A DNA stretch of 54,640 nucleotides from an uncultured Methanosarcinales archaeon (GCA_964510025.1 CAZDZV010000011.1:1-54640), one strand, 5' to 3'. Positions 1 to 54,640 are shown, numbered from the stretch's first letter. Translations and numbers: made by a program. Notes: generated from the sequence alone by a model not told the origin.

Positions 1-515
1 CCCGGAATGCAGTGCAGAGCTCCGACCCAGGCTGAAAGGATGAAATAGCAAGATATATCGCTGAGCATGGTGAAGATCAACCTAAATACTCTTTTCGCTA
101 TAGGAATCTGCTGGATACCGGCAGGCTAGGAAATATCCTGAAGGTGAAGATGTACTCAGTACCAAATAATATGGCAGAAAATGCAGGCACTATCGATGCA
201 TATCTTTTTGTCGGAACAGATGATACCGCAGTGGTGCTTAGTCAAAATGAGTTCGAGGCAGGCCCTGAAAAGTTTTTTCAGGCAGTAGCTGTGGACTATC
301 TTGGCAATAATCCAGGCAGCGACGCAGCATATGATTCTGCAAGAATGGCGGTCTATTCCAGGCCAGAATCCACAATGCCTGCTATACGATGGGAAGCATT
401 TGGAGAACCTGAGAAGCTGGGAGCAGGCTTGGCAGATGCAGTGATGGGAAAGATAAGGGAAAGGCAGGGCGACCTTGCGAAGATCGTAGAAAAGATGGTT
501 CCTCCGCATGATTAA
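1..515 (+). CDS. Hypothetical protein, 5'-truncated by window edge, probable frameshift near 35-37
   Basis: The frame of ORF 144..515 is open back to 36 (KDEIARYIAEHG...). Removing one A at 35-37 joins it to the upstream frame PECSAELRPRL. Confidence 0.5.
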
Positions 516-552
516 ATAGCTTTATATAATATTTCTGATTTTTTTCTGTTTC

Positions 553-1434
553 ATGGATGAAGATACATTAAATTCCTACAAGAAAGCCGGAAAGATAGCC
601 GCAGAAGCTCTGGCCTATGGCAAAAGCCTTATCAGGAAACGGGCAAAGCTGCTTGATATCTGCGATAAGGTAGAAGCCAAGATAGTCGACCTAGGCGGCC
701 AACCTGCCTTCCCTGCCCAGCTATCTATGGATGATACAGCAGCTCACTACTGCCCTGAACAGGATGATGAGACCATACTTGAAGACCAGCTTGTTAGCCT
801 TGATGTAGGGGCGCATGTAGATGGATATATAGGGGACAATGCCTGCACTGTTGACCTGTCTGGCAGGAATGGGGAGCTTGTCAGGGCCTCAGAGGAAGCG
901 TTGAAGGCAGCTGTGGAAATAACAAGGCTCGGAGTGAAATTGGCAGATATCGGCAAGGCAATAGAATCAGCTATATCCAGCTACGGGTTCAGGCCTGTAA
1001 AGAACCTTTCTGGCCACGGCCTTGGCCATAATGATATCCATACTGCACCATCTATCCCCAACTTTGATACAGGGTCAGCTGAACTCTTGGGAAAAGGTGT
1101 TATAGCTATAGAGCCATTTGCTACAGACGGCCCAGGTCTGATACATGAAAAAGGAGAACCCACTGTTTTTTCTTTGGTCGGCAGCAAATCAACAAGAGTA
1201 GGATTTGTCAGGAACATACAGAAAGAGATAGAGAAGCTGGATGGTAAGCCCTTTACCACAAGATGGCTTGCAAAGCGTTTCTCCCAGGCACAGGTCAGAT
1301 ATGCGCTGAACCAGTTTAAGAAGCTGGAGATAGTTAAGGAATATCCTCCGCTTGTTGAAAGAGGAAACGGCCTTGTAAGCCAGGCAGAACATTCTTTGCT
1401 AATAGATGATGAGACTATTTTGCTTACTGGTTAG
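553..1434 (+). CDS. map: Methionine aminopeptidase, type II
   Basis: AAHY, LDVGAHVDGYIGD, NLSGHGL, IAIEPFAT and QAEHS metal-ligand motifs, plus the type II insertion. Confidence 0.96.
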   Translation: MDEDTLNSYKKAGKIAAEALAYGKSLIRKRAKLLDICDKVEAKIVDLGGQPAFPAQLSMDDTAAHYCPEQDDETILEDQLVSLDVGAHVDGYIGDNACTVDLSGRNGELVRASEEALKAAVEITRLGVKLADIGKAIESAISSYGFRPVKNLSGHGLGHNDIHTAPSIPNFDTGSAELLGKGVIAIEPFATDGPGLIHEKGEPTVFSLVGSKSTRVGFVRNIQKEIEKLDGKPFTTRWLAKRFSQAQVRYALNQFKKLEIVKEYPPLVERGNGLVSQAEHSLLIDDETILLTG

Positions 1435-2941
1435 CGACTATCGTCATCCTTCCTGGATGGCATCTTGCATATTCTGTCATCATGTCCAGATAAGGCCCGG
1501 CAAGGTGGCCCATGCCTGTGCTGTTGAAAGCAGCTAATTCAGCTGGCCTTATGCCTGCTTGTCTTGTTAGGCTGCCAAGATCATCATGCCCTATCCTTAT
1601 TGCTGTAACATCATGCGACCTTAACAGCCTTTCAAACGCTTCTCCCTGCTGGTCTACCATTGCTGGGTCATTTCCTGCAATGACAACATATCTTACAGGC
1701 CTTGTTTTTGCATCAAATACATCAGGCCTGTCGCCCATATGTATAGTGCCTACGGTCCTGATACAGCCAGAACCGCTGAAATATACGCCTCTTTTGCTGC
1801 GCGCAAAATAAAAACCTTCCCCAAAATCAGTTCCGCCCAGCTTGGTAAATCCCCTGCTGCTCAGGTAGTTGCCAACTGTTGTGGGATGTGTCAGGGTATG
1901 TCCGTCTAAATTTGCATATAGCGCATAGGCTATGACATAGCTAGGATCCTTTGCAGGCAGACCCATGCCTAAGAAACCAGAAGCTCTTCTGTGAAGTCCA
2001 TCCACCTTTTTGCCGTTCCGAAGATCGAGCCTGCTCCTAACCTGCTCAAGATGCTCACCTACTCTGGTTATGGCCTTTTCAACTCTTCTTTCTGCCGGAG
2101 TCAGCAGTGCTCTACCCTTGGGCCTGTATTTTGGTGTAGTTGCGCAGAAGAATTCAGCATATAGATGCGAAAGCAGAACATTGTCGTCTGCTATGGTCTT
2201 GATAGCCTCCACTCTTTCCCGGATGCCGCTTAGCACCGAATTCAGCTTTTTTGCTGTTGCCTTGTCTCTGCCTGCAATTCTGCCGATTATGTTTGTCACA
2301 TCCTCATCGATACCATGCACTAGGCCTCCTGCTACATATCTCATTGCTACTGTAAAAAATCCTGCTCGTCCCTCTTCATGCTGAAACTGCATGTCCAGGC
2401 CTCTGACCCTTTCCCTTAATCTTACCATCTCTGGCCTTTCTTGGATCATAGCTGGCAGCTTCTCAGCTAACAGTATGCCTGCAGCATATCTGGCAGCAAG
2501 CACATGTACTGCTTCAGCGACCGACACAGCAGTCTCTCTGTCTCCTGTGTTTGCTATAGGTATATCAGTGCTCACAGCTGCAAGTCCCAGGTCAATAGCA
2601 AAGTCCAGTGTTCTTCTTTTCTCTGTTCTCCTGACCACATTGCAGTCTTGCAGATAGTCTTTTGCCTCAAGCAGCGCGTGCAGGTAATCATCAACAAATT
2701 CAGCGTGAAAATCTCCGTCTTGGACAAGCTTCAGCTTTCTCTCCAGGTCTGCTGTTGCCTGGGCCTCCAGCTCATGCCTTCCTGATATCAGGCCTATCCT
2801 GCCTGCCCTGACAATGCCTCCTAGAAACCTGTCCTTGTATGCTGGATCCTGCAGAGTGCCCAGCAGCGGCAGCACCGGCTGCAGCTCCTCAAACCTAGGA
2901 TGCTTTGCCAGCGCCATCAATCTTCTTGTCAAAGCTGCCAA
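1424..2941 (-). CDS. Hypothetical protein, probably the C-terminal part of a gene split at 2948-2952
   Basis: 505-codon ORF with no recognisable motif; begins 2 nt after the upstream stop. Confidence 0.65.
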   Translation of the reverse strand: MAALTRRLMALAKHPRFEELQPVLPLLGTLQDPAYKDRFLGGIVRAGRIGLISGRHELEAQATADLERKLKLVQDGDFHAEFVDDYLHALLEAKDYLQDCNVVRRTEKRRTLDFAIDLGLAAVSTDIPIANTGDRETAVSVAEAVHVLAARYAAGILLAEKLPAMIQERPEMVRLRERVRGLDMQFQHEEGRAGFFTVAMRYVAGGLVHGIDEDVTNIIGRIAGRDKATAKKLNSVLSGIRERVEAIKTIADDNVLLSHLYAEFFCATTPKYRPKGRALLTPAERRVEKAITRVGEHLEQVRSRLDLRNGKKVDGLHRRASGFLGMGLPAKDPSYVIAYALYANLDGHTLTHPTTVGNYLSSRGFTKLGGTDFGEGFYFARSKRGVYFSGSGCIRTVGTIHMGDRPDVFDAKTRPVRYVVIAGNDPAMVDQQGEAFERLLRSHDVTAIRIGHDDLGSLTRQAGIRPAELAAFNSTGMGHLAGPYLDMMTEYARCHPGRMTIVANQ

Positions 2942-2943
2942 TC

Positions 2944-3480
2944 TTATCCCCCGTGGAAGTGCTGTAGTGAATATTCCCTTAAAGCACCCTTTAATCGATA
3001 CATTACCTCAAAGGCTGAATCTGATCTTTCCCTCAATGCCCTGGGGTCAAGCCTGTTTCCTTTTCTCTCTGTATATTTTTTCAGCTGTATCAGTGCGTCC
3101 ATAGCCTCGTCAAGCCTTCGGCCCAGCCTGTCGGATACAAGTCCTGTTTCCTTGGCGAAACTGATCCACTGCCTCAGGTAAGCGTTTTGCTGGGCAAATG
3201 TCTCATTTGCCCGGGCATTCATCTCACCGTCCTCCACACCAACCACGTGCTCCCTGAAATATTGCTTAAACTTTGCTCGATCTCCCTCGACATGATAAAG
3301 GTGCTCGAAAATTTCAGCAACATAGACAAGAGCATCATCCTTTAGCTGATTACCATACCCGCTCGGTTCTTGTGCCAGAAGCCTGTCTATTATTTCACTG
3401 CCCCTTGCGAAGAATCCTTCATGCCCGCTGACTCTTGTTTCAAGGCTTCTGTGTTTTTTTTGAATATCTGCTAAAGGCAT
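2944..3480 (-). CDS. Hypothetical helical protein, possible N-terminal part of the same gene
   Basis: ATG at 3480 (MPLADIQKK) downstream of a TTTATATA-like box. Confidence 0.6.
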   Translation of the reverse strand: MPLADIQKKHRSLETRVSGHEGFFARGSEIIDRLLAQEPSGYGNQLKDDALVYVAEIFEHLYHVEGDRAKFKQYFREHVVGVEDGEMNARANETFAQQNAYLRQWISFAKETGLVSDRLGRRLDEAMDALIQLKKYTERKGNRLDPRALRERSDSAFEVMYRLKGALREYSLQHFHGG

Positions 3481-3613
3481 ATATCCACCAGATTTATATA
3501 GTTTATATAGTTTTTTCAAGCTCTAATTATCTTCTGATATATAAACTTTTTTATGTAGACAACTTTACAGTAGTTACTGAACTTTAATAATTAAAGAACT
3601 TCTCAAAAATATA

Positions 3614-3772
3614 ATGAAAAAGTTGTTAGGATATATCCTGATCTTTGTTGTAGTAGCGAATCTCCTCCTGTTTGCTCTTCAGATCATCAACCAGCTTATC
3701 TTTTGGTCCACAATGGCCATAATCGCGCTGATAGCATACAGGATGATCCCGGCTATGGATACCAGTCGATGA
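3614..3772 (+). CDS. Small two-helix membrane protein (52 aa)
   Basis: MKKLLGYILIFVVVANLLLFALQIINQLIFWSTMAIIALIAYRMIPAMDTSR; not in the ORF track; AT-rich promoter-like region upstream. Confidence 0.6.
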   Translation: MKKLLGYILIFVVVANLLLFALQIINQLIFWSTMAIIALIAYRMIPAMDTSR

Positions 3773-4355
3773 TGTGAGCCTCATCCTTCCTGGGGTAAGG
3801 CTTGTCAGGAAACCTGACAGGATACCCAAAGACAAGATGCGCCCTTATCTTATACCCATCCGGCACTCCCAACGACCTCATGAGCTTCTTGTCTGTATTG
3901 ATGACAACATCTGCAAACCCTATCCAGCAGGAGCCTATCCCCATGCTCCTCGCTGCCAGCATCATGTTCTGGGCAGCGCATGCGCAATCCTTGTCTGCAA
4001 ACTTTCCGTCCTCAGAGCACACTGCTATCAATGCAGGCGCATCATAGAAAAAAAGGTCTGCTTCCACCAGCCTTTTCTTTCCAGACTCCACCTCTTTTCT
4101 TATCCCTGAATTGAAAATCCCAAAGATCCTGCCTATGCCTATCCTCTTCCTGAACCATGACTTGATGTAGTCAGAAAGCATCCTTATCTTTTCCCTGTTT
4201 TCTATGACTACGAATCTCCAAGGCTGGGAATTATGGCTGCTTGGCGCATACCGTCCTGCTTCCACTATCTCCTTTATCACCTTTCTTGGGATCTTTTTGC
4301 TGTCAAACTTCCGTATGCTTCTTCTTTGCCTGATGTTCTCTATAACCTCGTTCAT
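3753..4355 (-). CDS. Nitroreductase family protein
   Basis: RRSIRKF, APSSHNSQPWRF, DCACAAQNMMLAA.SMGIGSCWIG. Confidence 0.93.
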   Translation of the reverse strand: MNEVIENIRQRRSIRKFDSKKIPRKVIKEIVEAGRYAPSSHNSQPWRFVVIENREKIRMLSDYIKSWFRKRIGIGRIFGIFNSGIRKEVESGKKRLVEADLFFYDAPALIAVCSEDGKFADKDCACAAQNMMLAARSMGIGSCWIGFADVVINTDKKLMRSLGVPDGYKIRAHLVFGYPVRFPDKPYPRKDEAHIIDWYP

Positions 4356-4463
4356 GCCTGGTGCTTCTCTATCAGATTATATAAAATTAACCTTTTTAGC
4401 ATACCAAAAAATTTATATATTAGTATACATATTAATATACCCAATATAGCATCAAAAGGTGTT

Positions 4464-4766
4464 ATAAAAATACGGCTCATAAAGCATGACAAATACCTTG
4501 AAGAGCTTTGTGAGATGATTGAATCCAGTTATGATTTTATTCTTAAGAATGTTCCACTCTACTCGAAAAAGAGGAGAAAAGTGGCTGAGATAGACATACT
4601 GGCTGTCAAGAAGGATTTCTGCGATATCTATGAGGTAAAATGCAGCCACCGCATAATAAAAGCAAGGCATCAGCTGCTGAAGATAAGAAAGATCCTGTCG
4701 CCCTATTCAAAGATCAGGAATTCCTTCTTCTTTTGCGGAGAATCAGGAAAGCTCTCCATAGTCTAG
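4464..4766 (+). CDS. Small PD-(D/E)xK nuclease-fold protein (YraN/Hjc-like); start uncertain
   Basis: EIDILA...IYEVK...ARHQL motif; likely start is ATA at 4464 or 4470 after AGGTG. Confidence 0.7.
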   Translation: MKIRLIKHDKYLEELCEMIESSYDFILKNVPLYSKKRRKVAEIDILAVKKDFCDIYEVKCSHRIIKARHQLLKIRKILSPYSKIRNSFFFCGESGKLSIV

Positions 4767-5260
4767 GACTTGAGCTCTTTGATCCTGTTCTTCAGGTTCT
4801 CGATGGTCTTGGAATTGTCCTGCTGGTTAAGCAGGCTTCCGCATTCAGGGCATTTAAACTCAAATTCAGTGGCCTGGTCAAAGTCTAGCCTCGCACAGGC
4901 CTTGCTGCAGATGAAGAAATTTCCTTTGCTGGCCTCTTCTTTCTTAAGCCTCTCCTTCAGCTTGTCAAGCTGTTGTTTTTTCATTTTTTTGATAAGGTCC
5001 TTGACAGCCTTCCTGTTGAATGTCCAGTAGCTTATGTACCATCCTTTTTTTCTGTCTTTCTTCCTGATATAGGTAGCTATGTTATGGCCGTTCAGCCTGT
5101 ATAATACGTTCCTGGTTGTCTGCATATCCAGCTTTGTCTTGTCTGCGATAATAAATTCTGATATGTTCTTCCTGTTCTTTAGAAAATCAACTATCTTGAC
5201 GCCTGTATCGCCAGCAATCTGGCTTACTGTTTCCTGGATCTTCTTGTTTGTCAAAGCCAT
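4763..5260 (-). CDS. tfe: Transcription factor E (TFIIE alpha homolog)
   Basis: Winged helix (TTRNVLYRL, GWYISYW) plus Zn ribbon (C..AC...FKCPECG). Confidence 0.93.
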   Translation of the reverse strand: MALTNKKIQETVSQIAGDTGVKIVDFLKNRKNISEFIIADKTKLDMQTTRNVLYRLNGHNIATYIRKKDRKKGWYISYWTFNRKAVKDLIKKMKKQQLDKLKERLKKEEASKGNFFICSKACARLDFDQATEFEFKCPECGSLLNQQDNSKTIENLKNRIKELKS

Positions 5261-5302
5261 TTTGACTACTATACCCGCCAGCTGAACACCCCCATCTGAG
5301 AT

Positions 5303-5346
5303 GAGTCTCCCTAGGTTTTGGTTTGTGAAAACCCTAGAAAGAGCTC
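5303..5346 (-). promoter_or_regulatory. Stem-loop in the tfe 5' leader; BRE/TATA at about 5379-5395
   Basis: Minus strand GAGCTCTTTCTAGGGTTTT...AAAACCTAGGGAGACTC pairs; CCGAAAGGTTTATATA upstream. Confidence 0.45.
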
Positions 5347-5419
5347 TTCTGCTCTCTGTTATCTTCTTTTGCAGCCCTTATATATAAACCTTTCGGTTTT
5401 TCTTACTTATAAGAGACAA

Positions 5420-5551
5420 CTAAACCAAAATCTTTGTCTTTCTATAGCACTCAAGACAATAAGTATGTATTGTCTTGCCGTCGTTCGTGGTCAATCTGCA
5501 GTCATCAGCTGAAGCAATCTGCTTTCCGCAGCTCTCGCATCTGTCCCACAT
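5420..5551 (-). CDS. Small zinc-finger protein (43 aa)
   Basis: MWDRCESCGKQIASADDCRLTTNDGKTIHTYCLECYRKTKILV; two CxxC pairs; GGGGA RBS. Confidence 0.7.
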   Translation of the reverse strand: MWDRCESCGKQIASADDCRLTTNDGKTIHTYCLECYRKTKILV

Positions 5552-5637
5552 AAAATCCCCAATACCTTCTATATAGCAAACAACTATTTAAATCTTTTGT
5601 TTAATTTTTTTCACTATAGAAAAGAAAGAAAATAAAT

Positions 5638-5811
5638 TTATCTGATCTTTTCAGCCTGGTCTTTTGACAATACCCGCCAGCACTCATGCGGGCCTGTTTT
5701 TGACTTTGCAACTGCAAAATATCTGCCCTTCTTCTCAACTACCCTATATTCATCTGTCTCAAACTTTTTCTTGCTCTTTACATCATAAAAGCTTAGTTTT
5801 TCTTTTGCCAT
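5638..5811 (-). CDS. CC1-like small chromatin/DNA-binding protein (57 aa)
   Basis: MAKEKLSFYDVKSKKKFETDEYRVVEKKGRYFAVAKSKTGPHECWRVLSKDQAEKIR matches the CC1 pattern LxFYDxKxKxxFETDxY...FAVAKS; GGGAGG RBS. Confidence 0.8.
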   Translation of the reverse strand: MAKEKLSFYDVKSKKKFETDEYRVVEKKGRYFAVAKSKTGPHECWRVLSKDQAEKIR

Positions 5812-5882
5812 TTTTTCCTCCCCAAAGAACTTTTTAGTAATATTTTATTTATTAGTATATAAATTTTTGTATAAATGTGTAG

Positions 5883-6545
5883 TTACTTAACAATGTCAAG
5901 CAGCTCTTTGATATCCTTGATATAGAAATCTGCAGATGATGATGCTTTCGGATTCCCGTAGCTTGCAAAGCATGTCTTCATGCCGAGCGCCTTGGCACCC
6001 TTTATATCTCTGTTTGGCATATCCCCCACCATAAGGCATTCGCTTGCCTTTACACCAAGCTTCTTCACAGCCACCCGGAACGGCCCGTCCGACGGTTTCA
6101 GTTGCTTTGTGTCATCATAGGTGACAACCACGTCAAAAAAATTCGCTATCTTCATAGCTGCAAGCCTCAGCCAAGCCTTTAGTCTTGGGGCGTCTGAGAC
6201 GATGCCTATCTTGATGCCCTGGCTTTTAAGCTTCAGGAGCACATATTCTGTATGTGGGAAAGGCTCGAGAAAGCCTAGCTTTACGCGGCGATAGCCTATT
6301 ATTCCATGTGCCAATATCCTGTAGTCGATCTTTCCCATAACTTTCTTCAGGAACCTTTGGAATATCTTTGGCTCCTCCAGACCGTATTTGTCATAGAGCT
6401 GGAAAAGCACCTTCATAGCCTTGCCCTTTTCAGCATCAAGCCCTGCGCCTATCATGGCGTTCATGGCGCTCTCGCAGCTTAGCCTCTTCATCCTCATAAA
6501 ATCTATAAGTGTATTATCAAGGTCAAAAAGAACTGCCTTTATCAT
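5883..6545 (-). CDS. HAD-superfamily hydrolase
   Basis: FDLDNTL, VSD, KP and MVGDMPNRDI motifs. Confidence 0.92.
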   Translation of the reverse strand: MIKAVLFDLDNTLIDFMRMKRLSCESAMNAMIGAGLDAEKGKAMKVLFQLYDKYGLEEPKIFQRFLKKVMGKIDYRILAHGIIGYRRVKLGFLEPFPHTEYVLLKLKSQGIKIGIVSDAPRLKAWLRLAAMKIANFFDVVVTYDDTKQLKPSDGPFRVAVKKLGVKASECLMVGDMPNRDIKGAKALGMKTCFASYGNPKASSSADFYIKDIKELLDIVK

Positions 6546-6630
6546 ATGTATTGTGTATCTGGCAGGTTTATATAGTTTTTCAATTTCAAAGCGCTAGATT
6601 TATATATTTGGATTCACAATAACCCCATTG

Positions 6631-7158
6631 ATGGTTAAAGACACTGTTCATCCGGTCGCTATACTCATCATTGTCACCTTTGTCGTGCTTCTTGGTCTTA
6701 TAGGAAGCAGCCGGGAGGCAAGAGATGAGCAGGTGATACTATTTTTTCCTGAACCAGGCGATTTCCCTAATGAGGACGAAGGCACAGTTGTCTTTGACTT
6801 CCAGTTTCCTGAAGGCGGCTTTAAGGTTGATGGCAAGACACCTGATGTCCTTATGCTTATGAATTCTGAGAAGCTGCCTGAGCTGAAGATAGGCTATGAT
6901 ACAAGAGAAAAAAGGCTGTACGCAGGGCTTCCTGTTATAGTCTCTGAGGAGATAGAGCTTATAGATGGCCAGAAGCACATGATAACCTATACTTTCAGCA
7001 GACAGAGGCAGCGTCAGGGCCTTTATCTGGACGGCGCACTGCTGGTCGAGGGGGAATTTACAGGAAAGAAAGCAGCAGACTTTTTTACAGCCAACCTTGC
7101 GCGCAAGGGGCGTGTCTGGAAAGAGAGCCCGATACCGATCGGCATAAGCTATTCATAA
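6631..7158 (+). CDS. Membrane-anchored beta-sandwich (LamG/ConA-like) protein
   Basis: N-terminal TM; EGTVVFDF...DGQKHMITYTFS...GLYLDG pattern. Confidence 0.6.
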   Translation: MVKDTVHPVAILIIVTFVVLLGLIGSSREARDEQVILFFPEPGDFPNEDEGTVVFDFQFPEGGFKVDGKTPDVLMLMNSEKLPELKIGYDTREKRLYAGLPVIVSEEIELIDGQKHMITYTFSRQRQRQGLYLDGALLVEGEFTGKKAADFFTANLARKGRVWKESPIPIGISYS

Positions 7159-7235
7159 AAAAATTAATAAGCCCAGGTTAAAAAGTTTCGGGGGGATCTT
7201 TAAAGCCCTGGGCAAATAGAAATTCTATTTACTAC
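7159..7235 (-). ncRNA. Candidate small RNA (hairpin plus U-tract behind its own BRE/TATA) or bidirectional terminator
   Basis: GCCCAGG (7171-7177) / CCTGGGC (7207-7213) inverted repeat; T-tract follows on minus; CGAAACATTTATATA at about 7257-7271. Confidence 0.35.
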
Positions 7236-7280
7236 CATATAGTAATATATAACTTATATATAAATGTTTCGTTTTTTTTA

Positions 7281-8795
7281 CTACTTTTTGGTTACAGAAA
7301 CAACTAAATCCACCTGCTTGCCTGTCTTGATGTCTATATTGGGTTTCTGGCCATAACCTTTGCCGCTGACACGAAGCCCACCATCTGCATATGCTGTCCC
7401 CAGCTGGTTCGCAAGGTGCTGCATCTGCTCATCCGAGAAACCCACAATGCTTATATCCACATTGCTGGCATATCCATACGGCGGATTGCCCCAAACCCTG
7501 ACAATCCTTACCGGCCTTCTGAAATGCTCTCTAATAAGGTCAAGCTTCTGTATAAGGACCCTGTCAAGATAGAGATATCTGCATCCAGGGAAGACAAATT
7601 CCTTGACTCTGAAATGCTTGCCTACCTTGTCTTTTTCGTTAAGATAGAAATGGAAATACCCTCCTTTGCCGGTCGGTATCCTGGCTACCATAACATAAGG
7701 CTCCTTAAGGTCATCCAGTGAGCTGTCCCTGTAGTGTAGGGCAAGCGGCATAGGGTATCTGAACTGTCCAGCCAAAGCCCTTCTGCTTATATCAAGGCAT
7801 TGCCTCCACTCCCCTGCATTGTATGTTTCAGGGTCCTTTACCTTCGGATAGGTCGGCTCGGTCGGCAGGAAACATGAAAAAGCTTTTGGCTGCAGCAGGA
7901 CTTCCTTAAGCGCATCCGGAAAGCTTTCAGAGCTTACTCTGTCCAAAACACATGCTGCAACAGCCTCTTTTGCCTCCTGGCTGCACCCCTCTGCTTCACC
8001 AAATATGCACCTTGCTAGCACAACCTCCCTGGGCTCATCCCAAAAATTGCCATCTGAAGCATATCTGCTCTTGCTTATCCTTGGTTTCTCAGCTCCCTTC
8101 CTCAACGGTATGTTGATCTTCTGGCCTGGAAAAAGTATTGCCAGATTGACATCAGGGTTTGCCTGCTGCAGCGCTTCCTCAGGTTCTGCAGGCATCAGAT
8201 GCTGGAACCTTAGCAACGTCCCTATATGGTCTCCTTGTTTTACAGTATACTGGAAAGAGCCTGCTTTTGAGACAGATATCAAGGATATCACGATCAGCAA
8301 TACAGCAGCTACTCTTGCCAGGACAGGCAAGGATCTTGAACTGGCTATATTGGCCAGGGATGGGTTCTGATGGGGCAGATGGAGCGCATCAATGCTGGTT
8401 TCTATCCGCCTGTGCACAGGCAGCTCCTCAGACTCCCTGATCCTGAAGAAAAAATTAAGGTCATTCCTTGCGATGGCATTCTTCTCTTTTTTCAGCGCTT
8501 TCCTTAAGAGCTTCAGGTTATGCTTGCTTCTTTTTAGGAACCTCAAAAGGGAGCTGCAGTCCGTGCCTCTTTTTCCTGCTATTTCCACTATCCTCTCTTC
8601 GCCTGAAAGGATCTCGGCGATATCTGCCCTGATATGCTCTACCAACGGAAGTTCTTCATGTTCGATGAACTGCTGCAGTCCGGTACCCCCTCCTCTTATC
8701 ATATCTGCTTTTCTTTTTTGCAGATCCATGGCTGCATCGGCTGATGCTGTTATCGCCCTTCTCAGCCTTTGGAGATATATGTTGAAAGTATGCAT
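7281..8795 (-). CDS. Membrane-anchored LysM + SleB/Hydrolase_2 cell-wall hydrolase + degenerate peptidase M15-like domain
   Basis: YTVKQGD...ANP...LFPGQKINIP (LysM); LARCIFGEAEG...AVAACVLDRV...LLQPKAFSC (SleB); HFRVKEF...LIQKLDLIREHFRRPVRI (M15-like); one TM. Confidence 0.85.
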   Translation of the reverse strand: MHTFNIYLQRLRRAITASADAAMDLQKRKADMIRGGGTGLQQFIEHEELPLVEHIRADIAEILSGEERIVEIAGKRGTDCSSLLRFLKRSKHNLKLLRKALKKEKNAIARNDLNFFFRIRESEELPVHRRIETSIDALHLPHQNPSLANIASSRSLPVLARVAAVLLIVISLISVSKAGSFQYTVKQGDHIGTLLRFQHLMPAEPEEALQQANPDVNLAILFPGQKINIPLRKGAEKPRISKSRYASDGNFWDEPREVVLARCIFGEAEGCSQEAKEAVAACVLDRVSSESFPDALKEVLLQPKAFSCFLPTEPTYPKVKDPETYNAGEWRQCLDISRRALAGQFRYPMPLALHYRDSSLDDLKEPYVMVARIPTGKGGYFHFYLNEKDKVGKHFRVKEFVFPGCRYLYLDRVLIQKLDLIREHFRRPVRIVRVWGNPPYGYASNVDISIVGFSDEQMQHLANQLGTAYADGGLRVSGKGYGQKPNIDIKTGKQVDLVVSVTKK

Positions 8796-8868
8796 AAGCC
8801 TTTGCTCATGTTGTTGATATATATAGCTTTTGGTAAGATTTAAATATCTTCCATAAATATGCCCTTTT

Positions 8869-9207
8869 ATGAAACAGGTTATCCTTGTGCGGCAGGATCT
8901 GAAGCTTCCGAAAGGCAAGCTGGCAGCACAGGTAGCCCATGCTTCAGTTTCTGCCTTGGTCAGGTCTCATAAGGATGATATCAGGAAATGGGAGGCAGCA
9001 GGCCAAAAAAAGGTGGTCCTGAAGGTAAAAGACCAGGAAGAGCTTCTTAGCTATAAAAAGATGGCAGATGATGCCGGCCTTGTTAGTGCGCTCATCACAG
9101 ATGCAGGCAGGACAGTTGTCGAGCCAGGCACGATGACCAGCCTTGGTATCGGGCCTGACAAGGAAGACAGGATCGATAAGATAACAGGCAAGCTTAAGAT
9201 GGTATAA
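8869..9207 (+). CDS. pth2: Peptidyl-tRNA hydrolase 2
   Basis: KQVILVRQDL, GKLAAQVAHAS, DAGRT, GIGP. Confidence 0.96.
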   Translation: MKQVILVRQDLKLPKGKLAAQVAHASVSALVRSHKDDIRKWEAAGQKKVVLKVKDQEELLSYKKMADDAGLVSALITDAGRTVVEPGTMTSLGIGPDKEDRIDKITGKLKMV

Positions 9208-10179
9208 ATGATTTCTCTTGGCATAGAATCCACAGCCCACACATTTGGTGTAGGGATAATCGATGATAAGAAAAATATCCTGGCGAATGTCAGGGACAGC
9301 TATACCACTGACCAGGGCGGAATACATCCGACAGAAGCCAAAGGGCACCATCTTAAGGTGAAAGATAGGGTTGTTCAGGAAGCCCTTGAACAAGCCAGGC
9401 TTGAGATGGAAGGCATCAGCCTAATATCCTTTTCCCATGGCCCGGGATTGCCTCCCTGCCTGGTTGTAGGGATGGAAAAGGCAAAAGAACTGGCTAAAAG
9501 ATACAACAAGCCTGTGGTTGGCGTAAACCACTGTATAGCTCATCTTGAGATAGGCAAGGCATTGACAGCTGCAGAAGACCCTGTACTGCTTTATGTCTCA
9601 GGAGCAAACACCCAGATCATAGCATTTGACGCCGGAAAATACCGGATTTTCGGCGAAACTCTGGACAATGGCGTCGGGAATTTTTTGGACGGCCTGGCCA
9701 GGCACTTCGGTCTTGGTTTCCCTGGCGGGCCCAAGATAGCTGCCCTGGCTGAAAAGGGAAGCAGCTACATCCCTCTTCCATATGTTGTAAAGGGGATGGA
9801 TGTCAGCTTCGGAGGCATACAGACAAACCTGAAGCAGAAGTTCGATTCAGGAAGCTATAAGAAAGAGGATCTTGCATATTCCTGCCAGGAGACAGTGTTT
9901 GCGATGCTGATAGAGGCATCAGAAAGGGCAATGGCCCATTGTGAAAAATCTGAGCTCCTCTTGGGAGGAGGCGTCGCATGCAACAGCCGCCTCCAGGAGA
10001 TGGCATTGACCATGTGCAAAGAAAGGGGTGCAAGATGCTATATACCTCCCGGAGGGGTATTGACAGACAACGGCCTCATGATTGCATGGCAGGGCATCCT
10101 GCAGCAGGACAGTCGTCAAGAGAACATAGATATAAGACCTTATGAGAGGACAGATGACGTGGATGTAAGCTGGAACTAG
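9208..10179 (+). CDS. kae1: tRNA t6A synthesis protein Kae1/TsaD
   Basis: LGIESTAHT, VNHCIAHLE, VSGANTQ, GETLD, GGGVACN, DNGLMIAW. Confidence 0.96.
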   Translation: MISLGIESTAHTFGVGIIDDKKNILANVRDSYTTDQGGIHPTEAKGHHLKVKDRVVQEALEQARLEMEGISLISFSHGPGLPPCLVVGMEKAKELAKRYNKPVVGVNHCIAHLEIGKALTAAEDPVLLYVSGANTQIIAFDAGKYRIFGETLDNGVGNFLDGLARHFGLGFPGGPKIAALAEKGSSYIPLPYVVKGMDVSFGGIQTNLKQKFDSGSYKKEDLAYSCQETVFAMLIEASERAMAHCEKSELLLGGGVACNSRLQEMALTMCKERGARCYIPPGGVLTDNGLMIAWQGILQQDSRQENIDIRPYERTDDVDVSWN

Positions 10180-10433
10180 CCTTGTTTCTTGACTTCTTCT
10201 ATCTTCTTTTCCATATCAGGGGGCAGTCCCGCAAATATCGCTCCGCATTCCTGGCAGATCGTGTTGCCTGTCATCTTGCTTATTACTATATTTGTGCTGC
10301 CGCATTCAGGGCATTCGGTTATTGTGCTTTTCTTCTTGCTTTTTACACTGCCGGTTTTCTTACGAGTTGATTTTCTCTTTTTGCTCCTGGACCTAGGCTT
10401 CTTTCCCAGCCTGAATATGTCTTTTAATCTCAT
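10176..10433 (-). CDS. Small TFIIB-type Zn-ribbon protein with basic N-terminus
   Basis: CPECGS...ICQECG; Lys/Arg-rich N-terminus. Confidence 0.75.
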   Translation of the reverse strand: MRLKDIFRLGKKPRSRSKKRKSTRKKTGSVKSKKKSTITECPECGSTNIVISKMTGNTICQECGAIFAGLPPDMEKKIEEVKKQG

Positions 10434-10557
10434 CAGACGAGAGTTTTTCAGGCTGATATTAAAAGCTTTCGTTGAAAATAACAACATTTATAAACCGGCA
10501 TAAATTCCCATGAACAGCGTTACATTGTAGCGTTTCTAATGCCGCAAGGTGTGAAAG

Positions 10558-11037
10558 ATGTATGATGTTGACACAACTGAGCTAGTGAAAAAGACAGCTG
10601 AAGAGCTGAAGAAAGTAGAGGAGATCAAGCCAGCCCCATGGGCTTCCCTGGTAAAGACCGGTACCCACAAGGAAAGGCCGCCTGCTGAAAAAGACTGGTG
10701 GTACAAGAGAGCAGCATCTATACTTAGATGGGTGTCGATGAGGGGTCCGATAGGGGTGCAGAAGCTCAGGATCAAGTATGGCGGCAGAAAGAACAGGGGC
10801 GTAAAAGCTGAAAGATTCTACATGGCTTCCGGCAACATAATAAGGAAGATCCTTCAGCAGCTTGAAAAAGCAGAACTTATAAAAAAAGGCGAGGTCGGCG
10901 TCCATAAAGGTCGAATGATATCTTCTAAGGGAATACTGTTTTTGAATAATGTTGCAAAGTCACTGAAACCTGCTGAGAAGAAACCTGCTGAGAAGAAAGC
11001 TGAAGAAGAGCCGCCTGCCAAAATAAAAAATGGATGA
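10558..11037 (+). CDS. rps19e: 30S ribosomal protein S19e
   Basis: VKTGTHKERPP, WWYKRAASILR, YGGRKNRG, SGNIIRKILQQLE. Confidence 0.97.
   Translation: MYDVDTTELVKKTAEELKKVEEIKPAPWASLVKTGTHKERPPAEKDWWYKRAASILRWVSMRGPIGVQKLRIKYGGRKNRGVKAERFYMASGNIIRKILQQLEKAELIKKGEVGVHKGRMISSKGILFLNNVAKSLKPAEKKPAEKKAEEEPPAKIKNG
10966..10995 (+). repeat. 15-nt tandem duplication coding KPAEK twice in the S19e tail
   Basis: AAACCTGCTGAGAAG repeated twice. Confidence 0.7.
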
Positions 11038-11347
11038 GCTTGAGGAACTTAAAAGAAAAAAGCTAGAACAACTTAAGAGGCAGCAGGAGGATCAGCAGGA
11101 GGAGCAGGCCCAGTTGGAAGGTCAGCTGCAGCAGCTGGAGTCGATGGTCAAGCAGCTGTTTACAAAGGATGCGCTGTTGAGATACGGCAACATAAAGGCA
11201 GCACATCCGGAAAAAGCAACACAGCTCGTCGTTGTGTTGGGCCAGCTGATGCAGAGCGGCAAGGTGAAGAAGATAAATGATGAGCAGCTCAAGCAGATAT
11301 TGAAGCAGCTCTCCCAAAAATCAGATTTCAATATTAAGAGAAAATAA
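11030..11347 (+). CDS. PDCD5/TFAR19-family DNA-binding protein
   Basis: MDELEELKRKKLEQL...KINDEQLKQIL...FNIKRK; usual position after rps19e. Confidence 0.9.
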   Translation: MDELEELKRKKLEQLKRQQEDQQEEQAQLEGQLQQLESMVKQLFTKDALLRYGNIKAAHPEKATQLVVVLGQLMQSGKVKKINDEQLKQILKQLSQKSDFNIKRK

Positions 11348-11348
11348 G

Positions 11349-11522
11349 ATGGCAAGGTTCAAGCATCCAAGCAAGAAGAAAAGGCTTTCCAAGCTTAATT
11401 CCCAGACCAGATGGGCGCCATTTTGGACTGTGTTCAAGAAATACGGAAAAGGGAGGAAGGTGCATCCCGGCAGGCATACCTCTGTCAAAAGAAGCTGGAA
11501 AAGGACTAAGACAAAGGCTTAA
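11349..11522 (+). CDS. rpl39e: 50S ribosomal protein L39e
   Basis: MARFKHPSKKKRLSKLNSQTRWAPFW...KRSWKRTK; not in the ORF track; directly upstream of rpl31e. Confidence 0.9.
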   Translation: MARFKHPSKKKRLSKLNSQTRWAPFWTVFKKYGKGRKVHPGRHTSVKRSWKRTKTKA

Positions 11523-11524
11523 AA

Positions 11525-12046
11525 ATGGCAAAGAAACAAGAAAAAAAGACAGTCCTTGAAAGAACCTACAATGTTCCGCTTAGGAAGGAGTTTCTGAAGG
11601 CACCTAGATGGAAAAGGACACCCAAGGCTGCCAAAGCGCTGAAGATGTTCATATCAAGGCATATGAAATCAGAAAACGTGAAGATTGGCAAATATGCCAA
11701 TATGGAGCTTTGGAAGCACGGCATGAAGAATCCGCCTCATCACATCAAGGTTGAGGCTGTGAAAGATGAAGATGGCCTTGTTAGGGTGGAGCTGGTCGGA
11801 GCGCCAAAAGAAAAGCCAGAGCTCAAGCCAGCAAAGAAGGGCAAATCAGCCCCAAAACCTGAAGCAAAGCCAGAGGAAAAGCCCAAAGACGTGAAGTCAG
11901 CTGATGAAGAAAAAAAAGGCACTAAATCAGCGAAGACTACAGATATGAAAGAGATAGAGCAGCCTGAAAAACAGCCTGCAAAAAAGACAGTGAAGAAAAA
12001 TACCGCAAAGCCTGCTAAGAACGTCAAGCAGACCAAAAAGAAATAG
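11525..12046 (+). CDS. rpl31e: 50S ribosomal protein L31e with long K/E/P-rich tail
   Basis: ERTYNVPLR, PRWKRTPKA, FISRHMK, NPPHHIKV. Confidence 0.95.
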   Translation: MAKKQEKKTVLERTYNVPLRKEFLKAPRWKRTPKAAKALKMFISRHMKSENVKIGKYANMELWKHGMKNPPHHIKVEAVKDEDGLVRVELVGAPKEKPELKPAKKGKSAPKPEAKPEEKPKDVKSADEEKKGTKSAKTTDMKEIEQPEKQPAKKTVKKNTAKPAKNVKQTKKK

Positions 12047-12922
12047 TCAGATTCTTTCTGCGATTATATTGTCATCGTCAAGATAGCAGATTCGCGCATC
12101 CACTAGCTCTCCCACAGCATCGTTGGCGCCTCTTACAACTACTCCCATGTAGCGCCCCCTGTTAGGTTGCAGCACGAATCCCTTTCCTCCCTCCTCTCTT
12201 TTCAGCATCTCTGTGCCCACCACAGGCAAATCTCTGATCCTGCGACCTACAGAATAATCCTCCACCTCAGTCTGGATAGCCCTTCCCTCAGCCCAAGCCA
12301 TGTCGCTTTCTTTTATCGTCAATACAGTTTCCAAAAAGCAGGCACCTGCACTAGGGGAACTGCTGATGAATCTGCTTATCCTTCTTGTTCCTGGCTGCAG
12401 CTCCAGTCCTTTCAATATACTGTTTCTTTCCATGCCTTGGTGATCTGAAGCCGGCCTGATCTCCAAATATCCAAAGACCACTGATCCATCCTTATAGAGC
12501 ATCATTGTCGGATCACCCCTGGCGCCGTATCCCACACAAAGAGAGCTGAACACATTTGGTCCTCGCAGGACAGCATCCTCCAGGCTGAAATCAGCTAGAA
12601 TATCAAGTCCTACAGGGGTCCTGTCCGTAGCCAAGGCAAAGTAAGGTCCCCTATAGTTTCGATCCTTTGGAAAAGCAACAACCATGACATTGCATTCATC
12701 ACCTCTTCTGCCAGACTCTATCAGCCTGGTCCTTATCCTGTCAGATTCTGCACCAAGAGGATCGTCAAGCCTGCTCTTGACTATAAATCCATAATATGAA
12801 GCGTCGGCAAATGGATTTACTATCCTTATGCTGGGGTCATATCTGCCATCTGCAGCTTTCCTGTTGCCAAAACCGTCCAAACTGGCATGGTAGACCATTC
12901 CCTTCACCAAAGGAGCAAACAT
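12047..12922 (-). CDS. Hypothetical protein with tandem TRAM/OB-like domains
   Basis: C-terminal GVVVRGANDAVGELVDARICYLDDDNIIAERI is TRAM-like; weaker similar units upstream. Confidence 0.55.
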   Translation of the reverse strand: MFAPLVKGMVYHASLDGFGNRKAADGRYDPSIRIVNPFADASYYGFIVKSRLDDPLGAESDRIRTRLIESGRRGDECNVMVVAFPKDRNYRGPYFALATDRTPVGLDILADFSLEDAVLRGPNVFSSLCVGYGARGDPTMMLYKDGSVVFGYLEIRPASDHQGMERNSILKGLELQPGTRRISRFISSSPSAGACFLETVLTIKESDMAWAEGRAIQTEVEDYSVGRRIRDLPVVGTEMLKREEGGKGFVLQPNRGRYMGVVVRGANDAVGELVDARICYLDDDNIIAERI

Positions 12923-12996
12923 GCTGTCCGGTAGTGTGAAATATTTTATAAAATTAACCAATAACTTTAATAATAAAATATCTATATCTGCTGAAT

Positions 12997-13944
12997 ATGC
13001 TGCCGTTCGAAAAGCTTGAAACAAAGATCCTGGTCAAAAAAGATACCACCTCATCTTATGGCACAGATCCTGGAGAGCGTGATACCTCATCAATAATAGA
13101 CTACGGTGTGGTGAACATAGACAAGCCGCAGGGCCCAACATCGCATCAGGTATGTGATTATGTGAAAAGGATAGTCAAGATTAAAAAAGCAGGGCATTCA
13201 GGTACCCTCGACCCAAACGTGACCGGCGTGCTTCCTGTGGCACTGGGCAGGGCAACGAGGATCGTGCAGGCGCTGCTTCCGGCCGGGAAAGAGTACATCG
13301 CGCTGATGCACCTCCACCAAAAGGTAGAAAAGAAAAAGCTGCAAAAAATATTGAAGGAATTTACAGGAAAGATAAGGCAGAAACCCCCTGTAAAAAGCTC
13401 TGTGCGTAGGATCGAAAGGATCAGGAATATATATTATCTGGATGTTCTGGAGGCTGAGGAGCAGGATATCCTTTTCAGGGTCGGCTGCCAGGCCGGCACA
13501 TACATCAGAAAGCTCTGCCATGATATCGGTAAAAAGCTGAAGACAGGAGCCCATATGCAGCAGCTCAGGCGCACAAAAGCAGGGCCTTTTGATGAATCAA
13601 CGCTGTTTACGCTGCAGGATCTTGCAGACGCTTTCTATTTCTATGAGAATGGCAACGACAAGTTCATCAGAAAGGTTATCCAGCCTGTGGAGAATGCAGT
13701 GGCGCATCTTCCAAAGATATGGGTGATGGACAATGCCATAGGGTCTTTGCAGCACGGCATAGACCTGAAGATACCAGGCATATCAAAGCTTCATGACAGC
13801 ATCCAAAAAGAAGCATTGACAGCAGTGATGACAATGAAGGGTGAGCTGATAGCGATAGGCAATGCAAAGATGGCATCAAAAGAGATGATGGAAAAGGATA
13901 AAGGTGTGGCTGTGGATATCCACAAGGTCTTTATGACCTGTTGA
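12997..13944 (+). CDS. cbf5: H/ACA and tRNA pseudouridine synthase Cbf5 (TruB family, PUA domain)
   Basis: IDKPQGPTSH, GHSGTLDPNVTG, GTYIRKLCHDIG. Confidence 0.96.
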   Translation: MLPFEKLETKILVKKDTTSSYGTDPGERDTSSIIDYGVVNIDKPQGPTSHQVCDYVKRIVKIKKAGHSGTLDPNVTGVLPVALGRATRIVQALLPAGKEYIALMHLHQKVEKKKLQKILKEFTGKIRQKPPVKSSVRRIERIRNIYYLDVLEAEEQDILFRVGCQAGTYIRKLCHDIGKKLKTGAHMQQLRRTKAGPFDESTLFTLQDLADAFYFYENGNDKFIRKVIQPVENAVAHLPKIWVMDNAIGSLQHGIDLKIPGISKLHDSIQKEALTAVMTMKGELIAIGNAKMASKEMMEKDKGVAVDIHKVFMTC

Positions 13945-14212
13945 TCGTCTCCTGCTGTATCCTTTTTGATTCGTTGAAGACGCTCAGGAAAATCTCTTCC
14001 ACGAAACTTTCGTCCAGGTTATGCTCCTTGGCGATCTTTTTCAGATTTTTCATTATCTCGACTTCTCTTTTCTCGTCGAAGATAGCTATATCGTTCTCCT
14101 TCTTATAAAGGCCGATATCAGGCATCAAGGACATCCTTTCAGCTAATGCGGTTATAAGGACAGTATCAATACGGTTGATATGTTTTCTTACTTCATCCAA
14201 GCTTTGTATCAT
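13931..14212 (-). CDS. Chorismate mutase (AroQ type)
   Basis: LDEVRKHINRID...LAERM...IGLYKK...FDEKRE...ESKRIQ. Confidence 0.88.
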   Translation of the reverse strand: MIQSLDEVRKHINRIDTVLITALAERMSLMPDIGLYKKENDIAIFDEKREVEIMKNLKKIAKEHNLDESFVEEIFLSVFNESKRIQQETINRS

Positions 14213-14269
14213 TTTATCACCCGGTTTTGAAAGGTCGCATTTACTATTTAAATGTTTTTAATCCGCCCT

Positions 14270-14359
14270 GAGCTCTCTGTCATGGGCATCAAAGCAGGGG
14301 CTTCGCCCGATACACTATGTGTCAAATAATACCCTTTTGCTCAATGGCATGAAGTGCTC
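14270..14359. ncRNA. Candidate structured RNA
   Basis: Nested pairings GAGC/GCTC, TCATG/CATGA, CAT..AGCA/TGCT..ATG closing a junction with hairpins GGGCTTCGCCC and ACAC-TAT-GTGT. Confidence 0.4.
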
Positions 14360-14361
14360 TG

Positions 14362-14649
14362 TTAATCAACAGTAAACAGCTTACTGTCATGCACATCAAA
14401 TAACCCTATTCTGGCGCCGCAGTCTAGCCAGCCATGGGCGTAGTTTAATGCGGCGAAGGCATCCACAAAATCATCCTTCTTATAGAAATGCTCAGCATCA
14501 GAGACATATCTCCTGATCATGTCAAGACAGTCCTCTCTTTCTCTTCTAAGCTTGAGCCTGCTGCCGCTCTTCTCTGCCTTTTCCAGCGCTTTTCTTGTCA
14601 CTGAAAAATATTTTTTTAATTTTTCCTCTGATATCTCTTTCATATCCAT
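14362..14649 (-). CDS. DUF357 family protein
   Basis: RYVSDAEHF...AFAALNYAHGWLDCGARIGLF. Confidence 0.9.
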   Translation of the reverse strand: MDMKEISEEKLKKYFSVTRKALEKAEKSGSRLKLRREREDCLDMIRRYVSDAEHFYKKDDFVDAFAALNYAHGWLDCGARIGLFDVHDSKLFTVD

Positions 14650-14828
14650 GGAAAAAATAATTTCTTTTATAAAACTATCTCACTAGTGAACACTATATTC
14701 TATTGTGATTAATTATAAATAGTAAGCAGTAATTATCACGGATATCTCCAGAATATTTAGTTGTTATTTAAAAGTGGTTAATGTATCGAAAAATTTAAAT
14801 AGCCCAGAATAACATCATCCATTATAAA

Positions 14829-15953
14829 ATGGTCACCCAAAGCCCAGACGTTGATGCAATCCATACTGCTTTAAGAGATGTTACAGGGCCGCTGGAAGAG
14901 CGGTTCATGGGTGTTCTTTTTGATACGCGTGAGCAGGCAGGAACCAGAAGAATGGGGCATGAAAGTCTGGCTGATAGGCTTCTGGCCGAAACACTCCAAC
15001 AGGTGGTTAATGATGCTTTGGCTCCTTGGGTGGATATTGAGTGGGAGATACAGCACGTTGAGGAATCTGCTTTAAGATCAAGGCGAGTTGCCGGCGGCGA
15101 AGAAAGGGAGTTTGCTTATCCAATTGTCAGAGGCCATGGATACCCCTTGCCAGGTCACGGCAACACGACCAGGGCACTTGATCCGATAAAAGCAAGATAC
15201 AAGCTTTGGGCCGAAGTGCCTCCTGAAGTTAAGGGCAGGATATCGAGAAATGCCGCTATGCTGCTCAGCCTTAATTATCCTGACAGCGACAGCTCAATGG
15301 TAAGTGTTTTGAAGCTGCATTCGGGGGAAATACTAAGTGCAGTAAGAAGAAGGCCAAATGAGCACAGCGACGGTTTTAGGGGGGGAAAAGAGCTGGTGCC
15401 GTTGAGGCCTGAGGAATACAGGATAGATCCCTACAAGGCTATCCGGATTATCAATCCCAACTACTTAGGTTCCTTGGCCAATGAAAGACATCTGGGCGAG
15501 TTTCGTCATCGAATTCGATCCTATTGCCAGATGTTCGGCCCGCAGGGCTTTGATGTGAGTTTTGATGGAGCTGAATGGAACACAGCATGCGATATAGGGG
15601 CAGCAATCATTGTACGTCATCAGGCTGTAGGATATGTGGATGTTCGTAGCCTTACTCCGAATATCAACCCCGAAAGGGACGCAAGGCTAATCATTTCAGA
15701 TATCAGGGTTCCAGCACATATTATTGAGACCGTTAATTATCATGTAGGCACAACCGAAGAAGCTCCTTTAGATAGGTTTCACGACATGTCAAACCTGTCC
15801 GAACCGCTGGATGCTATGTTTTTGGCGCCCGACCTTATTAATGGAGCATTAGGATTTGACTTCAGGGAAGCTGTTTTGGATGGTAGGGTGGCATATCTGA
15901 GGAAATTTTACGAATTTGAAGGCGTGCCAGGAATCCTAAACAGATACAACTGA
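14829..15953 (+). CDS. Divergent inositol-monophosphatase/FBPase-fold protein with altered catalytic motif
   Basis: SLADRLLAE, VEES, ALDPIKAR (for IDPIDGS), SGEILSA..GFRGGKEL, GYVDVR, ISDIR occur in the same order as in archaeal IMPase/FBPase. Confidence 0.7.
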   Translation: MVTQSPDVDAIHTALRDVTGPLEERFMGVLFDTREQAGTRRMGHESLADRLLAETLQQVVNDALAPWVDIEWEIQHVEESALRSRRVAGGEEREFAYPIVRGHGYPLPGHGNTTRALDPIKARYKLWAEVPPEVKGRISRNAAMLLSLNYPDSDSSMVSVLKLHSGEILSAVRRRPNEHSDGFRGGKELVPLRPEEYRIDPYKAIRIINPNYLGSLANERHLGEFRHRIRSYCQMFGPQGFDVSFDGAEWNTACDIGAAIIVRHQAVGYVDVRSLTPNINPERDARLIISDIRVPAHIIETVNYHVGTTEEAPLDRFHDMSNLSEPLDAMFLAPDLINGALGFDFREAVLDGRVAYLRKFYEFEGVPGILNRYN

Positions 15954-17776
15954 ATGATGGATGTTACATTTTTTCAAAAGCAGAAGACGGAACCGAGATA
16001 CAGATTGATGATCCAGGAGCAGTTAGTGTTGCGCAGACAGAAAGGTTTGAAGAGCTTTGTACTCTAGGCGCTCGTTTTTTAGGCCAAAAAAATTATCAAT
16101 CTGCTTTAGAACCTCTAATAAAAGCAAGAGATTTAGTGGAAGCGGCCATCAACGCTGAATCCACTGCTTCGGATTCTATGAGAAATGACTATCAAAGGAT
16201 TATACAACTTAGGAAGTTTGCAGCAGCTGTCTACGGAAACCTCGCCTATGCTTATCTTGGATTGGGCCTGGAAAGGAAGGCTGGCCCGAAAAAAGGTGAC
16301 GAAGAGCCCTCAGAATTGGAAGACCTAATAGAGTCAAAGCACTTTGCAGATATGGCTGTTATGCACAATCCCCATGATGTGAATCTTCTTCATTTTTTAG
16401 GCAATCTGCATGAAAAATACGGTGAACAGCTTCTCGATACAGATAGGGGAGGAGCCTTAAGAAGAGCCAGAATATATTATCGATATGCCATGGAGCAGCT
16501 CAAGGATGATCTTGATGGAAAGCAGAAACATGAAAATGCCATCCAGCAGGAGACCATACTAAGGGATCTGGTTGCAGTTCTGCAAGAGCTTGTGCAACAT
16601 TATGGGGGCAACGCTCGGCAGGTTTTAGAGCAGGAGCTGAAGCAGGCCCAACAACATAGACGATCACTACATATAGAGCCGTTACAGACTCTAGAGAGAT
16701 TGGCCCGAGAAACAGGTAAGGATTTTGCAGCGATAAGAGCAGGATTGCATGAGTTTGATGTTTCCCCGCACGTAAGAGAAGGTTGGATAGAAGCTGCCTG
16801 CAAGGTTCTGGAGGACAGGATTGGATTTCCAGCTCTGCAAGAGATCTCCGAGCGAGCTATAGTCATTTGGGCGACAACGCAGACCCAAAATTATATACTG
16901 GAGCAAGTTATAGGTGAAGGTGCGTACGGTGTAGTATTCAAGGGCGTTAATAGCGAGGTAAGGGATACAGAAAGGGCAATCAAGATACTGGATGCATTGC
17001 AGAGGACAAGAAGATACATCGAAGAGGGCGGAACAGATCAAAGGCACCTGGCCATCCAGGAATATCGAAAAGCTCAGCTAACCTGGAAGAATTTTGATGC
17101 CGCAAAACAATATATTGTGGAGGTTGTAGACATATACTCTTGTGGGGACACTAGCAGACCGGTTATTGTACTGGAAATAATGGACGGTGATTTTGGCCAG
17201 TACCAGGCCACATGGGGGAAGCCAGCAGAACGGCTGGATCCTGCCAAGCATTTTACGCTGAATATTGCAGAGGCATTGAACTGCCTGCACAATCTAAGGG
17301 ACCCCTTATACCATAGGGACTTATCTCCGGGAAATATATTATTCTTAAAAAGGGGAGATGAAGTAACCTACAAGCTTGCAGATTTTGGACTTTCTGCAGT
17401 GGGCGCGGATGAGTCGCCACTGGGCCCGTCGCTTGCTTCAGTTTATATAAGGCCTCCAGAAGAAAAAGCTACTAATGTAGCAAGGGACCTTTATGCAGCA
17501 GGATGCAATATAGTCCTTGCGTATACTGGTATGCAACCCTTCACACAAGGCCACGACCGGCCCGAGGATTCCGACGACCCTACTGCCAGAAACCGATTTG
17601 AAGAAGATGTGTGGAGGGCAAAAATGGAAAGAGAAGGACTGGATCAGCTATGCGGGCATCTTCCACCAGGTTTAGCCGATATCGCGCTAGATCTGCTTAA
17701 TCCAGATATGAAAGCCAGAACGATAACGACTGCAGAAACGCTTCTTGGCAGGCTGCGGACAGTTTATAGCGGCTAA
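15954..17776 (+). CDS. TPR-like + Hanks-type Ser/Thr protein kinase; N-terminus frameshifted at T6 run 15969-15974 (in-frame GTG at 16136)
   Basis: IGEGAYGVVF, AIKIL, HRDLSPGNIL, DFG, RPPE, RDLY; TPR-like helices in the N-terminal half. Confidence 0.88.
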
Positions 17777-17777
17777 A

Positions 17778-18635
17778 ATGATAGATTTAGATCTTCTTGC
17801 GACATTTTTTCTAGGTGTTACGAGGCATATCGGTGATAATATTTTGGTTCCGAACCAGGATATGGTTGCTATAGCTTTGGATCGTTCTAAACCTGTGCCG
17901 CCAGGTGCAGATGCTCATGCAGCTCAAGCGCACTGTGAATTAGATGATATAGCTCAGGAGTATTTTCTAAACCAGGTCATAAGGCAAATTCCTGGAGCAA
18001 GGTCCATGAGGCTTATTGTTGAGGAGGATACGCCTACAGTTGAGGCATTTGCATCTTGTTCCAATGAAGTGTTGTATGGTGATTTATTGGATGGTACTTC
18101 TAGGTACGGGTATCGTGGAAAAGATGAGGCAGAGCAGCGCAAACGTTTTGGCTGCCAGGTAAGCTATGCTGCTGATGCTCAGATGCGGGCAGCAGCTGTC
18201 TATCTCCCAAGATTGGGACTGCAATTCCATGCAGTCTACAATAGAGGAGCCTATCTCAACGGAGAACGGCTTATATTGGCCGATGCACCTGTTTCAGGCA
18301 AATTTATGGTAAATTCAAAGCTTCCGGATGAGGCTGTGCGACGCCTGGAACAAGATCAGATTGATGTGGAAAGGCCAAAATGTACTGTATATGCCGTATC
18401 GCAGCTATTGCTTGGGAAGGTGGATGCATATATATCCAAGCACACCGCTGTATGGGATATAGCTCCTTTTTCTCTCATTGTTGAGGAAGCAGGAGCGTGG
18501 CAATCACGCTGGAACCTCTCGAAACCGGACTTGAATACGAAAGACTTGGTAGAAGACCATATCATAGCCTGCAGCCGTGGATATGCTGTTGATGCACTTG
18601 TAAGAGCGGGGCTTACACATTCAGGGCCACGATGA
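17778..18635 (+). CDS. Inositol monophosphatase family protein
   Basis: VEED, DLLDGT, GAYLNGERL, WDIAPFSLIVEEAG. Confidence 0.88.
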   Translation: MIDLDLLATFFLGVTRHIGDNILVPNQDMVAIALDRSKPVPPGADAHAAQAHCELDDIAQEYFLNQVIRQIPGARSMRLIVEEDTPTVEAFASCSNEVLYGDLLDGTSRYGYRGKDEAEQRKRFGCQVSYAADAQMRAAAVYLPRLGLQFHAVYNRGAYLNGERLILADAPVSGKFMVNSKLPDEAVRRLEQDQIDVERPKCTVYAVSQLLLGKVDAYISKHTAVWDIAPFSLIVEEAGAWQSRWNLSKPDLNTKDLVEDHIIACSRGYAVDALVRAGLTHSGPR

Positions 18636-19527
18636 TGCCCAGCAAGCAGAAGACCTTCTGGTATATGATAGACAAGTTGTGTATGATGCTGATCTCCTGC
18701 CTCGGTGCCTTTTGGAATAACCTATAGGATTTATCTACAAGCCTTTTTCTCCTTTGCGCAACGGAATCTGCAAGCTCCGGACTGAAGTTATAGAACATAT
18801 TATGCAAATCCCTTAATATCTGATTGGTCTCATCATAAAATTGCAGCGTTTGTTTTGAAATAGTAATCGTGCTGTGCATATTCAGGAAATAATCACATAT
18901 ATATTTGTAATGGTCAGCTAGCCTTTCCAGCTCTTCCACTATATAATATATGAAATTTGGATTAGGGTATTCCGGAACCCCCAGCTTATTGATTATCCTC
19001 CTGCACACTGTGACATACCTGTTGTTGGTAAGTTCCATGAAGCGCACGTTCTTTAGGCTTTCATAATCCTTTTTCTTCACAGCTTCTAGGCTGTCTGTTG
19101 CCATCGTATTCAACAGAAGGAAAGTCCTCCTTAAGATTGTATCAAACTCATTGAGGACAGGATCAGATATGCATTTTATCAGGCAATGGGTATCGGTCTG
19201 CTTGACTATCTCATAACCAAGTGTCTCCTCCCTGATTGCTTTCTGTATCTTACTTGATAGTTTTGAATCTGAATACTCGATTCTGATTTCATCTATCCCT
19301 TTTTTATAAAGAGCATGTATTGTCCTTGGGATGATGGTGTTGAACCTATCCAGCTTCACCTCAGCAGACATCAAGGTACTGCCCCTCTCATTTGATATCT
19401 TAAGAAATTTACCCAGGTCTTGGATCTCTACCTCATCGCCAGGTTTAACAGAATTCTTTTCAGTCCACTTAGCCGGCAGCGTTATCGTCAGCGTGTTATG
19501 CCCCTGCTTGATAACCTTCCTCTTCGT
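18613..19527 (-). CDS. AbrB-PhoU phosphate-uptake regulator family protein (apparent ACG start)
   Basis: Frame extends to ACG-KRKVIKQGHNTLTITLPAKW...GDEVEI; PhoU region ILRRTF...ELERLADH. Confidence 0.85.
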   Translation of the reverse strand, partial: TKRKVIKQGHNTLTITLPAKWTEKNSVKPGDEVEIQDLGKFLKISNERGSTLMSAEVKLDRFNTIIPRTIHALYKKGIDEIRIEYSDSKLSSKIQKAIREETLGYEIVKQTDTHCLIKCISDPVLNEFDTILRRTFLLLNTMATDSLEAVKKKDYESLKNVRFMELTNNRYVTVCRRIINKLGVPEYPNPNFIYYIVEELERLADHYKYICDYFLNMHSTITISKQTLQFYDETNQILRDLHNMFYNFSPELADSVAQRRKRLVDKSYRLFQKAPRQEISIIHNLSIIYQKVFCLLGIIVALNV

Positions 19528-19544
19528 TTTAGGTCACGTTAAGT

Positions 19545-19579
19545 AATAAATACGAAGGAATATATAAATTTTTCGAAAA
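19545..19579 (-). promoter_or_regulatory. BRE/TATA promoter block shared with the paralog at 21006-21040
   Basis: 29 of 35 nt identical, ungapped. Confidence 0.65.
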
Positions 19580-19671
19580 ATATTCTTTGTAAAAAATATA
19601 TATTCCACTAGTGTGATATATATTCAATAAGGATTAATTATTTATAGTCCGTAAAAGACACGTTGATCAAG

Positions 19672-20082
19672 ATGCCCATAGATCTCACGGTTCAGAAGGC
19701 TGAGACATTTGAGCCTCCGGAAGGGCTTGCCGTATTTCTAGGTATGAAGGATCAATATGGCGTCGTGGTCTTTTCCTACAGGAGATACGACTGTGGCAGT
19801 GAAGATTTTGTCGACGCCCAGGTGACCCTGAACGCCCATCATCTGAGAGCCTTCATGCGGGACCGCCTGCTTGGTCAGCCCTCCACCCTGCATAACTGCA
19901 GGGGATATGTCCGCCTTGAACAGCTCCAGAAGAACAGGTTTCGGGTGGAGATCCACGGTGGCGGAGCTGTGGGCTGCAGGTATGTTACCTCCAACGCATA
20001 TCTTTCAGATGTAGCATTAAGGCTGCTGAGCGAATATGCAGAAGGCTCCCGTCGTCCTAACCCAGCTCCAGAGCCAGTCTAG
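19672..20082 (+). CDS. Hypothetical protein
   Basis: 136-aa ORF after TTTATA; no motif recognised. Confidence 0.55.
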   Translation: MPIDLTVQKAETFEPPEGLAVFLGMKDQYGVVVFSYRRYDCGSEDFVDAQVTLNAHHLRAFMRDRLLGQPSTLHNCRGYVRLEQLQKNRFRVEIHGGGAVGCRYVTSNAYLSDVALRLLSEYAEGSRRPNPAPEPV

Positions 20083-20998
20083 GCTCTGAGATGTGGTAAT
20101 ACAGCTCAAGGATCTGCCTCATCATCACTATCAGTGCCTGCTCATTGGCTGGTACCCTCCCTAGCAGGGTTCGTTCCTTTTTCCTGACATTCCATCTGGC
20201 CTTCGCAAGCTCTATCATCATATCATTGTTCGGGCTGTAAAAAAATTCATAGAACCGTCTGTTCTGTTTTTCGATTTCTTTCAGGATTCTTAAAGTTGTG
20301 TTCTCAAGCCTTTTTTGCCTGAAGCTCAGCAGGTCCACGCTTGCATACTTGATTATATCGATGATGTCATCCAGGGTAGTGATCATATAGTAAAGGGAAA
20401 CACTGTCGCTGGCCTTTCTCACCATCCCCTTGTTGATGAGCCGCAGGCAGTAAAATATAAACTTGCCTATGTTGAAATGCCTGTCTCTCATCCCTGCCAG
20501 GGACGTCTTGTCCATGCTTTCCGCAAAAGAGTAGAAATCCCTTCCGTAATCTATGATCAGCAGAAATATACGTCTCAGGGCATTTTCAAACTCCTTTTCT
20601 GAACCGAATGTGAAGTCCTTGATTGTGCAGCGGTTTTTGGCCTGGTGGATGATCTGGCAGCCCAGCAGCAGATTTACCTCCTCGTTTATTACGTCTACTG
20701 TCAGGTACCTTTTTCCTGTCCGGAGCTCTGTCACGTCCGAATTCCTGAACTTTATCGTTATCTCATCATAGCCTTTCTTGTAATATGACCTTATGTTCTG
20801 GCGTATGGAGTTATGGTCCAGCCCGGATATGTCTATCTCGATCTTTTTTGATCTCTGCTTGGCTGACAATACGAGCGCGTCGCCCATATCATTTACATCA
20901 AGCTCATCCCCTCTTCGAAGCTTGTTTGCCTCAGACCATTTCCTCGGCAATGTCACCGTAAGCGTATTGTTGCCTTGGCCGATGACTTTTCTTTTCAT
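20057..20998 (-). CDS. AbrB-PhoU regulator family protein
   Basis: MKRKVIGQGNNTLTVTLPRKW...GDEL; YYKKGYDEI; ALRRIF; YCLRLINK. Confidence 0.88.
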   Translation of the reverse strand: MKRKVIGQGNNTLTVTLPRKWSEANKLRRGDELDVNDMGDALVLSAKQRSKKIEIDISGLDHNSIRQNIRSYYKKGYDEITIKFRNSDVTELRTGKRYLTVDVINEEVNLLLGCQIIHQAKNRCTIKDFTFGSEKEFENALRRIFLLIIDYGRDFYSFAESMDKTSLAGMRDRHFNIGKFIFYCLRLINKGMVRKASDSVSLYYMITTLDDIIDIIKYASVDLLSFRQKRLENTTLRILKEIEKQNRRFYEFFYSPNNDMMIELAKARWNVRKKERTLLGRVPANEQALIVMMRQILELYYHISEPRLALELG

Positions 20999-21005
20999 AT
21001 TTCGG

Positions 21006-21040
21006 AATAAATACGCCAAAATATATAAAATTTACGAAAA
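21006..21040 (-). promoter_or_regulatory. BRE/TATA promoter block shared with 19545-19579
   Basis: TTTTCGTAAATTTTATATATT-N4-CGTATTTATT on minus strand. Confidence 0.65.
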
Positions 21041-21180
21041 TAATAGTATTTTTCCGAAAAGATAGTATTTGTCCTTTTTTATATCGCCTAAGGCAATATA
21101 TCAGTATATGCGGCTATATTGCGCTTTATTTTCCACTATAGCAAGATTGAAATATCCTATCATTGTTATACCTCATTAGA

Positions 21181-21630
21181 ATGATTACGGAGAAGCACCT
21201 CAAGATTCTGTCTCATCTCAGGAAAGATGCGAGGAAAAAGATTACAGAGATATCCAAGATGATAGGTGTCCCCGTTACCACCATCTATGATAATGTCAGG
21301 GCCCAGAAGAAAAAGGGCATTGTCAAGAAGCATGTGGCTTTGCTGGACTTTGGCAAGCTAGGCTATCCGACAAGCGCCCTCATAGCTATCAAGGCAGACC
21401 ACAGCAACAGGGACGAGCTTGAGCAATTTCTTTCAAAACACCAGAATGTTAACTCACTCTACAGGATAAACAGCGACCATGATTTTCTAGCAGAGGTGGT
21501 CTTTGAGAATGCGGCCAGGCTTTACGAGTTCGTCGAAACAGCGGAACTCTCATACAACATACCCCATCCGCTGGTCTTCAATGTCATCAAAGAGCTGAAA
21601 AAAGAGGAGTTTTTGCCTGTCAAAGGATAG
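21181..21630 (+). CDS. Lrp/AsnC family transcriptional regulator
   Basis: ILSHLRKDAR..ITEIS HTH; LDFGKLGY; AsnC-type C-terminal domain. Confidence 0.92.
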   Translation: MITEKHLKILSHLRKDARKKITEISKMIGVPVTTIYDNVRAQKKKGIVKKHVALLDFGKLGYPTSALIAIKADHSNRDELEQFLSKHQNVNSLYRINSDHDFLAEVVFENAARLYEFVETAELSYNIPHPLVFNVIKELKKEEFLPVKG

Positions 21631-21680
21631 GCCTATGAAATATGGACAGAGCTAGCGATAGCTCTGGAAAGGTGGTATAA

Positions 21681-22526
21681 ATGCAAGCCAAGCTGCCCTA
21701 TAGGGTTGCCCAGGATTATGAAGAGCTAAGCGATGAGATCACAGATATCGTGGCCCAGACAGTGACAGATAAGCCTGATGCTGTCATACTGGTCCCAGGG
21801 TGCAATACCCCCCGTGGATTTTACCGGAGATTCTCGTCCCGGGTAAGGCAGGGGTTTGTTGACATCTCCGCTGCAACGATAATGACAGTTGATTCGCCGA
21901 TCGGTCTGGAGATGGGGGATCCACGATGCTTCCGGATGTTCATGTACGAGAACTTCTACAAGTTTATGTTCGGCCCCATACCTGAAGGTACGGATCCTGC
22001 CCAATACCTGGAAGATTTCTATGGCGAGCACCCAAATTTTGTGGTCCCCTATGTGCCCATCGATGCAAATTCAGCGCAGGCTGACCAGCTCGCTTACGAG
22101 ATGGGAGTTCTGATAAGCTCAAAAGGCTATGCTGACCTTGCCTTTTTAGGGTTGGGCAAGGCATGGCAGGATAATGGAGAGCTGGAAGGAGGCCATATAG
22201 CATTCAATGATCCTGGCTCAAGCATCGACTCGAGAGCAAGGGTGTTAGACCTTCATCCCCGTACAATAGACTTAAAGTTCAGAAAAGACTCCGGCCTGTT
22301 TGATCCTGCAGAAGTAGTGCCTACAAGGGCTATAACCTTAGGTGTATATGAGCTGCTGCAGTCCAGAAAAATACTCTTGGCAGCTTCAGGAAAGGGCAAG
22401 GAGGTTGAGGTGAAGCGTCTTCTCGAGGGAGAGATGTCTGACAGGTTTACATCTACCTACCTGCATTCTGCAAGAGAAAGGACGCTTGTTCTGGTCGACA
22501 GGGAGGCAGCCGGACTCTTAAGATGA
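21681..22526 (+). CDS. nagB: Glucosamine-6-phosphate deaminase-like protein (NagB family, divergent)
   Basis: GHIAFNDPGSS, VPTRAITLGV, LLAASGKGK; phosphate loop diverged (PGCNTP). Confidence 0.8.
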   Translation: MQAKLPYRVAQDYEELSDEITDIVAQTVTDKPDAVILVPGCNTPRGFYRRFSSRVRQGFVDISAATIMTVDSPIGLEMGDPRCFRMFMYENFYKFMFGPIPEGTDPAQYLEDFYGEHPNFVVPYVPIDANSAQADQLAYEMGVLISSKGYADLAFLGLGKAWQDNGELEGGHIAFNDPGSSIDSRARVLDLHPRTIDLKFRKDSGLFDPAEVVPTRAITLGVYELLQSRKILLAASGKGKEVEVKRLLEGEMSDRFTSTYLHSARERTLVLVDREAAGLLR

Positions 22527-22681
22527 GCGAATACCGAAGAGTAATAACCTACAAAAAAAAGTTGATAGGTGAAGCGCTACTTGAGTTTGGACTAGAGCCT
22601 GAAGATCTTAGTGACAAGGTTAAGGTGCATGTGGTTTCTGCTTATCCAGAGGACACAGCAAAAGCCCTGCGGGAGGGATAA
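22523..22681 (+). CDS. Small hypothetical protein (52 aa) between nagB and pgi
   Basis: ATGA overlap with the nagB stop; ends 1 nt before the pgi ATG. Confidence 0.5.
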   Translation: MSEYRRVITYKKKLIGEALLEFGLEPEDLSDKVKVHVVSAYPEDTAKALREG

Positions 22682-22682
22682 A

Positions 22683-24059
22683 ATGGGATTAACTGTTGCG
22701 TTAACAGGCTTCAAAGTCGATTTAGAGACGCTTGGCGAGTGTGCATATTATAATGGGGTGAATGCCCTAATAAAGCTGGCAAAAGCGTCCAGGGCGTTTC
22801 AAGATGATGCCAGGGAAGTCATTGTTGGAGACACAGTATTTGCCAATCCCACATGGATCACCCTGGGAACAGATTTAGCTGCCATAAAAGAAAGGGCATC
22901 CAGATACAGAAGCAGGAAGAACCAGGCAATCATAGCAAACGGCGGCAGTCTTGAGCCTGCTATGGCTATCTACACTGCTCTTCTAGAAAAAGGACAGGCA
23001 ACTGTATGGAATGTTGATTCTCCAAATCCAGATGATCCAGCAATAGCTGCCATGATACACCCGACAAATGAGTTTAGCCGAAAAAATAGTTACCTGTATG
23101 CAGTAAGCAAATCCGGCGAGACATTGAACGTTATCCTGCAGGCCCTTAAATTTATGGCTTCAGGTTTTGATGTTGTTCCGATAACAGACGACAAGCAAAG
23201 CACTCTGAGGACTGTCATTGACAGGGCTGGCCTCGATTTTATCGCCCATACAGATGTGGGCGGCAGGTTCACCTCTAATCAGCCCAATTCATTGATACCC
23301 TTATATGCGGCCGCTTTTTACAGTGATGCTGCAGACCCATCAGCGGCCTATGCCGAGCATCTTGATGACTTTGTAGCTGGACTTAATTCAGCAGCACAAA
23401 GATTTGCACCTGCTATACCTGCTGAAGATAACCTGGCAAAGAAGCTTGCCTTGGCGCTATATCGCGCAGAGCTGGCCGGCTACTGTGAGATCTACATGCC
23501 GACCTACAGCAAGCGCCTGATGGGAAGCGCAGGCATCACAACACAGCTTTTTCATGAGACTTTCGGAAAAGGCGGTAAAGGCCAGACCCTTTTGGCAATG
23601 GAAGGCCCTGAATGCCAGCACCATACAAATCAGCGTTTTTTTGGGGGTTATCCTAATATGATGGGCCTTTTGGTCGGAGTCAGAAATTATGCTGAGCCTG
23701 GTGAAGGCCTCTGTGCAGACGTGTCCGGTTATGAGGACCTTAAGGTAAAGGGCATAGGCAGCCTTGGCAGCATGCACGGCATGTCATTCGCTGATTTGAT
23801 GCAATTTGAAAGGCTGGGGGTATATGATGCTGCAAAAGAGAAAGGCATACCTGTCATAGACATCACACTGGATAGGGTGGATGGTGACAGCTTGGGAAAA
23901 TACATGGCGCTGATGCAGGCTGTAGCGATGTACAGCGCTTTCCTGAGAGGCGCCAGGTGGGAGGATCAGCCAGCTGTCGAAGATTCAAAAGTCAGGACAG
24001 TCCAGATGGCAAGGCACCATAAGCTGCAGGAAACCTATATGGTGGGTGATGGGCTTTAG
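22683..24059 (+). CDS. pgi: Glucose-6-phosphate isomerase (SIS-type, divergent)
   Basis: NGGS, SKSGET, VGGRF, QLFHETFGK, QHHTNQ, DQPAVE. Confidence 0.85.
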   Translation: MGLTVALTGFKVDLETLGECAYYNGVNALIKLAKASRAFQDDAREVIVGDTVFANPTWITLGTDLAAIKERASRYRSRKNQAIIANGGSLEPAMAIYTALLEKGQATVWNVDSPNPDDPAIAAMIHPTNEFSRKNSYLYAVSKSGETLNVILQALKFMASGFDVVPITDDKQSTLRTVIDRAGLDFIAHTDVGGRFTSNQPNSLIPLYAAAFYSDAADPSAAYAEHLDDFVAGLNSAAQRFAPAIPAEDNLAKKLALALYRAELAGYCEIYMPTYSKRLMGSAGITTQLFHETFGKGGKGQTLLAMEGPECQHHTNQRFFGGYPNMMGLLVGVRNYAEPGEGLCADVSGYEDLKVKGIGSLGSMHGMSFADLMQFERLGVYDAAKEKGIPVIDITLDRVDGDSLGKYMALMQAVAMYSAFLRGARWEDQPAVEDSKVRTVQMARHHKLQETYMVGDGL

Positions 24060-25210
24060 GTTCTTCCCATAGCTTCTCCAACAGTATAGATGCTGCCTGT
24101 TATTAGGATCAGGTCATCCTTGCCAGCGATCTCTTCTGCATAGCTTACAGCCTGCCTTACACCCTTTATTGCCCTTTTTTCCTTATTTACAGCTTTCAGA
24201 AGAACTTCAACCTTGGTTGCCCTCTCTATCTTTGGCTCAGTCAATATGAACATATCAGCTACGGTTTCCAGCTCTTTTAGCATAGCCTTGTAGTTCTTGT
24301 CATCCAAGATACCGATTACGACTACTACCCTGCTGTACCTTCCTCTAATCCTCTCCAGCTCTTTTTTCAGGACCTTGACTGCATCAAGGTTATGGGCACA
24401 GTCAACAAGGATATTTTCTGAGATGAATTCAAACCTTCCAGGCCATTCTACCTTGAGCAGCCCTGCCTTTGCTGCTTTCTCGTCGATGCCTGCTATTTCA
24501 GCAGCCTTGAGGGCAATAAGCGCATTGTGTTTCTGGAATGCTCCGTGCAGGTTTATCCTGAGGTCCTTACCGTCCTTTTCCACCAGGTGCAGCCTGCTTC
24601 CCTTTCCGGCGGCTATTGATCTTATCGCATCCAGCGCTTCGCCTGCTGCCCCTGTCACCACAGGAACACCTTCCTTGATTATGCCTGCTTTTTCATAGGC
24701 GATCTTCTTTGTGTCATAGCCCAGATATCTTTCATGCTCCAGACCGATGTTGGTTATGATAGATATCAAGGGCGTAATGATGTTTGTGGCATCCAGCCGC
24801 CCACCAAGCCCTACTTCTATGACAGCATAATCCACCTTTTTTTCAAAGAAGTACAGAAAAGCCATCGCTGTCATAAACTCGAAGAATGTCTCATCCTTGT
24901 AGTGCTTTCTTACCTTTCTGTAATACTCTGTAAAATCCCTGTCTGGGATATCCTCACCGTCTATCTTTATCCTTTCGTTTATCCTGATCAGATGGGGTGA
25001 GGTGTACATGCCGGTCTTTTTTCCAGCCTGCCTTATCATGGATGCAATGATAGCGCACGTGCTTCCCTTTCCGTTCGTGCCAGCCACATGGATGACCTTA
25101 AGCCCTTTATGGGGATTGCCTAGCTTCCCCATCAGCCTGGAGATGGCCTTAAGGTCCAGATTATACTTTTTTCCCCTTAACCTGTAGAGAAAATCCAGAG
25201 CTTCTTTCAT
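24056..25210 (-). CDS. folC: Folylpolyglutamate synthase/dihydrofolate synthase
   Basis: HVAGTNGKGS, YTSPHL, EVGLGGRLDATN, WPGRFE, DCAHN, TGSIY. Confidence 0.95.
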   Translation of the reverse strand: MKEALDFLYRLRGKKYNLDLKAISRLMGKLGNPHKGLKVIHVAGTNGKGSTCAIIASMIRQAGKKTGMYTSPHLIRINERIKIDGEDIPDRDFTEYYRKVRKHYKDETFFEFMTAMAFLYFFEKKVDYAVIEVGLGGRLDATNIITPLISIITNIGLEHERYLGYDTKKIAYEKAGIIKEGVPVVTGAAGEALDAIRSIAAGKGSRLHLVEKDGKDLRINLHGAFQKHNALIALKAAEIAGIDEKAAKAGLLKVEWPGRFEFISENILVDCAHNLDAVKVLKKELERIRGRYSRVVVVIGILDDKNYKAMLKELETVADMFILTEPKIERATKVEVLLKAVNKEKRAIKGVRQAVSYAEEIAGKDDLILITGSIYTVGEAMGRT

Positions 25211-25245
25211 CTGGGGAAAGAAGGATTGCATATTAATAAAGATAT

Positions 25246-25380
25246 TTATTTTCCAGGAAGCAGCTCATTCACTGCAGCCATAATATCCCAGTTGTTCTTG
25301 ATCAGAAAAAAGAGGAGCACCAAGGCCAGCAGGAAAAATATGAAGAGCACAAATCTTCCTAGCCTTGCTTTTTTCAGCAT
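25246..25380 (-). CDS. Small single-TM membrane protein (44 aa)
   Basis: MLKKARLGRFVLFIFFLLALVLLFFLIKNNWDIMAAVNELLPGK; AAGGA RBS. Confidence 0.6.
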   Translation of the reverse strand: MLKKARLGRFVLFIFFLLALVLLFFLIKNNWDIMAAVNELLPGK

Positions 25381-25404
25381 AATCCTTTGATAATCATTTA
25401 TTAT

Positions 25405-25776
25405 TTAAACTTTACGCTTCAGCTCCACTATCTTGGTCTTGCCCCTGTAGTCGATGAATATGACCTCGTCGCCTTCGCTGAACTTTATATCCCCTGCTTC
25501 AGCATCCAGCGTCTCATAGCTATGCATGTCCATTATCTGCACAGGGCTTGTAGAGATCACCTGGCCGGTCTTCTTCTTTATGTCCAGCTCCTCAACATTC
25601 TCATGATGGCTTAGGTTGAAGGATTTCTCGCCCTTTGAGAAAAGCGGCCTTGCAAACAGCTTTGTCTTTGAATGGGAGTGTGTCCCGTAAGCTACAGTCT
25701 CCTTTCTGGCTACCTGATAAACCTCATTGTTAAGAAGCACATAGCTGCCTTTTTTAAGGTCTTTGGCTGCTGTCAT
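25405..25776 (-). CDS. aIF5A/EF-P homolog lacking the GKHG hypusine motif
   Basis: AKDLKKGSYV, VAYGTHSHSKTK, GQVIS..VQIMDMHSYET. Confidence 0.85.
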   Translation of the reverse strand: MTAAKDLKKGSYVLLNNEVYQVARKETVAYGTHSHSKTKLFARPLFSKGEKSFNLSHHENVEELDIKKKTGQVISTSPVQIMDMHSYETLDAEAGDIKFSEGDEVIFIDYRGKTKIVELKRKV

Positions 25777-25872
25777 AAGGATACAATTGCAGGGCGGATA
25801 TAAAAATCTTCTGTTATGCATAACATTTATAAAAAAAGTTGCATTTTCTTCTACAAAGGTATAGGTGAAATT

Positions 25873-26379
25873 ATGCATTATTTACTGGATATAGCACGGA
25901 GAGTAGGCGTTGCAGTCTACAGCGCAGTTAAAGGGCAAGCTGGACAGCCAGCCCTGGCACCAGCAGGATTAGATGCATTGCTTGCAGGGCATCAAGGTGG
26001 CGCAACTGCAAGACACGTCGCAGTGGACCCTAATCCAGAATGGAGACTGTTATCACCTGAAGCAAGGGCTTTCGCTGTTCTAAGAGAAGTAGGGGAGCTG
26101 GATTATGATCCTTTGAAAGGAAGTTTGCGTGGTCCAGCATATAGGCATGGCAGCACTATTGTTGATGAGCTGTTCGGGTCTGAGCAGGCGTGCATGCAAG
26201 CTGCAAGGGATCTGGGAGAAGTTGAACGAAACAGCAGAGCACCAATCAGCCGTGAAAGAATGCCTATACTGATCCGGGGAGAACTAGATAGACAAAAAGA
26301 TCCTCAAGAAAGAGTATTGATGGCATATGTAGTTGCAGAAGAGCTTAGAAGGACAGGAAGATACGAGCGGCAACACTGA
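25873..26379 (+). CDS. Hypothetical protein
   Basis: AGGTGA RBS, 168-aa ORF. Confidence 0.6.
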   Translation: MHYLLDIARRVGVAVYSAVKGQAGQPALAPAGLDALLAGHQGGATARHVAVDPNPEWRLLSPEARAFAVLREVGELDYDPLKGSLRGPAYRHGSTIVDELFGSEQACMQAARDLGEVERNSRAPISRERMPILIRGELDRQKDPQERVLMAYVVAEELRRTGRYERQH

Positions 26380-26461
26380 ATCTAGCTATAAAAACGATAT
26401 ATTTATATAGCATTTTATCACTCTGAAGTAATAATTAATGTATTAGAATAGGGACTATAAG

Positions 26462-28723
26462 ATGAACATAAACGTGCTGCGGGCTGAATACCCCGACCTT
26501 GAGGATATTCTGACTGCTGCTTCTGCACTGCCGGATGTTGAAGCCGCACTCACACTTGTGAGAACCGGCATCGATGCTGGATGGGATTCTGAGGATTTAG
26601 GATTTATGGTGGGGGCAGCGTCTTTTCTGAATGATCCGTCTGTCAGAGAACAGCTGTACAAATTCTTGCATAGGAGAAACCTGGGCTGGTTGAGTGATTA
26701 CACTGTCCATGAAGTGTTTGGTCAGCTCGCTATATGGGCAGAGGAAGGGTGGACAGGTCACGATATCCATTCTTTTCTAGCGTCAATAAAAAGGTCGGAG
26801 CCTGAAGATATTTTCAGGCAAATAAGATCTGATAGATTTGCAGCAGACACTGGCATGGTTAGGGCCCTCTATGAGCAAAAAAGGATAGAAGCAAATCCCA
26901 GGAGGATTGCTTTCGCAAGAGCGAAACATCCAATATTGGATAAGCTATGCAGCGAATATGGCCCTGAGCATGGGTTCCAGGCTCACGAGCAGCTTATGGC
27001 CCTTGTGAGAAATGCATTTGGTGAGGTGGTATATGCTACTAGCAGAAAGATGCCAGAGGAAGCAAGGGTGTTTGTCGCAGAAATGTACCTGGAGCGGGCA
27101 GATAATGACAGGCTACGGGGCGTCATCAAGCTCCTTACTGAAGAAGAGGTCTTCCATACAGAGGTGAATGAATATTCCTACAGGACAAGGCTAGGTCTGG
27201 ATGACACCAGGCATTTTGCAGCTTCTGTAGTAAATGTAGCAGGAAGGCCTGTCTATTATGCGGTCGCGATGGGATACCTTGGCCAGCTTAACATCGCTAA
27301 CTGGCTTAATGTGATGAGGCACGTAGAAAGAAAAGGTCTTTCCGCTGATCAGCAGGAGTTGCTGAAGCAACAAAGGATAAGGTTGTTGGGCTTTGCAAAC
27401 GACATGGTCGGGCAGCTTCACGCGTATGCAAGAACCGCAGAGAGGGGAAGAGATGACTCAGCAGGAAGATCATATAAATTTCTAAGCCATCTCACAGAGT
27501 TCACTCAAGCAGCTAAAGAAGCAGGGTGTCTTGAATCTGACTATCCTCTGGCTAGTGCATTAAGGACAGCAAAAGCAATCATATGCCCTAGTGTAGATGA
27601 GTTAGCGGCCTACATCGCTGCGATACCCGTAGTAGCCTACTACGATGCTGTCACCAAGAACTTTCCAGTAGAGGAGACCGACCAAAGAGAGGACGAAAGG
27701 GTTATGATGCTGCCGAGCCTTTCTAGGACAAGCAATCTCTCGGCACGTATTCTGGCCTACAATCTGTACCTTCAGAATGAATCTTCTGGTTCAGAACAAA
27801 GAACACCAGTCAAGCAGCATTTAGTAAACAATGTAGACAGGTGCTCAGTGAGGAATGAGCCAGGTGTCTTTGACCTGGCTAATCTCTACCTGACATCCAT
27901 TTTTGCCAGATCCCATGATCCACAGCAGCTCAGGGCGCAGATCAGGATTCTTCTTTGGCATTATCTTTTCTCATATTCCCACCATGTTCAGGGGTATAAT
28001 AGGCTTGTGGAACAAGTAGAGATGGAGCCAATACCTTTTGTGCAAAGGCAGATACATTTTGATGTTCAAAACCGATTTGCCTATTTTGTGGATCCAGAGA
28101 TTTCAAAGGGCTCTCTTGGCACAGCAGCGATAGGGGTATCTGGGTTTCTTGATACAATATCGAGAAGCCTCAATGTCTATTCTGTTTTTGAAAATATTGA
28201 GTTTTACCTGGACAGACAAGATGCGCCTGCAGCAGTCCAAAGGTACTTCGACCTGATAAAGCAGCTTGTTACAGTCCATCTGAAACCCAAGGAGAACAGT
28301 TACTTTGCAAACGGCAATTACCGGCATGACCTCGATCCAGATGCTGTGGGGCTCCTAAGTTGTCTTCTAGAAGACAATAGCCCATCAGTCCAGGAAAGGG
28401 TGTTTGAAATTGAAGCTGATCTGTACGCCTCAATGCCTTTCCGGGCAGCTATGATTGCCGATACTGTCCCTTTTTATGTGTCTCAGGATGGCAATCTTAC
28501 TCCGGAAAGGATCGACTACTATCAGGTACAGCTAGGTGCAGTTGTCCAGGCACTGGAAATACTGAAAGAGGAATTTGTGTTGAGAACTGGCGGCAGATAT
28601 TTAAGAAGAAAGCTGGATCCTCAAAAACTGGAAGACATTACCGGTGGGTTCCGCACATTTTATGATATAGCAATGCATCTGCAGCCTGGAAGGATAACTG
28701 GCTATCAGGGAGGTTTTAGATGA
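26462..28723 (+). CDS. Large hypothetical protein (753 aa), possible degenerate APH-kinase-like central domain
   Basis: Long ORF; 4-nt overlap with the downstream PHP gene. Confidence 0.7.
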   Translation: MNINVLRAEYPDLEDILTAASALPDVEAALTLVRTGIDAGWDSEDLGFMVGAASFLNDPSVREQLYKFLHRRNLGWLSDYTVHEVFGQLAIWAEEGWTGHDIHSFLASIKRSEPEDIFRQIRSDRFAADTGMVRALYEQKRIEANPRRIAFARAKHPILDKLCSEYGPEHGFQAHEQLMALVRNAFGEVVYATSRKMPEEARVFVAEMYLERADNDRLRGVIKLLTEEEVFHTEVNEYSYRTRLGLDDTRHFAASVVNVAGRPVYYAVAMGYLGQLNIANWLNVMRHVERKGLSADQQELLKQQRIRLLGFANDMVGQLHAYARTAERGRDDSAGRSYKFLSHLTEFTQAAKEAGCLESDYPLASALRTAKAIICPSVDELAAYIAAIPVVAYYDAVTKNFPVEETDQREDERVMMLPSLSRTSNLSARILAYNLYLQNESSGSEQRTPVKQHLVNNVDRCSVRNEPGVFDLANLYLTSIFARSHDPQQLRAQIRILLWHYLFSYSHHVQGYNRLVEQVEMEPIPFVQRQIHFDVQNRFAYFVDPEISKGSLGTAAIGVSGFLDTISRSLNVYSVFENIEFYLDRQDAPAAVQRYFDLIKQLVTVHLKPKENSYFANGNYRHDLDPDAVGLLSCLLEDNSPSVQERVFEIEADLYASMPFRAAMIADTVPFYVSQDGNLTPERIDYYQVQLGAVVQALEILKEEFVLRTGGRYLRRKLDPQKLEDITGGFRTFYDIAMHLQPGRITGYQGGFR

Positions 28724-30003
28724 ACGAAGCGTATTTTGATGGCCACACCCACCCCACAGCCTGGTCTTTCGACGGTATTATGTCTCCATGGGAGCCCCCA
28801 CAATTTTGGTACCAGGTGAAAAGAGAGTTCTTGGATAACAGGCCCCTGGCGGTTGCGATGACAGATCATGATACAACTGTGGGGATCGAACCTGTACTTT
28901 TTGAGCTGGACCAATACAATAGGCGTGAAGCCATACCTATGGACGATCAAGTGGAACCAATCTGTGGCGTTGAGGCTACAGGCCAGTTTGAAGGATTCTC
29001 TACACATATTTTGGGCTATTGGCTACAGAAGGATAATGAGACCCTGCAGGCACTGATGCCTTACATGCAGCAGGCTCAGGATATCCTTTTCCATACCAAT
29101 CAGGCCAGCAAGAGGAAATATGGCTATTTTGGGCTGAACCTAGTGAAAGAATGGGCAAAGGGGCAAGGCTTTCCAAACTGGGATGATATTTCGCTCGAGA
29201 TGTTGGAAAGGCTCAGGGACGGACAGCTCCCCCACATACGGAACCAATATTCACTGGATAGATGGGTTATCGGACCATATGAGGATCATCAACCCAGGAT
29301 AACAGGATTGAATTGGATGCATCTTGCCATGGCTATGGCGGAGCTCGAGTGGTGCAGTCTTGAAGAAGCCAAGAGTAAGGTAAAAAGAGGCGGGGAACTG
29401 TATGTATCAAAGGCACAGCCTTTTAGGGTTCCCAGCACCGCCGAAGTCATATTTGGGCTTTATACCTCCAGATGTCTGGTAGTGATGGCGCATCCGCAAG
29501 AGCTAATGTGCCAGATGATTGAGGACAGATTGGCAGGAGAAGGGCTTGACAGGCTACCTGAGAATGATGTCGGGGATTCGATAGTTGAAGAGGTGATTGG
29601 CCTTATTGCGAAATTCATCGAAGAAGGCGTGCCAAACGGCCTTAGGGGGCTGGAGCTTTATAATCGCTTCAGCTATAGGGATACTGTCTGTGAATATATG
29701 ACGCAGCGTCTGGAAAAGCTTGTGGCTGATTTTAACGGCCCAACAGATGCACCTCTGCTCGTTACTGCAGGATCAGACAACCATGATGGAATTAAGGATG
29801 AAAAAAGGCAGCTTGCAAGGCTTTTGCGCCAAAAACCTGATGTTTACCAGGGCCCATGGATCCACAGGAATAGCTGGCATGAAAGGCCCAATGCTTCCAC
29901 ATTAGAACAAAGGATAGAAAGGCGCCGTATAGATGCTAGTTTCTTGAAGAAAATGAAGGCTGCTCCACTACAAGATGATGGACTGTATCCCCTTTCTTAT
30001 TAA
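28720..30003 (+). CDS. PHP-domain metal-dependent phosphoesterase (TrpH/YciV-like)
   Basis: DGHTH..SFDG, MTDHDT, GVE, HILGY, MAHP, GLE, AGSDNH. Confidence 0.9.
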   Translation: MNEAYFDGHTHPTAWSFDGIMSPWEPPQFWYQVKREFLDNRPLAVAMTDHDTTVGIEPVLFELDQYNRREAIPMDDQVEPICGVEATGQFEGFSTHILGYWLQKDNETLQALMPYMQQAQDILFHTNQASKRKYGYFGLNLVKEWAKGQGFPNWDDISLEMLERLRDGQLPHIRNQYSLDRWVIGPYEDHQPRITGLNWMHLAMAMAELEWCSLEEAKSKVKRGGELYVSKAQPFRVPSTAEVIFGLYTSRCLVVMAHPQELMCQMIEDRLAGEGLDRLPENDVGDSIVEEVIGLIAKFIEEGVPNGLRGLELYNRFSYRDTVCEYMTQRLEKLVADFNGPTDAPLLVTAGSDNHDGIKDEKRQLARLLRQKPDVYQGPWIHRNSWHERPNASTLEQRIERRRIDASFLKKMKAAPLQDDGLYPLSY

Positions 30004-30917
30004 TACCTGAGCGCCACTGCAGACGGACAAAGCTCAAGGACCTTCTGGCATGCGTTGCCAAGATAGTAGACAATTACCGTATCCTTTTCTGATCCTGTCT
30101 TGATGACCTTCGTTATGTCCTTTTTTACTCTTGTCACCTCATCGACAATGCTGCTTAGGATCTGATCATCCTTTTTGTAATATGCTTTGTAGAACGTATC
30201 GATAATGTTTATTGTTTTCTCAAAGATGCTTACGGTCTCCTTAGCCAGGGATATTCTGGACTTATTCTCGTAGAGGTATCTGCATAGGTCCCTAAAATCA
30301 TCAGCTATCTTCTCAAATTGCCAGACTATGACATACACAAAATTTGTTTTTGCAGGATCTTTATAGCCTTTTTTGGTAAGCAGGCGCTCGCAGAAATTGG
30401 TCAGCTTGTTGTTCGTAGATTCTAGGACAATTATCTCCTTAAGATCTTCAAACTGACCCTTCTTTATTATATCATAGCTTGATTTTGCCATAGATAGGGT
30501 AACTAAAAATATCCGCTTTAAGATTGTCTCAAACTCGCTCTCAAGGCCAGTGGCTATGTTTTTTATTATGCTGTACTTGGGTGTTTGTTCGATGATCTCA
30601 AATCCCATTATACCTTGATTGATGGTATCCTGTATGATTTTCGCGATCTTCGCATCTTTATATGTTAGCTCCATCTCATCGTAGCCGCTCTTATGGAAGA
30701 CAAATATCATCCACCTTATGAACTTTTCATTCAGGCTGGATACGTCTGCCTGGACTTTTTCACCTTCAGCGCCTTTTTTGCTTTGGACAATCATTTTATT
30801 GCCCTGGATTTCTATGTCAAGCTCATCCCCTTTCTTTATTCCGTTCCTAATCGCCCATTTCCTTGGCAGCGATACCAGCTGCGTGGAATCTGCTATCTGG
30901 ATAACTCGTCTTTTCAT
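30000..30917 (-). CDS. AbrB-PhoU regulator family protein
   Basis: MKRRVIQIADSTQLVSLPRKW..GIKKGDEL; FCERLL; FEKIADD. Confidence 0.88.
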   Translation of the reverse strand: MKRRVIQIADSTQLVSLPRKWAIRNGIKKGDELDIEIQGNKMIVQSKKGAEGEKVQADVSSLNEKFIRWMIFVFHKSGYDEMELTYKDAKIAKIIQDTINQGIMGFEIIEQTPKYSIIKNIATGLESEFETILKRIFLVTLSMAKSSYDIIKKGQFEDLKEIIVLESTNNKLTNFCERLLTKKGYKDPAKTNFVYVIVWQFEKIADDFRDLCRYLYENKSRISLAKETVSIFEKTINIIDTFYKAYYKKDDQILSSIVDEVTRVKKDITKVIKTGSEKDTVIVYYLGNACQKVLELCPSAVALRY

Positions 30918-31085
30918 TAAACCACCTTATATAATCCTGTCGTAGCTTAAATCTATTTATAAAGCTTTTCTTTTTTATATAAAAAACCAATATTATAGAA
31001 TCTTTATAAAATTTAAGGACAATCTATATAAAAGTGCCATATATTCCGAAAATCATCCGAAAAAGAGGAAAAGCGGGGGATAAGC

Positions 31086-31208
31086 ATGGATGATTTTATA
31101 GAAGAAGAAAATGTATATTCCGAAGGGGCGCGAGAGCAGCTTGTGGAAGATGATGCGCTGGACTCAAGGGAAGCTGCCTTCATGCAGGGGTATGATGATG
31201 CGCTTTGA
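31086..31208 (+). CDS. Small acidic protein (40 aa)
   Basis: MDDFIEEENVYSEGAREQLVEDDALDSREAAFMQGYDDAL; GGGGGA RBS. Confidence 0.65.
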   Translation: MDDFIEEENVYSEGAREQLVEDDALDSREAAFMQGYDDAL

Positions 31209-31288
31209 AAGTTTTGAAAAGGCTATGAAAGCCGCCAAGCCTAAGAATGATTTCGGTACTGATATGCAGGATCCTATGTACGAGTTCT

Positions 31289-32530
31289 CTATGAAATAAT
31301 GCCGTAGCCGATAAGCCTGAACCTGTTGCCTAACAGCCTAGATATTGTAGCTCTGGCTCCAACCTCTGCACAGACAGGAAGCTTGAGCCTGCAGGTCACC
31401 TTGTTTTTCTTGATCTTCGTCACAGCTCCGACCGTTGCTGATGAGTTGACATTCAGCATCAGGGGCTCTCCCATCTTTATAGGCTCCACAGTCAGCTCTT
31501 CTTCAAGCCCCACTACCCTGTCCAGAAGGCTCACATCCAGAGTCAGCTCCTCCCACACATTTGGCAGCTTTCCAGGCAGCCCAGCAACATTGCCAGAGAG
31601 GCTGTCAGACTTGACTATCGCAGGATCTAAGGACGTCAGCACGCCGATCGATCCGCCAGGGCCTACCTCTTTTGCTGAAGCGCCCCCTGTCTTAAGGTCT
31701 GTTATCTTGGTGATTATAGGCTTCCATACCTTCTTGTTCTTTTCCTCAAAGCTCAGCCCGGGCCTGATCTCTATCTCCTCATTGACCTTCAACCGTCCCT
31801 GTTTCAGCACCCCACCGAGAACTCCGCCCACCATCTTTGAGGGCTCAGAACCTGGCTTGTTTATATCGAAGCTTCTTGCAAGGAACATCAATGGCTCAAC
31901 ACTGGGGTTTCTTTTGGGTGTTTTTATCTTTTTTTCGATAGTCTCTATCAATAGCCCTATGTTAACGCCATGCTGTGCCGAGATCGGTATTATCGGGCAT
32001 TTTTCAAATTTAGTGCCCTTGATAAATTCCTTTATCTGTTCATAATTCTTGACAGCATCTTCCTCGCTCACAAGGTCTATCTTGTTCTGGATGATTATGA
32101 CATTTTCTACCCCGATTATCTCCAAGGCCATCAGATGCTCCCTTGTCTGGGGCTGAGGGCATCTTTCATTGGCTGCAATAAGAAGCAAAGCACCATCCAT
32201 TATAGCGGCTCCGCTGAGCATTGTGGCCATCAGGCTTTCATGCCCCGGAGCATCTATGAAGCTTACTTTGCGGACTATCTTGGCTTCTCCGCCGCACTTG
32301 CACTTTGGCTTAACAACATACTCCTTGCACTTGGTGCACCTGTAGAATGTAGCGTCAGCATAGCCCAGCCTTATGGTTATGCCCCTTTTTATCTCTTCAG
32401 AATGCGTGTCTGTCCATTTGCCGCTGAACTGCTCTGTTAGCGTAGTTTTTCCATGGTCAACATGGCCGATTAACCCGATATTTACTTCTGGCTGTATCTC
32501 TTCTTCTTTCTTGGTTTTTTTCTTCGGCAT
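31289..32530 (-). CDS. eif2g: Translation initiation factor aIF2 gamma subunit
   Basis: QPEVNIG.IGHVDHGKTT, RGITIRLGY, DAPGHE, NKID, RSFDINKPG. Confidence 0.97.
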   Translation of the reverse strand: MPKKKTKKEEEIQPEVNIGLIGHVDHGKTTLTEQFSGKWTDTHSEEIKRGITIRLGYADATFYRCTKCKEYVVKPKCKCGGEAKIVRKVSFIDAPGHESLMATMLSGAAIMDGALLLIAANERCPQPQTREHLMALEIIGVENVIIIQNKIDLVSEEDAVKNYEQIKEFIKGTKFEKCPIIPISAQHGVNIGLLIETIEKKIKTPKRNPSVEPLMFLARSFDINKPGSEPSKMVGGVLGGVLKQGRLKVNEEIEIRPGLSFEEKNKKVWKPIITKITDLKTGGASAKEVGPGGSIGVLTSLDPAIVKSDSLSGNVAGLPGKLPNVWEELTLDVSLLDRVVGLEEELTVEPIKMGEPLMLNVNSSATVGAVTKIKKNKVTCRLKLPVCAEVGARATISRLLGNRFRLIGYGIIS

Positions 32531-33144
32531 TATTTTTTCTCAGCTTCCTTCTCAGACTTCTTGTCTTTGGGCTCTTCAGTCTTCTGTTGTGCTTTTTTCA
32601 CCGGCTCCTGCGCAACTGCTGCTTTCTTCTCTGCAGGCTTAGGCTGGTCTTTTTCAGCTTTCTTTTCAGGCTGTTCTTCTGCAGCTTTCTGCTTTGTTTC
32701 TGTCTTTTTTGCAGCTGGTTTTGCATCCTTGTCTTCAGCCTTTTTTTCTTCGACACCAAGAGCTTCATTAAGCTTCTTGCTGCCGTGCTTCGTGACAGCA
32801 AGGTTGATCTGGGTGATGTTCTCATTTATCTTGTGGCCGCAAACTGTCTTTCTCATCTTCATGCCCTTGAGCCGTTTGCCCCCTCTGCCTTTTCCCCTGA
32901 AGCCAACTCCGCCGTACATAGAGATTCTTTTCCTGACGCCCAGGATTCCATGCCGCATTGGGAAGCCGCAATAGTCTGAGCCGCCTGTTATCTTAAATTC
33001 ATATCCAGAAGCCCCTAGCTGTTCGCCATTGACTGTCTCATCTATGTTCATCCCGACAAAGATCTGGGCCTGTTCGTCCTTGACCTCTTTCTGGTATGTT
33101 TTTCCTGTTTTAGGATCTGAAATGCATAGTTTAAACTCTGTCAT
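32530..33144 (-). CDS. rps6e: 30S ribosomal protein S6e with long K/E/A-rich tail
   Basis: FKLCISDPKTG, ITGGSD..GFPMR, RKTVCG, QINL. Confidence 0.95.
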   Translation of the reverse strand: MTEFKLCISDPKTGKTYQKEVKDEQAQIFVGMNIDETVNGEQLGASGYEFKITGGSDYCGFPMRHGILGVRKRISMYGGVGFRGKGRGGKRLKGMKMRKTVCGHKINENITQINLAVTKHGSKKLNEALGVEEKKAEDKDAKPAAKKTETKQKAAEEQPEKKAEKDQPKPAEKKAAVAQEPVKKAQQKTEEPKDKKSEKEAEKK

Positions 33145-33192
33145 AATAATCCCTCCGAATCTGAGAAATAATTGGTCATTTAAAAAGGTTTC

Positions 33193-33597
33193 CTATCTGT
33201 TCTCAATGCCAAGCTCATTGTCTATCTCTTCAGCCATTTCCTCAATGTCCTCAAGCATGTTTAAAGCTTTCCTTCTCATCTCTTTTATGGCCTGTTTGAG
33301 ACTTCCCCCCTTTATGCTGATCTGTTTCTTTTCCCTCACCAGAACACCTGCGTTGATAAGGTTTCTAAGATGATGGTTGACCAGGCCTTGCGTGATTCCT
33401 ACGTCTCTTGCTATGCTTTCAGAAAATACTCTCTCGTCTTCTGCAATCTTGTTCAGGATGTCTGTTATGATCCTGGTGGATGTAAATTCAGTATCTCTTC
33501 CAGAGCACAGCCCGAGACTGCTGCAGAACCAACCGATATCTTCTTCCACATCCCCTTTTTTCGGCTTGTTTATCTTCTTTATCTTAAGTTCGCTCAT
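33193..33597 (-). CDS. Winged-HTH transcriptional regulator divergent from hsp20
   Basis: SESIARDVGITQGLVNHHLRNLINAGVL. Confidence 0.8.
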   Translation of the reverse strand: MSELKIKKINKPKKGDVEEDIGWFCSSLGLCSGRDTEFTSTRIITDILNKIAEDERVFSESIARDVGITQGLVNHHLRNLINAGVLVREKKQISIKGGSLKQAIKEMRRKALNMLEDIEEMAEEIDNELGIENR

Positions 33598-33737
33598 ATC
33601 TGAACAGAATATCATAGATGGTATTTAAAGATTTCTATAAAATATTAATATCATATAAATAATGTGTAATTTATATACTTTATAACAATAAAATTTAAAT
33701 ATAACCTGCACCTTACTATCTAAATGAGGTGATGATT

Positions 33738-34208
33738 ATGAAAAGAAGCATCTGGGATGAGATGAGAAGAATGCAGGAGAATATGGATTCTTTGTTCAGG
33801 AACTTCTTCAGTGCAGAGCCGTTCGATACAGAGCTCTTGGAGGATAAGTCAGGAAAAGATCTGGCAACAAATTACAGGGCGCCGGCATCAGACATCTATG
33901 AGACAGATACAGCTGTTGTTGCAGAGATAGACATACCAGGAGTTGACAAGAAAGACATCAAGGTAAACGTGACAGATGACTCCATTGAGGTCAAGGCAGA
34001 GAAAAAGCATGAGACCAAGCAGGAGGACAAGAAAAAAGGGATGTTCAGGCTGGAGAGAAGCTATTCAGGATTCTATAGGAACTTCAGCCTGCCAGCAGAT
34101 GTGGATGCAGACAAGGCAGAAGCAGAGTTCAAGAATGGTGTGCTTAAGGTAAAGGTGCCTAAGCTCCAGGTAGATCATAAGAAAAAGAAGCTGCTTGAAA
34201 TTAAGTAA
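33738..34208 (+). CDS. hsp20: Small heat-shock protein Hsp20
   Basis: DIPGVDKKDIKV, ERSYSGFYRNFSLP, AEFKNGVLKVKVPK; GAGGTGA RBS. Confidence 0.95.
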   Translation: MKRSIWDEMRRMQENMDSLFRNFFSAEPFDTELLEDKSGKDLATNYRAPASDIYETDTAVVAEIDIPGVDKKDIKVNVTDDSIEVKAEKKHETKQEDKKKGMFRLERSYSGFYRNFSLPADVDADKAEAEFKNGVLKVKVPKLQVDHKKKKLLEIK

Positions 34209-34288
34209 TCCTAGCTATGAGCGTCAGTCTGGACGCAATATGGATTGCAGCCGGCCGCTGTCTGTTGCAAAAACAGGAGGTGATACAT

Positions 34289-34402
34289 ATGTTGTATGAG
34301 GACAAGTATGGAAACCTCAAGCACCCTGAGGAGGTGGAAGCCATGTCTCCCCACGAGGTTGAGGAGCTTGGCTTCCATGTCTTTGACAAGGCAATTGCCT
34401 AG
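34289..34402 (+). CDS. Small protein (37 aa) with strong RBS
   Basis: AGGAGGTGA RBS; MLYEDKYGNLKHPEEVEAMSPHEVEELGFHVFDKAIA. Confidence 0.7.
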   Translation: MLYEDKYGNLKHPEEVEAMSPHEVEELGFHVFDKAIA

Positions 34403-34474
34403 TTTCTTTTATATTCTTTATTATATATTTTATAATAGCAAGATTTTTAAATTGATCTGGAACTTCATGTATAC

Positions 34475-34927
34475 ATGGCATTTCAGGCATATGTAGCACT
34501 TGGGACAAGAGAAAGCCTCTGTCATTTGGCGCAGGATATTGTAAAAGTCTTTGAGGGACATGAGCTTGTGAGAGATTTTGTACCTACACCAGATGGTCCA
34601 GTGCCCCTAGGTCCTGTCAGCTCTCTTAAGGCAGGCCCCATAGACGCTCTGTTTCGAGGAGATCACTATGAAGCATGGATACATCCTCCTGGTGGGGATA
34701 TCGTAGCAGCATCAGGATATAGCAGAAACCCGGAGCTTAAGAGAAGGATATTGTCGGTCTCAACCCCTGGCCATGAACCAGATCTAGCCCTGATTGCAGC
34801 GATGGAATACGAAACACAAAATAGCCTAGTCAACCAGATCCAGTGGGCCCTGAATTCAGCATATGCAGGAACAAGAGGACACGCAACAGCACGCATAGAC
34901 AATGGACAGGTTACAAGACTTCTTTGA
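34475..34927 (+). CDS. Hypothetical protein
   Basis: 150-aa ORF after TTTTTAAA; no motif recognised. Confidence 0.55.
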   Translation: MAFQAYVALGTRESLCHLAQDIVKVFEGHELVRDFVPTPDGPVPLGPVSSLKAGPIDALFRGDHYEAWIHPPGGDIVAASGYSRNPELKRRILSVSTPGHEPDLALIAAMEYETQNSLVNQIQWALNSAYAGTRGHATARIDNGQVTRLL

Positions 34928-35609
34928 GTTCCTTTAGCTTAATCTTTCCTTTGTAGATAGCCATCCCCAATGCACAGTCAATATCATTTTCCTGCAGTTC
35001 CTTAACCTCATCAATAGAGGTTATCCCTCCTGCAGCAGTTATCCTGTTCTTGGTGTTTTTCCTTAGCGACTTAAAGAAATCAACATCTGTGCCTTGCAGC
35101 ATGCCTTCCTTGTCAACATAGGTAGCCAGGAATTCAGAGCAGTAAGGCTCCAGCTGCTTGACAACATCAACAGCCATCAATCCTGTCTTTTTTTTCCATC
35201 CACCGACGACTACCTCTCCTTTAATCGAGTCAATGGCGATTATTATCCTTTCTTTTCCGATTTTTTTATTAAGATTTCTGACAAACTCCAGGTCAATGCC
35301 ATTCTTAAAAACGCTTGATCCAACAATTATCTTTTCAGCTCCCAGATCAACAATTTCTCTGGCTTTTTCAACAGTACGGATGCCCCCGCCTACCCTACAC
35401 CTGATCCTGGATATGATCTTCTTGATGAGAACACAATTATTTCCCTGACCCATAGCAGCATCAAGATCTATCAGCTGAATAGTCCCAAAAGGCCTGAATC
35501 TTGAGATAAATCTGCCAAAATCCTTGCTTTTAAATTTCTTATTCTCTCTCCTGCCCTGGACTAGCTGAACCACCATGCCGTCCATCAGGTCTATGCATGG
35601 ATATATCAT
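34911..35609 (-). CDS. hisA: ProFAR isomerase
   Basis: YPCIDLMDG.VVQL, IDLDAA, VGGGIRT, DKEGMLQG, AAGGI. Confidence 0.93.
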   Translation of the reverse strand: MIYPCIDLMDGMVVQLVQGRRENKKFKSKDFGRFISRFRPFGTIQLIDLDAAMGQGNNCVLIKKIISRIRCRVGGGIRTVEKAREIVDLGAEKIIVGSSVFKNGIDLEFVRNLNKKIGKERIIIAIDSIKGEVVVGGWKKKTGLMAVDVVKQLEPYCSEFLATYVDKEGMLQGTDVDFFKSLRKNTKNRITAAGGITSIDEVKELQENDIDCALGMAIYKGKIKLKELKEVL

Positions 35610-36364
35610 CTTACCTTGCTGTAAAACTCCTCTTGCTTTATTATCTCCATGCCTTCTTTTTTTGCCATATTTTTTCCCTCTTCACTCTCAAATCCCCAGT
35701 CTGCCAAATAACACCTTATCCCGGTGCCTCTAACAGATTTCAGAGCAAAATACCTGTCATCAACAAACCTGATCTCTTCGGGCCCTGCCCTTTCCAGCAG
35801 CTCGTCAACAGCCTTTCTCTTTCCATTGTCAACATCCATATAAGCAGCATCAAATACCTTTTCTATGTCCAGCCCGTATCTAACCAGTACCTTTTTAATG
35901 AGGTCTCCCCTGTTTCCTGTGATTATCACTATCTCAAAGTCCTCCTGCAGCCTCTTCACGTCCTGTATGACTGATCCATGGGGTGGTGTCAGCTTAAGGA
36001 AGGCCTCAAAGTCCTCCTCCTGCAGCCTCTGCCTCTCATTATGGAACTTTTGCCTGAAACCACTGTCAAAATGCTTTCTGCTGTATGCCTCAAAATCAGC
36101 CTTGCTGCCTATCTGTACCCCATTATCGATAGCAGACATAAGAGATGAAAAAAGGCATGCATTGTCGCATAACGGCCTTAGCTCTGTGAATCTTTTTTCA
36201 ATATCTTTCAGCTCTGACTGGATCAGGCCAAAGTTTTTGCTGCTAAGTATGACATTCCTAAGCCTCTTGAAACCATAGAGCTTCTGATAGATATTGTAGG
36301 CAACAGCAAAAGTCTCAAGCCTGCTGTCCACCAGCACCCCATCATAGTCTAGTGCAACTATCAT
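35606..36364 (-). CDS. HAD-superfamily hydrolase within the his operon
   Basis: [25 protein letters not shown]; overlaps hisF and hisA by 4 nt each. Confidence 0.85.
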
Positions 36365-37104
36365 CGTCTCATCACTATGCCTTTTTTCCTGCAGTAGTCC
36401 TTTATGTCGTTGATTGTATATTCCCTGTAATGGAATATCGAAGCAGCCAAAGCTGCATCTGCCTTTCCTTTCTTGAAAGCTTCTGCAAAATGCTCAAGCT
36501 CCCCGACCCCTCCGGAAGCAATCACAGGTATGTTAACAGCATCGCTTATCTTTTTTGTGAGCCCTATGTCAAATCCTTTTTTTGTCCCGTCCCGGTCCAT
36601 GGATGTGAGCAGTATCTCGCCTGCTCCCAGCTCTGCGCCCTTTTTTGCCCATGCAACAGCATCTGTTCCGGTAGGTGTCCTCCCTCCGTAGGTGTAGACC
36701 TGGAAGCCTTTGGCATCTATCGCCAGCACGATGCACTGGCTTCCGAACTTGTTTGCTGCTTTTCTTATCAGCTCTGGATTCTCTACAGCTGCTGTGTTGA
36801 TGCTCACCTTGTCTGCGCCTGCATTCAGTATGGCCCTTATATCGCTAATCGCAGAGATGCCTCCCCCTACGGTAAAAGGGATGAATATCTCCTTCGCTAC
36901 CTTTTTTACAAGCCTGACAACTGTCTTCCTTTTCTCATGAGAAGCTGTTATATCCAGAAAGACCAGCTCATCTGCGCCCTGCTTGTTGTACTCCTTTGCT
37001 AGCTCCACAGGATCTCCTGCGTCCTTGATATCCACAAAGTTTATTCCTTTGACTACTCTTCCGTCTTTGATGTCCATGCATGGGATGATCCTTTTCGCAA
37101 GCAT
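36361..37104 (-). CDS. hisF: Imidazole glycerol phosphate synthase, cyclase subunit
   Basis: [38 protein letters not shown]. Confidence 0.97.
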
Positions 37105-37689
37105 CTATAACATCTCCCTGATATCAAACAGGTCCTTAACATCCTTGCCATAATGTATGAAGCCTGTACCTGCTTTTTCAGCTGCCTCCTTGTCGTACAC
37201 AGTGTCTCCGACCATGATGCACTCTTCTGGCTTTACTTTCAGCTTTTTCGCAGCCAGCACCAGCATCTCAGGATCAGGTTTCCCTTTTTTTACCATATCT
37301 CCACCAACAACAGCATCAAAATACTGCAGAAGGCCTCTTCTGCCCAGTATATCCCTGGCTATGTTGCTCTGTGTGTTTGACACCACAGCTGTCTTATATC
37401 CCTTTTCCTTGACATATTTTAGGATCTTTCCGGCATTCCTTATTTTCCTGATTCCGTCTGTGAACTCGCAGAACCTTGAGGAATAGAAATTTCTGATCTG
37501 GTCTGCGGTTATCCCTGGAAAATATTCCCCTATTGTCTCTGCAAAATTGATCGCCCATATATTTTTGTTGAACTCATCTACCGATATTCTGTTGAACCCA
37601 AAATTCTTAAGAGCAGCATTAAACCTGTTGAACCAGGCATCATGGCTGTCTACCAATACCCCATCCATGTCAAAAAGTATCGCTTTCAT
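37105..37689 (-). CDS. HAD-IA hydrolase (PpaX/Gph-like) within the his operon
   Basis: FDMDGVLVDS, VSN, GKPDP, MVGDT..D. Confidence 0.88.
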   Translation of the reverse strand: MKAILFDMDGVLVDSHDAWFNRFNAALKNFGFNRISVDEFNKNIWAINFAETIGEYFPGITADQIRNFYSSRFCEFTDGIRKIRNAGKILKYVKEKGYKTAVVSNTQSNIARDILGRRGLLQYFDAVVGGDMVKKGKPDPEMLVLAAKKLKVKPEECIMVGDTVYDKEAAEKAGTGFIHYGKDVKDLFDIREML

Positions 37690-38272
37690 CGAAATTCCTC
37701 AGCATCCTTAGGCCTATATCGCCGCTTCTTTCAGGGTGGAACTGCACCCCAAAGATGTTGCCTTCGGCTATCCCGCTCACAAAATCCTGCCCATAATCTG
37801 TTCTTGTCATCACAATGCCTTTATCCCTGGGCACAGCATGGTAGGAATGCACAAAATAAAAATATGAACTCTTCTTTATTCCCTGCAGGAGCCTGTTTTT
37901 TCTTGCAATATTGATGGAGTTCCAGCCTATGTGCGGGACCTTGAGTCCTGGTTTTAGCCTCTTGACATCTCCTTTGAATACCCCCAGGCCGTTGCCTTTG
38001 CTTTCTTCGCTCCTCTCGAACAAGATCTGCATGCCCAGGCATATCCCAAGATAAGGCTTCTTCCCTACTGATTCCTTCAGTACATCGATAAGCTTCTTCC
38101 TGTTTAGATACTCCATTATATCACCGAAACTGCCGACCCCAGGAAGTATGATCTTATCTGCTGCCCTGATATCATCTGGCTTGGCTGTTATCTTATTCCT
38201 CACCCTGATGAAATCAAGGGCGTTCTTGACGCTCCTTACGTTTCCGGCTCCGTAGTCTACTATGGCTATCAT
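37670..38272 (-). CDS. hisH: Imidazole glycerol phosphate synthase, glutaminase subunit
   Basis: DYGAGN, LPGVGSF, GICLGMQ, FVHSY, QFHPERS. Confidence 0.97.
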   Translation of the reverse strand: MIAIVDYGAGNVRSVKNALDFIRVRNKITAKPDDIRAADKIILPGVGSFGDIMEYLNRKKLIDVLKESVGKKPYLGICLGMQILFERSEESKGNGLGVFKGDVKRLKPGLKVPHIGWNSINIARKNRLLQGIKKSSYFYFVHSYHAVPRDKGIVMTRTDYGQDFVSGIAEGNIFGVQFHPERSGDIGLRMLRNFDESDTF

Positions 38273-38856
38273 ATCCTGCCTTTTGTGCTTGGGATCTTAT
38301 CAGGTATCTTCGGGCTTTTCAGGGTTGCCATGTCCAGCGCCTTGCCAAAAGCCTTGAATACAGCTTCGCATCTGTGGTGGTCTGTCCTGCCGTAAGGCAG
38401 AAGCACATGCAGTGCTATTCCAAGGTTGTTCACGAATCCCTGGAAAAAATCCTCGACCAGCTCAGACTTCATATCTCCGATAATCTTGTCCCTGAACTCG
38501 ACCTGATATTTAAGGAAGGGCCTGCCGCTTATGTCCAGGGCAAATATAGCTAGGCTTTCATCCATAGGCATCACAAAATATCCGCTTCTCTGGATGCCCT
38601 TCTTCGTCCCCAATGCCTTTTTGACAGCCTGGCCAAGAGTGATGCCGATATCCTCCACAATGTGGTGCTGGTCTACCTTGAGGTCGCCCTTTGCCTTTAT
38701 CTTGAGGTCAAATCCCCCAAACCTAGCAAACAGCTCAAGCATATGGTTTAGGAAGTTGATCGGCGTATCTATCCTGTATTTTCCTTTTCCGTCTAAATTA
38801 ATCTCCACAGAGACATCTGTTTCCTTTGTCTTCCTTTTGACAGAAGCCTTTCTCAT
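38269..38856 (-). CDS. hisB: Imidazoleglycerol-phosphate dehydratase
   Basis: RKTKETD, FLNHML, DQHHIVED, PMDES, DHHRCEA.FKA. Confidence 0.97.
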   Translation of the reverse strand: MRKASVKRKTKETDVSVEINLDGKGKYRIDTPINFLNHMLELFARFGGFDLKIKAKGDLKVDQHHIVEDIGITLGQAVKKALGTKKGIQRSGYFVMPMDESLAIFALDISGRPFLKYQVEFRDKIIGDMKSELVEDFFQGFVNNLGIALHVLLPYGRTDHHRCEAVFKAFGKALDMATLKSPKIPDKIPSTKGRI

Positions 38857-39488
38857 GAGACCACCTCTGTTAGCTTGTTTACATCATCTATCACTGCTAC
38901 AGCCCCGTTTTCCAGGAGCATATCCTTTGCAGATCCGACCCCGATGCCTGTTACGCCGGCGTTGCAGGCCATCTTCATATCATCCACATTATCTCCCAGG
39001 TAATAGCCTTCTGTACACTCAAGTTGCTTGAGCGCTATCCTGAGAAGCAATGGGTTGGGCTTTTCCTCATCCATGTCTTCCATGGCTATCATCACGCTGA
39101 AATACTCGCCCATCCCTGATCTCTTGAGGGCAAATTCAGCCTCATCTCTGGGCCTTCCGGTTACGATACCGAAGCTGTAGCCCTTGAGGCTATCAAGTGT
39201 TTCTTTCTTCAGAAGCCACTTTTCATTCTGTATCAGCCCATCGAAATCCTTGCCCTTGTAATAGTCCTGGAACTTGGTTATGATCTTCTTTTTAGGGATG
39301 TTCTGCTCGATCAGGGCCTCAGTAAGGTCCCAGTCATTGTTATATCCTCCTTTGTTCTTCATCCTGTCTATCTTTTTGTCTGTGGGCTCTTTGCCTGTAA
39401 AAAATCCGACTGTCTTCTTTATGGCAGTCCTGTAGCTGTTGCTGACATCCACCAATACTCCGTCCATGTCGAATATTATTGCTTTCAT
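38853..39488 (-). CDS. HAD hydrolase, probable histidinol-phosphate phosphatase
   Basis: FDMDGVLVDVSNSYR, NNDWD, VTGRP, GDNVDD; lies between hisC and hisB. Confidence 0.8.
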   Translation of the reverse strand: MKAIIFDMDGVLVDVSNSYRTAIKKTVGFFTGKEPTDKKIDRMKNKGGYNNDWDLTEALIEQNIPKKKIITKFQDYYKGKDFDGLIQNEKWLLKKETLDSLKGYSFGIVTGRPRDEAEFALKRSGMGEYFSVMIAMEDMDEEKPNPLLLRIALKQLECTEGYYLGDNVDDMKMACNAGVTGIGVGSAKDMLLENGAVAVIDDVNKLTEVVS

Positions 39489-39583
39489 CTTACCATCTTG
39501 TTCCATTTCCACTGGCCTATTATCACCCAATAGATCGCAAGAAAGCTGATTATGGACAATATCACTATCAGCATGCTGTTCAT
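39485..39583 (-). CDS. 32-aa single-TM peptide translationally coupled inside the his operon
   Basis: MNSMLIVILSIISFLAIYWVIIGQWKWNKMVR; ATGA overlaps at both ends. Confidence 0.65.
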   Translation of the reverse strand: MNSMLIVILSIISFLAIYWVIIGQWKWNKMVR

Positions 39584-40626
39584 TTTATCTCCTTCAGGGC
39601 CTCTACAAACTGCTGCATCTGTTTTCGGGTGCCTATAGTTATCCTTACGCACCCGTTAAGCAGCGGGTAGCTGCTCCTGTCCCTTACAAGGATGCCTTTC
39701 TCCTTCAGTTTCTTGACGATTTCATCTGACTTTTTGCCGAACTTTGCCAGGAAGAAATTAGCAGAGGTAGGGTATGTCCTGATCCTCATTTTCTTCAGCT
39801 GCTCTAGGACAAATCTCTTAGCTTGCTGGACCTCTTTTGTGTACCAGTTTATGTAGTCTATGTCATCTATTGCTGCTGAAGCTGCTTTGATTACGGCGCT
39901 GCTGATGCTGTACGGTGAAAGCACTTTTCTGATATTCCTGATATTTTTTGTATTCGACACTATATACCCCAGCCTGAACCCCCCAAGGCCAAAAGCCTTG
40001 GAGAAGGTCTGTATCACCACTATGTTATCATAGTCATCCACCAGGTCTATGCATGTCTCCTTGGTAAACTGTACGTATGCCTCATCTATCAGGATTATGC
40101 TGTTTTTTGCCTTCTCAGCTATCTTTACTATGTCATCCTTCTTTATCTTGGTCCCTGTCGGGTTGTTGGGGTTGCATAGTATGATAAGCCTGGTTTTCTT
40201 TCCTATCCTGTCAAGCAGCTTCTTGGTGGGGAATCTCAGTGTCCTTTTGTAGAGCACCTCAGTGATCTTTGCCCCCGCAACCTGCGCGTAAAACCTGAAC
40301 ATCGCAAATGTCGGCACAGGTATTATGACCTCATCTTTCTTGTCAACATAGGTCTGCATTATGGCGGATATTGCCTCATCTGTTGCGTTTGTAAGCAGAA
40401 GCCTGTTCCTGTTTATCTCAAGATAGTCTGCTATCCTTCCCTTTAGGCTGCCATATTCAGGATATGCTGAGATGTCCTCGTCGTTGAGGCTTCTCAGCAC
40501 CTTAAGGACCCTTGGGCTGGGGCCTAATGTGTTTTCGTTGAAGTCCAGCCTGAGCAACCCTCTTCTTCCTTCCAATGGAGGCTTGTATTCATCCATCTCT
40601 TTTACATCTTCCCTTGGTTCGATCAT
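39580..40626 (-). CDS. hisC: Histidinol-phosphate aminotransferase
   Basis: LDFNEN, CNPNNPTG, IDEAY, TFSKAFGLGGFRLGY, RITIGT. Confidence 0.96.
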   Translation of the reverse strand: MIEPREDVKEMDEYKPPLEGRRGLLRLDFNENTLGPSPRVLKVLRSLNDEDISAYPEYGSLKGRIADYLEINRNRLLLTNATDEAISAIMQTYVDKKDEVIIPVPTFAMFRFYAQVAGAKITEVLYKRTLRFPTKKLLDRIGKKTRLIILCNPNNPTGTKIKKDDIVKIAEKAKNSIILIDEAYVQFTKETCIDLVDDYDNIVVIQTFSKAFGLGGFRLGYIVSNTKNIRNIRKVLSPYSISSAVIKAASAAIDDIDYINWYTKEVQQAKRFVLEQLKKMRIRTYPTSANFFLAKFGKKSDEIVKKLKEKGILVRDRSSYPLLNGCVRITIGTRKQMQQFVEALKEIK

Positions 40627-41795
40627 ATTCTCAACCTCACTGCATTTGCATGGGCCTTGAGCCCTTCTGCCTCTGCCAACTGTATGATTGTGCTGCCAAG
40701 CTTTCTTATCCCCTGCTTGCTTATCTTCTGTACGCTTGGCATCCTTATGAAATCCATGACGCTTAATCCAGATGCGAACCTTGCAGCCCCGTTAGTCGGA
40801 AGCACATGGTTTGTTCCGGAAGCATAATCACCTGCTGAAACAGGGCTATAGCCCCCTATGAATATGGATCCTGCATTCTGCACCTTCTCCAGCTGCCTTT
40901 CATCCTCTATCATAAGGTGTTCGGGTGCACTCTCATTTATGAAGCTGAATGCATCATCCTCGCTGCCCTTTACTATTATCTTTCCATATTTTCTCAATGC
41001 TTTTCTTGCTGTGCTGTTTGCCTGCTGTCTGCTTATCTCCTTCTTCACCTTCTTGGCCAAAGCCGCATTTGTTGTCACAAATACCGAGGATGCCAGCTCA
41101 TCATGTTCTGCCTGGGCTATCATGTCCGCAGCAATATATGAAGGGTTACCCTTGTCAGAGTATATCATCACTTCGCTGGGCCCTGCTAAAAAGTCGATGC
41201 CTACATCCCCATACACCATCTTTTTTGCAGCAGTGACATATATGTTTCCCGGCCCCACTATCTTGTCCACTTTCGGGACTGACATGGTGCCGTAAGCAAG
41301 GGCAGCTATGGCCTGGCTGCCACCTATCCTCAATATCATGTCAGCCCCTGCAATGTCAGCAGCTACTATCAATCCATAGTTGTCCGGCCTCGGCGGGCTC
41401 ACCACTATGATCTCTTTTACACCAGCCACCTTAGCAGGTATCACTGTCATGAGAGCAGTGCTCGGCAGGCTGTACCTGCCGCCCGGGCAGTAGCACCCTA
41501 CTTTTTCCAGAGGCCTTATTATCTGGCCCACTTCAACCCCGTCCTTCTCGGACATCCATTGCTTGGGGAGCTGCCTTTTGCAGTAGTCTTTTATGTTCTC
41601 CGCAGCCTGCTTTATAGCCTCCAGGGTTTTTTTATCAGTCTTCTTGTATGCTCTTTCTATATCTCTCTTGCTTACTCTTATGGTGTTTTTTGTGATGTCA
41701 GCATTATCATACAGTTTAGTATATTTGAACAAGGCCCTGTCTCCGAACGTCTTCACTTCCTTTATGATAGGCTTTACCCTTGTTTCTGCATTCAT
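40623..41795 (-). CDS. hisD: Histidinol dehydrogenase
   Basis: [40 protein letters not shown]. Confidence 0.97.
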
Positions 41796-42670
41796 TGTAT
41801 TACCTTGTTGAGCGGATATTCAACAATCCCTGAAGCCCCTGCCGCCTTCAGCTTTGGTATAAGGTCCCTCACAACCTTCTCGTTGACAACCGTTGTCACA
41901 GAGGCCCATCCTTTGTCTGACAGCTCTGACACCGTCGGAGTCTGCAGTGCAGGCAGCAGCATCAATATCTTGTCAAGGTCTTTTTTTTCGACGTTCATCA
42001 TCAATCCAGCCTGCGTCTCTGCATTTATGGCGCCTTTGAGCAGCAGGGCGATGTTCTCTATCTTCTTTCTTTTTGTGTCATCCTTCCATGATTCTTTGTT
42101 AGCTATGAACCTTGTCGTGGATTCCAGGATTACGTCGATTATCCTTAGGTTGTTCGCCCTCAGCGATGAGCCTGTCTCGGTTATCTCCACAATGGCATCT
42201 GCGAGCTTAGGGGGCTTCACTTCTGTAGCGCCCCACGAAAACTCCACTTTGGCCTCTACATCATTTTTCTTGAGGAAGCTTTTTGTCAGGTTGACCGCCT
42301 CTGTCGCTATTCTCTTGCCGTTAAGGTCCTTTATGCTCCTTATCTTGCTGCTGTTAGGCACTGCCAGCACCCATTTCACCTTTCCGAGCCCTCTTTTTGC
42401 ATAGACCAGCTCCTCTACCTCCTTTACGTTTGAGCTGTTCTCTATTATCCAGTCCTTTCCTGTCAGCCCGCAGTCCAAGACACCTTCCTCTACATATCTT
42501 GACATCTCCTGAGCCCTTATTAGCATGCATTCTATCTCAGGGTCATCGATGTCAGGGAAATAGGATCTTCCATTAATGTTTATGCTGAAGCCTGCTTTCC
42601 TGAAAAGCTTTACAGTAGATTCCTGCAGGCTTCCCTTTGGTATCCCTAATTTTATTTTTTTTGAGTTCAT
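41792..42670 (-). CDS. hisG: ATP phosphoribosyltransferase, long form
   Basis: [33 protein letters not shown]-terminal regulatory domain. Confidence 0.96.
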
Positions 42671-42700
42671 CTTTCGCTCGCTAACAGCCTCCTGTTGTAC

Positions 42701-43060
42701 TTATTTTCCATATACTTTTTCAGGATCGAACAACCTCTTTTCAACAGCTTTTCCTTCCATGTTCCTGAAAAAGCATGATGCATAGCCTTTGTGGCATGCT
42801 CCTCCTTTCTGCTCGACCTTTATGAGTACGCTGTCTTCATCGCAGTCCACAGCTATCTCTTTTACCTTTTGCGTGTTTCCGGACTTTTCTCCTTTCATCC
42901 AGAGCTTGTCCCTGCTCCTGCTGTAATACCACACTTTCCCTGTCTTCAATGTCATCTTCCATGCTTTTTCGTTTGTATAGCCAAGCATCAGAACCTTGCC
43001 TGTCTTATAGTCCTGTGTTATCACAGGGATCAATCCTTTATTAAAGTTTAGTTGTATCAT
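42701..43060 (-). CDS. hisI: Phosphoribosyl-AMP cyclohydrolase (monofunctional)
   Basis: [30 protein letters not shown]; 119 aa, no HisE domain. Confidence 0.96.
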
Positions 43061-43097
43061 AGCAGTAAAGAATCATGCTTCTATATAACTATTTTCT

Positions 43098-43148
43098 ACC
43101 GCAATATTAAGGTTTCTATGATGATATAAATAAATAACCGCAGTATTA
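43098..43148 (-). promoter_or_regulatory. Direct repeat ACCGCA(A/G)TATTA upstream of the his promoter
   Basis: Copies at 43098-43109 and 43137-43148, 11 of 12 identical. Confidence 0.5.
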
Positions 43149-43321
43149 CGTATTTATTATTTTGTCATATTATAATTATTACATAATTACATAAGGTCCT
43201 ATCTGCTCAGGAAGCACCATATGCCAAAATTTTTCTTCGTTCAATAGTTCTTATTTAACTCAAAAGACAATCGATTTCACACATGAAACGCCCCTTAACG
43301 CGAAAGAGAAAAAGCAGGCCT

Positions 43322-43894
43322 CTACCTGTTGAGATACTCCATCAACAGGTACCCCAATCCACAGGCTGCTGCCCCTGCAGCAGCGATTCCTATCTGTGCA
43401 GCAGCCGGATTTTCATGCGCCCAGATCCTTAAACCAGAGTAACCCAATGCCTTTCCAGCAATTCTTCTATGGTTCATATTCGGCAGATTTTGGTACATAT
43501 GTTCTAGGTCTTTACTGGCTTGTCTTGTAACGTCGGATGTCGCCGCTTGTAACCTCTCTTTTAAGGTTTCAATCCACAACTCAAATTGATCATTTAAGTC
43601 TTTGCCCAACGCCCATCCAGCAGCATATCGTGCACTATACCATTCAGAAGAATCATAAATGTCTTGTAATAGCGCTCTTGCGGATTCTCTTTTTGCTGTA
43701 TCTGGTTCCGTTATTTCTGGCTGATCGACAACATATTGATAATCCCACACTTTATCAAAACTACAAGGTCCGCTTCCTCTGTCGCTGCCAGGTATAACTT
43801 CGTCGTGGCCTCTTTCTTCCTGGATTATAAGTGATGCTGATAGGTCTCCTCTTAACTCAGCAATACGTCGAAGTTCGGTTTCTAAGGATTCCAT
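43322..43894 (-). CDS. Hypothetical protein with HEAT-like repeats and C-terminal TM
   Basis: ARYAAGWALG / RRIAGKALG; hydrophobic C-terminus. Confidence 0.6.
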   Translation of the reverse strand: MESLETELRRIAELRGDLSASLIIQEERGHDEVIPGSDRGSGPCSFDKVWDYQYVVDQPEITEPDTAKRESARALLQDIYDSSEWYSARYAAGWALGKDLNDQFELWIETLKERLQAATSDVTRQASKDLEHMYQNLPNMNHRRIAGKALGYSGLRIWAHENPAAAQIGIAAAGAAACGLGYLLMEYLNR

Positions 43895-43998
43895 ATTGAA
43901 AATATAAATGAGCCAGACTATTTAAATTTTTCCATCATTTGTCACTACAAAGTTAATAACTGATTTCCAAGCCAATGTTGGAATCTTCTTGCTCAATA

Positions 43999-45711
43999 TC
44001 ATCTGTGTGCAGGATGCTCATGCCCCATGCTTTTTCTGTGGTTAATATGCTCCAGGTGTGCGATCTTCTCTTCCAGGAACTTATCCAACTTAAGCTTGTT
44101 TCTTTCAAGCATCGTGGAAAAGTGCTGCCCGCCAAGGAAGTGGGGCATGATCACATAGGTTGCGCCTGCTTCATAGAGTCTTTCAGCGTCCTCGATCTGA
44201 TGGGAGACAACAGCGATTATAGCCTTCCTGTTGGCCTCATTTACCTTGTTTATTATCAGTAGATTGGTATCGATAAGGGGGATGGTGGATATCACCATTT
44301 TTGCCCTGGAAAGGTTCAGCTCATCCAGAAGCTCAGAATCATTGGCATCCCCGTATCTGCAGTCATAACCTTGCTTTGACAGATTGGTGATGACTTCGGG
44401 ATCATAGTCTATTATCAGAAACTTCTTCTTGATCTTTTTAAGAGACTCCAATATGTCAAGGCCTATACGGTTGTAACCGAAAAGGATGATATCATGATCA
44501 TTATGCTCATGATACCTGTGTTCATCCACCTTCCTGCCTTTCCTTTCGAATATGGACAAAAACCTGGAGATTCTTGGGTAGATCCTATGGGAATACATTA
44601 TCAGGTATGTCGATCCAGCGAATGTCACCAGCCCTACCGCTGTCACAAGCGATAATATATCGTTGCTTAAATGGCCCAATGATACGCCCATTGTGACCAG
44701 GATAAGCGAGAACTCGCTTATCTGCGCCACAGTAAGTCCTGCCAGGAAACTGTTCCTTTTTGTATAGCCTAAGATGCCCATCAATGCCATCACGATGACA
44801 GGGTTTCCTACTAGTACAAAAAAAGAAAGCAGCAGTATAGCAGGCAGGTTTGCGACGATATTTGAGAACACCATCTGGGAGCCCAGTACTATGAAGAACA
44901 GGATCAGGAAAAAATCCCTCAATGGCCTCATCCTTGAGCTTATCTCGAAATGATAAGGGGACATAGAAAGGGTTATTCCAGCCAGCAAAGCGCCTGCCTC
45001 GATTGAGAAATTAAGGTAATGGAAAGCAGATGCTATGACGAAGCACCAGCTTAGCGAGAAAAGAAGCAGGAACTCCTGAGATTTGGCGATGATCTTAGTG
45101 ATTTTCGGAAGAAGATATATCGTAAGCAGGAATAGTATTAATATCCCCCCCATCCCCTTTAGGATAGTCTCCAAAGCCAGGGATGCGATATCCACACCGG
45201 TGTTCAATGTAGAGATCACCAGGAGTATCAATATGGCGATGAAATCCTGCACTATCAGGAATCCGGTGGATATCCTTCCATACAGCGATTCCAGGTCTCT
45301 TTTATCTGACAGCAGCTTCATTATGATTATCGTGCTGCTGAATGCCAGAGCTATCGAAATGTACAATGAAATACCGTTCGGGAAACCAAGCGCCCTTGAG
45401 ATAAAGAAACCCAGCGTGGCTGTGAAGATCACCTGTCCTAGCCCGGTTATGAGGGATATTTTCCCTACATCCTTGATGACCCTTGGATTGAGATTTAACC
45501 CGACCAAGAACAGAAGAAGGGCTATACCTATCTGTGAAAATGCAGATAATGTGTCATGGGAATCAATAATGTTGAAGACAAAAGGCCCAGCCAGGATGCC
45601 GCTTATGATATACCCGATAATTGCGGGCTGCCTGAGCAATCTGATAAAGCCGGTGACAATAACAGTTATCAGAAGTATGATGCTTAGTTCCGTGAAAATC
45701 TCAGGATTCAT
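43999..45711 (-). CDS. CPA2/Kef-type cation:proton antiporter with TrkA-N (RCK) domain
   Basis: FSSTIII.K, IVQD, AQISEF, GYNRIG, YGDA. Confidence 0.93.
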   Translation of the reverse strand: MNPEIFTELSIILLITVIVTGFIRLLRQPAIIGYIISGILAGPFVFNIIDSHDTLSAFSQIGIALLLFLVGLNLNPRVIKDVGKISLITGLGQVIFTATLGFFISRALGFPNGISLYISIALAFSSTIIIMKLLSDKRDLESLYGRISTGFLIVQDFIAILILLVISTLNTGVDIASLALETILKGMGGILILFLLTIYLLPKITKIIAKSQEFLLLFSLSWCFVIASAFHYLNFSIEAGALLAGITLSMSPYHFEISSRMRPLRDFFLILFFIVLGSQMVFSNIVANLPAILLLSFFVLVGNPVIVMALMGILGYTKRNSFLAGLTVAQISEFSLILVTMGVSLGHLSNDILSLVTAVGLVTFAGSTYLIMYSHRIYPRISRFLSIFERKGRKVDEHRYHEHNDHDIILFGYNRIGLDILESLKKIKKKFLIIDYDPEVITNLSKQGYDCRYGDANDSELLDELNLSRAKMVISTIPLIDTNLLIINKVNEANRKAIIAVVSHQIEDAERLYEAGATYVIMPHFLGGQHFSTMLERNKLKLDKFLEEKIAHLEHINHRKSMGHEHPAHR

Positions 45712-45712
45712 G

Positions 45713-46189
45713 TTAATAGTGCTGGAGCAGGTTGATAAGGCTGCTTGGCGTTACAACCCCAACCACCCTTTCTCTGCTGTCCAGAACAGGCACATATTCA
45801 AATCCTCTTTTGTGCACCAGTTCAATTACCTTGTTTATGGGCGTGTCCAATTTCGCATATGATTTATGCTTATTGACCATGTCCTTTGCTTTTTTATAGA
45901 TGAACTCTCTTCGGTATCCCCTGTTGAGTATCTTCGCAAGAGGCTCAAACTTGGTTTGCTGCAAAAACAGCCTTATTATGTCATTGTCGCTTATCTCCCC
46001 TATGAATCTCCTTTCCTTGCTGACCACGATGCAGGCATTTACATGCTCTTTTTTCAGTTTTCTTAAGACAGATTCCGAGCTTTCATCGGGAAACAGGAAT
46101 ACGGGTTTTATCATCGCATCTTTTGCGCATAGCTTCCTTATCTTCTGCGACAAAAACTCTGCTTGCTCTTCTCTCACATTATCTGGCAT
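45713..46189 (-). CDS. CBS-pair domain protein
   Basis: AKDAM, FIGEISDND, VPVLD..RVVGVVT. Confidence 0.88.
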   Translation of the reverse strand: MPDNVREEQAEFLSQKIRKLCAKDAMIKPVFLFPDESSESVLRKLKKEHVNACIVVSKERRFIGEISDNDIIRLFLQQTKFEPLAKILNRGYRREFIYKKAKDMVNKHKSYAKLDTPINKVIELVHKRGFEYVPVLDSRERVVGVVTPSSLINLLQHY

Positions 46190-46463
46190 TTCGACCTCCA
46201 ATTTTCGCAGCAACTTTATCATACTCCCTTATCAGGAGCCTGATTTCCGGGATCCTGATAGAATAATACCTTTCCCTTCCCTCAGTTTTTGTATCCAGTA
46301 GCCCAAGATCATATAGCTTTTTAAGGTGTTTTGAGGCATTGACTTCGGATACGCCGAACTTATCTGCTATCTGATGGACAGACAATTCTTTTTTTATCAA
46401 TGAATGAAAGATATTCCTTCTTACTCTAGAGCCTAGTGCTCTGGCAAGCTTTTCATCGGGCAT
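46179..46463 (-). CDS. ArsR/SmtB family regulator
   Basis: RALGS.VRR.I, LSVHQIA, SKHLKKL, EGRERYYS. Confidence 0.9.
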   Translation of the reverse strand: MPDEKLARALGSRVRRNIFHSLIKKELSVHQIADKFGVSEVNASKHLKKLYDLGLLDTKTEGRERYYSIRIPEIRLLIREYDKVAAKIGGRNAR

Positions 46464-46536
46464 ATGCCTGCCTTAGTGTGCCAGGTATATAAATGTTTCT
46501 ATGTTTCGAAACAAAGAAATTAAGACCAGCACCATT

Positions 46537-47442
46537 CTACCCCCTGTAGATGACCATCAACAAGTAGCCGAGGTATAGCACCAGGAACAATACAGCTTCC
46601 CATCTGTCCAGCCTGTGCCTGGTCCCGCTGAACATAAATAAGAATAGCAGGATGGAAGCTGCCAATAGCACGATGAAATCAAGGTTAATGCCCATAGGCA
46701 CTGTGACAGGCGATATCATTGCGCTGATACCCATTATGAAGAATAGATTCAGGATGTTCGAACCGACAATGTTTCCCACAGAGATATCCATCTCCTTCCT
46801 GGCAACCGCAACAACTGATGTCACGAGTTCCGGGAGAGAGGTGCCTGCTGCGACTATTGTGGATGATATGAGGAATTCGCTAATGCCGATTTGCCTTGCA
46901 AACGATACTGCCCCATCCACCGTCAGCTTCCCTCCTAGAAGCAGGGCCGCCAAGCCCCCGACTATCAGGAGACCTAGGCTGGAATAATTTTCTTTGCTCC
47001 CTCCTTTAGGCGCTCTTTTCAGCAGCCTAAGGATATATAACAGGAATATGATGAAAAGGGAGATCAATATTGCTCCGTCAACCCTTGAAAGTATATTGTC
47101 TGACAGGATCCATAAGATAGCAGCACCCAGCAGAGCAAAAGGTATCTCCTTCCAGACTGTTGATTTTTTGACAACTATCGGTGTGATCGCTCCGGCTATA
47201 CCTAGGATCAGCAATATGTTCAATATGCTGCTGCCGACAATGTTGCCGTATGTTACTCCGGAATTTCCCGCGGCAAACACGTTCACCACAAGCTCAGGCA
47301 TAGAGGTGCCGAATGCTACCACCGTCAGCCCTATGACCAATGGGGATATCCCGAATTTTCTTGCCAGTGAAGCAGCCCCCCTTACAAGCCAGTCCGCTCC
47401 TTTGTACAGCAGGACAAGACCTGCCAATATATGGATTATCAT
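46537..47442 (-). CDS. Ca2+/Na+ antiporter (YrbG/CaCA family)
   Basis: AFGTSMPE...GNIVGS and AAGTSLPE...GNIVGSN alpha repeats. Confidence 0.94.
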   Translation of the reverse strand: MIIHILAGLVLLYKGADWLVRGAASLARKFGISPLVIGLTVVAFGTSMPELVVNVFAAGNSGVTYGNIVGSSILNILLILGIAGAITPIVVKKSTVWKEIPFALLGAAILWILSDNILSRVDGAILISLFIIFLLYILRLLKRAPKGGSKENYSSLGLLIVGGLAALLLGGKLTVDGAVSFARQIGISEFLISSTIVAAGTSLPELVTSVVAVARKEMDISVGNIVGSNILNLFFIMGISAMISPVTVPMGINLDFIVLLAASILLFLFMFSGTRHRLDRWEAVLFLVLYLGYLLMVIYRG

Positions 47443-47710
47443 CAGCTGCAGTTAGGTTGATATCTTTATTAATCTATCTGACTTATACGAAGAATAATGG
47501 AATAACCTTTCACGCAACCTACAAACTGGCAGGCAGTACACTGTTGTTTGGTATGCATGCAGGAAATAGCAGGATGACTAGCTGGATGACAACCAAAGCA
47601 CCCTTATATTGGCTTTGCTCAGCATTTCAGATGGCTCACAGGACCACACCTCAATGTAAAACAGTAACCCGCTTAAATTATCTCTTAGAGTGCTTTTCTG
47701 CTCAGCAGTA

Positions 47711-47935
47711 TCAGTTCCCGCATTCCCTTCTGTAATATGCCCATTCCTCACATTCGGTTCCATCAGGGAGGGTGCAGATAGCATATTGCCCAGCATCATT
47801 TTCTTCTGTTCTTAGTGTTCCGCCCTGTTCTTCGCAGTATACCGAGGCAGGGTTGGCCAACTGCTGTGCATCTTTTTGGTCAGAACACCCACTGAGAAAA
47901 AACAACAGTACAAGAACCAAGATTATCTTTTTCAT
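47711..47935 (-). CDS. DUF333-domain lipoprotein
   Basis: LSGC lipobox; LANPASVYCEEQGG...CTLPDGTECEEW. Confidence 0.9.
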   Translation of the reverse strand: MKKIILVLVLLFFLSGCSDQKDAQQLANPASVYCEEQGGTLRTEENDAGQYAICTLPDGTECEEWAYYRRECGN

Positions 47936-48020
47936 AATCTCACCTCTTTGCGAGAAAATAGCAGCACTGGTATATAAATGATTCGAAATACTTATATAAC
48001 AAGATAGGCTACACGATCCT

Positions 48021-48587
48021 ATGAGATACATCCTGCTTGTTTTGGTTATTTTTTTTCTTGCTTGCACCGCCCAGCTGACACTGGAGCAGGCAAAGCATAT
48101 AGCTGAACAGAGGATAATGCAGGATTACAATTACCGGGCATATGATGGTCATGGTCTATATCTTAAAGAAAGCAGGACCTTAGGCAGCGGCTATCATCTC
48201 ACTTACAGGTACGACATAACTGACGGTCCTGCAAATGTAGACTCAATCGAGGTATCCTTGATTGTCGAGGATGGCAGGGCATCTAACTATACCCATACAG
48301 AGCTGCTTGGCGCTGACAGCTATATTGTCTATTACACAGAGGGAGACATTGTATACAATCTAACCCAGACAAAGCCCACCCCCTGCCATGAGATAATCCT
48401 TGATGAGCAGATAATGGAATCCTACCCTGAGCAGATAAGGCTTGATATCCAGATACGAGATACAGGAGAGATATGCGCCCAGGTGATATCAGAAGAACAA
48501 CTTGACGGAAGGATATCATTAGGCCACAGGCCGGCATCTGTTGAGGTCAGGGTTAACGATAACAGGGTGTACTTTAAGCGCTGGTAA
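48021..48587 (+). CDS. Putative lipoprotein/secreted protein
   Basis: Signal peptide with FLAC; PTPC...ESYPEQ...ICAQVI domain. Confidence 0.75.
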   Translation: MRYILLVLVIFFLACTAQLTLEQAKHIAEQRIMQDYNYRAYDGHGLYLKESRTLGSGYHLTYRYDITDGPANVDSIEVSLIVEDGRASNYTHTELLGADSYIVYYTEGDIVYNLTQTKPTPCHEIILDEQIMESYPEQIRLDIQIRDTGEICAQVISEEQLDGRISLGHRPASVEVRVNDNRVYFKRW

Positions 48588-48930
48588 GCGCTTCGCTGTC
48601 CAGCTTGCTTTTTGCCTCATGGCATTCCTTGCATAGTGTCCTGAGATTTTTCTTTTCAAAATGTTCGCCCCCCATCCTTATAGGTATGATGTGGTCAACC
48701 TCAAGGTCTTTCTTCCTCTTTCCGCAGATGCTGCACCTGTAGTTGTCCCTTCTTAGGACATCCATCCTTACAATATGCCATGAATTTTTTCTGTTGAAAT
48801 CTTCCATACACCGTCTAGAGCAGTAATGCCTTCTTCCTTTTGCCACTTCGTTGTTGCAGTTCCTGCACAGCTTGTTGCCTTGCCTGTCAAACCTGTCAGC
48901 TGTATCGGATATTTTCGGATAGCGCCCCAT
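48574..48930 (-). CDS. HNH endonuclease with N-terminal Zn finger
   Basis: CRNC..YCSRRC; RDNYRCSICG, EVDHIIP, NLRTLCKECH. Confidence 0.92.
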   Translation of the reverse strand: MGRYPKISDTADRFDRQGNKLCRNCNNEVAKGRRHYCSRRCMEDFNRKNSWHIVRMDVLRRDNYRCSICGKRKKDLEVDHIIPIRMGGEHFEKKNLRTLCKECHEAKSKLDSEALTSA

Positions 48931-48969
48931 TACCAACTATGGGTTGCAGCATGTTTTAATAGTTGTCGT

Positions 48970-49758
48970 TTAGACAGCCTTCTGTAATATTAGCCATCTT
49001 TTTGGATTATGCAGCTCAAGCGAGATTGGTGTGTACCTTTGGAATATATCTGCCCCATAGTATTCCACTGTAGCTAGCTGTAATGGGATATCTTTGAAGG
49101 CCATATATCCGCCAGGCCTTAGAATTCTGTCTGCCCCTCTTATAACACCTTCTTTTCTGCTCTCATCGCAAAAACTGAATCCATTGTGTTCCATCACCGC
49201 ATCTACCTGTATATCTGGATATGGCGGCAGTAGCTGCTCAATAGCATCTATCCCTATCAGATCGTAAAAAGTTTTGGCAATATCTCTCAGCTCTGCCTGT
49301 GCTTCCGGCTTTGGAAAAAGCGTGTTCAGCTGCCTTACTCTTTCAACATCAATCCCTGCGAGAGATCTCTCCAGGCTTTCCAAAAAACCCTCGTTATATA
49401 GGAGCACAGTTCCATGGTTAAAATAATGTCTCTCCTGCTCTGCACCCCCTACTATGCTTTGATACGAATCATACATCTCAACCAGGTGCAGGAGAAGCTC
49501 ATAATCAGAACAGGCATCTATGGCATATACCTTGCCCGGCCCTGCCCGATGCTTAAGAAAAACAGGCAATGCAGGCAATCCCCACCCGAAGATCTCAGCT
49601 GCATCCTGGCCTTCATGAAGCAGGCCCACAACAGCTGCCAGGTCCTCAAATCTTTGGTGGAATCCCAGCTCTGCGCTTCTCCTTGACTCTTCCCTTTCAA
49701 ACCACTGTCGTTTCCATGGCTGTCCATCTCTTACATTCAGATATAATAGCCTCTTCAT
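48970..49758 (-). CDS. Divergent class I SAM-methyltransferase-like protein
   Basis: GPGKVYAID, RILRPGGY; motif I degenerate. Confidence 0.55.
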   Translation of the reverse strand: MKRLLYLNVRDGQPWKRQWFEREESRRSAELGFHQRFEDLAAVVGLLHEGQDAAEIFGWGLPALPVFLKHRAGPGKVYAIDACSDYELLLHLVEMYDSYQSIVGGAEQERHYFNHGTVLLYNEGFLESLERSLAGIDVERVRQLNTLFPKPEAQAELRDIAKTFYDLIGIDAIEQLLPPYPDIQVDAVMEHNGFSFCDESRKEGVIRGADRILRPGGYMAFKDIPLQLATVEYYGADIFQRYTPISLELHNPKRWLILQKAV

Positions 49759-49866
49759 GGAAACCAAACAATAATCATCTATTTATAAATCTTTCCATAA
49801 AGATACTACTCATAAGTGATTACCAATTCAACCATCTTTTAAAGAGCTAGAATCTACACCAGTACC

Positions 49867-50622
49867 CTAATGCCCATGCCCCGGGCCGATCATCGTCAGT
49901 GCTATAATCCCTATTCCCAGCAGTATTGCAATTACATGCAGTATTGTATCCTTAAGCTTGCATCTCCTATGAAGCTGCGGAACCAGGTTTGCTGCAGCAA
50001 TATAGATAAAATTGCCGGCTGCAAAAGGTATCATGAATTCCGTAAATCCATGGATGTTCCCTGCCAAGAATATCCCTGCTATCGTTCCGAGGATGGCTGT
50101 GGCAGCTGAAAGGAAATTAAATATCACAGCTTTTTTCTTTGACAAGCCTGAATACAGCAATATCCCGAAGTCCGCGATTTCCTGAGGTATCTCGTGCAAT
50201 ATTATTGAGATAGTAGCTGTGATCCCGATACCTGCATTCATAGCATATGCTCCGGCTATTATCAGCCCATCTATAAAATTATGTATTCCGTCCCCTGTGA
50301 GATTTACAGGCGCCAGGTTATATGCATGTCCATGCCCGCATTCTCCATCTTCGCATTTGCGGCTATGGTTGCAATGAACGAACTTCTCTAATATGAACAT
50401 GACCAAAAATCCCCCCAAGATATAGAAGGCCCCTGCTCTGGATTCATGCATCTCAGGCAGAAATTTCAGGAATACCGTGCTCAGCAAGACCCCTACCGAA
50501 AGGCTGAGCAGGAATAGAAGCACCTTGTCAGCTATCTTTTTTTTGAGAAGAAAAGGTATAGCAAAGACTATTGATATCGGACTGACCAGTATTACGCTAA
50601 AAATAGCCAGCAACACGTCCAT
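49867..50622 (-). CDS. ZIP family metal transporter
   Basis: GDGIHNFIDG, LHEIPQEIADF, His-rich loop. Confidence 0.94.
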   Translation of the reverse strand: MDVLLAIFSVILVSPISIVFAIPFLLKKKIADKVLLFLLSLSVGVLLSTVFLKFLPEMHESRAGAFYILGGFLVMFILEKFVHCNHSRKCEDGECGHGHAYNLAPVNLTGDGIHNFIDGLIIAGAYAMNAGIGITATISIILHEIPQEIADFGILLYSGLSKKKAVIFNFLSAATAILGTIAGIFLAGNIHGFTEFMIPFAAGNFIYIAAANLVPQLHRRCKLKDTILHVIAILLGIGIIALTMIGPGHGH

Positions 50623-50675
50623 GCCAACCTAAAGAACCACCATATTTATAAATCTTATTGATTTCCATTCTCATT

Positions 50676-51086
50676 ATGCCAAGAAAGTCCAGAAATACAA
50701 GACAGAAAGAGCTTATCCGATTAGCAATCGACCATACCACTGATTTCTTTTCAGCAGAAGACTTACAAAAAAAGCTGAAAAACATAAGTATAGCGACCAT
50801 CTACAGGTTCCTGAAAAAGATGCGAAAAGATAAGGAGATTTACTCATATCAGGGTAATAGCAGGCTTCTTTACTCTAAAGACAGGATAAGCCACTGCCAT
50901 TTTATCTGCCAGGAGACAGGAAAGGTGATACATTTTGATGTGGATTCTCTGGATTTCCTAAAGGACAAGATACCCGGAACAATCACCAGCTTCCAGATTG
51001 AGGTCAGGGGAAAGTGCAACAGGTGTCAGAAGCTGCCAAGCTCCACTCATGAATACCAATGTTCTCGTATCAAACCTGCTGACTGA
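50676..51086 (+). CDS. Fur/Zur family regulator divergent from the ZIP gene
   Basis: RNTRQK, FSAEDL, SIATIYRFL, HCHFIC, GKCNRC. Confidence 0.88.
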   Translation: MPRKSRNTRQKELIRLAIDHTTDFFSAEDLQKKLKNISIATIYRFLKKMRKDKEIYSYQGNSRLLYSKDRISHCHFICQETGKVIHFDVDSLDFLKDKIPGTITSFQIEVRGKCNRCQKLPSSTHEYQCSRIKPAD

Positions 51087-51258
51087 AATATCTTGTTTTT
51101 GGAACAGGCAGATGTCCTAGTATGGCCAGGTCCACATCTTGGCCAGAAGGTGAGTCAGCTCTTGGGCCTACAAGAACCAGCTGCTTATCCTGTGGATCCA
51201 TGCAACAATCTTGTTGACTGCACTAACTATGCCAGCAGCAGCTGTGGTGTGCAGCCGT

Positions 51259-52386
51259 TCATTTTTTGAAGAAAGCTTTCTTTATGTAAGGCCTTTTCAT
51301 CTTTCTTACCTCAAAGGACCTGTAGTCATCCATCACCCTTCGGAAATTATCATGGTCATACTCGCTTAGCAGGTTCACGACCTTGCCTTTTTCGCCTGCC
51401 CTTGCTGTCCTCCCTATCCTATGCACGTAATCAGTAGGGTCGCTGGGTATGTCATAGTTATAGATATGCGAAATCCCTTCGACATGCATGCCTCTTGCTG
51501 CAACATCCGTGCATACCAGGACCTGCTTATGGCCTTTCTTGAATACGTCAATAGCCTTGTTTCTCTTGTTCTGGGTATAGCCCCCATGCAGCGCAACTGC
51601 GTCTATTTTGTTTGCCCGAAGGTTTCTTACCACCATATCTACATTTCTTCTTGTATTGCAGAAGACCATTATCAGGTCAGATTCCTCATGCTCGATGAGG
51701 TGCAGCAGCAGCGAAAATTTCAGATGGGGCTTGATGTCGTAGTATGCCTGTTTCAGCTTCGAGGGATCCACATGCTTCGTGGCAGTCACCCTTACTGGGT
51801 TTTTCATGTAATTGTCCGCCAGCTTCTTAATCGCAGGCGGCAAAGTCGCTGAAAAGAACAATGTCTGCCTCTGCCTGGCGCATCCTCTTATGATGAATTC
51901 TATATCCTCTATGAAACCCATATCAAGCATCCTGTCTGCTTCATCCAAGACAAGCACCTTTATCTTGCTGAGGTCAACTGTCTTTCTCTGCATATGGTCC
52001 TTGAGCCTTCCAGGCGTAGCAACCACTACATCTGCTGTTCGTAGCTCATCTATCTGCGGATTGATGGAGACACCGCCGTATATGGAGACCATCTTCAGCC
52101 TCTTGTCCAGCTTTGTGATATCCTTCCTCACCTGGTCTGCAAGCTCCCTTGTAGGTGTGATGACCAGTCCCTGAAGGCCTTTTCCATGGGCCACATTGTG
52201 TATTATGCCCACACCAAAAGCAAGTGTCTTCCCAGAGCCTGTTGCAGATTCCCCCAGGATATCCTTTCCCTGCAGAATCAGAGGGATGCTCTTCTCCTGG
52301 ATTAGGGTCTGCTCTGTAAATCCAAATTCCTTTATGATGGTCTCCTTGATATCGTTCCGTAGGTTAGTCTTTTCAAAACTTCTCAT
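51259..52386 (-). CDS. DEAD-box RNA helicase
   Basis: ATGSGKT, PTRELA, TPGR, DEAD, SAT, HRIGRTAR. Confidence 0.96.
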   Translation of the reverse strand: MRSFEKTNLRNDIKETIIKEFGFTEQTLIQEKSIPLILQGKDILGESATGSGKTLAFGVGIIHNVAHGKGLQGLVITPTRELADQVRKDITKLDKRLKMVSIYGGVSINPQIDELRTADVVVATPGRLKDHMQRKTVDLSKIKVLVLDEADRMLDMGFIEDIEFIIRGCARQRQTLFFSATLPPAIKKLADNYMKNPVRVTATKHVDPSKLKQAYYDIKPHLKFSLLLHLIEHEESDLIMVFCNTRRNVDMVVRNLRANKIDAVALHGGYTQNKRNKAIDVFKKGHKQVLVCTDVAARGMHVEGISHIYNYDIPSDPTDYVHRIGRTARAGEKGKVVNLLSEYDHDNFRRVMDDYRSFEVRKMKRPYIKKAFFKK

Positions 52387-52445
52387 TTTTTGCACTTGTA
52401 TAGAAAAAGCGAAATGTATGAACAAGTGCTTTTTCCTAACTTTGT

Positions 52446-52637
52446 TTACGCTTTGCTTACTTTAACAGCTTTTGGGCCTCTGTCGCCCTGCTCCACTTCA
52501 AATTCAACTGCATCATTGTCAGCAATTGACACACCCTCTTTCAGGCCTGTCTGATGCACAAAATACTCTTTTCCGTCTTCTCCAGCGATGAATCCAAATC
52601 CTTTCATCCTGTTGAAAAATTTTACATTTCCTTTCAT
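52446..52637 (-). CDS. csp: Cold-shock protein (CspA family)
   Basis: GNVKFFN..KGFGFI, YFVH, GPKA; AAGGAGG RBS. Confidence 0.95.
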   Translation of the reverse strand: MKGNVKFFNRMKGFGFIAGEDGKEYFVHQTGLKEGVSIADNDAVEFEVEQGDRGPKAVKVSKA

Positions 52638-52705
52638 TTTTCCTCCTTAATCAGAAATAGCATAACGATGTCCTGATTATACAAGCAGGAAATGGCGCTT
52701 CCTTT

Positions 52706-53713
52706 TTAAATGTTTGCAAACTTTACAGGGACAGTTGTCCTATTGCCAAGAAATGCCTCTCTCGCTGGACGATCTGTCCTGAACAGCTCAAAATGGAGAT
52801 GCGGACCCCCTGAAAACCCGGTATTGCCTGAATATCCGATGATCTGTCCTTTCCTTACATCATCCCCAATCTTCACAACACTCCTGCTGATATGGGCATA
52901 TAACGTATATACGCCCCGATGCTTGATTATTATGGCATTTGTATATCTTTCAAAATCTCTCAGAGCAAGCTGCTCATCCCTGTATTTAGGGTCCATGACA
53001 TTCAGCGTAACACTGGAATCGTCTTTGGCATAGACGACCTTCCCTGCCCTGGCCGCAAATATCTTTGTACCAATAGGCACATTGAAGTCCCATGCATTCT
53101 TAATATAGTCAAATCTTCCGTCCTTATAGTTATGTTGTGTATGGACAGACATAGGATTCATGCCTAACCCAAGGATCTGGGCCCTAGGCACAGGCAGCAT
53201 ATAGCCTGATCTGTGGCTGGCAACTAACTGCATAAGCTTTAGCAATATCCTTCTCAGAAGCTGCGTTTCCTCTGTGCCTATTATCCATCCTTCCCTTTCT
53301 ATGAGACCAGCCAATCGGGCAATCTTTTGCTTTGTCCATTTTCCTGACCTGCATAGCTCTGACTGGGCCCTCAATATGACTAGCAGCTTCCTGATCACTT
53401 CATATAGACCTAGAAGCTCTTGCTTCAATTTAGCATCCCCGCCAGCCTGCTCTACCTTTTTTTCTGCAAACCTCTCCTCCCTTATTTCTTCCTCAGAAAG
53501 CCCTATCTCTTCGAAAATTATCTTGTTGATATCCCCTATAGCATTTAGAAGACTTTGGAACTCTTTCCTATTAAGCATCAATCCATCCAAAAGTTCCAGC
53601 TTTTGCCTGAATTTAGCCTTATGCTTCCTGAAAGCAGCAAGGAATCTGCCCATTTCAGTGCCTTCGAATAATCTATCAAAGCTTTCATCAGGTAAATTAG
53701 GGAACCTTGACAT
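52706..53713 (-). CDS. M23 family metallopeptidase with helical N-terminal domain
   Basis: NAWDFNVPIGTKIFAARAGKV, TLYAH, GQIIGYSGNTGFSGGPHLHFE. Confidence 0.9.
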   Translation of the reverse strand: MSRFPNLPDESFDRLFEGTEMGRFLAAFRKHKAKFRQKLELLDGLMLNRKEFQSLLNAIGDINKIIFEEIGLSEEEIREERFAEKKVEQAGGDAKLKQELLGLYEVIRKLLVILRAQSELCRSGKWTKQKIARLAGLIEREGWIIGTEETQLLRRILLKLMQLVASHRSGYMLPVPRAQILGLGMNPMSVHTQHNYKDGRFDYIKNAWDFNVPIGTKIFAARAGKVVYAKDDSSVTLNVMDPKYRDEQLALRDFERYTNAIIIKHRGVYTLYAHISRSVVKIGDDVRKGQIIGYSGNTGFSGGPHLHFELFRTDRPAREAFLGNRTTVPVKFANI

Positions 53714-53744
53714 ATTAGCTTGCTAGATTCAATTATATAAAAAC

Positions 53745-54521
53745 CTAATCATTATAGAACGAATTTACAGCAAAATAGCTTAACTCATACGGGGCCTTGA
53801 GCCCGGCTTCACCTGGCGGCACAAATCTTCTGGGCATGGCCTCCATAACGTCCCTGTAGCACCTCTCTACCTCTCCTTCGATATCCTGGAAGTCTGGATC
53901 CATATGGAATCTTGTGAACCTGAAGCTCCCATCCTCTGCAAATTCAACATCAAAATGCAGGATCCCTTCGGCATCTGTGTTTTGTCTTACTATATGGTCT
54001 ACAGAAGAGAGTTTTTCTTTGTTTTTTAGGAGCCAGAAATTACCGTGTAGCCTGAACAGTTCAGAATATGTTGTCTCATTTCTTTCTGCATATTCTTTTC
54101 TAAAATACTCAGATAGATCTCCATCTTCGACCACCTCATAATAGAAGTCCGCCCTCCTTTTGAGTGCTTCTTTGAGACCTTCGACAGCATCATGGAAATC
54201 ATCCAGCGTCTCATTTAATCTTCCTATCCTCTCTTTATGCTCCTCTATCATATCATCCAGCGTTCGCTGCCAATCCTGTTCAGCAGCTTCAGCCTCTAAA
54301 TTGCCTGGGTAAAGGTCCCTGGTCAAACCATCTCGATTTCCTGAATATCTAGAATTAGCTCTCATCTGCGCTGCCAGTTCTCCTGAATATACTAGCCTAA
54401 TATTGACTGGAGGCCTGTCAAAAGCCTTCTCTTCCTCCCTAAAAGCTGGAGCGCTTAATGCAAAGATACCTGCTAGCAAAGCATGTAAAACAACTGAAGC
54501 AGCATAGCAACGTTTCAACAT
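53745..54521 (-). CDS. Membrane-anchored protein with TonB/TolA-like architecture
   Basis: N-terminal TM with SVVLH; coiled coil; C-terminal FDVEFAEDGS...FVPP. Confidence 0.55.
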   Translation of the reverse strand: MLKRCYAASVVLHALLAGIFALSAPAFREEEKAFDRPPVNIRLVYSGELAAQMRANSRYSGNRDGLTRDLYPGNLEAEAAEQDWQRTLDDMIEEHKERIGRLNETLDDFHDAVEGLKEALKRRADFYYEVVEDGDLSEYFRKEYAERNETTYSELFRLHGNFWLLKNKEKLSSVDHIVRQNTDAEGILHFDVEFAEDGSFRFTRFHMDPDFQDIEGEVERCYRDVMEAMPRRFVPPGEAGLKAPYELSYFAVNSFYND

Positions 54522-54554
54522 TGCATTGCAAGAATACTCCGGATTATTTAAAGC

Positions 54555-54640
54555 TTAAGCATCGATCTCTATTGTTGCGTCCCTGTTCCCAGGTATGAAT
54601 ACCTTGCCCCCATATGCCAGGATCCTGGGTTTAGATGGAT
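54555..54640 (-). CDS. 3' end of a gene truncated by the window edge
   Basis: ...PSKPRILAYGGKVFIPGNRDATIEIDA*. Confidence 0.4.
   Translation of the reverse strand, partial: PSKPRILAYGGKVFIPGNRDATIEIDA

Follow-up and report, generated by a model that had tools for sequence, protein, structure and literature searches.

The locus studied here lies in the window, by which we mean the whole stretch of 54,640 nucleotides analysed, and consists of two genes, gene A (14829-17776) and gene B (gene 3). Judged from the sequence comparisons, ORF1 and ORF2 belong to a single gene of ~990 codons, whose reading frame changes by one base at ~15935, ahead of the TGA. An earlier note on this DNA had described a three-protein operon; instead, we found a fused gene for a putative sensor kinase, which carries a frameshift, followed by a single phosphatase gene. 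Intact relatives of gene A almost certainly encode a cytoplasmic protein of ~1000 aa, in which an N-terminal domain (N-domain) is followed by a short variable linker, TPR-like helices and a Hanks kinase. We tentatively propose that the locus encodes a GCN2-like kinase with a pseudoenzyme as sensor and a co-transcribed phosphatase, and that the kinase half has been silenced in the strain of the window; all parts of this model together would have slightly less than an even chance of holding. Contig C11 of a host genome of 1.70 Mb (33 contigs, completeness 97.7%) makes up the window, and the genes are of archaeal type.

Table 1. Features of the locus, with positions counted from the first letter of the window.
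Feature	Position	Strand	Remarks
BRE-like CGAAAAA + TATA box TTTAAATA	14787..14801	+	35 nt 5' of the ORF1 ATG; TATA at 14794
ORF1, 374 aa; N-terminal domain of gene A, probably a pseudo-phosphatase of IMPase fold	14829..15953	+	
End of ORF1: few out-of-family tail residues past the frameshift	within 14829..15953	+	
Frame switch	15924..15940	+	From tblastn, alignments and gapless contigs; best placement ~15933-15937
37-codon out-of-frame ORF	15954..16067	+	Opened by the ATG earlier taken as the kinase start
Linker and TPR-like helical region, kinase frame	15935..16894	+	
Hanks-type Ser/Thr kinase domain, stop-free	16895..17776	+	APE region non-canonical
Gene 3, 285 aa; divergent IMPase-family phosphatase	17778..18635	+	Metal ligands kept

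The kinase frame is the -1 frame relative to ORF1 and is open from 15920, while its first ATG, GTG or TTG occurs only at 16136. Two homologs, P0006 and P0007, are single chains, each with a C-terminal Pkinase domain, and because they match both ORF1 and the kinase frame, these two belong to one gene. In a complete HMMER scan against 1.84 billion representatives, ORF1 matched three sequences, namely itself, P0006 (1011 aa, 60%, E 5e-121) and P0007 (1028 aa, 53%, E 3.4e-92), and no ORF1 homolog of similar length was found among 5.8 billion proteins. By tblastn, ORF1 was 55% identical to residues 7-376 of P0006 and 46% to residues 9-404 of P0007. The kinase frame of the window showed 40% and 38% to the two homologs, aligned from its residue 6-7 (E 1e-129 and 4e-127, respectively), and both homologs match ORF1 and the kinase frame end to end. 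When P0006 was placed on the DNA, residues 7-376 fell on 14847-15923 in one frame, where the homology of the ORF1 frame stops, and residues 382-1006 on 15935-17767 in the -1 frame. P0006 represents a cluster of three members that differ by one residue each, and the contigs of P0006 and P0007 are 8-19 kb long. Of the two tight junctions reported earlier, the 1-nt gap before gene 3 (TAA-A-ATG) stood, whereas the 0-nt junction did not, as the ATG at 15954 opens only 37 codons, a probably incidental ORF. No transmembrane segment was evident (none of six proteins has a 19-residue window with KD >1.27), and the fused protein appears to be cytoplasmic.

The fused family as found consists of three lineages. 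Searching with a profile of the fused alignment brought in no additional member; the four other matches were weak, covered 9-25% of the query and belonged to Pkinase proteins. No relatives of the fused gene were found in a set of 60 genomes or in 400 genomes of the order (overlapping draws), and 300 genomes of the phylum gave nine weak matches (E 0.008-0.1). Seven of these nine were judged by eye, the two with internal stops being left out, and were RNA-polymerase-like (five), FtsZ-like (one) or unassigned (one). Patterns of the N-domain detected no relative in metagenome, genome and viral contigs; scans for the motif PGHGNTTR gave 4 + 5 loci, all by chance, and a scan of plasmids gave a single weak match to topA. 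Likewise, no kinase of the fused family was found at loci holding 79 distinct IMPase ORFs; the three-sequence kinase profile used missed the two distant kinases of the host genome, so this search tests for the fused family only. The recurring IMPase-kinase-IMPase neighbourhood that had been envisaged earlier was not encountered a second time.

Profile score and motifs place gene 3 among the IMPase-family phosphatases, as a divergent member. It scored 48.6 bits against PF00459 (cut-off 27), retains the metal ligands D57, E82-E83, D102, D105, T107 and D227, which confirms the intact EE, DxxDGT and WD motifs read in it before, and ranked first above all 339 decoys in a whole-model IMPase alignment (z 7-11). 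It is thus a member of the IMPase/FBPase/CysQ/HisN superfamily (PF00459; PRK12676 archaeal FBPase-IMPase) with all metal ligands, yet falls far under every subfamily cut-off: scores against the HisN, CysQ, SuhB and archaeal FBPase-IMPase equivalogs of NCBIfam were 14-28 bits, with cut-offs of 229-332 (HisN, 27.9 against 275 bits). The host genome also encodes a canonical IMPase on contig C9 (E 1.3e-52) and, within its his operon, a TIGR01548 HAD phosphatase, which is likely to serve as histidinol-phosphatase; gene 3 is therefore surplus to housekeeping. The strict Prosite patterns PS00629 and PS00630 matched neither P0003 (gene 3) nor P0004, a homolog described below, while the control P0005 matched both. 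The patterns are those given in PMC2834668, according to which most IMPase homologs of M. tuberculosis deviate as well.

The 1-nt gap upstream of gene 3, together with the absence of a TATA box or SD of its own, suggests that gene 3 is co-transcribed with gene A. Among the candidates found, the sole plausible promoter of the unit is the BRE-like/TATA element in front of ORF1, in agreement with the one TATA box assigned to the unit earlier; genome-wide, TATA boxes peak 28-32 nt upstream of starts. The codon use of gene A and gene 3 is similarly atypical (2nd-8th percentile). We give an even chance to gene B being a co-transcribed, catalytically intact and surplus IMPase-family phosphatase that may clear the same ligand as the N-domain binds.

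Gene 3 could instead have come to lie here by chance, at a site that varies, with only the fused kinase forming a unit, and this reading, although the less probable one, has to be taken seriously. A homolog search with gene 3 returned three matches, gene 3 itself, P0004 (ortholog-level, 39%) on a contig of 1915 bp and one ordinary IMPase; an ortholog on a long contig was not found in this word-based search, which can miss relatives, and its lack argues mildly against a conserved pairing with the kinase, given that a conserved neighbour might have shown up on the 8-19 kb contigs of P0006 and P0007. The scans of metagenome, genome and viral contigs returned neither of the contigs that carry these intact kinases. 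Gene-3 patterns found no relative in metagenomes either. Divergent IMPases are common in the order: the gene-3 profile had a match at E<=1e-10 in 90 of 401 genomes, the closest of them at 2.5e-22. Moreover, gene content at the site varies. The locus is flanked by DUF357 on one side and by a PhoU-domain regulator on the other, and in all three DUF357-bearing genomes of the same family (four searched) different genes are found at the locus side; in one of them, G004, DUF357 directly follows a gene that sits 9.4 kb off in the window. No element ends or long repeats were detected in 14300-24400. Against a chance neighbour speak the 1-nt gap and missing promoter signals, the fact that the two genes, near-orphans both, depart from usual codon use to a similar degree, and, if the fold call discussed below is right, the improbability of two adjacent IMPase-like modules by chance. 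A complex prediction for P0006 1-378 with gene 3 of the window gave no answer (score 0.00) and carries no weight here, the two proteins being from different organisms and their alignments shallow. No RNA holder was listed.

The N-domain is the most conserved part of the fused gene, with pairwise identities of 58-64% in its core compared to 42-48% in the kinase and 37-40% in the TPR region, and is therefore not a decaying relic; as only three lineages are known, the invariant residues as such say little. We consider it probable that the N-domain has an IMPase/FBPase-superfamily fold, no longer carries the aspartates of DPxDGT or the EE ligand, and is under strong selection. In the ESM Atlas, ORF1 scored 0.91-0.92 beside clusters of 345-389 aa, and 27 of its 30 matches fell in a set whose best cluster is named 'Inositol monophosphatase family' (PF00459 in 12% of members). 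All ten of the best family-bearing matches share the IMPase family or clan. Against the IMPase call, ORF1 had only 136 of 256 features in common with its match, fewer than the 170 that are typical within a family. P0006 1-378 gave no usable named match in the Atlas. The Atlas result for ORF1 agrees with the by-eye IMPase call that the earlier note had made independently.

In the register aligned by eye, Y[PA]LPGHGN (YPLPGHGN in the window) stands in place of DPxDGT, and the EE pair occurs only in the copy of the window, being absent in P0006 and P0007. The loop aspartate D49 and the aspartate of the WD motif, D291, are kept, so that in this register the N-domain lacks the full set of IMPase catalytic metal ligands. 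The former description of ORF1 as a broken IMPase thus persists for the lost ligands, while no significant sequence or profile match was obtained. Alignment by hhalign to 22 diverse IMPases (E 0.16) covered the C-terminal IMPase motif in the expected register, with FD/SD opposite WD; overall, values against IMPases were not significant (E 0.16-0.36), and profiles of 30 and ~80 IMPases gave nothing significant. Three of the sequences in the profiles derive from genomes flagged as unpublished (G135, G210 and G338), and flagged genomes are also among those tallied here; none of the positive claims depends on them. In the whole-model alignment with four gap settings, the three N-domains ranked 210-318 of 340 among genome decoys, compared to rank 1 for gene 3 and P0004. 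Sequence searches of Pfam, NCBIfam, PHROG and PDB with the N-domain gave no match. The predicted order of helices and strands in P0006 1-210 follows, at low confidence, the N-terminal half of what we take to be the IMPase topology. Predicted structures had low pLDDT, 32.5 for ORF1 alone and 47.1 for P0006 from a six-row alignment (N-domain mostly <50), and the Foldseek check proposed earlier gave no match at E<=0.001 with either of these low-pLDDT models, an outcome that does not speak against an IMPase fold; VIA rows covered the TPR part only.

Since these sequence tests do not link the N-domain to IMPases, it might be a rewired active enzyme, which uses the conserved histidines and the two remaining aspartates, or have another fold; the kinase would then regulate it, or be regulated by protein contact, instead of ligand sensing. 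This is in keeping with the N-domain being the most conserved region and with its invariants (GHE, PGHGNTTRAL, H164, H221, H264, D49 and D291), which resemble a selected site. We regard it as unlikely, though not negligible: tyrosine and proline replace both aspartates at the metal-ligand positions and EE is absent in both homologs, which makes IMPase-type catalysis improbable, and another fold is opposed by the Atlas and the by-eye call, both of which independently indicate IMPase.

The C-terminal domain of gene A is, from its profile and motifs, a Hanks-type Ser/Thr kinase. The Pkinase profile scored 77.6 bits in the window (cut-off 31.7), 68.6 in P0006 and 76.1 in P0007, and the Gly loop, VAIK Lys, alphaC Glu, H[RK]DLSPxN, DFG, subdomain IX Asp and XI Arg are kept in all three lineages. 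The activation segment does not end in an APE motif, but in IRPPEE, IRDVQT or IRDPHP. The region before the kinase has TPR-type helical repeats. Hence, from the previous account of the middle gene, the TPR-like helices and most Hanks motifs were recovered, but not a canonical APE. Similarly, the suggestion of a dead IMPase-like module that controls the kinase gains from the two being one polypeptide in both other lineages and from the conservation of the N-domain, with the IMPase fold of ORF1 no more than probable.

Gene A shares kinase-domain similarity with the anti-phage kinases MAD6 (MADS), PD-T4-6, MkoA and Stk2, with scores that are sub-threshold where a cut-off is given and no partner genes recognised. 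It seems improbable that the kinase acts as a toxic effector against viruses or the host, restrained by the N-domain, and that the frameshift removed a costly toxin. The very patchy distribution, the variable genomic site and the top profile matches to the defence kinases MAD6 and PD-T4-6 would fit such a role, but the PADLOC/NCBIfam defence matches are confined to the kinase domain and fall far short of the one curated cut-off given (48.7 against 460 bits). No other PADLOC model matched ORF1 or gene 3, neither a full-length match nor the partner genes of MADS, PD-T4-6 or Stk2 were found, and the scanned neighbours included no recognisable defence gene. Nothing specific thus favours the defence module considered in the earlier note, as the PADLOC matches are generic ones to the kinase domain.

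For the sensor kinase that we prefer, given the IMPase fold, a somewhat better than even case can be made by analogy that the most likely role of the N-domain is to bind a phosphorylated ligand and switch the kinase. The ligand would be a small phosphorylated compound (a phosphate of a sugar, of inositol or of a nucleotide) that is bound without hydrolysis and that gene B may clear, and switching would involve oligomerisation and the TPR linker, as for the HisRS-like domain of GCN2. A complete reader/eraser circuit of two genes, in which the fused pseudo-phosphatase kinase would sense a phosphorylated metabolite, possibly host-derived if this is a symbiotic DPANN archaeon, and the adjacent IMPase would erase the signal, would be a so far undescribed counterpart of GCN2 among prokaryotes; this is a more speculative analogy and rather unlikely.

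GCN2 is an eIF2-alpha kinase with a HisRS-like pseudoenzyme domain and, as described in PMC11363354, combines a Hanks kinase and a metabolic-enzyme domain without catalytic elements in one chain, as gene A would. GCN2 is the closest analogy for how gene A may work, but homology between the two is limited to the kinase, which makes this an analogy only; in gene A the module is N-terminal, probably of IMPase fold, and joined through TPR helices. ArnC (Saci1193) of Sulfolobus acidocaldarius is likewise a soluble archaeal Hanks (ePK) kinase preceded by TPR motifs (PMC5300886). Compared by description and not pairwise, ArnC differs in having no extra N-terminal enzyme-like domain in the account cited, and no archaellum context was seen at the locus of gene A. 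With respect to the IMPase superfamily, the N-domain has a similar motif order, but the DPxD and EE ligands are absent and the match is not significant. As far as these sources go, TPR-kinases in archaea (ArnC) and pseudoenzyme-sensor kinases in eukaryotes are already known. What is probably new is a conserved, likely pseudo-phosphatase N-domain joined directly to a kinase, which we did not find described; no IMPase-like/TPR/kinase fusion was found in the literature outside subscription journals and supplements. If the fold call is true, the N-domain would be a kind of sensor new to prokaryotic Ser/Thr kinases and a case, undescribed within the searches made, of an IMPase fold repurposed into a pseudoenzyme, and would give a testable handle on metabolite sensing in ultra-small archaea. 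The rarity of the family (three lineages found) and the break in the window strain limit its general weight, whereas the two naturally intact, soluble homologs P0006 and P0007 make structure, ligand and kinase work straightforward.

The frame break is real DNA. Logan contigs from two runs, X1 (15003-16048, depth 6.6) and X2 (14769-15988, depth 5.5), span the switch with no gaps and no differing letter relative to the window; the runs are two samples of one study, and X1 is possibly the source sample. Both the ORF1 half and the kinase half are stop-free, keep their motifs and carry no further lesions, and the break therefore looks recent. It very probably ends translation after the N-domain, with the kinase half being silent or giving a weak 546-aa form from GTG 16136. 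This first conventional start in the kinase frame would drop the first TPR-like helix, and neither an SD-like word nor a properly placed TATA box precedes it, though both signals are in use in the genome. As a shift site joining ATG 15954 to the kinase, the T6-C-A4 run at 15969-15979 was rejected, since homology in the kinase frame begins upstream, at 15935.

A functional split, by a programmed -1 shift at the near-slippery heptamer C CUA AAC (15935-15941) or by re-initiation at CTG 15950 overlapping the ORF1 stop, would yield a free N-domain plus a full or coupled kinase. We consider this quite improbable. Both halves are intact, the heptamer lies right at the switch, and termination-reinitiation at overlapping codons is reportedly known in archaea. 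The heptamer has one mismatch, however, as expected by chance in 27% of 11-codon windows (a perfect one occurs in 0 of 11 positions), and no stable RNA structure lies downstream (z 0.42 and 0.86), so that neither the X XXY YYZ sequence nor the structure 5-9 nt downstream of a programmed -1 frameshift is present. Furthermore, a proline of P0006 is matched by Pro in the -1 frame, as would fit the plain loss of a single base, P0006 and P0007 are both unsplit, and CTG is a poor start that codes for a Leu common to P0006. Archaeal -1 programmed frameshifting does exist in fucA1 of Sulfolobus solfataricus (PMC8211752), which resembles gene A in having two overlapping ORFs in -1 relation and full-length homologs elsewhere; its slippery site, however, is canonical and A-rich, and a putative stem-loop is present. 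An assembly error in a gene intact in the cell, as P0006 and P0007 are intact and the genome is a low-depth metagenome assembly, is very unlikely, given that separate assemblies of two runs, each from its own sample, yielded contigs that agree with the window across the site. With a recent frameshift as the preferred reading, the likeliest product in the window strain is a free N-domain, accompanied by little or truncated kinase.

The variable block that contains the kinase locus (the frameshifted N-domain/TPR/kinase gene and its IMPase-family phosphatase gene) also holds a pair of isomerase-like genes, whose products are both very divergent and possibly point to a sugar-phosphate context related to the kinase locus. 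A 46-nt upstream repeat is common to two of the three AbrB/PhoU-type regulator paralogs (19534-19579 and 20995-21040), and palindromes are present at 19557-19624 in the same regulator region. When the same-family genome G004 was compared, homologs of both orphan ORFs were found in conserved order next to a folC-like gene (locus L124). The PHP-like protein that follows these orphans in the window gave a weak RNase RNM match.

Features of the window outside the kinase locus
Feature	Position	Strand	Match
AbrB/PhoU-type regulator paralog	18613-19500	-	
AbrB/PhoU-type regulator paralog	20057-21019	-	
AbrB/PhoU-type regulator paralog	30000-30917	-	
Glucosamine-6-phosphate isomerase-like and glucose-6-phosphate isomerase-like pair	21681-24059	+	
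Orphan ORFs (187 and 753 aa), then PHP-like protein	25816-30003	+	
SleB-type cell-wall hydrolase domain protein, 545 aa	7281-8918	-	Hydrolase_2, E 2.9e-10
Peptidase M23 protein	52706-53713	-	E 2.7e-23
Compact his operon	34911-43060	-	

In related genomes, IMPase domains were observed within ORFs of 400-664 aa (G098:C6, G434:C3, G201:C4, G441:C1, G438:C6 and G164:C6; loci L077-L083). These are further predicted IMPase fusions, none of which carries a kinase of the N-domain/TPR/kinase family. G004 also encodes a Hanks kinase of 627 aa (L126; G004:C142:881-2764, minus strand), which is unrelated to the window's kinase family and has no assigned domain in its N-terminal half.

The SleB-type protein is likely a peptidoglycan hydrolase in an archaeon, and the Peptidase M23 protein is another candidate for a peptidoglycan-active enzyme on the contig. 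By eye, a LysM-like segment precedes the SleB-type domain and the tail is peptidase-M15-like.

Amino-acid biosynthesis is unusual in a reduced archaeon. Three HAD-type genes are scattered through the his operon, whose order is hisI, G, D, C, TIGR01548 HAD, B, H, HAD, F, HAD-like, A.
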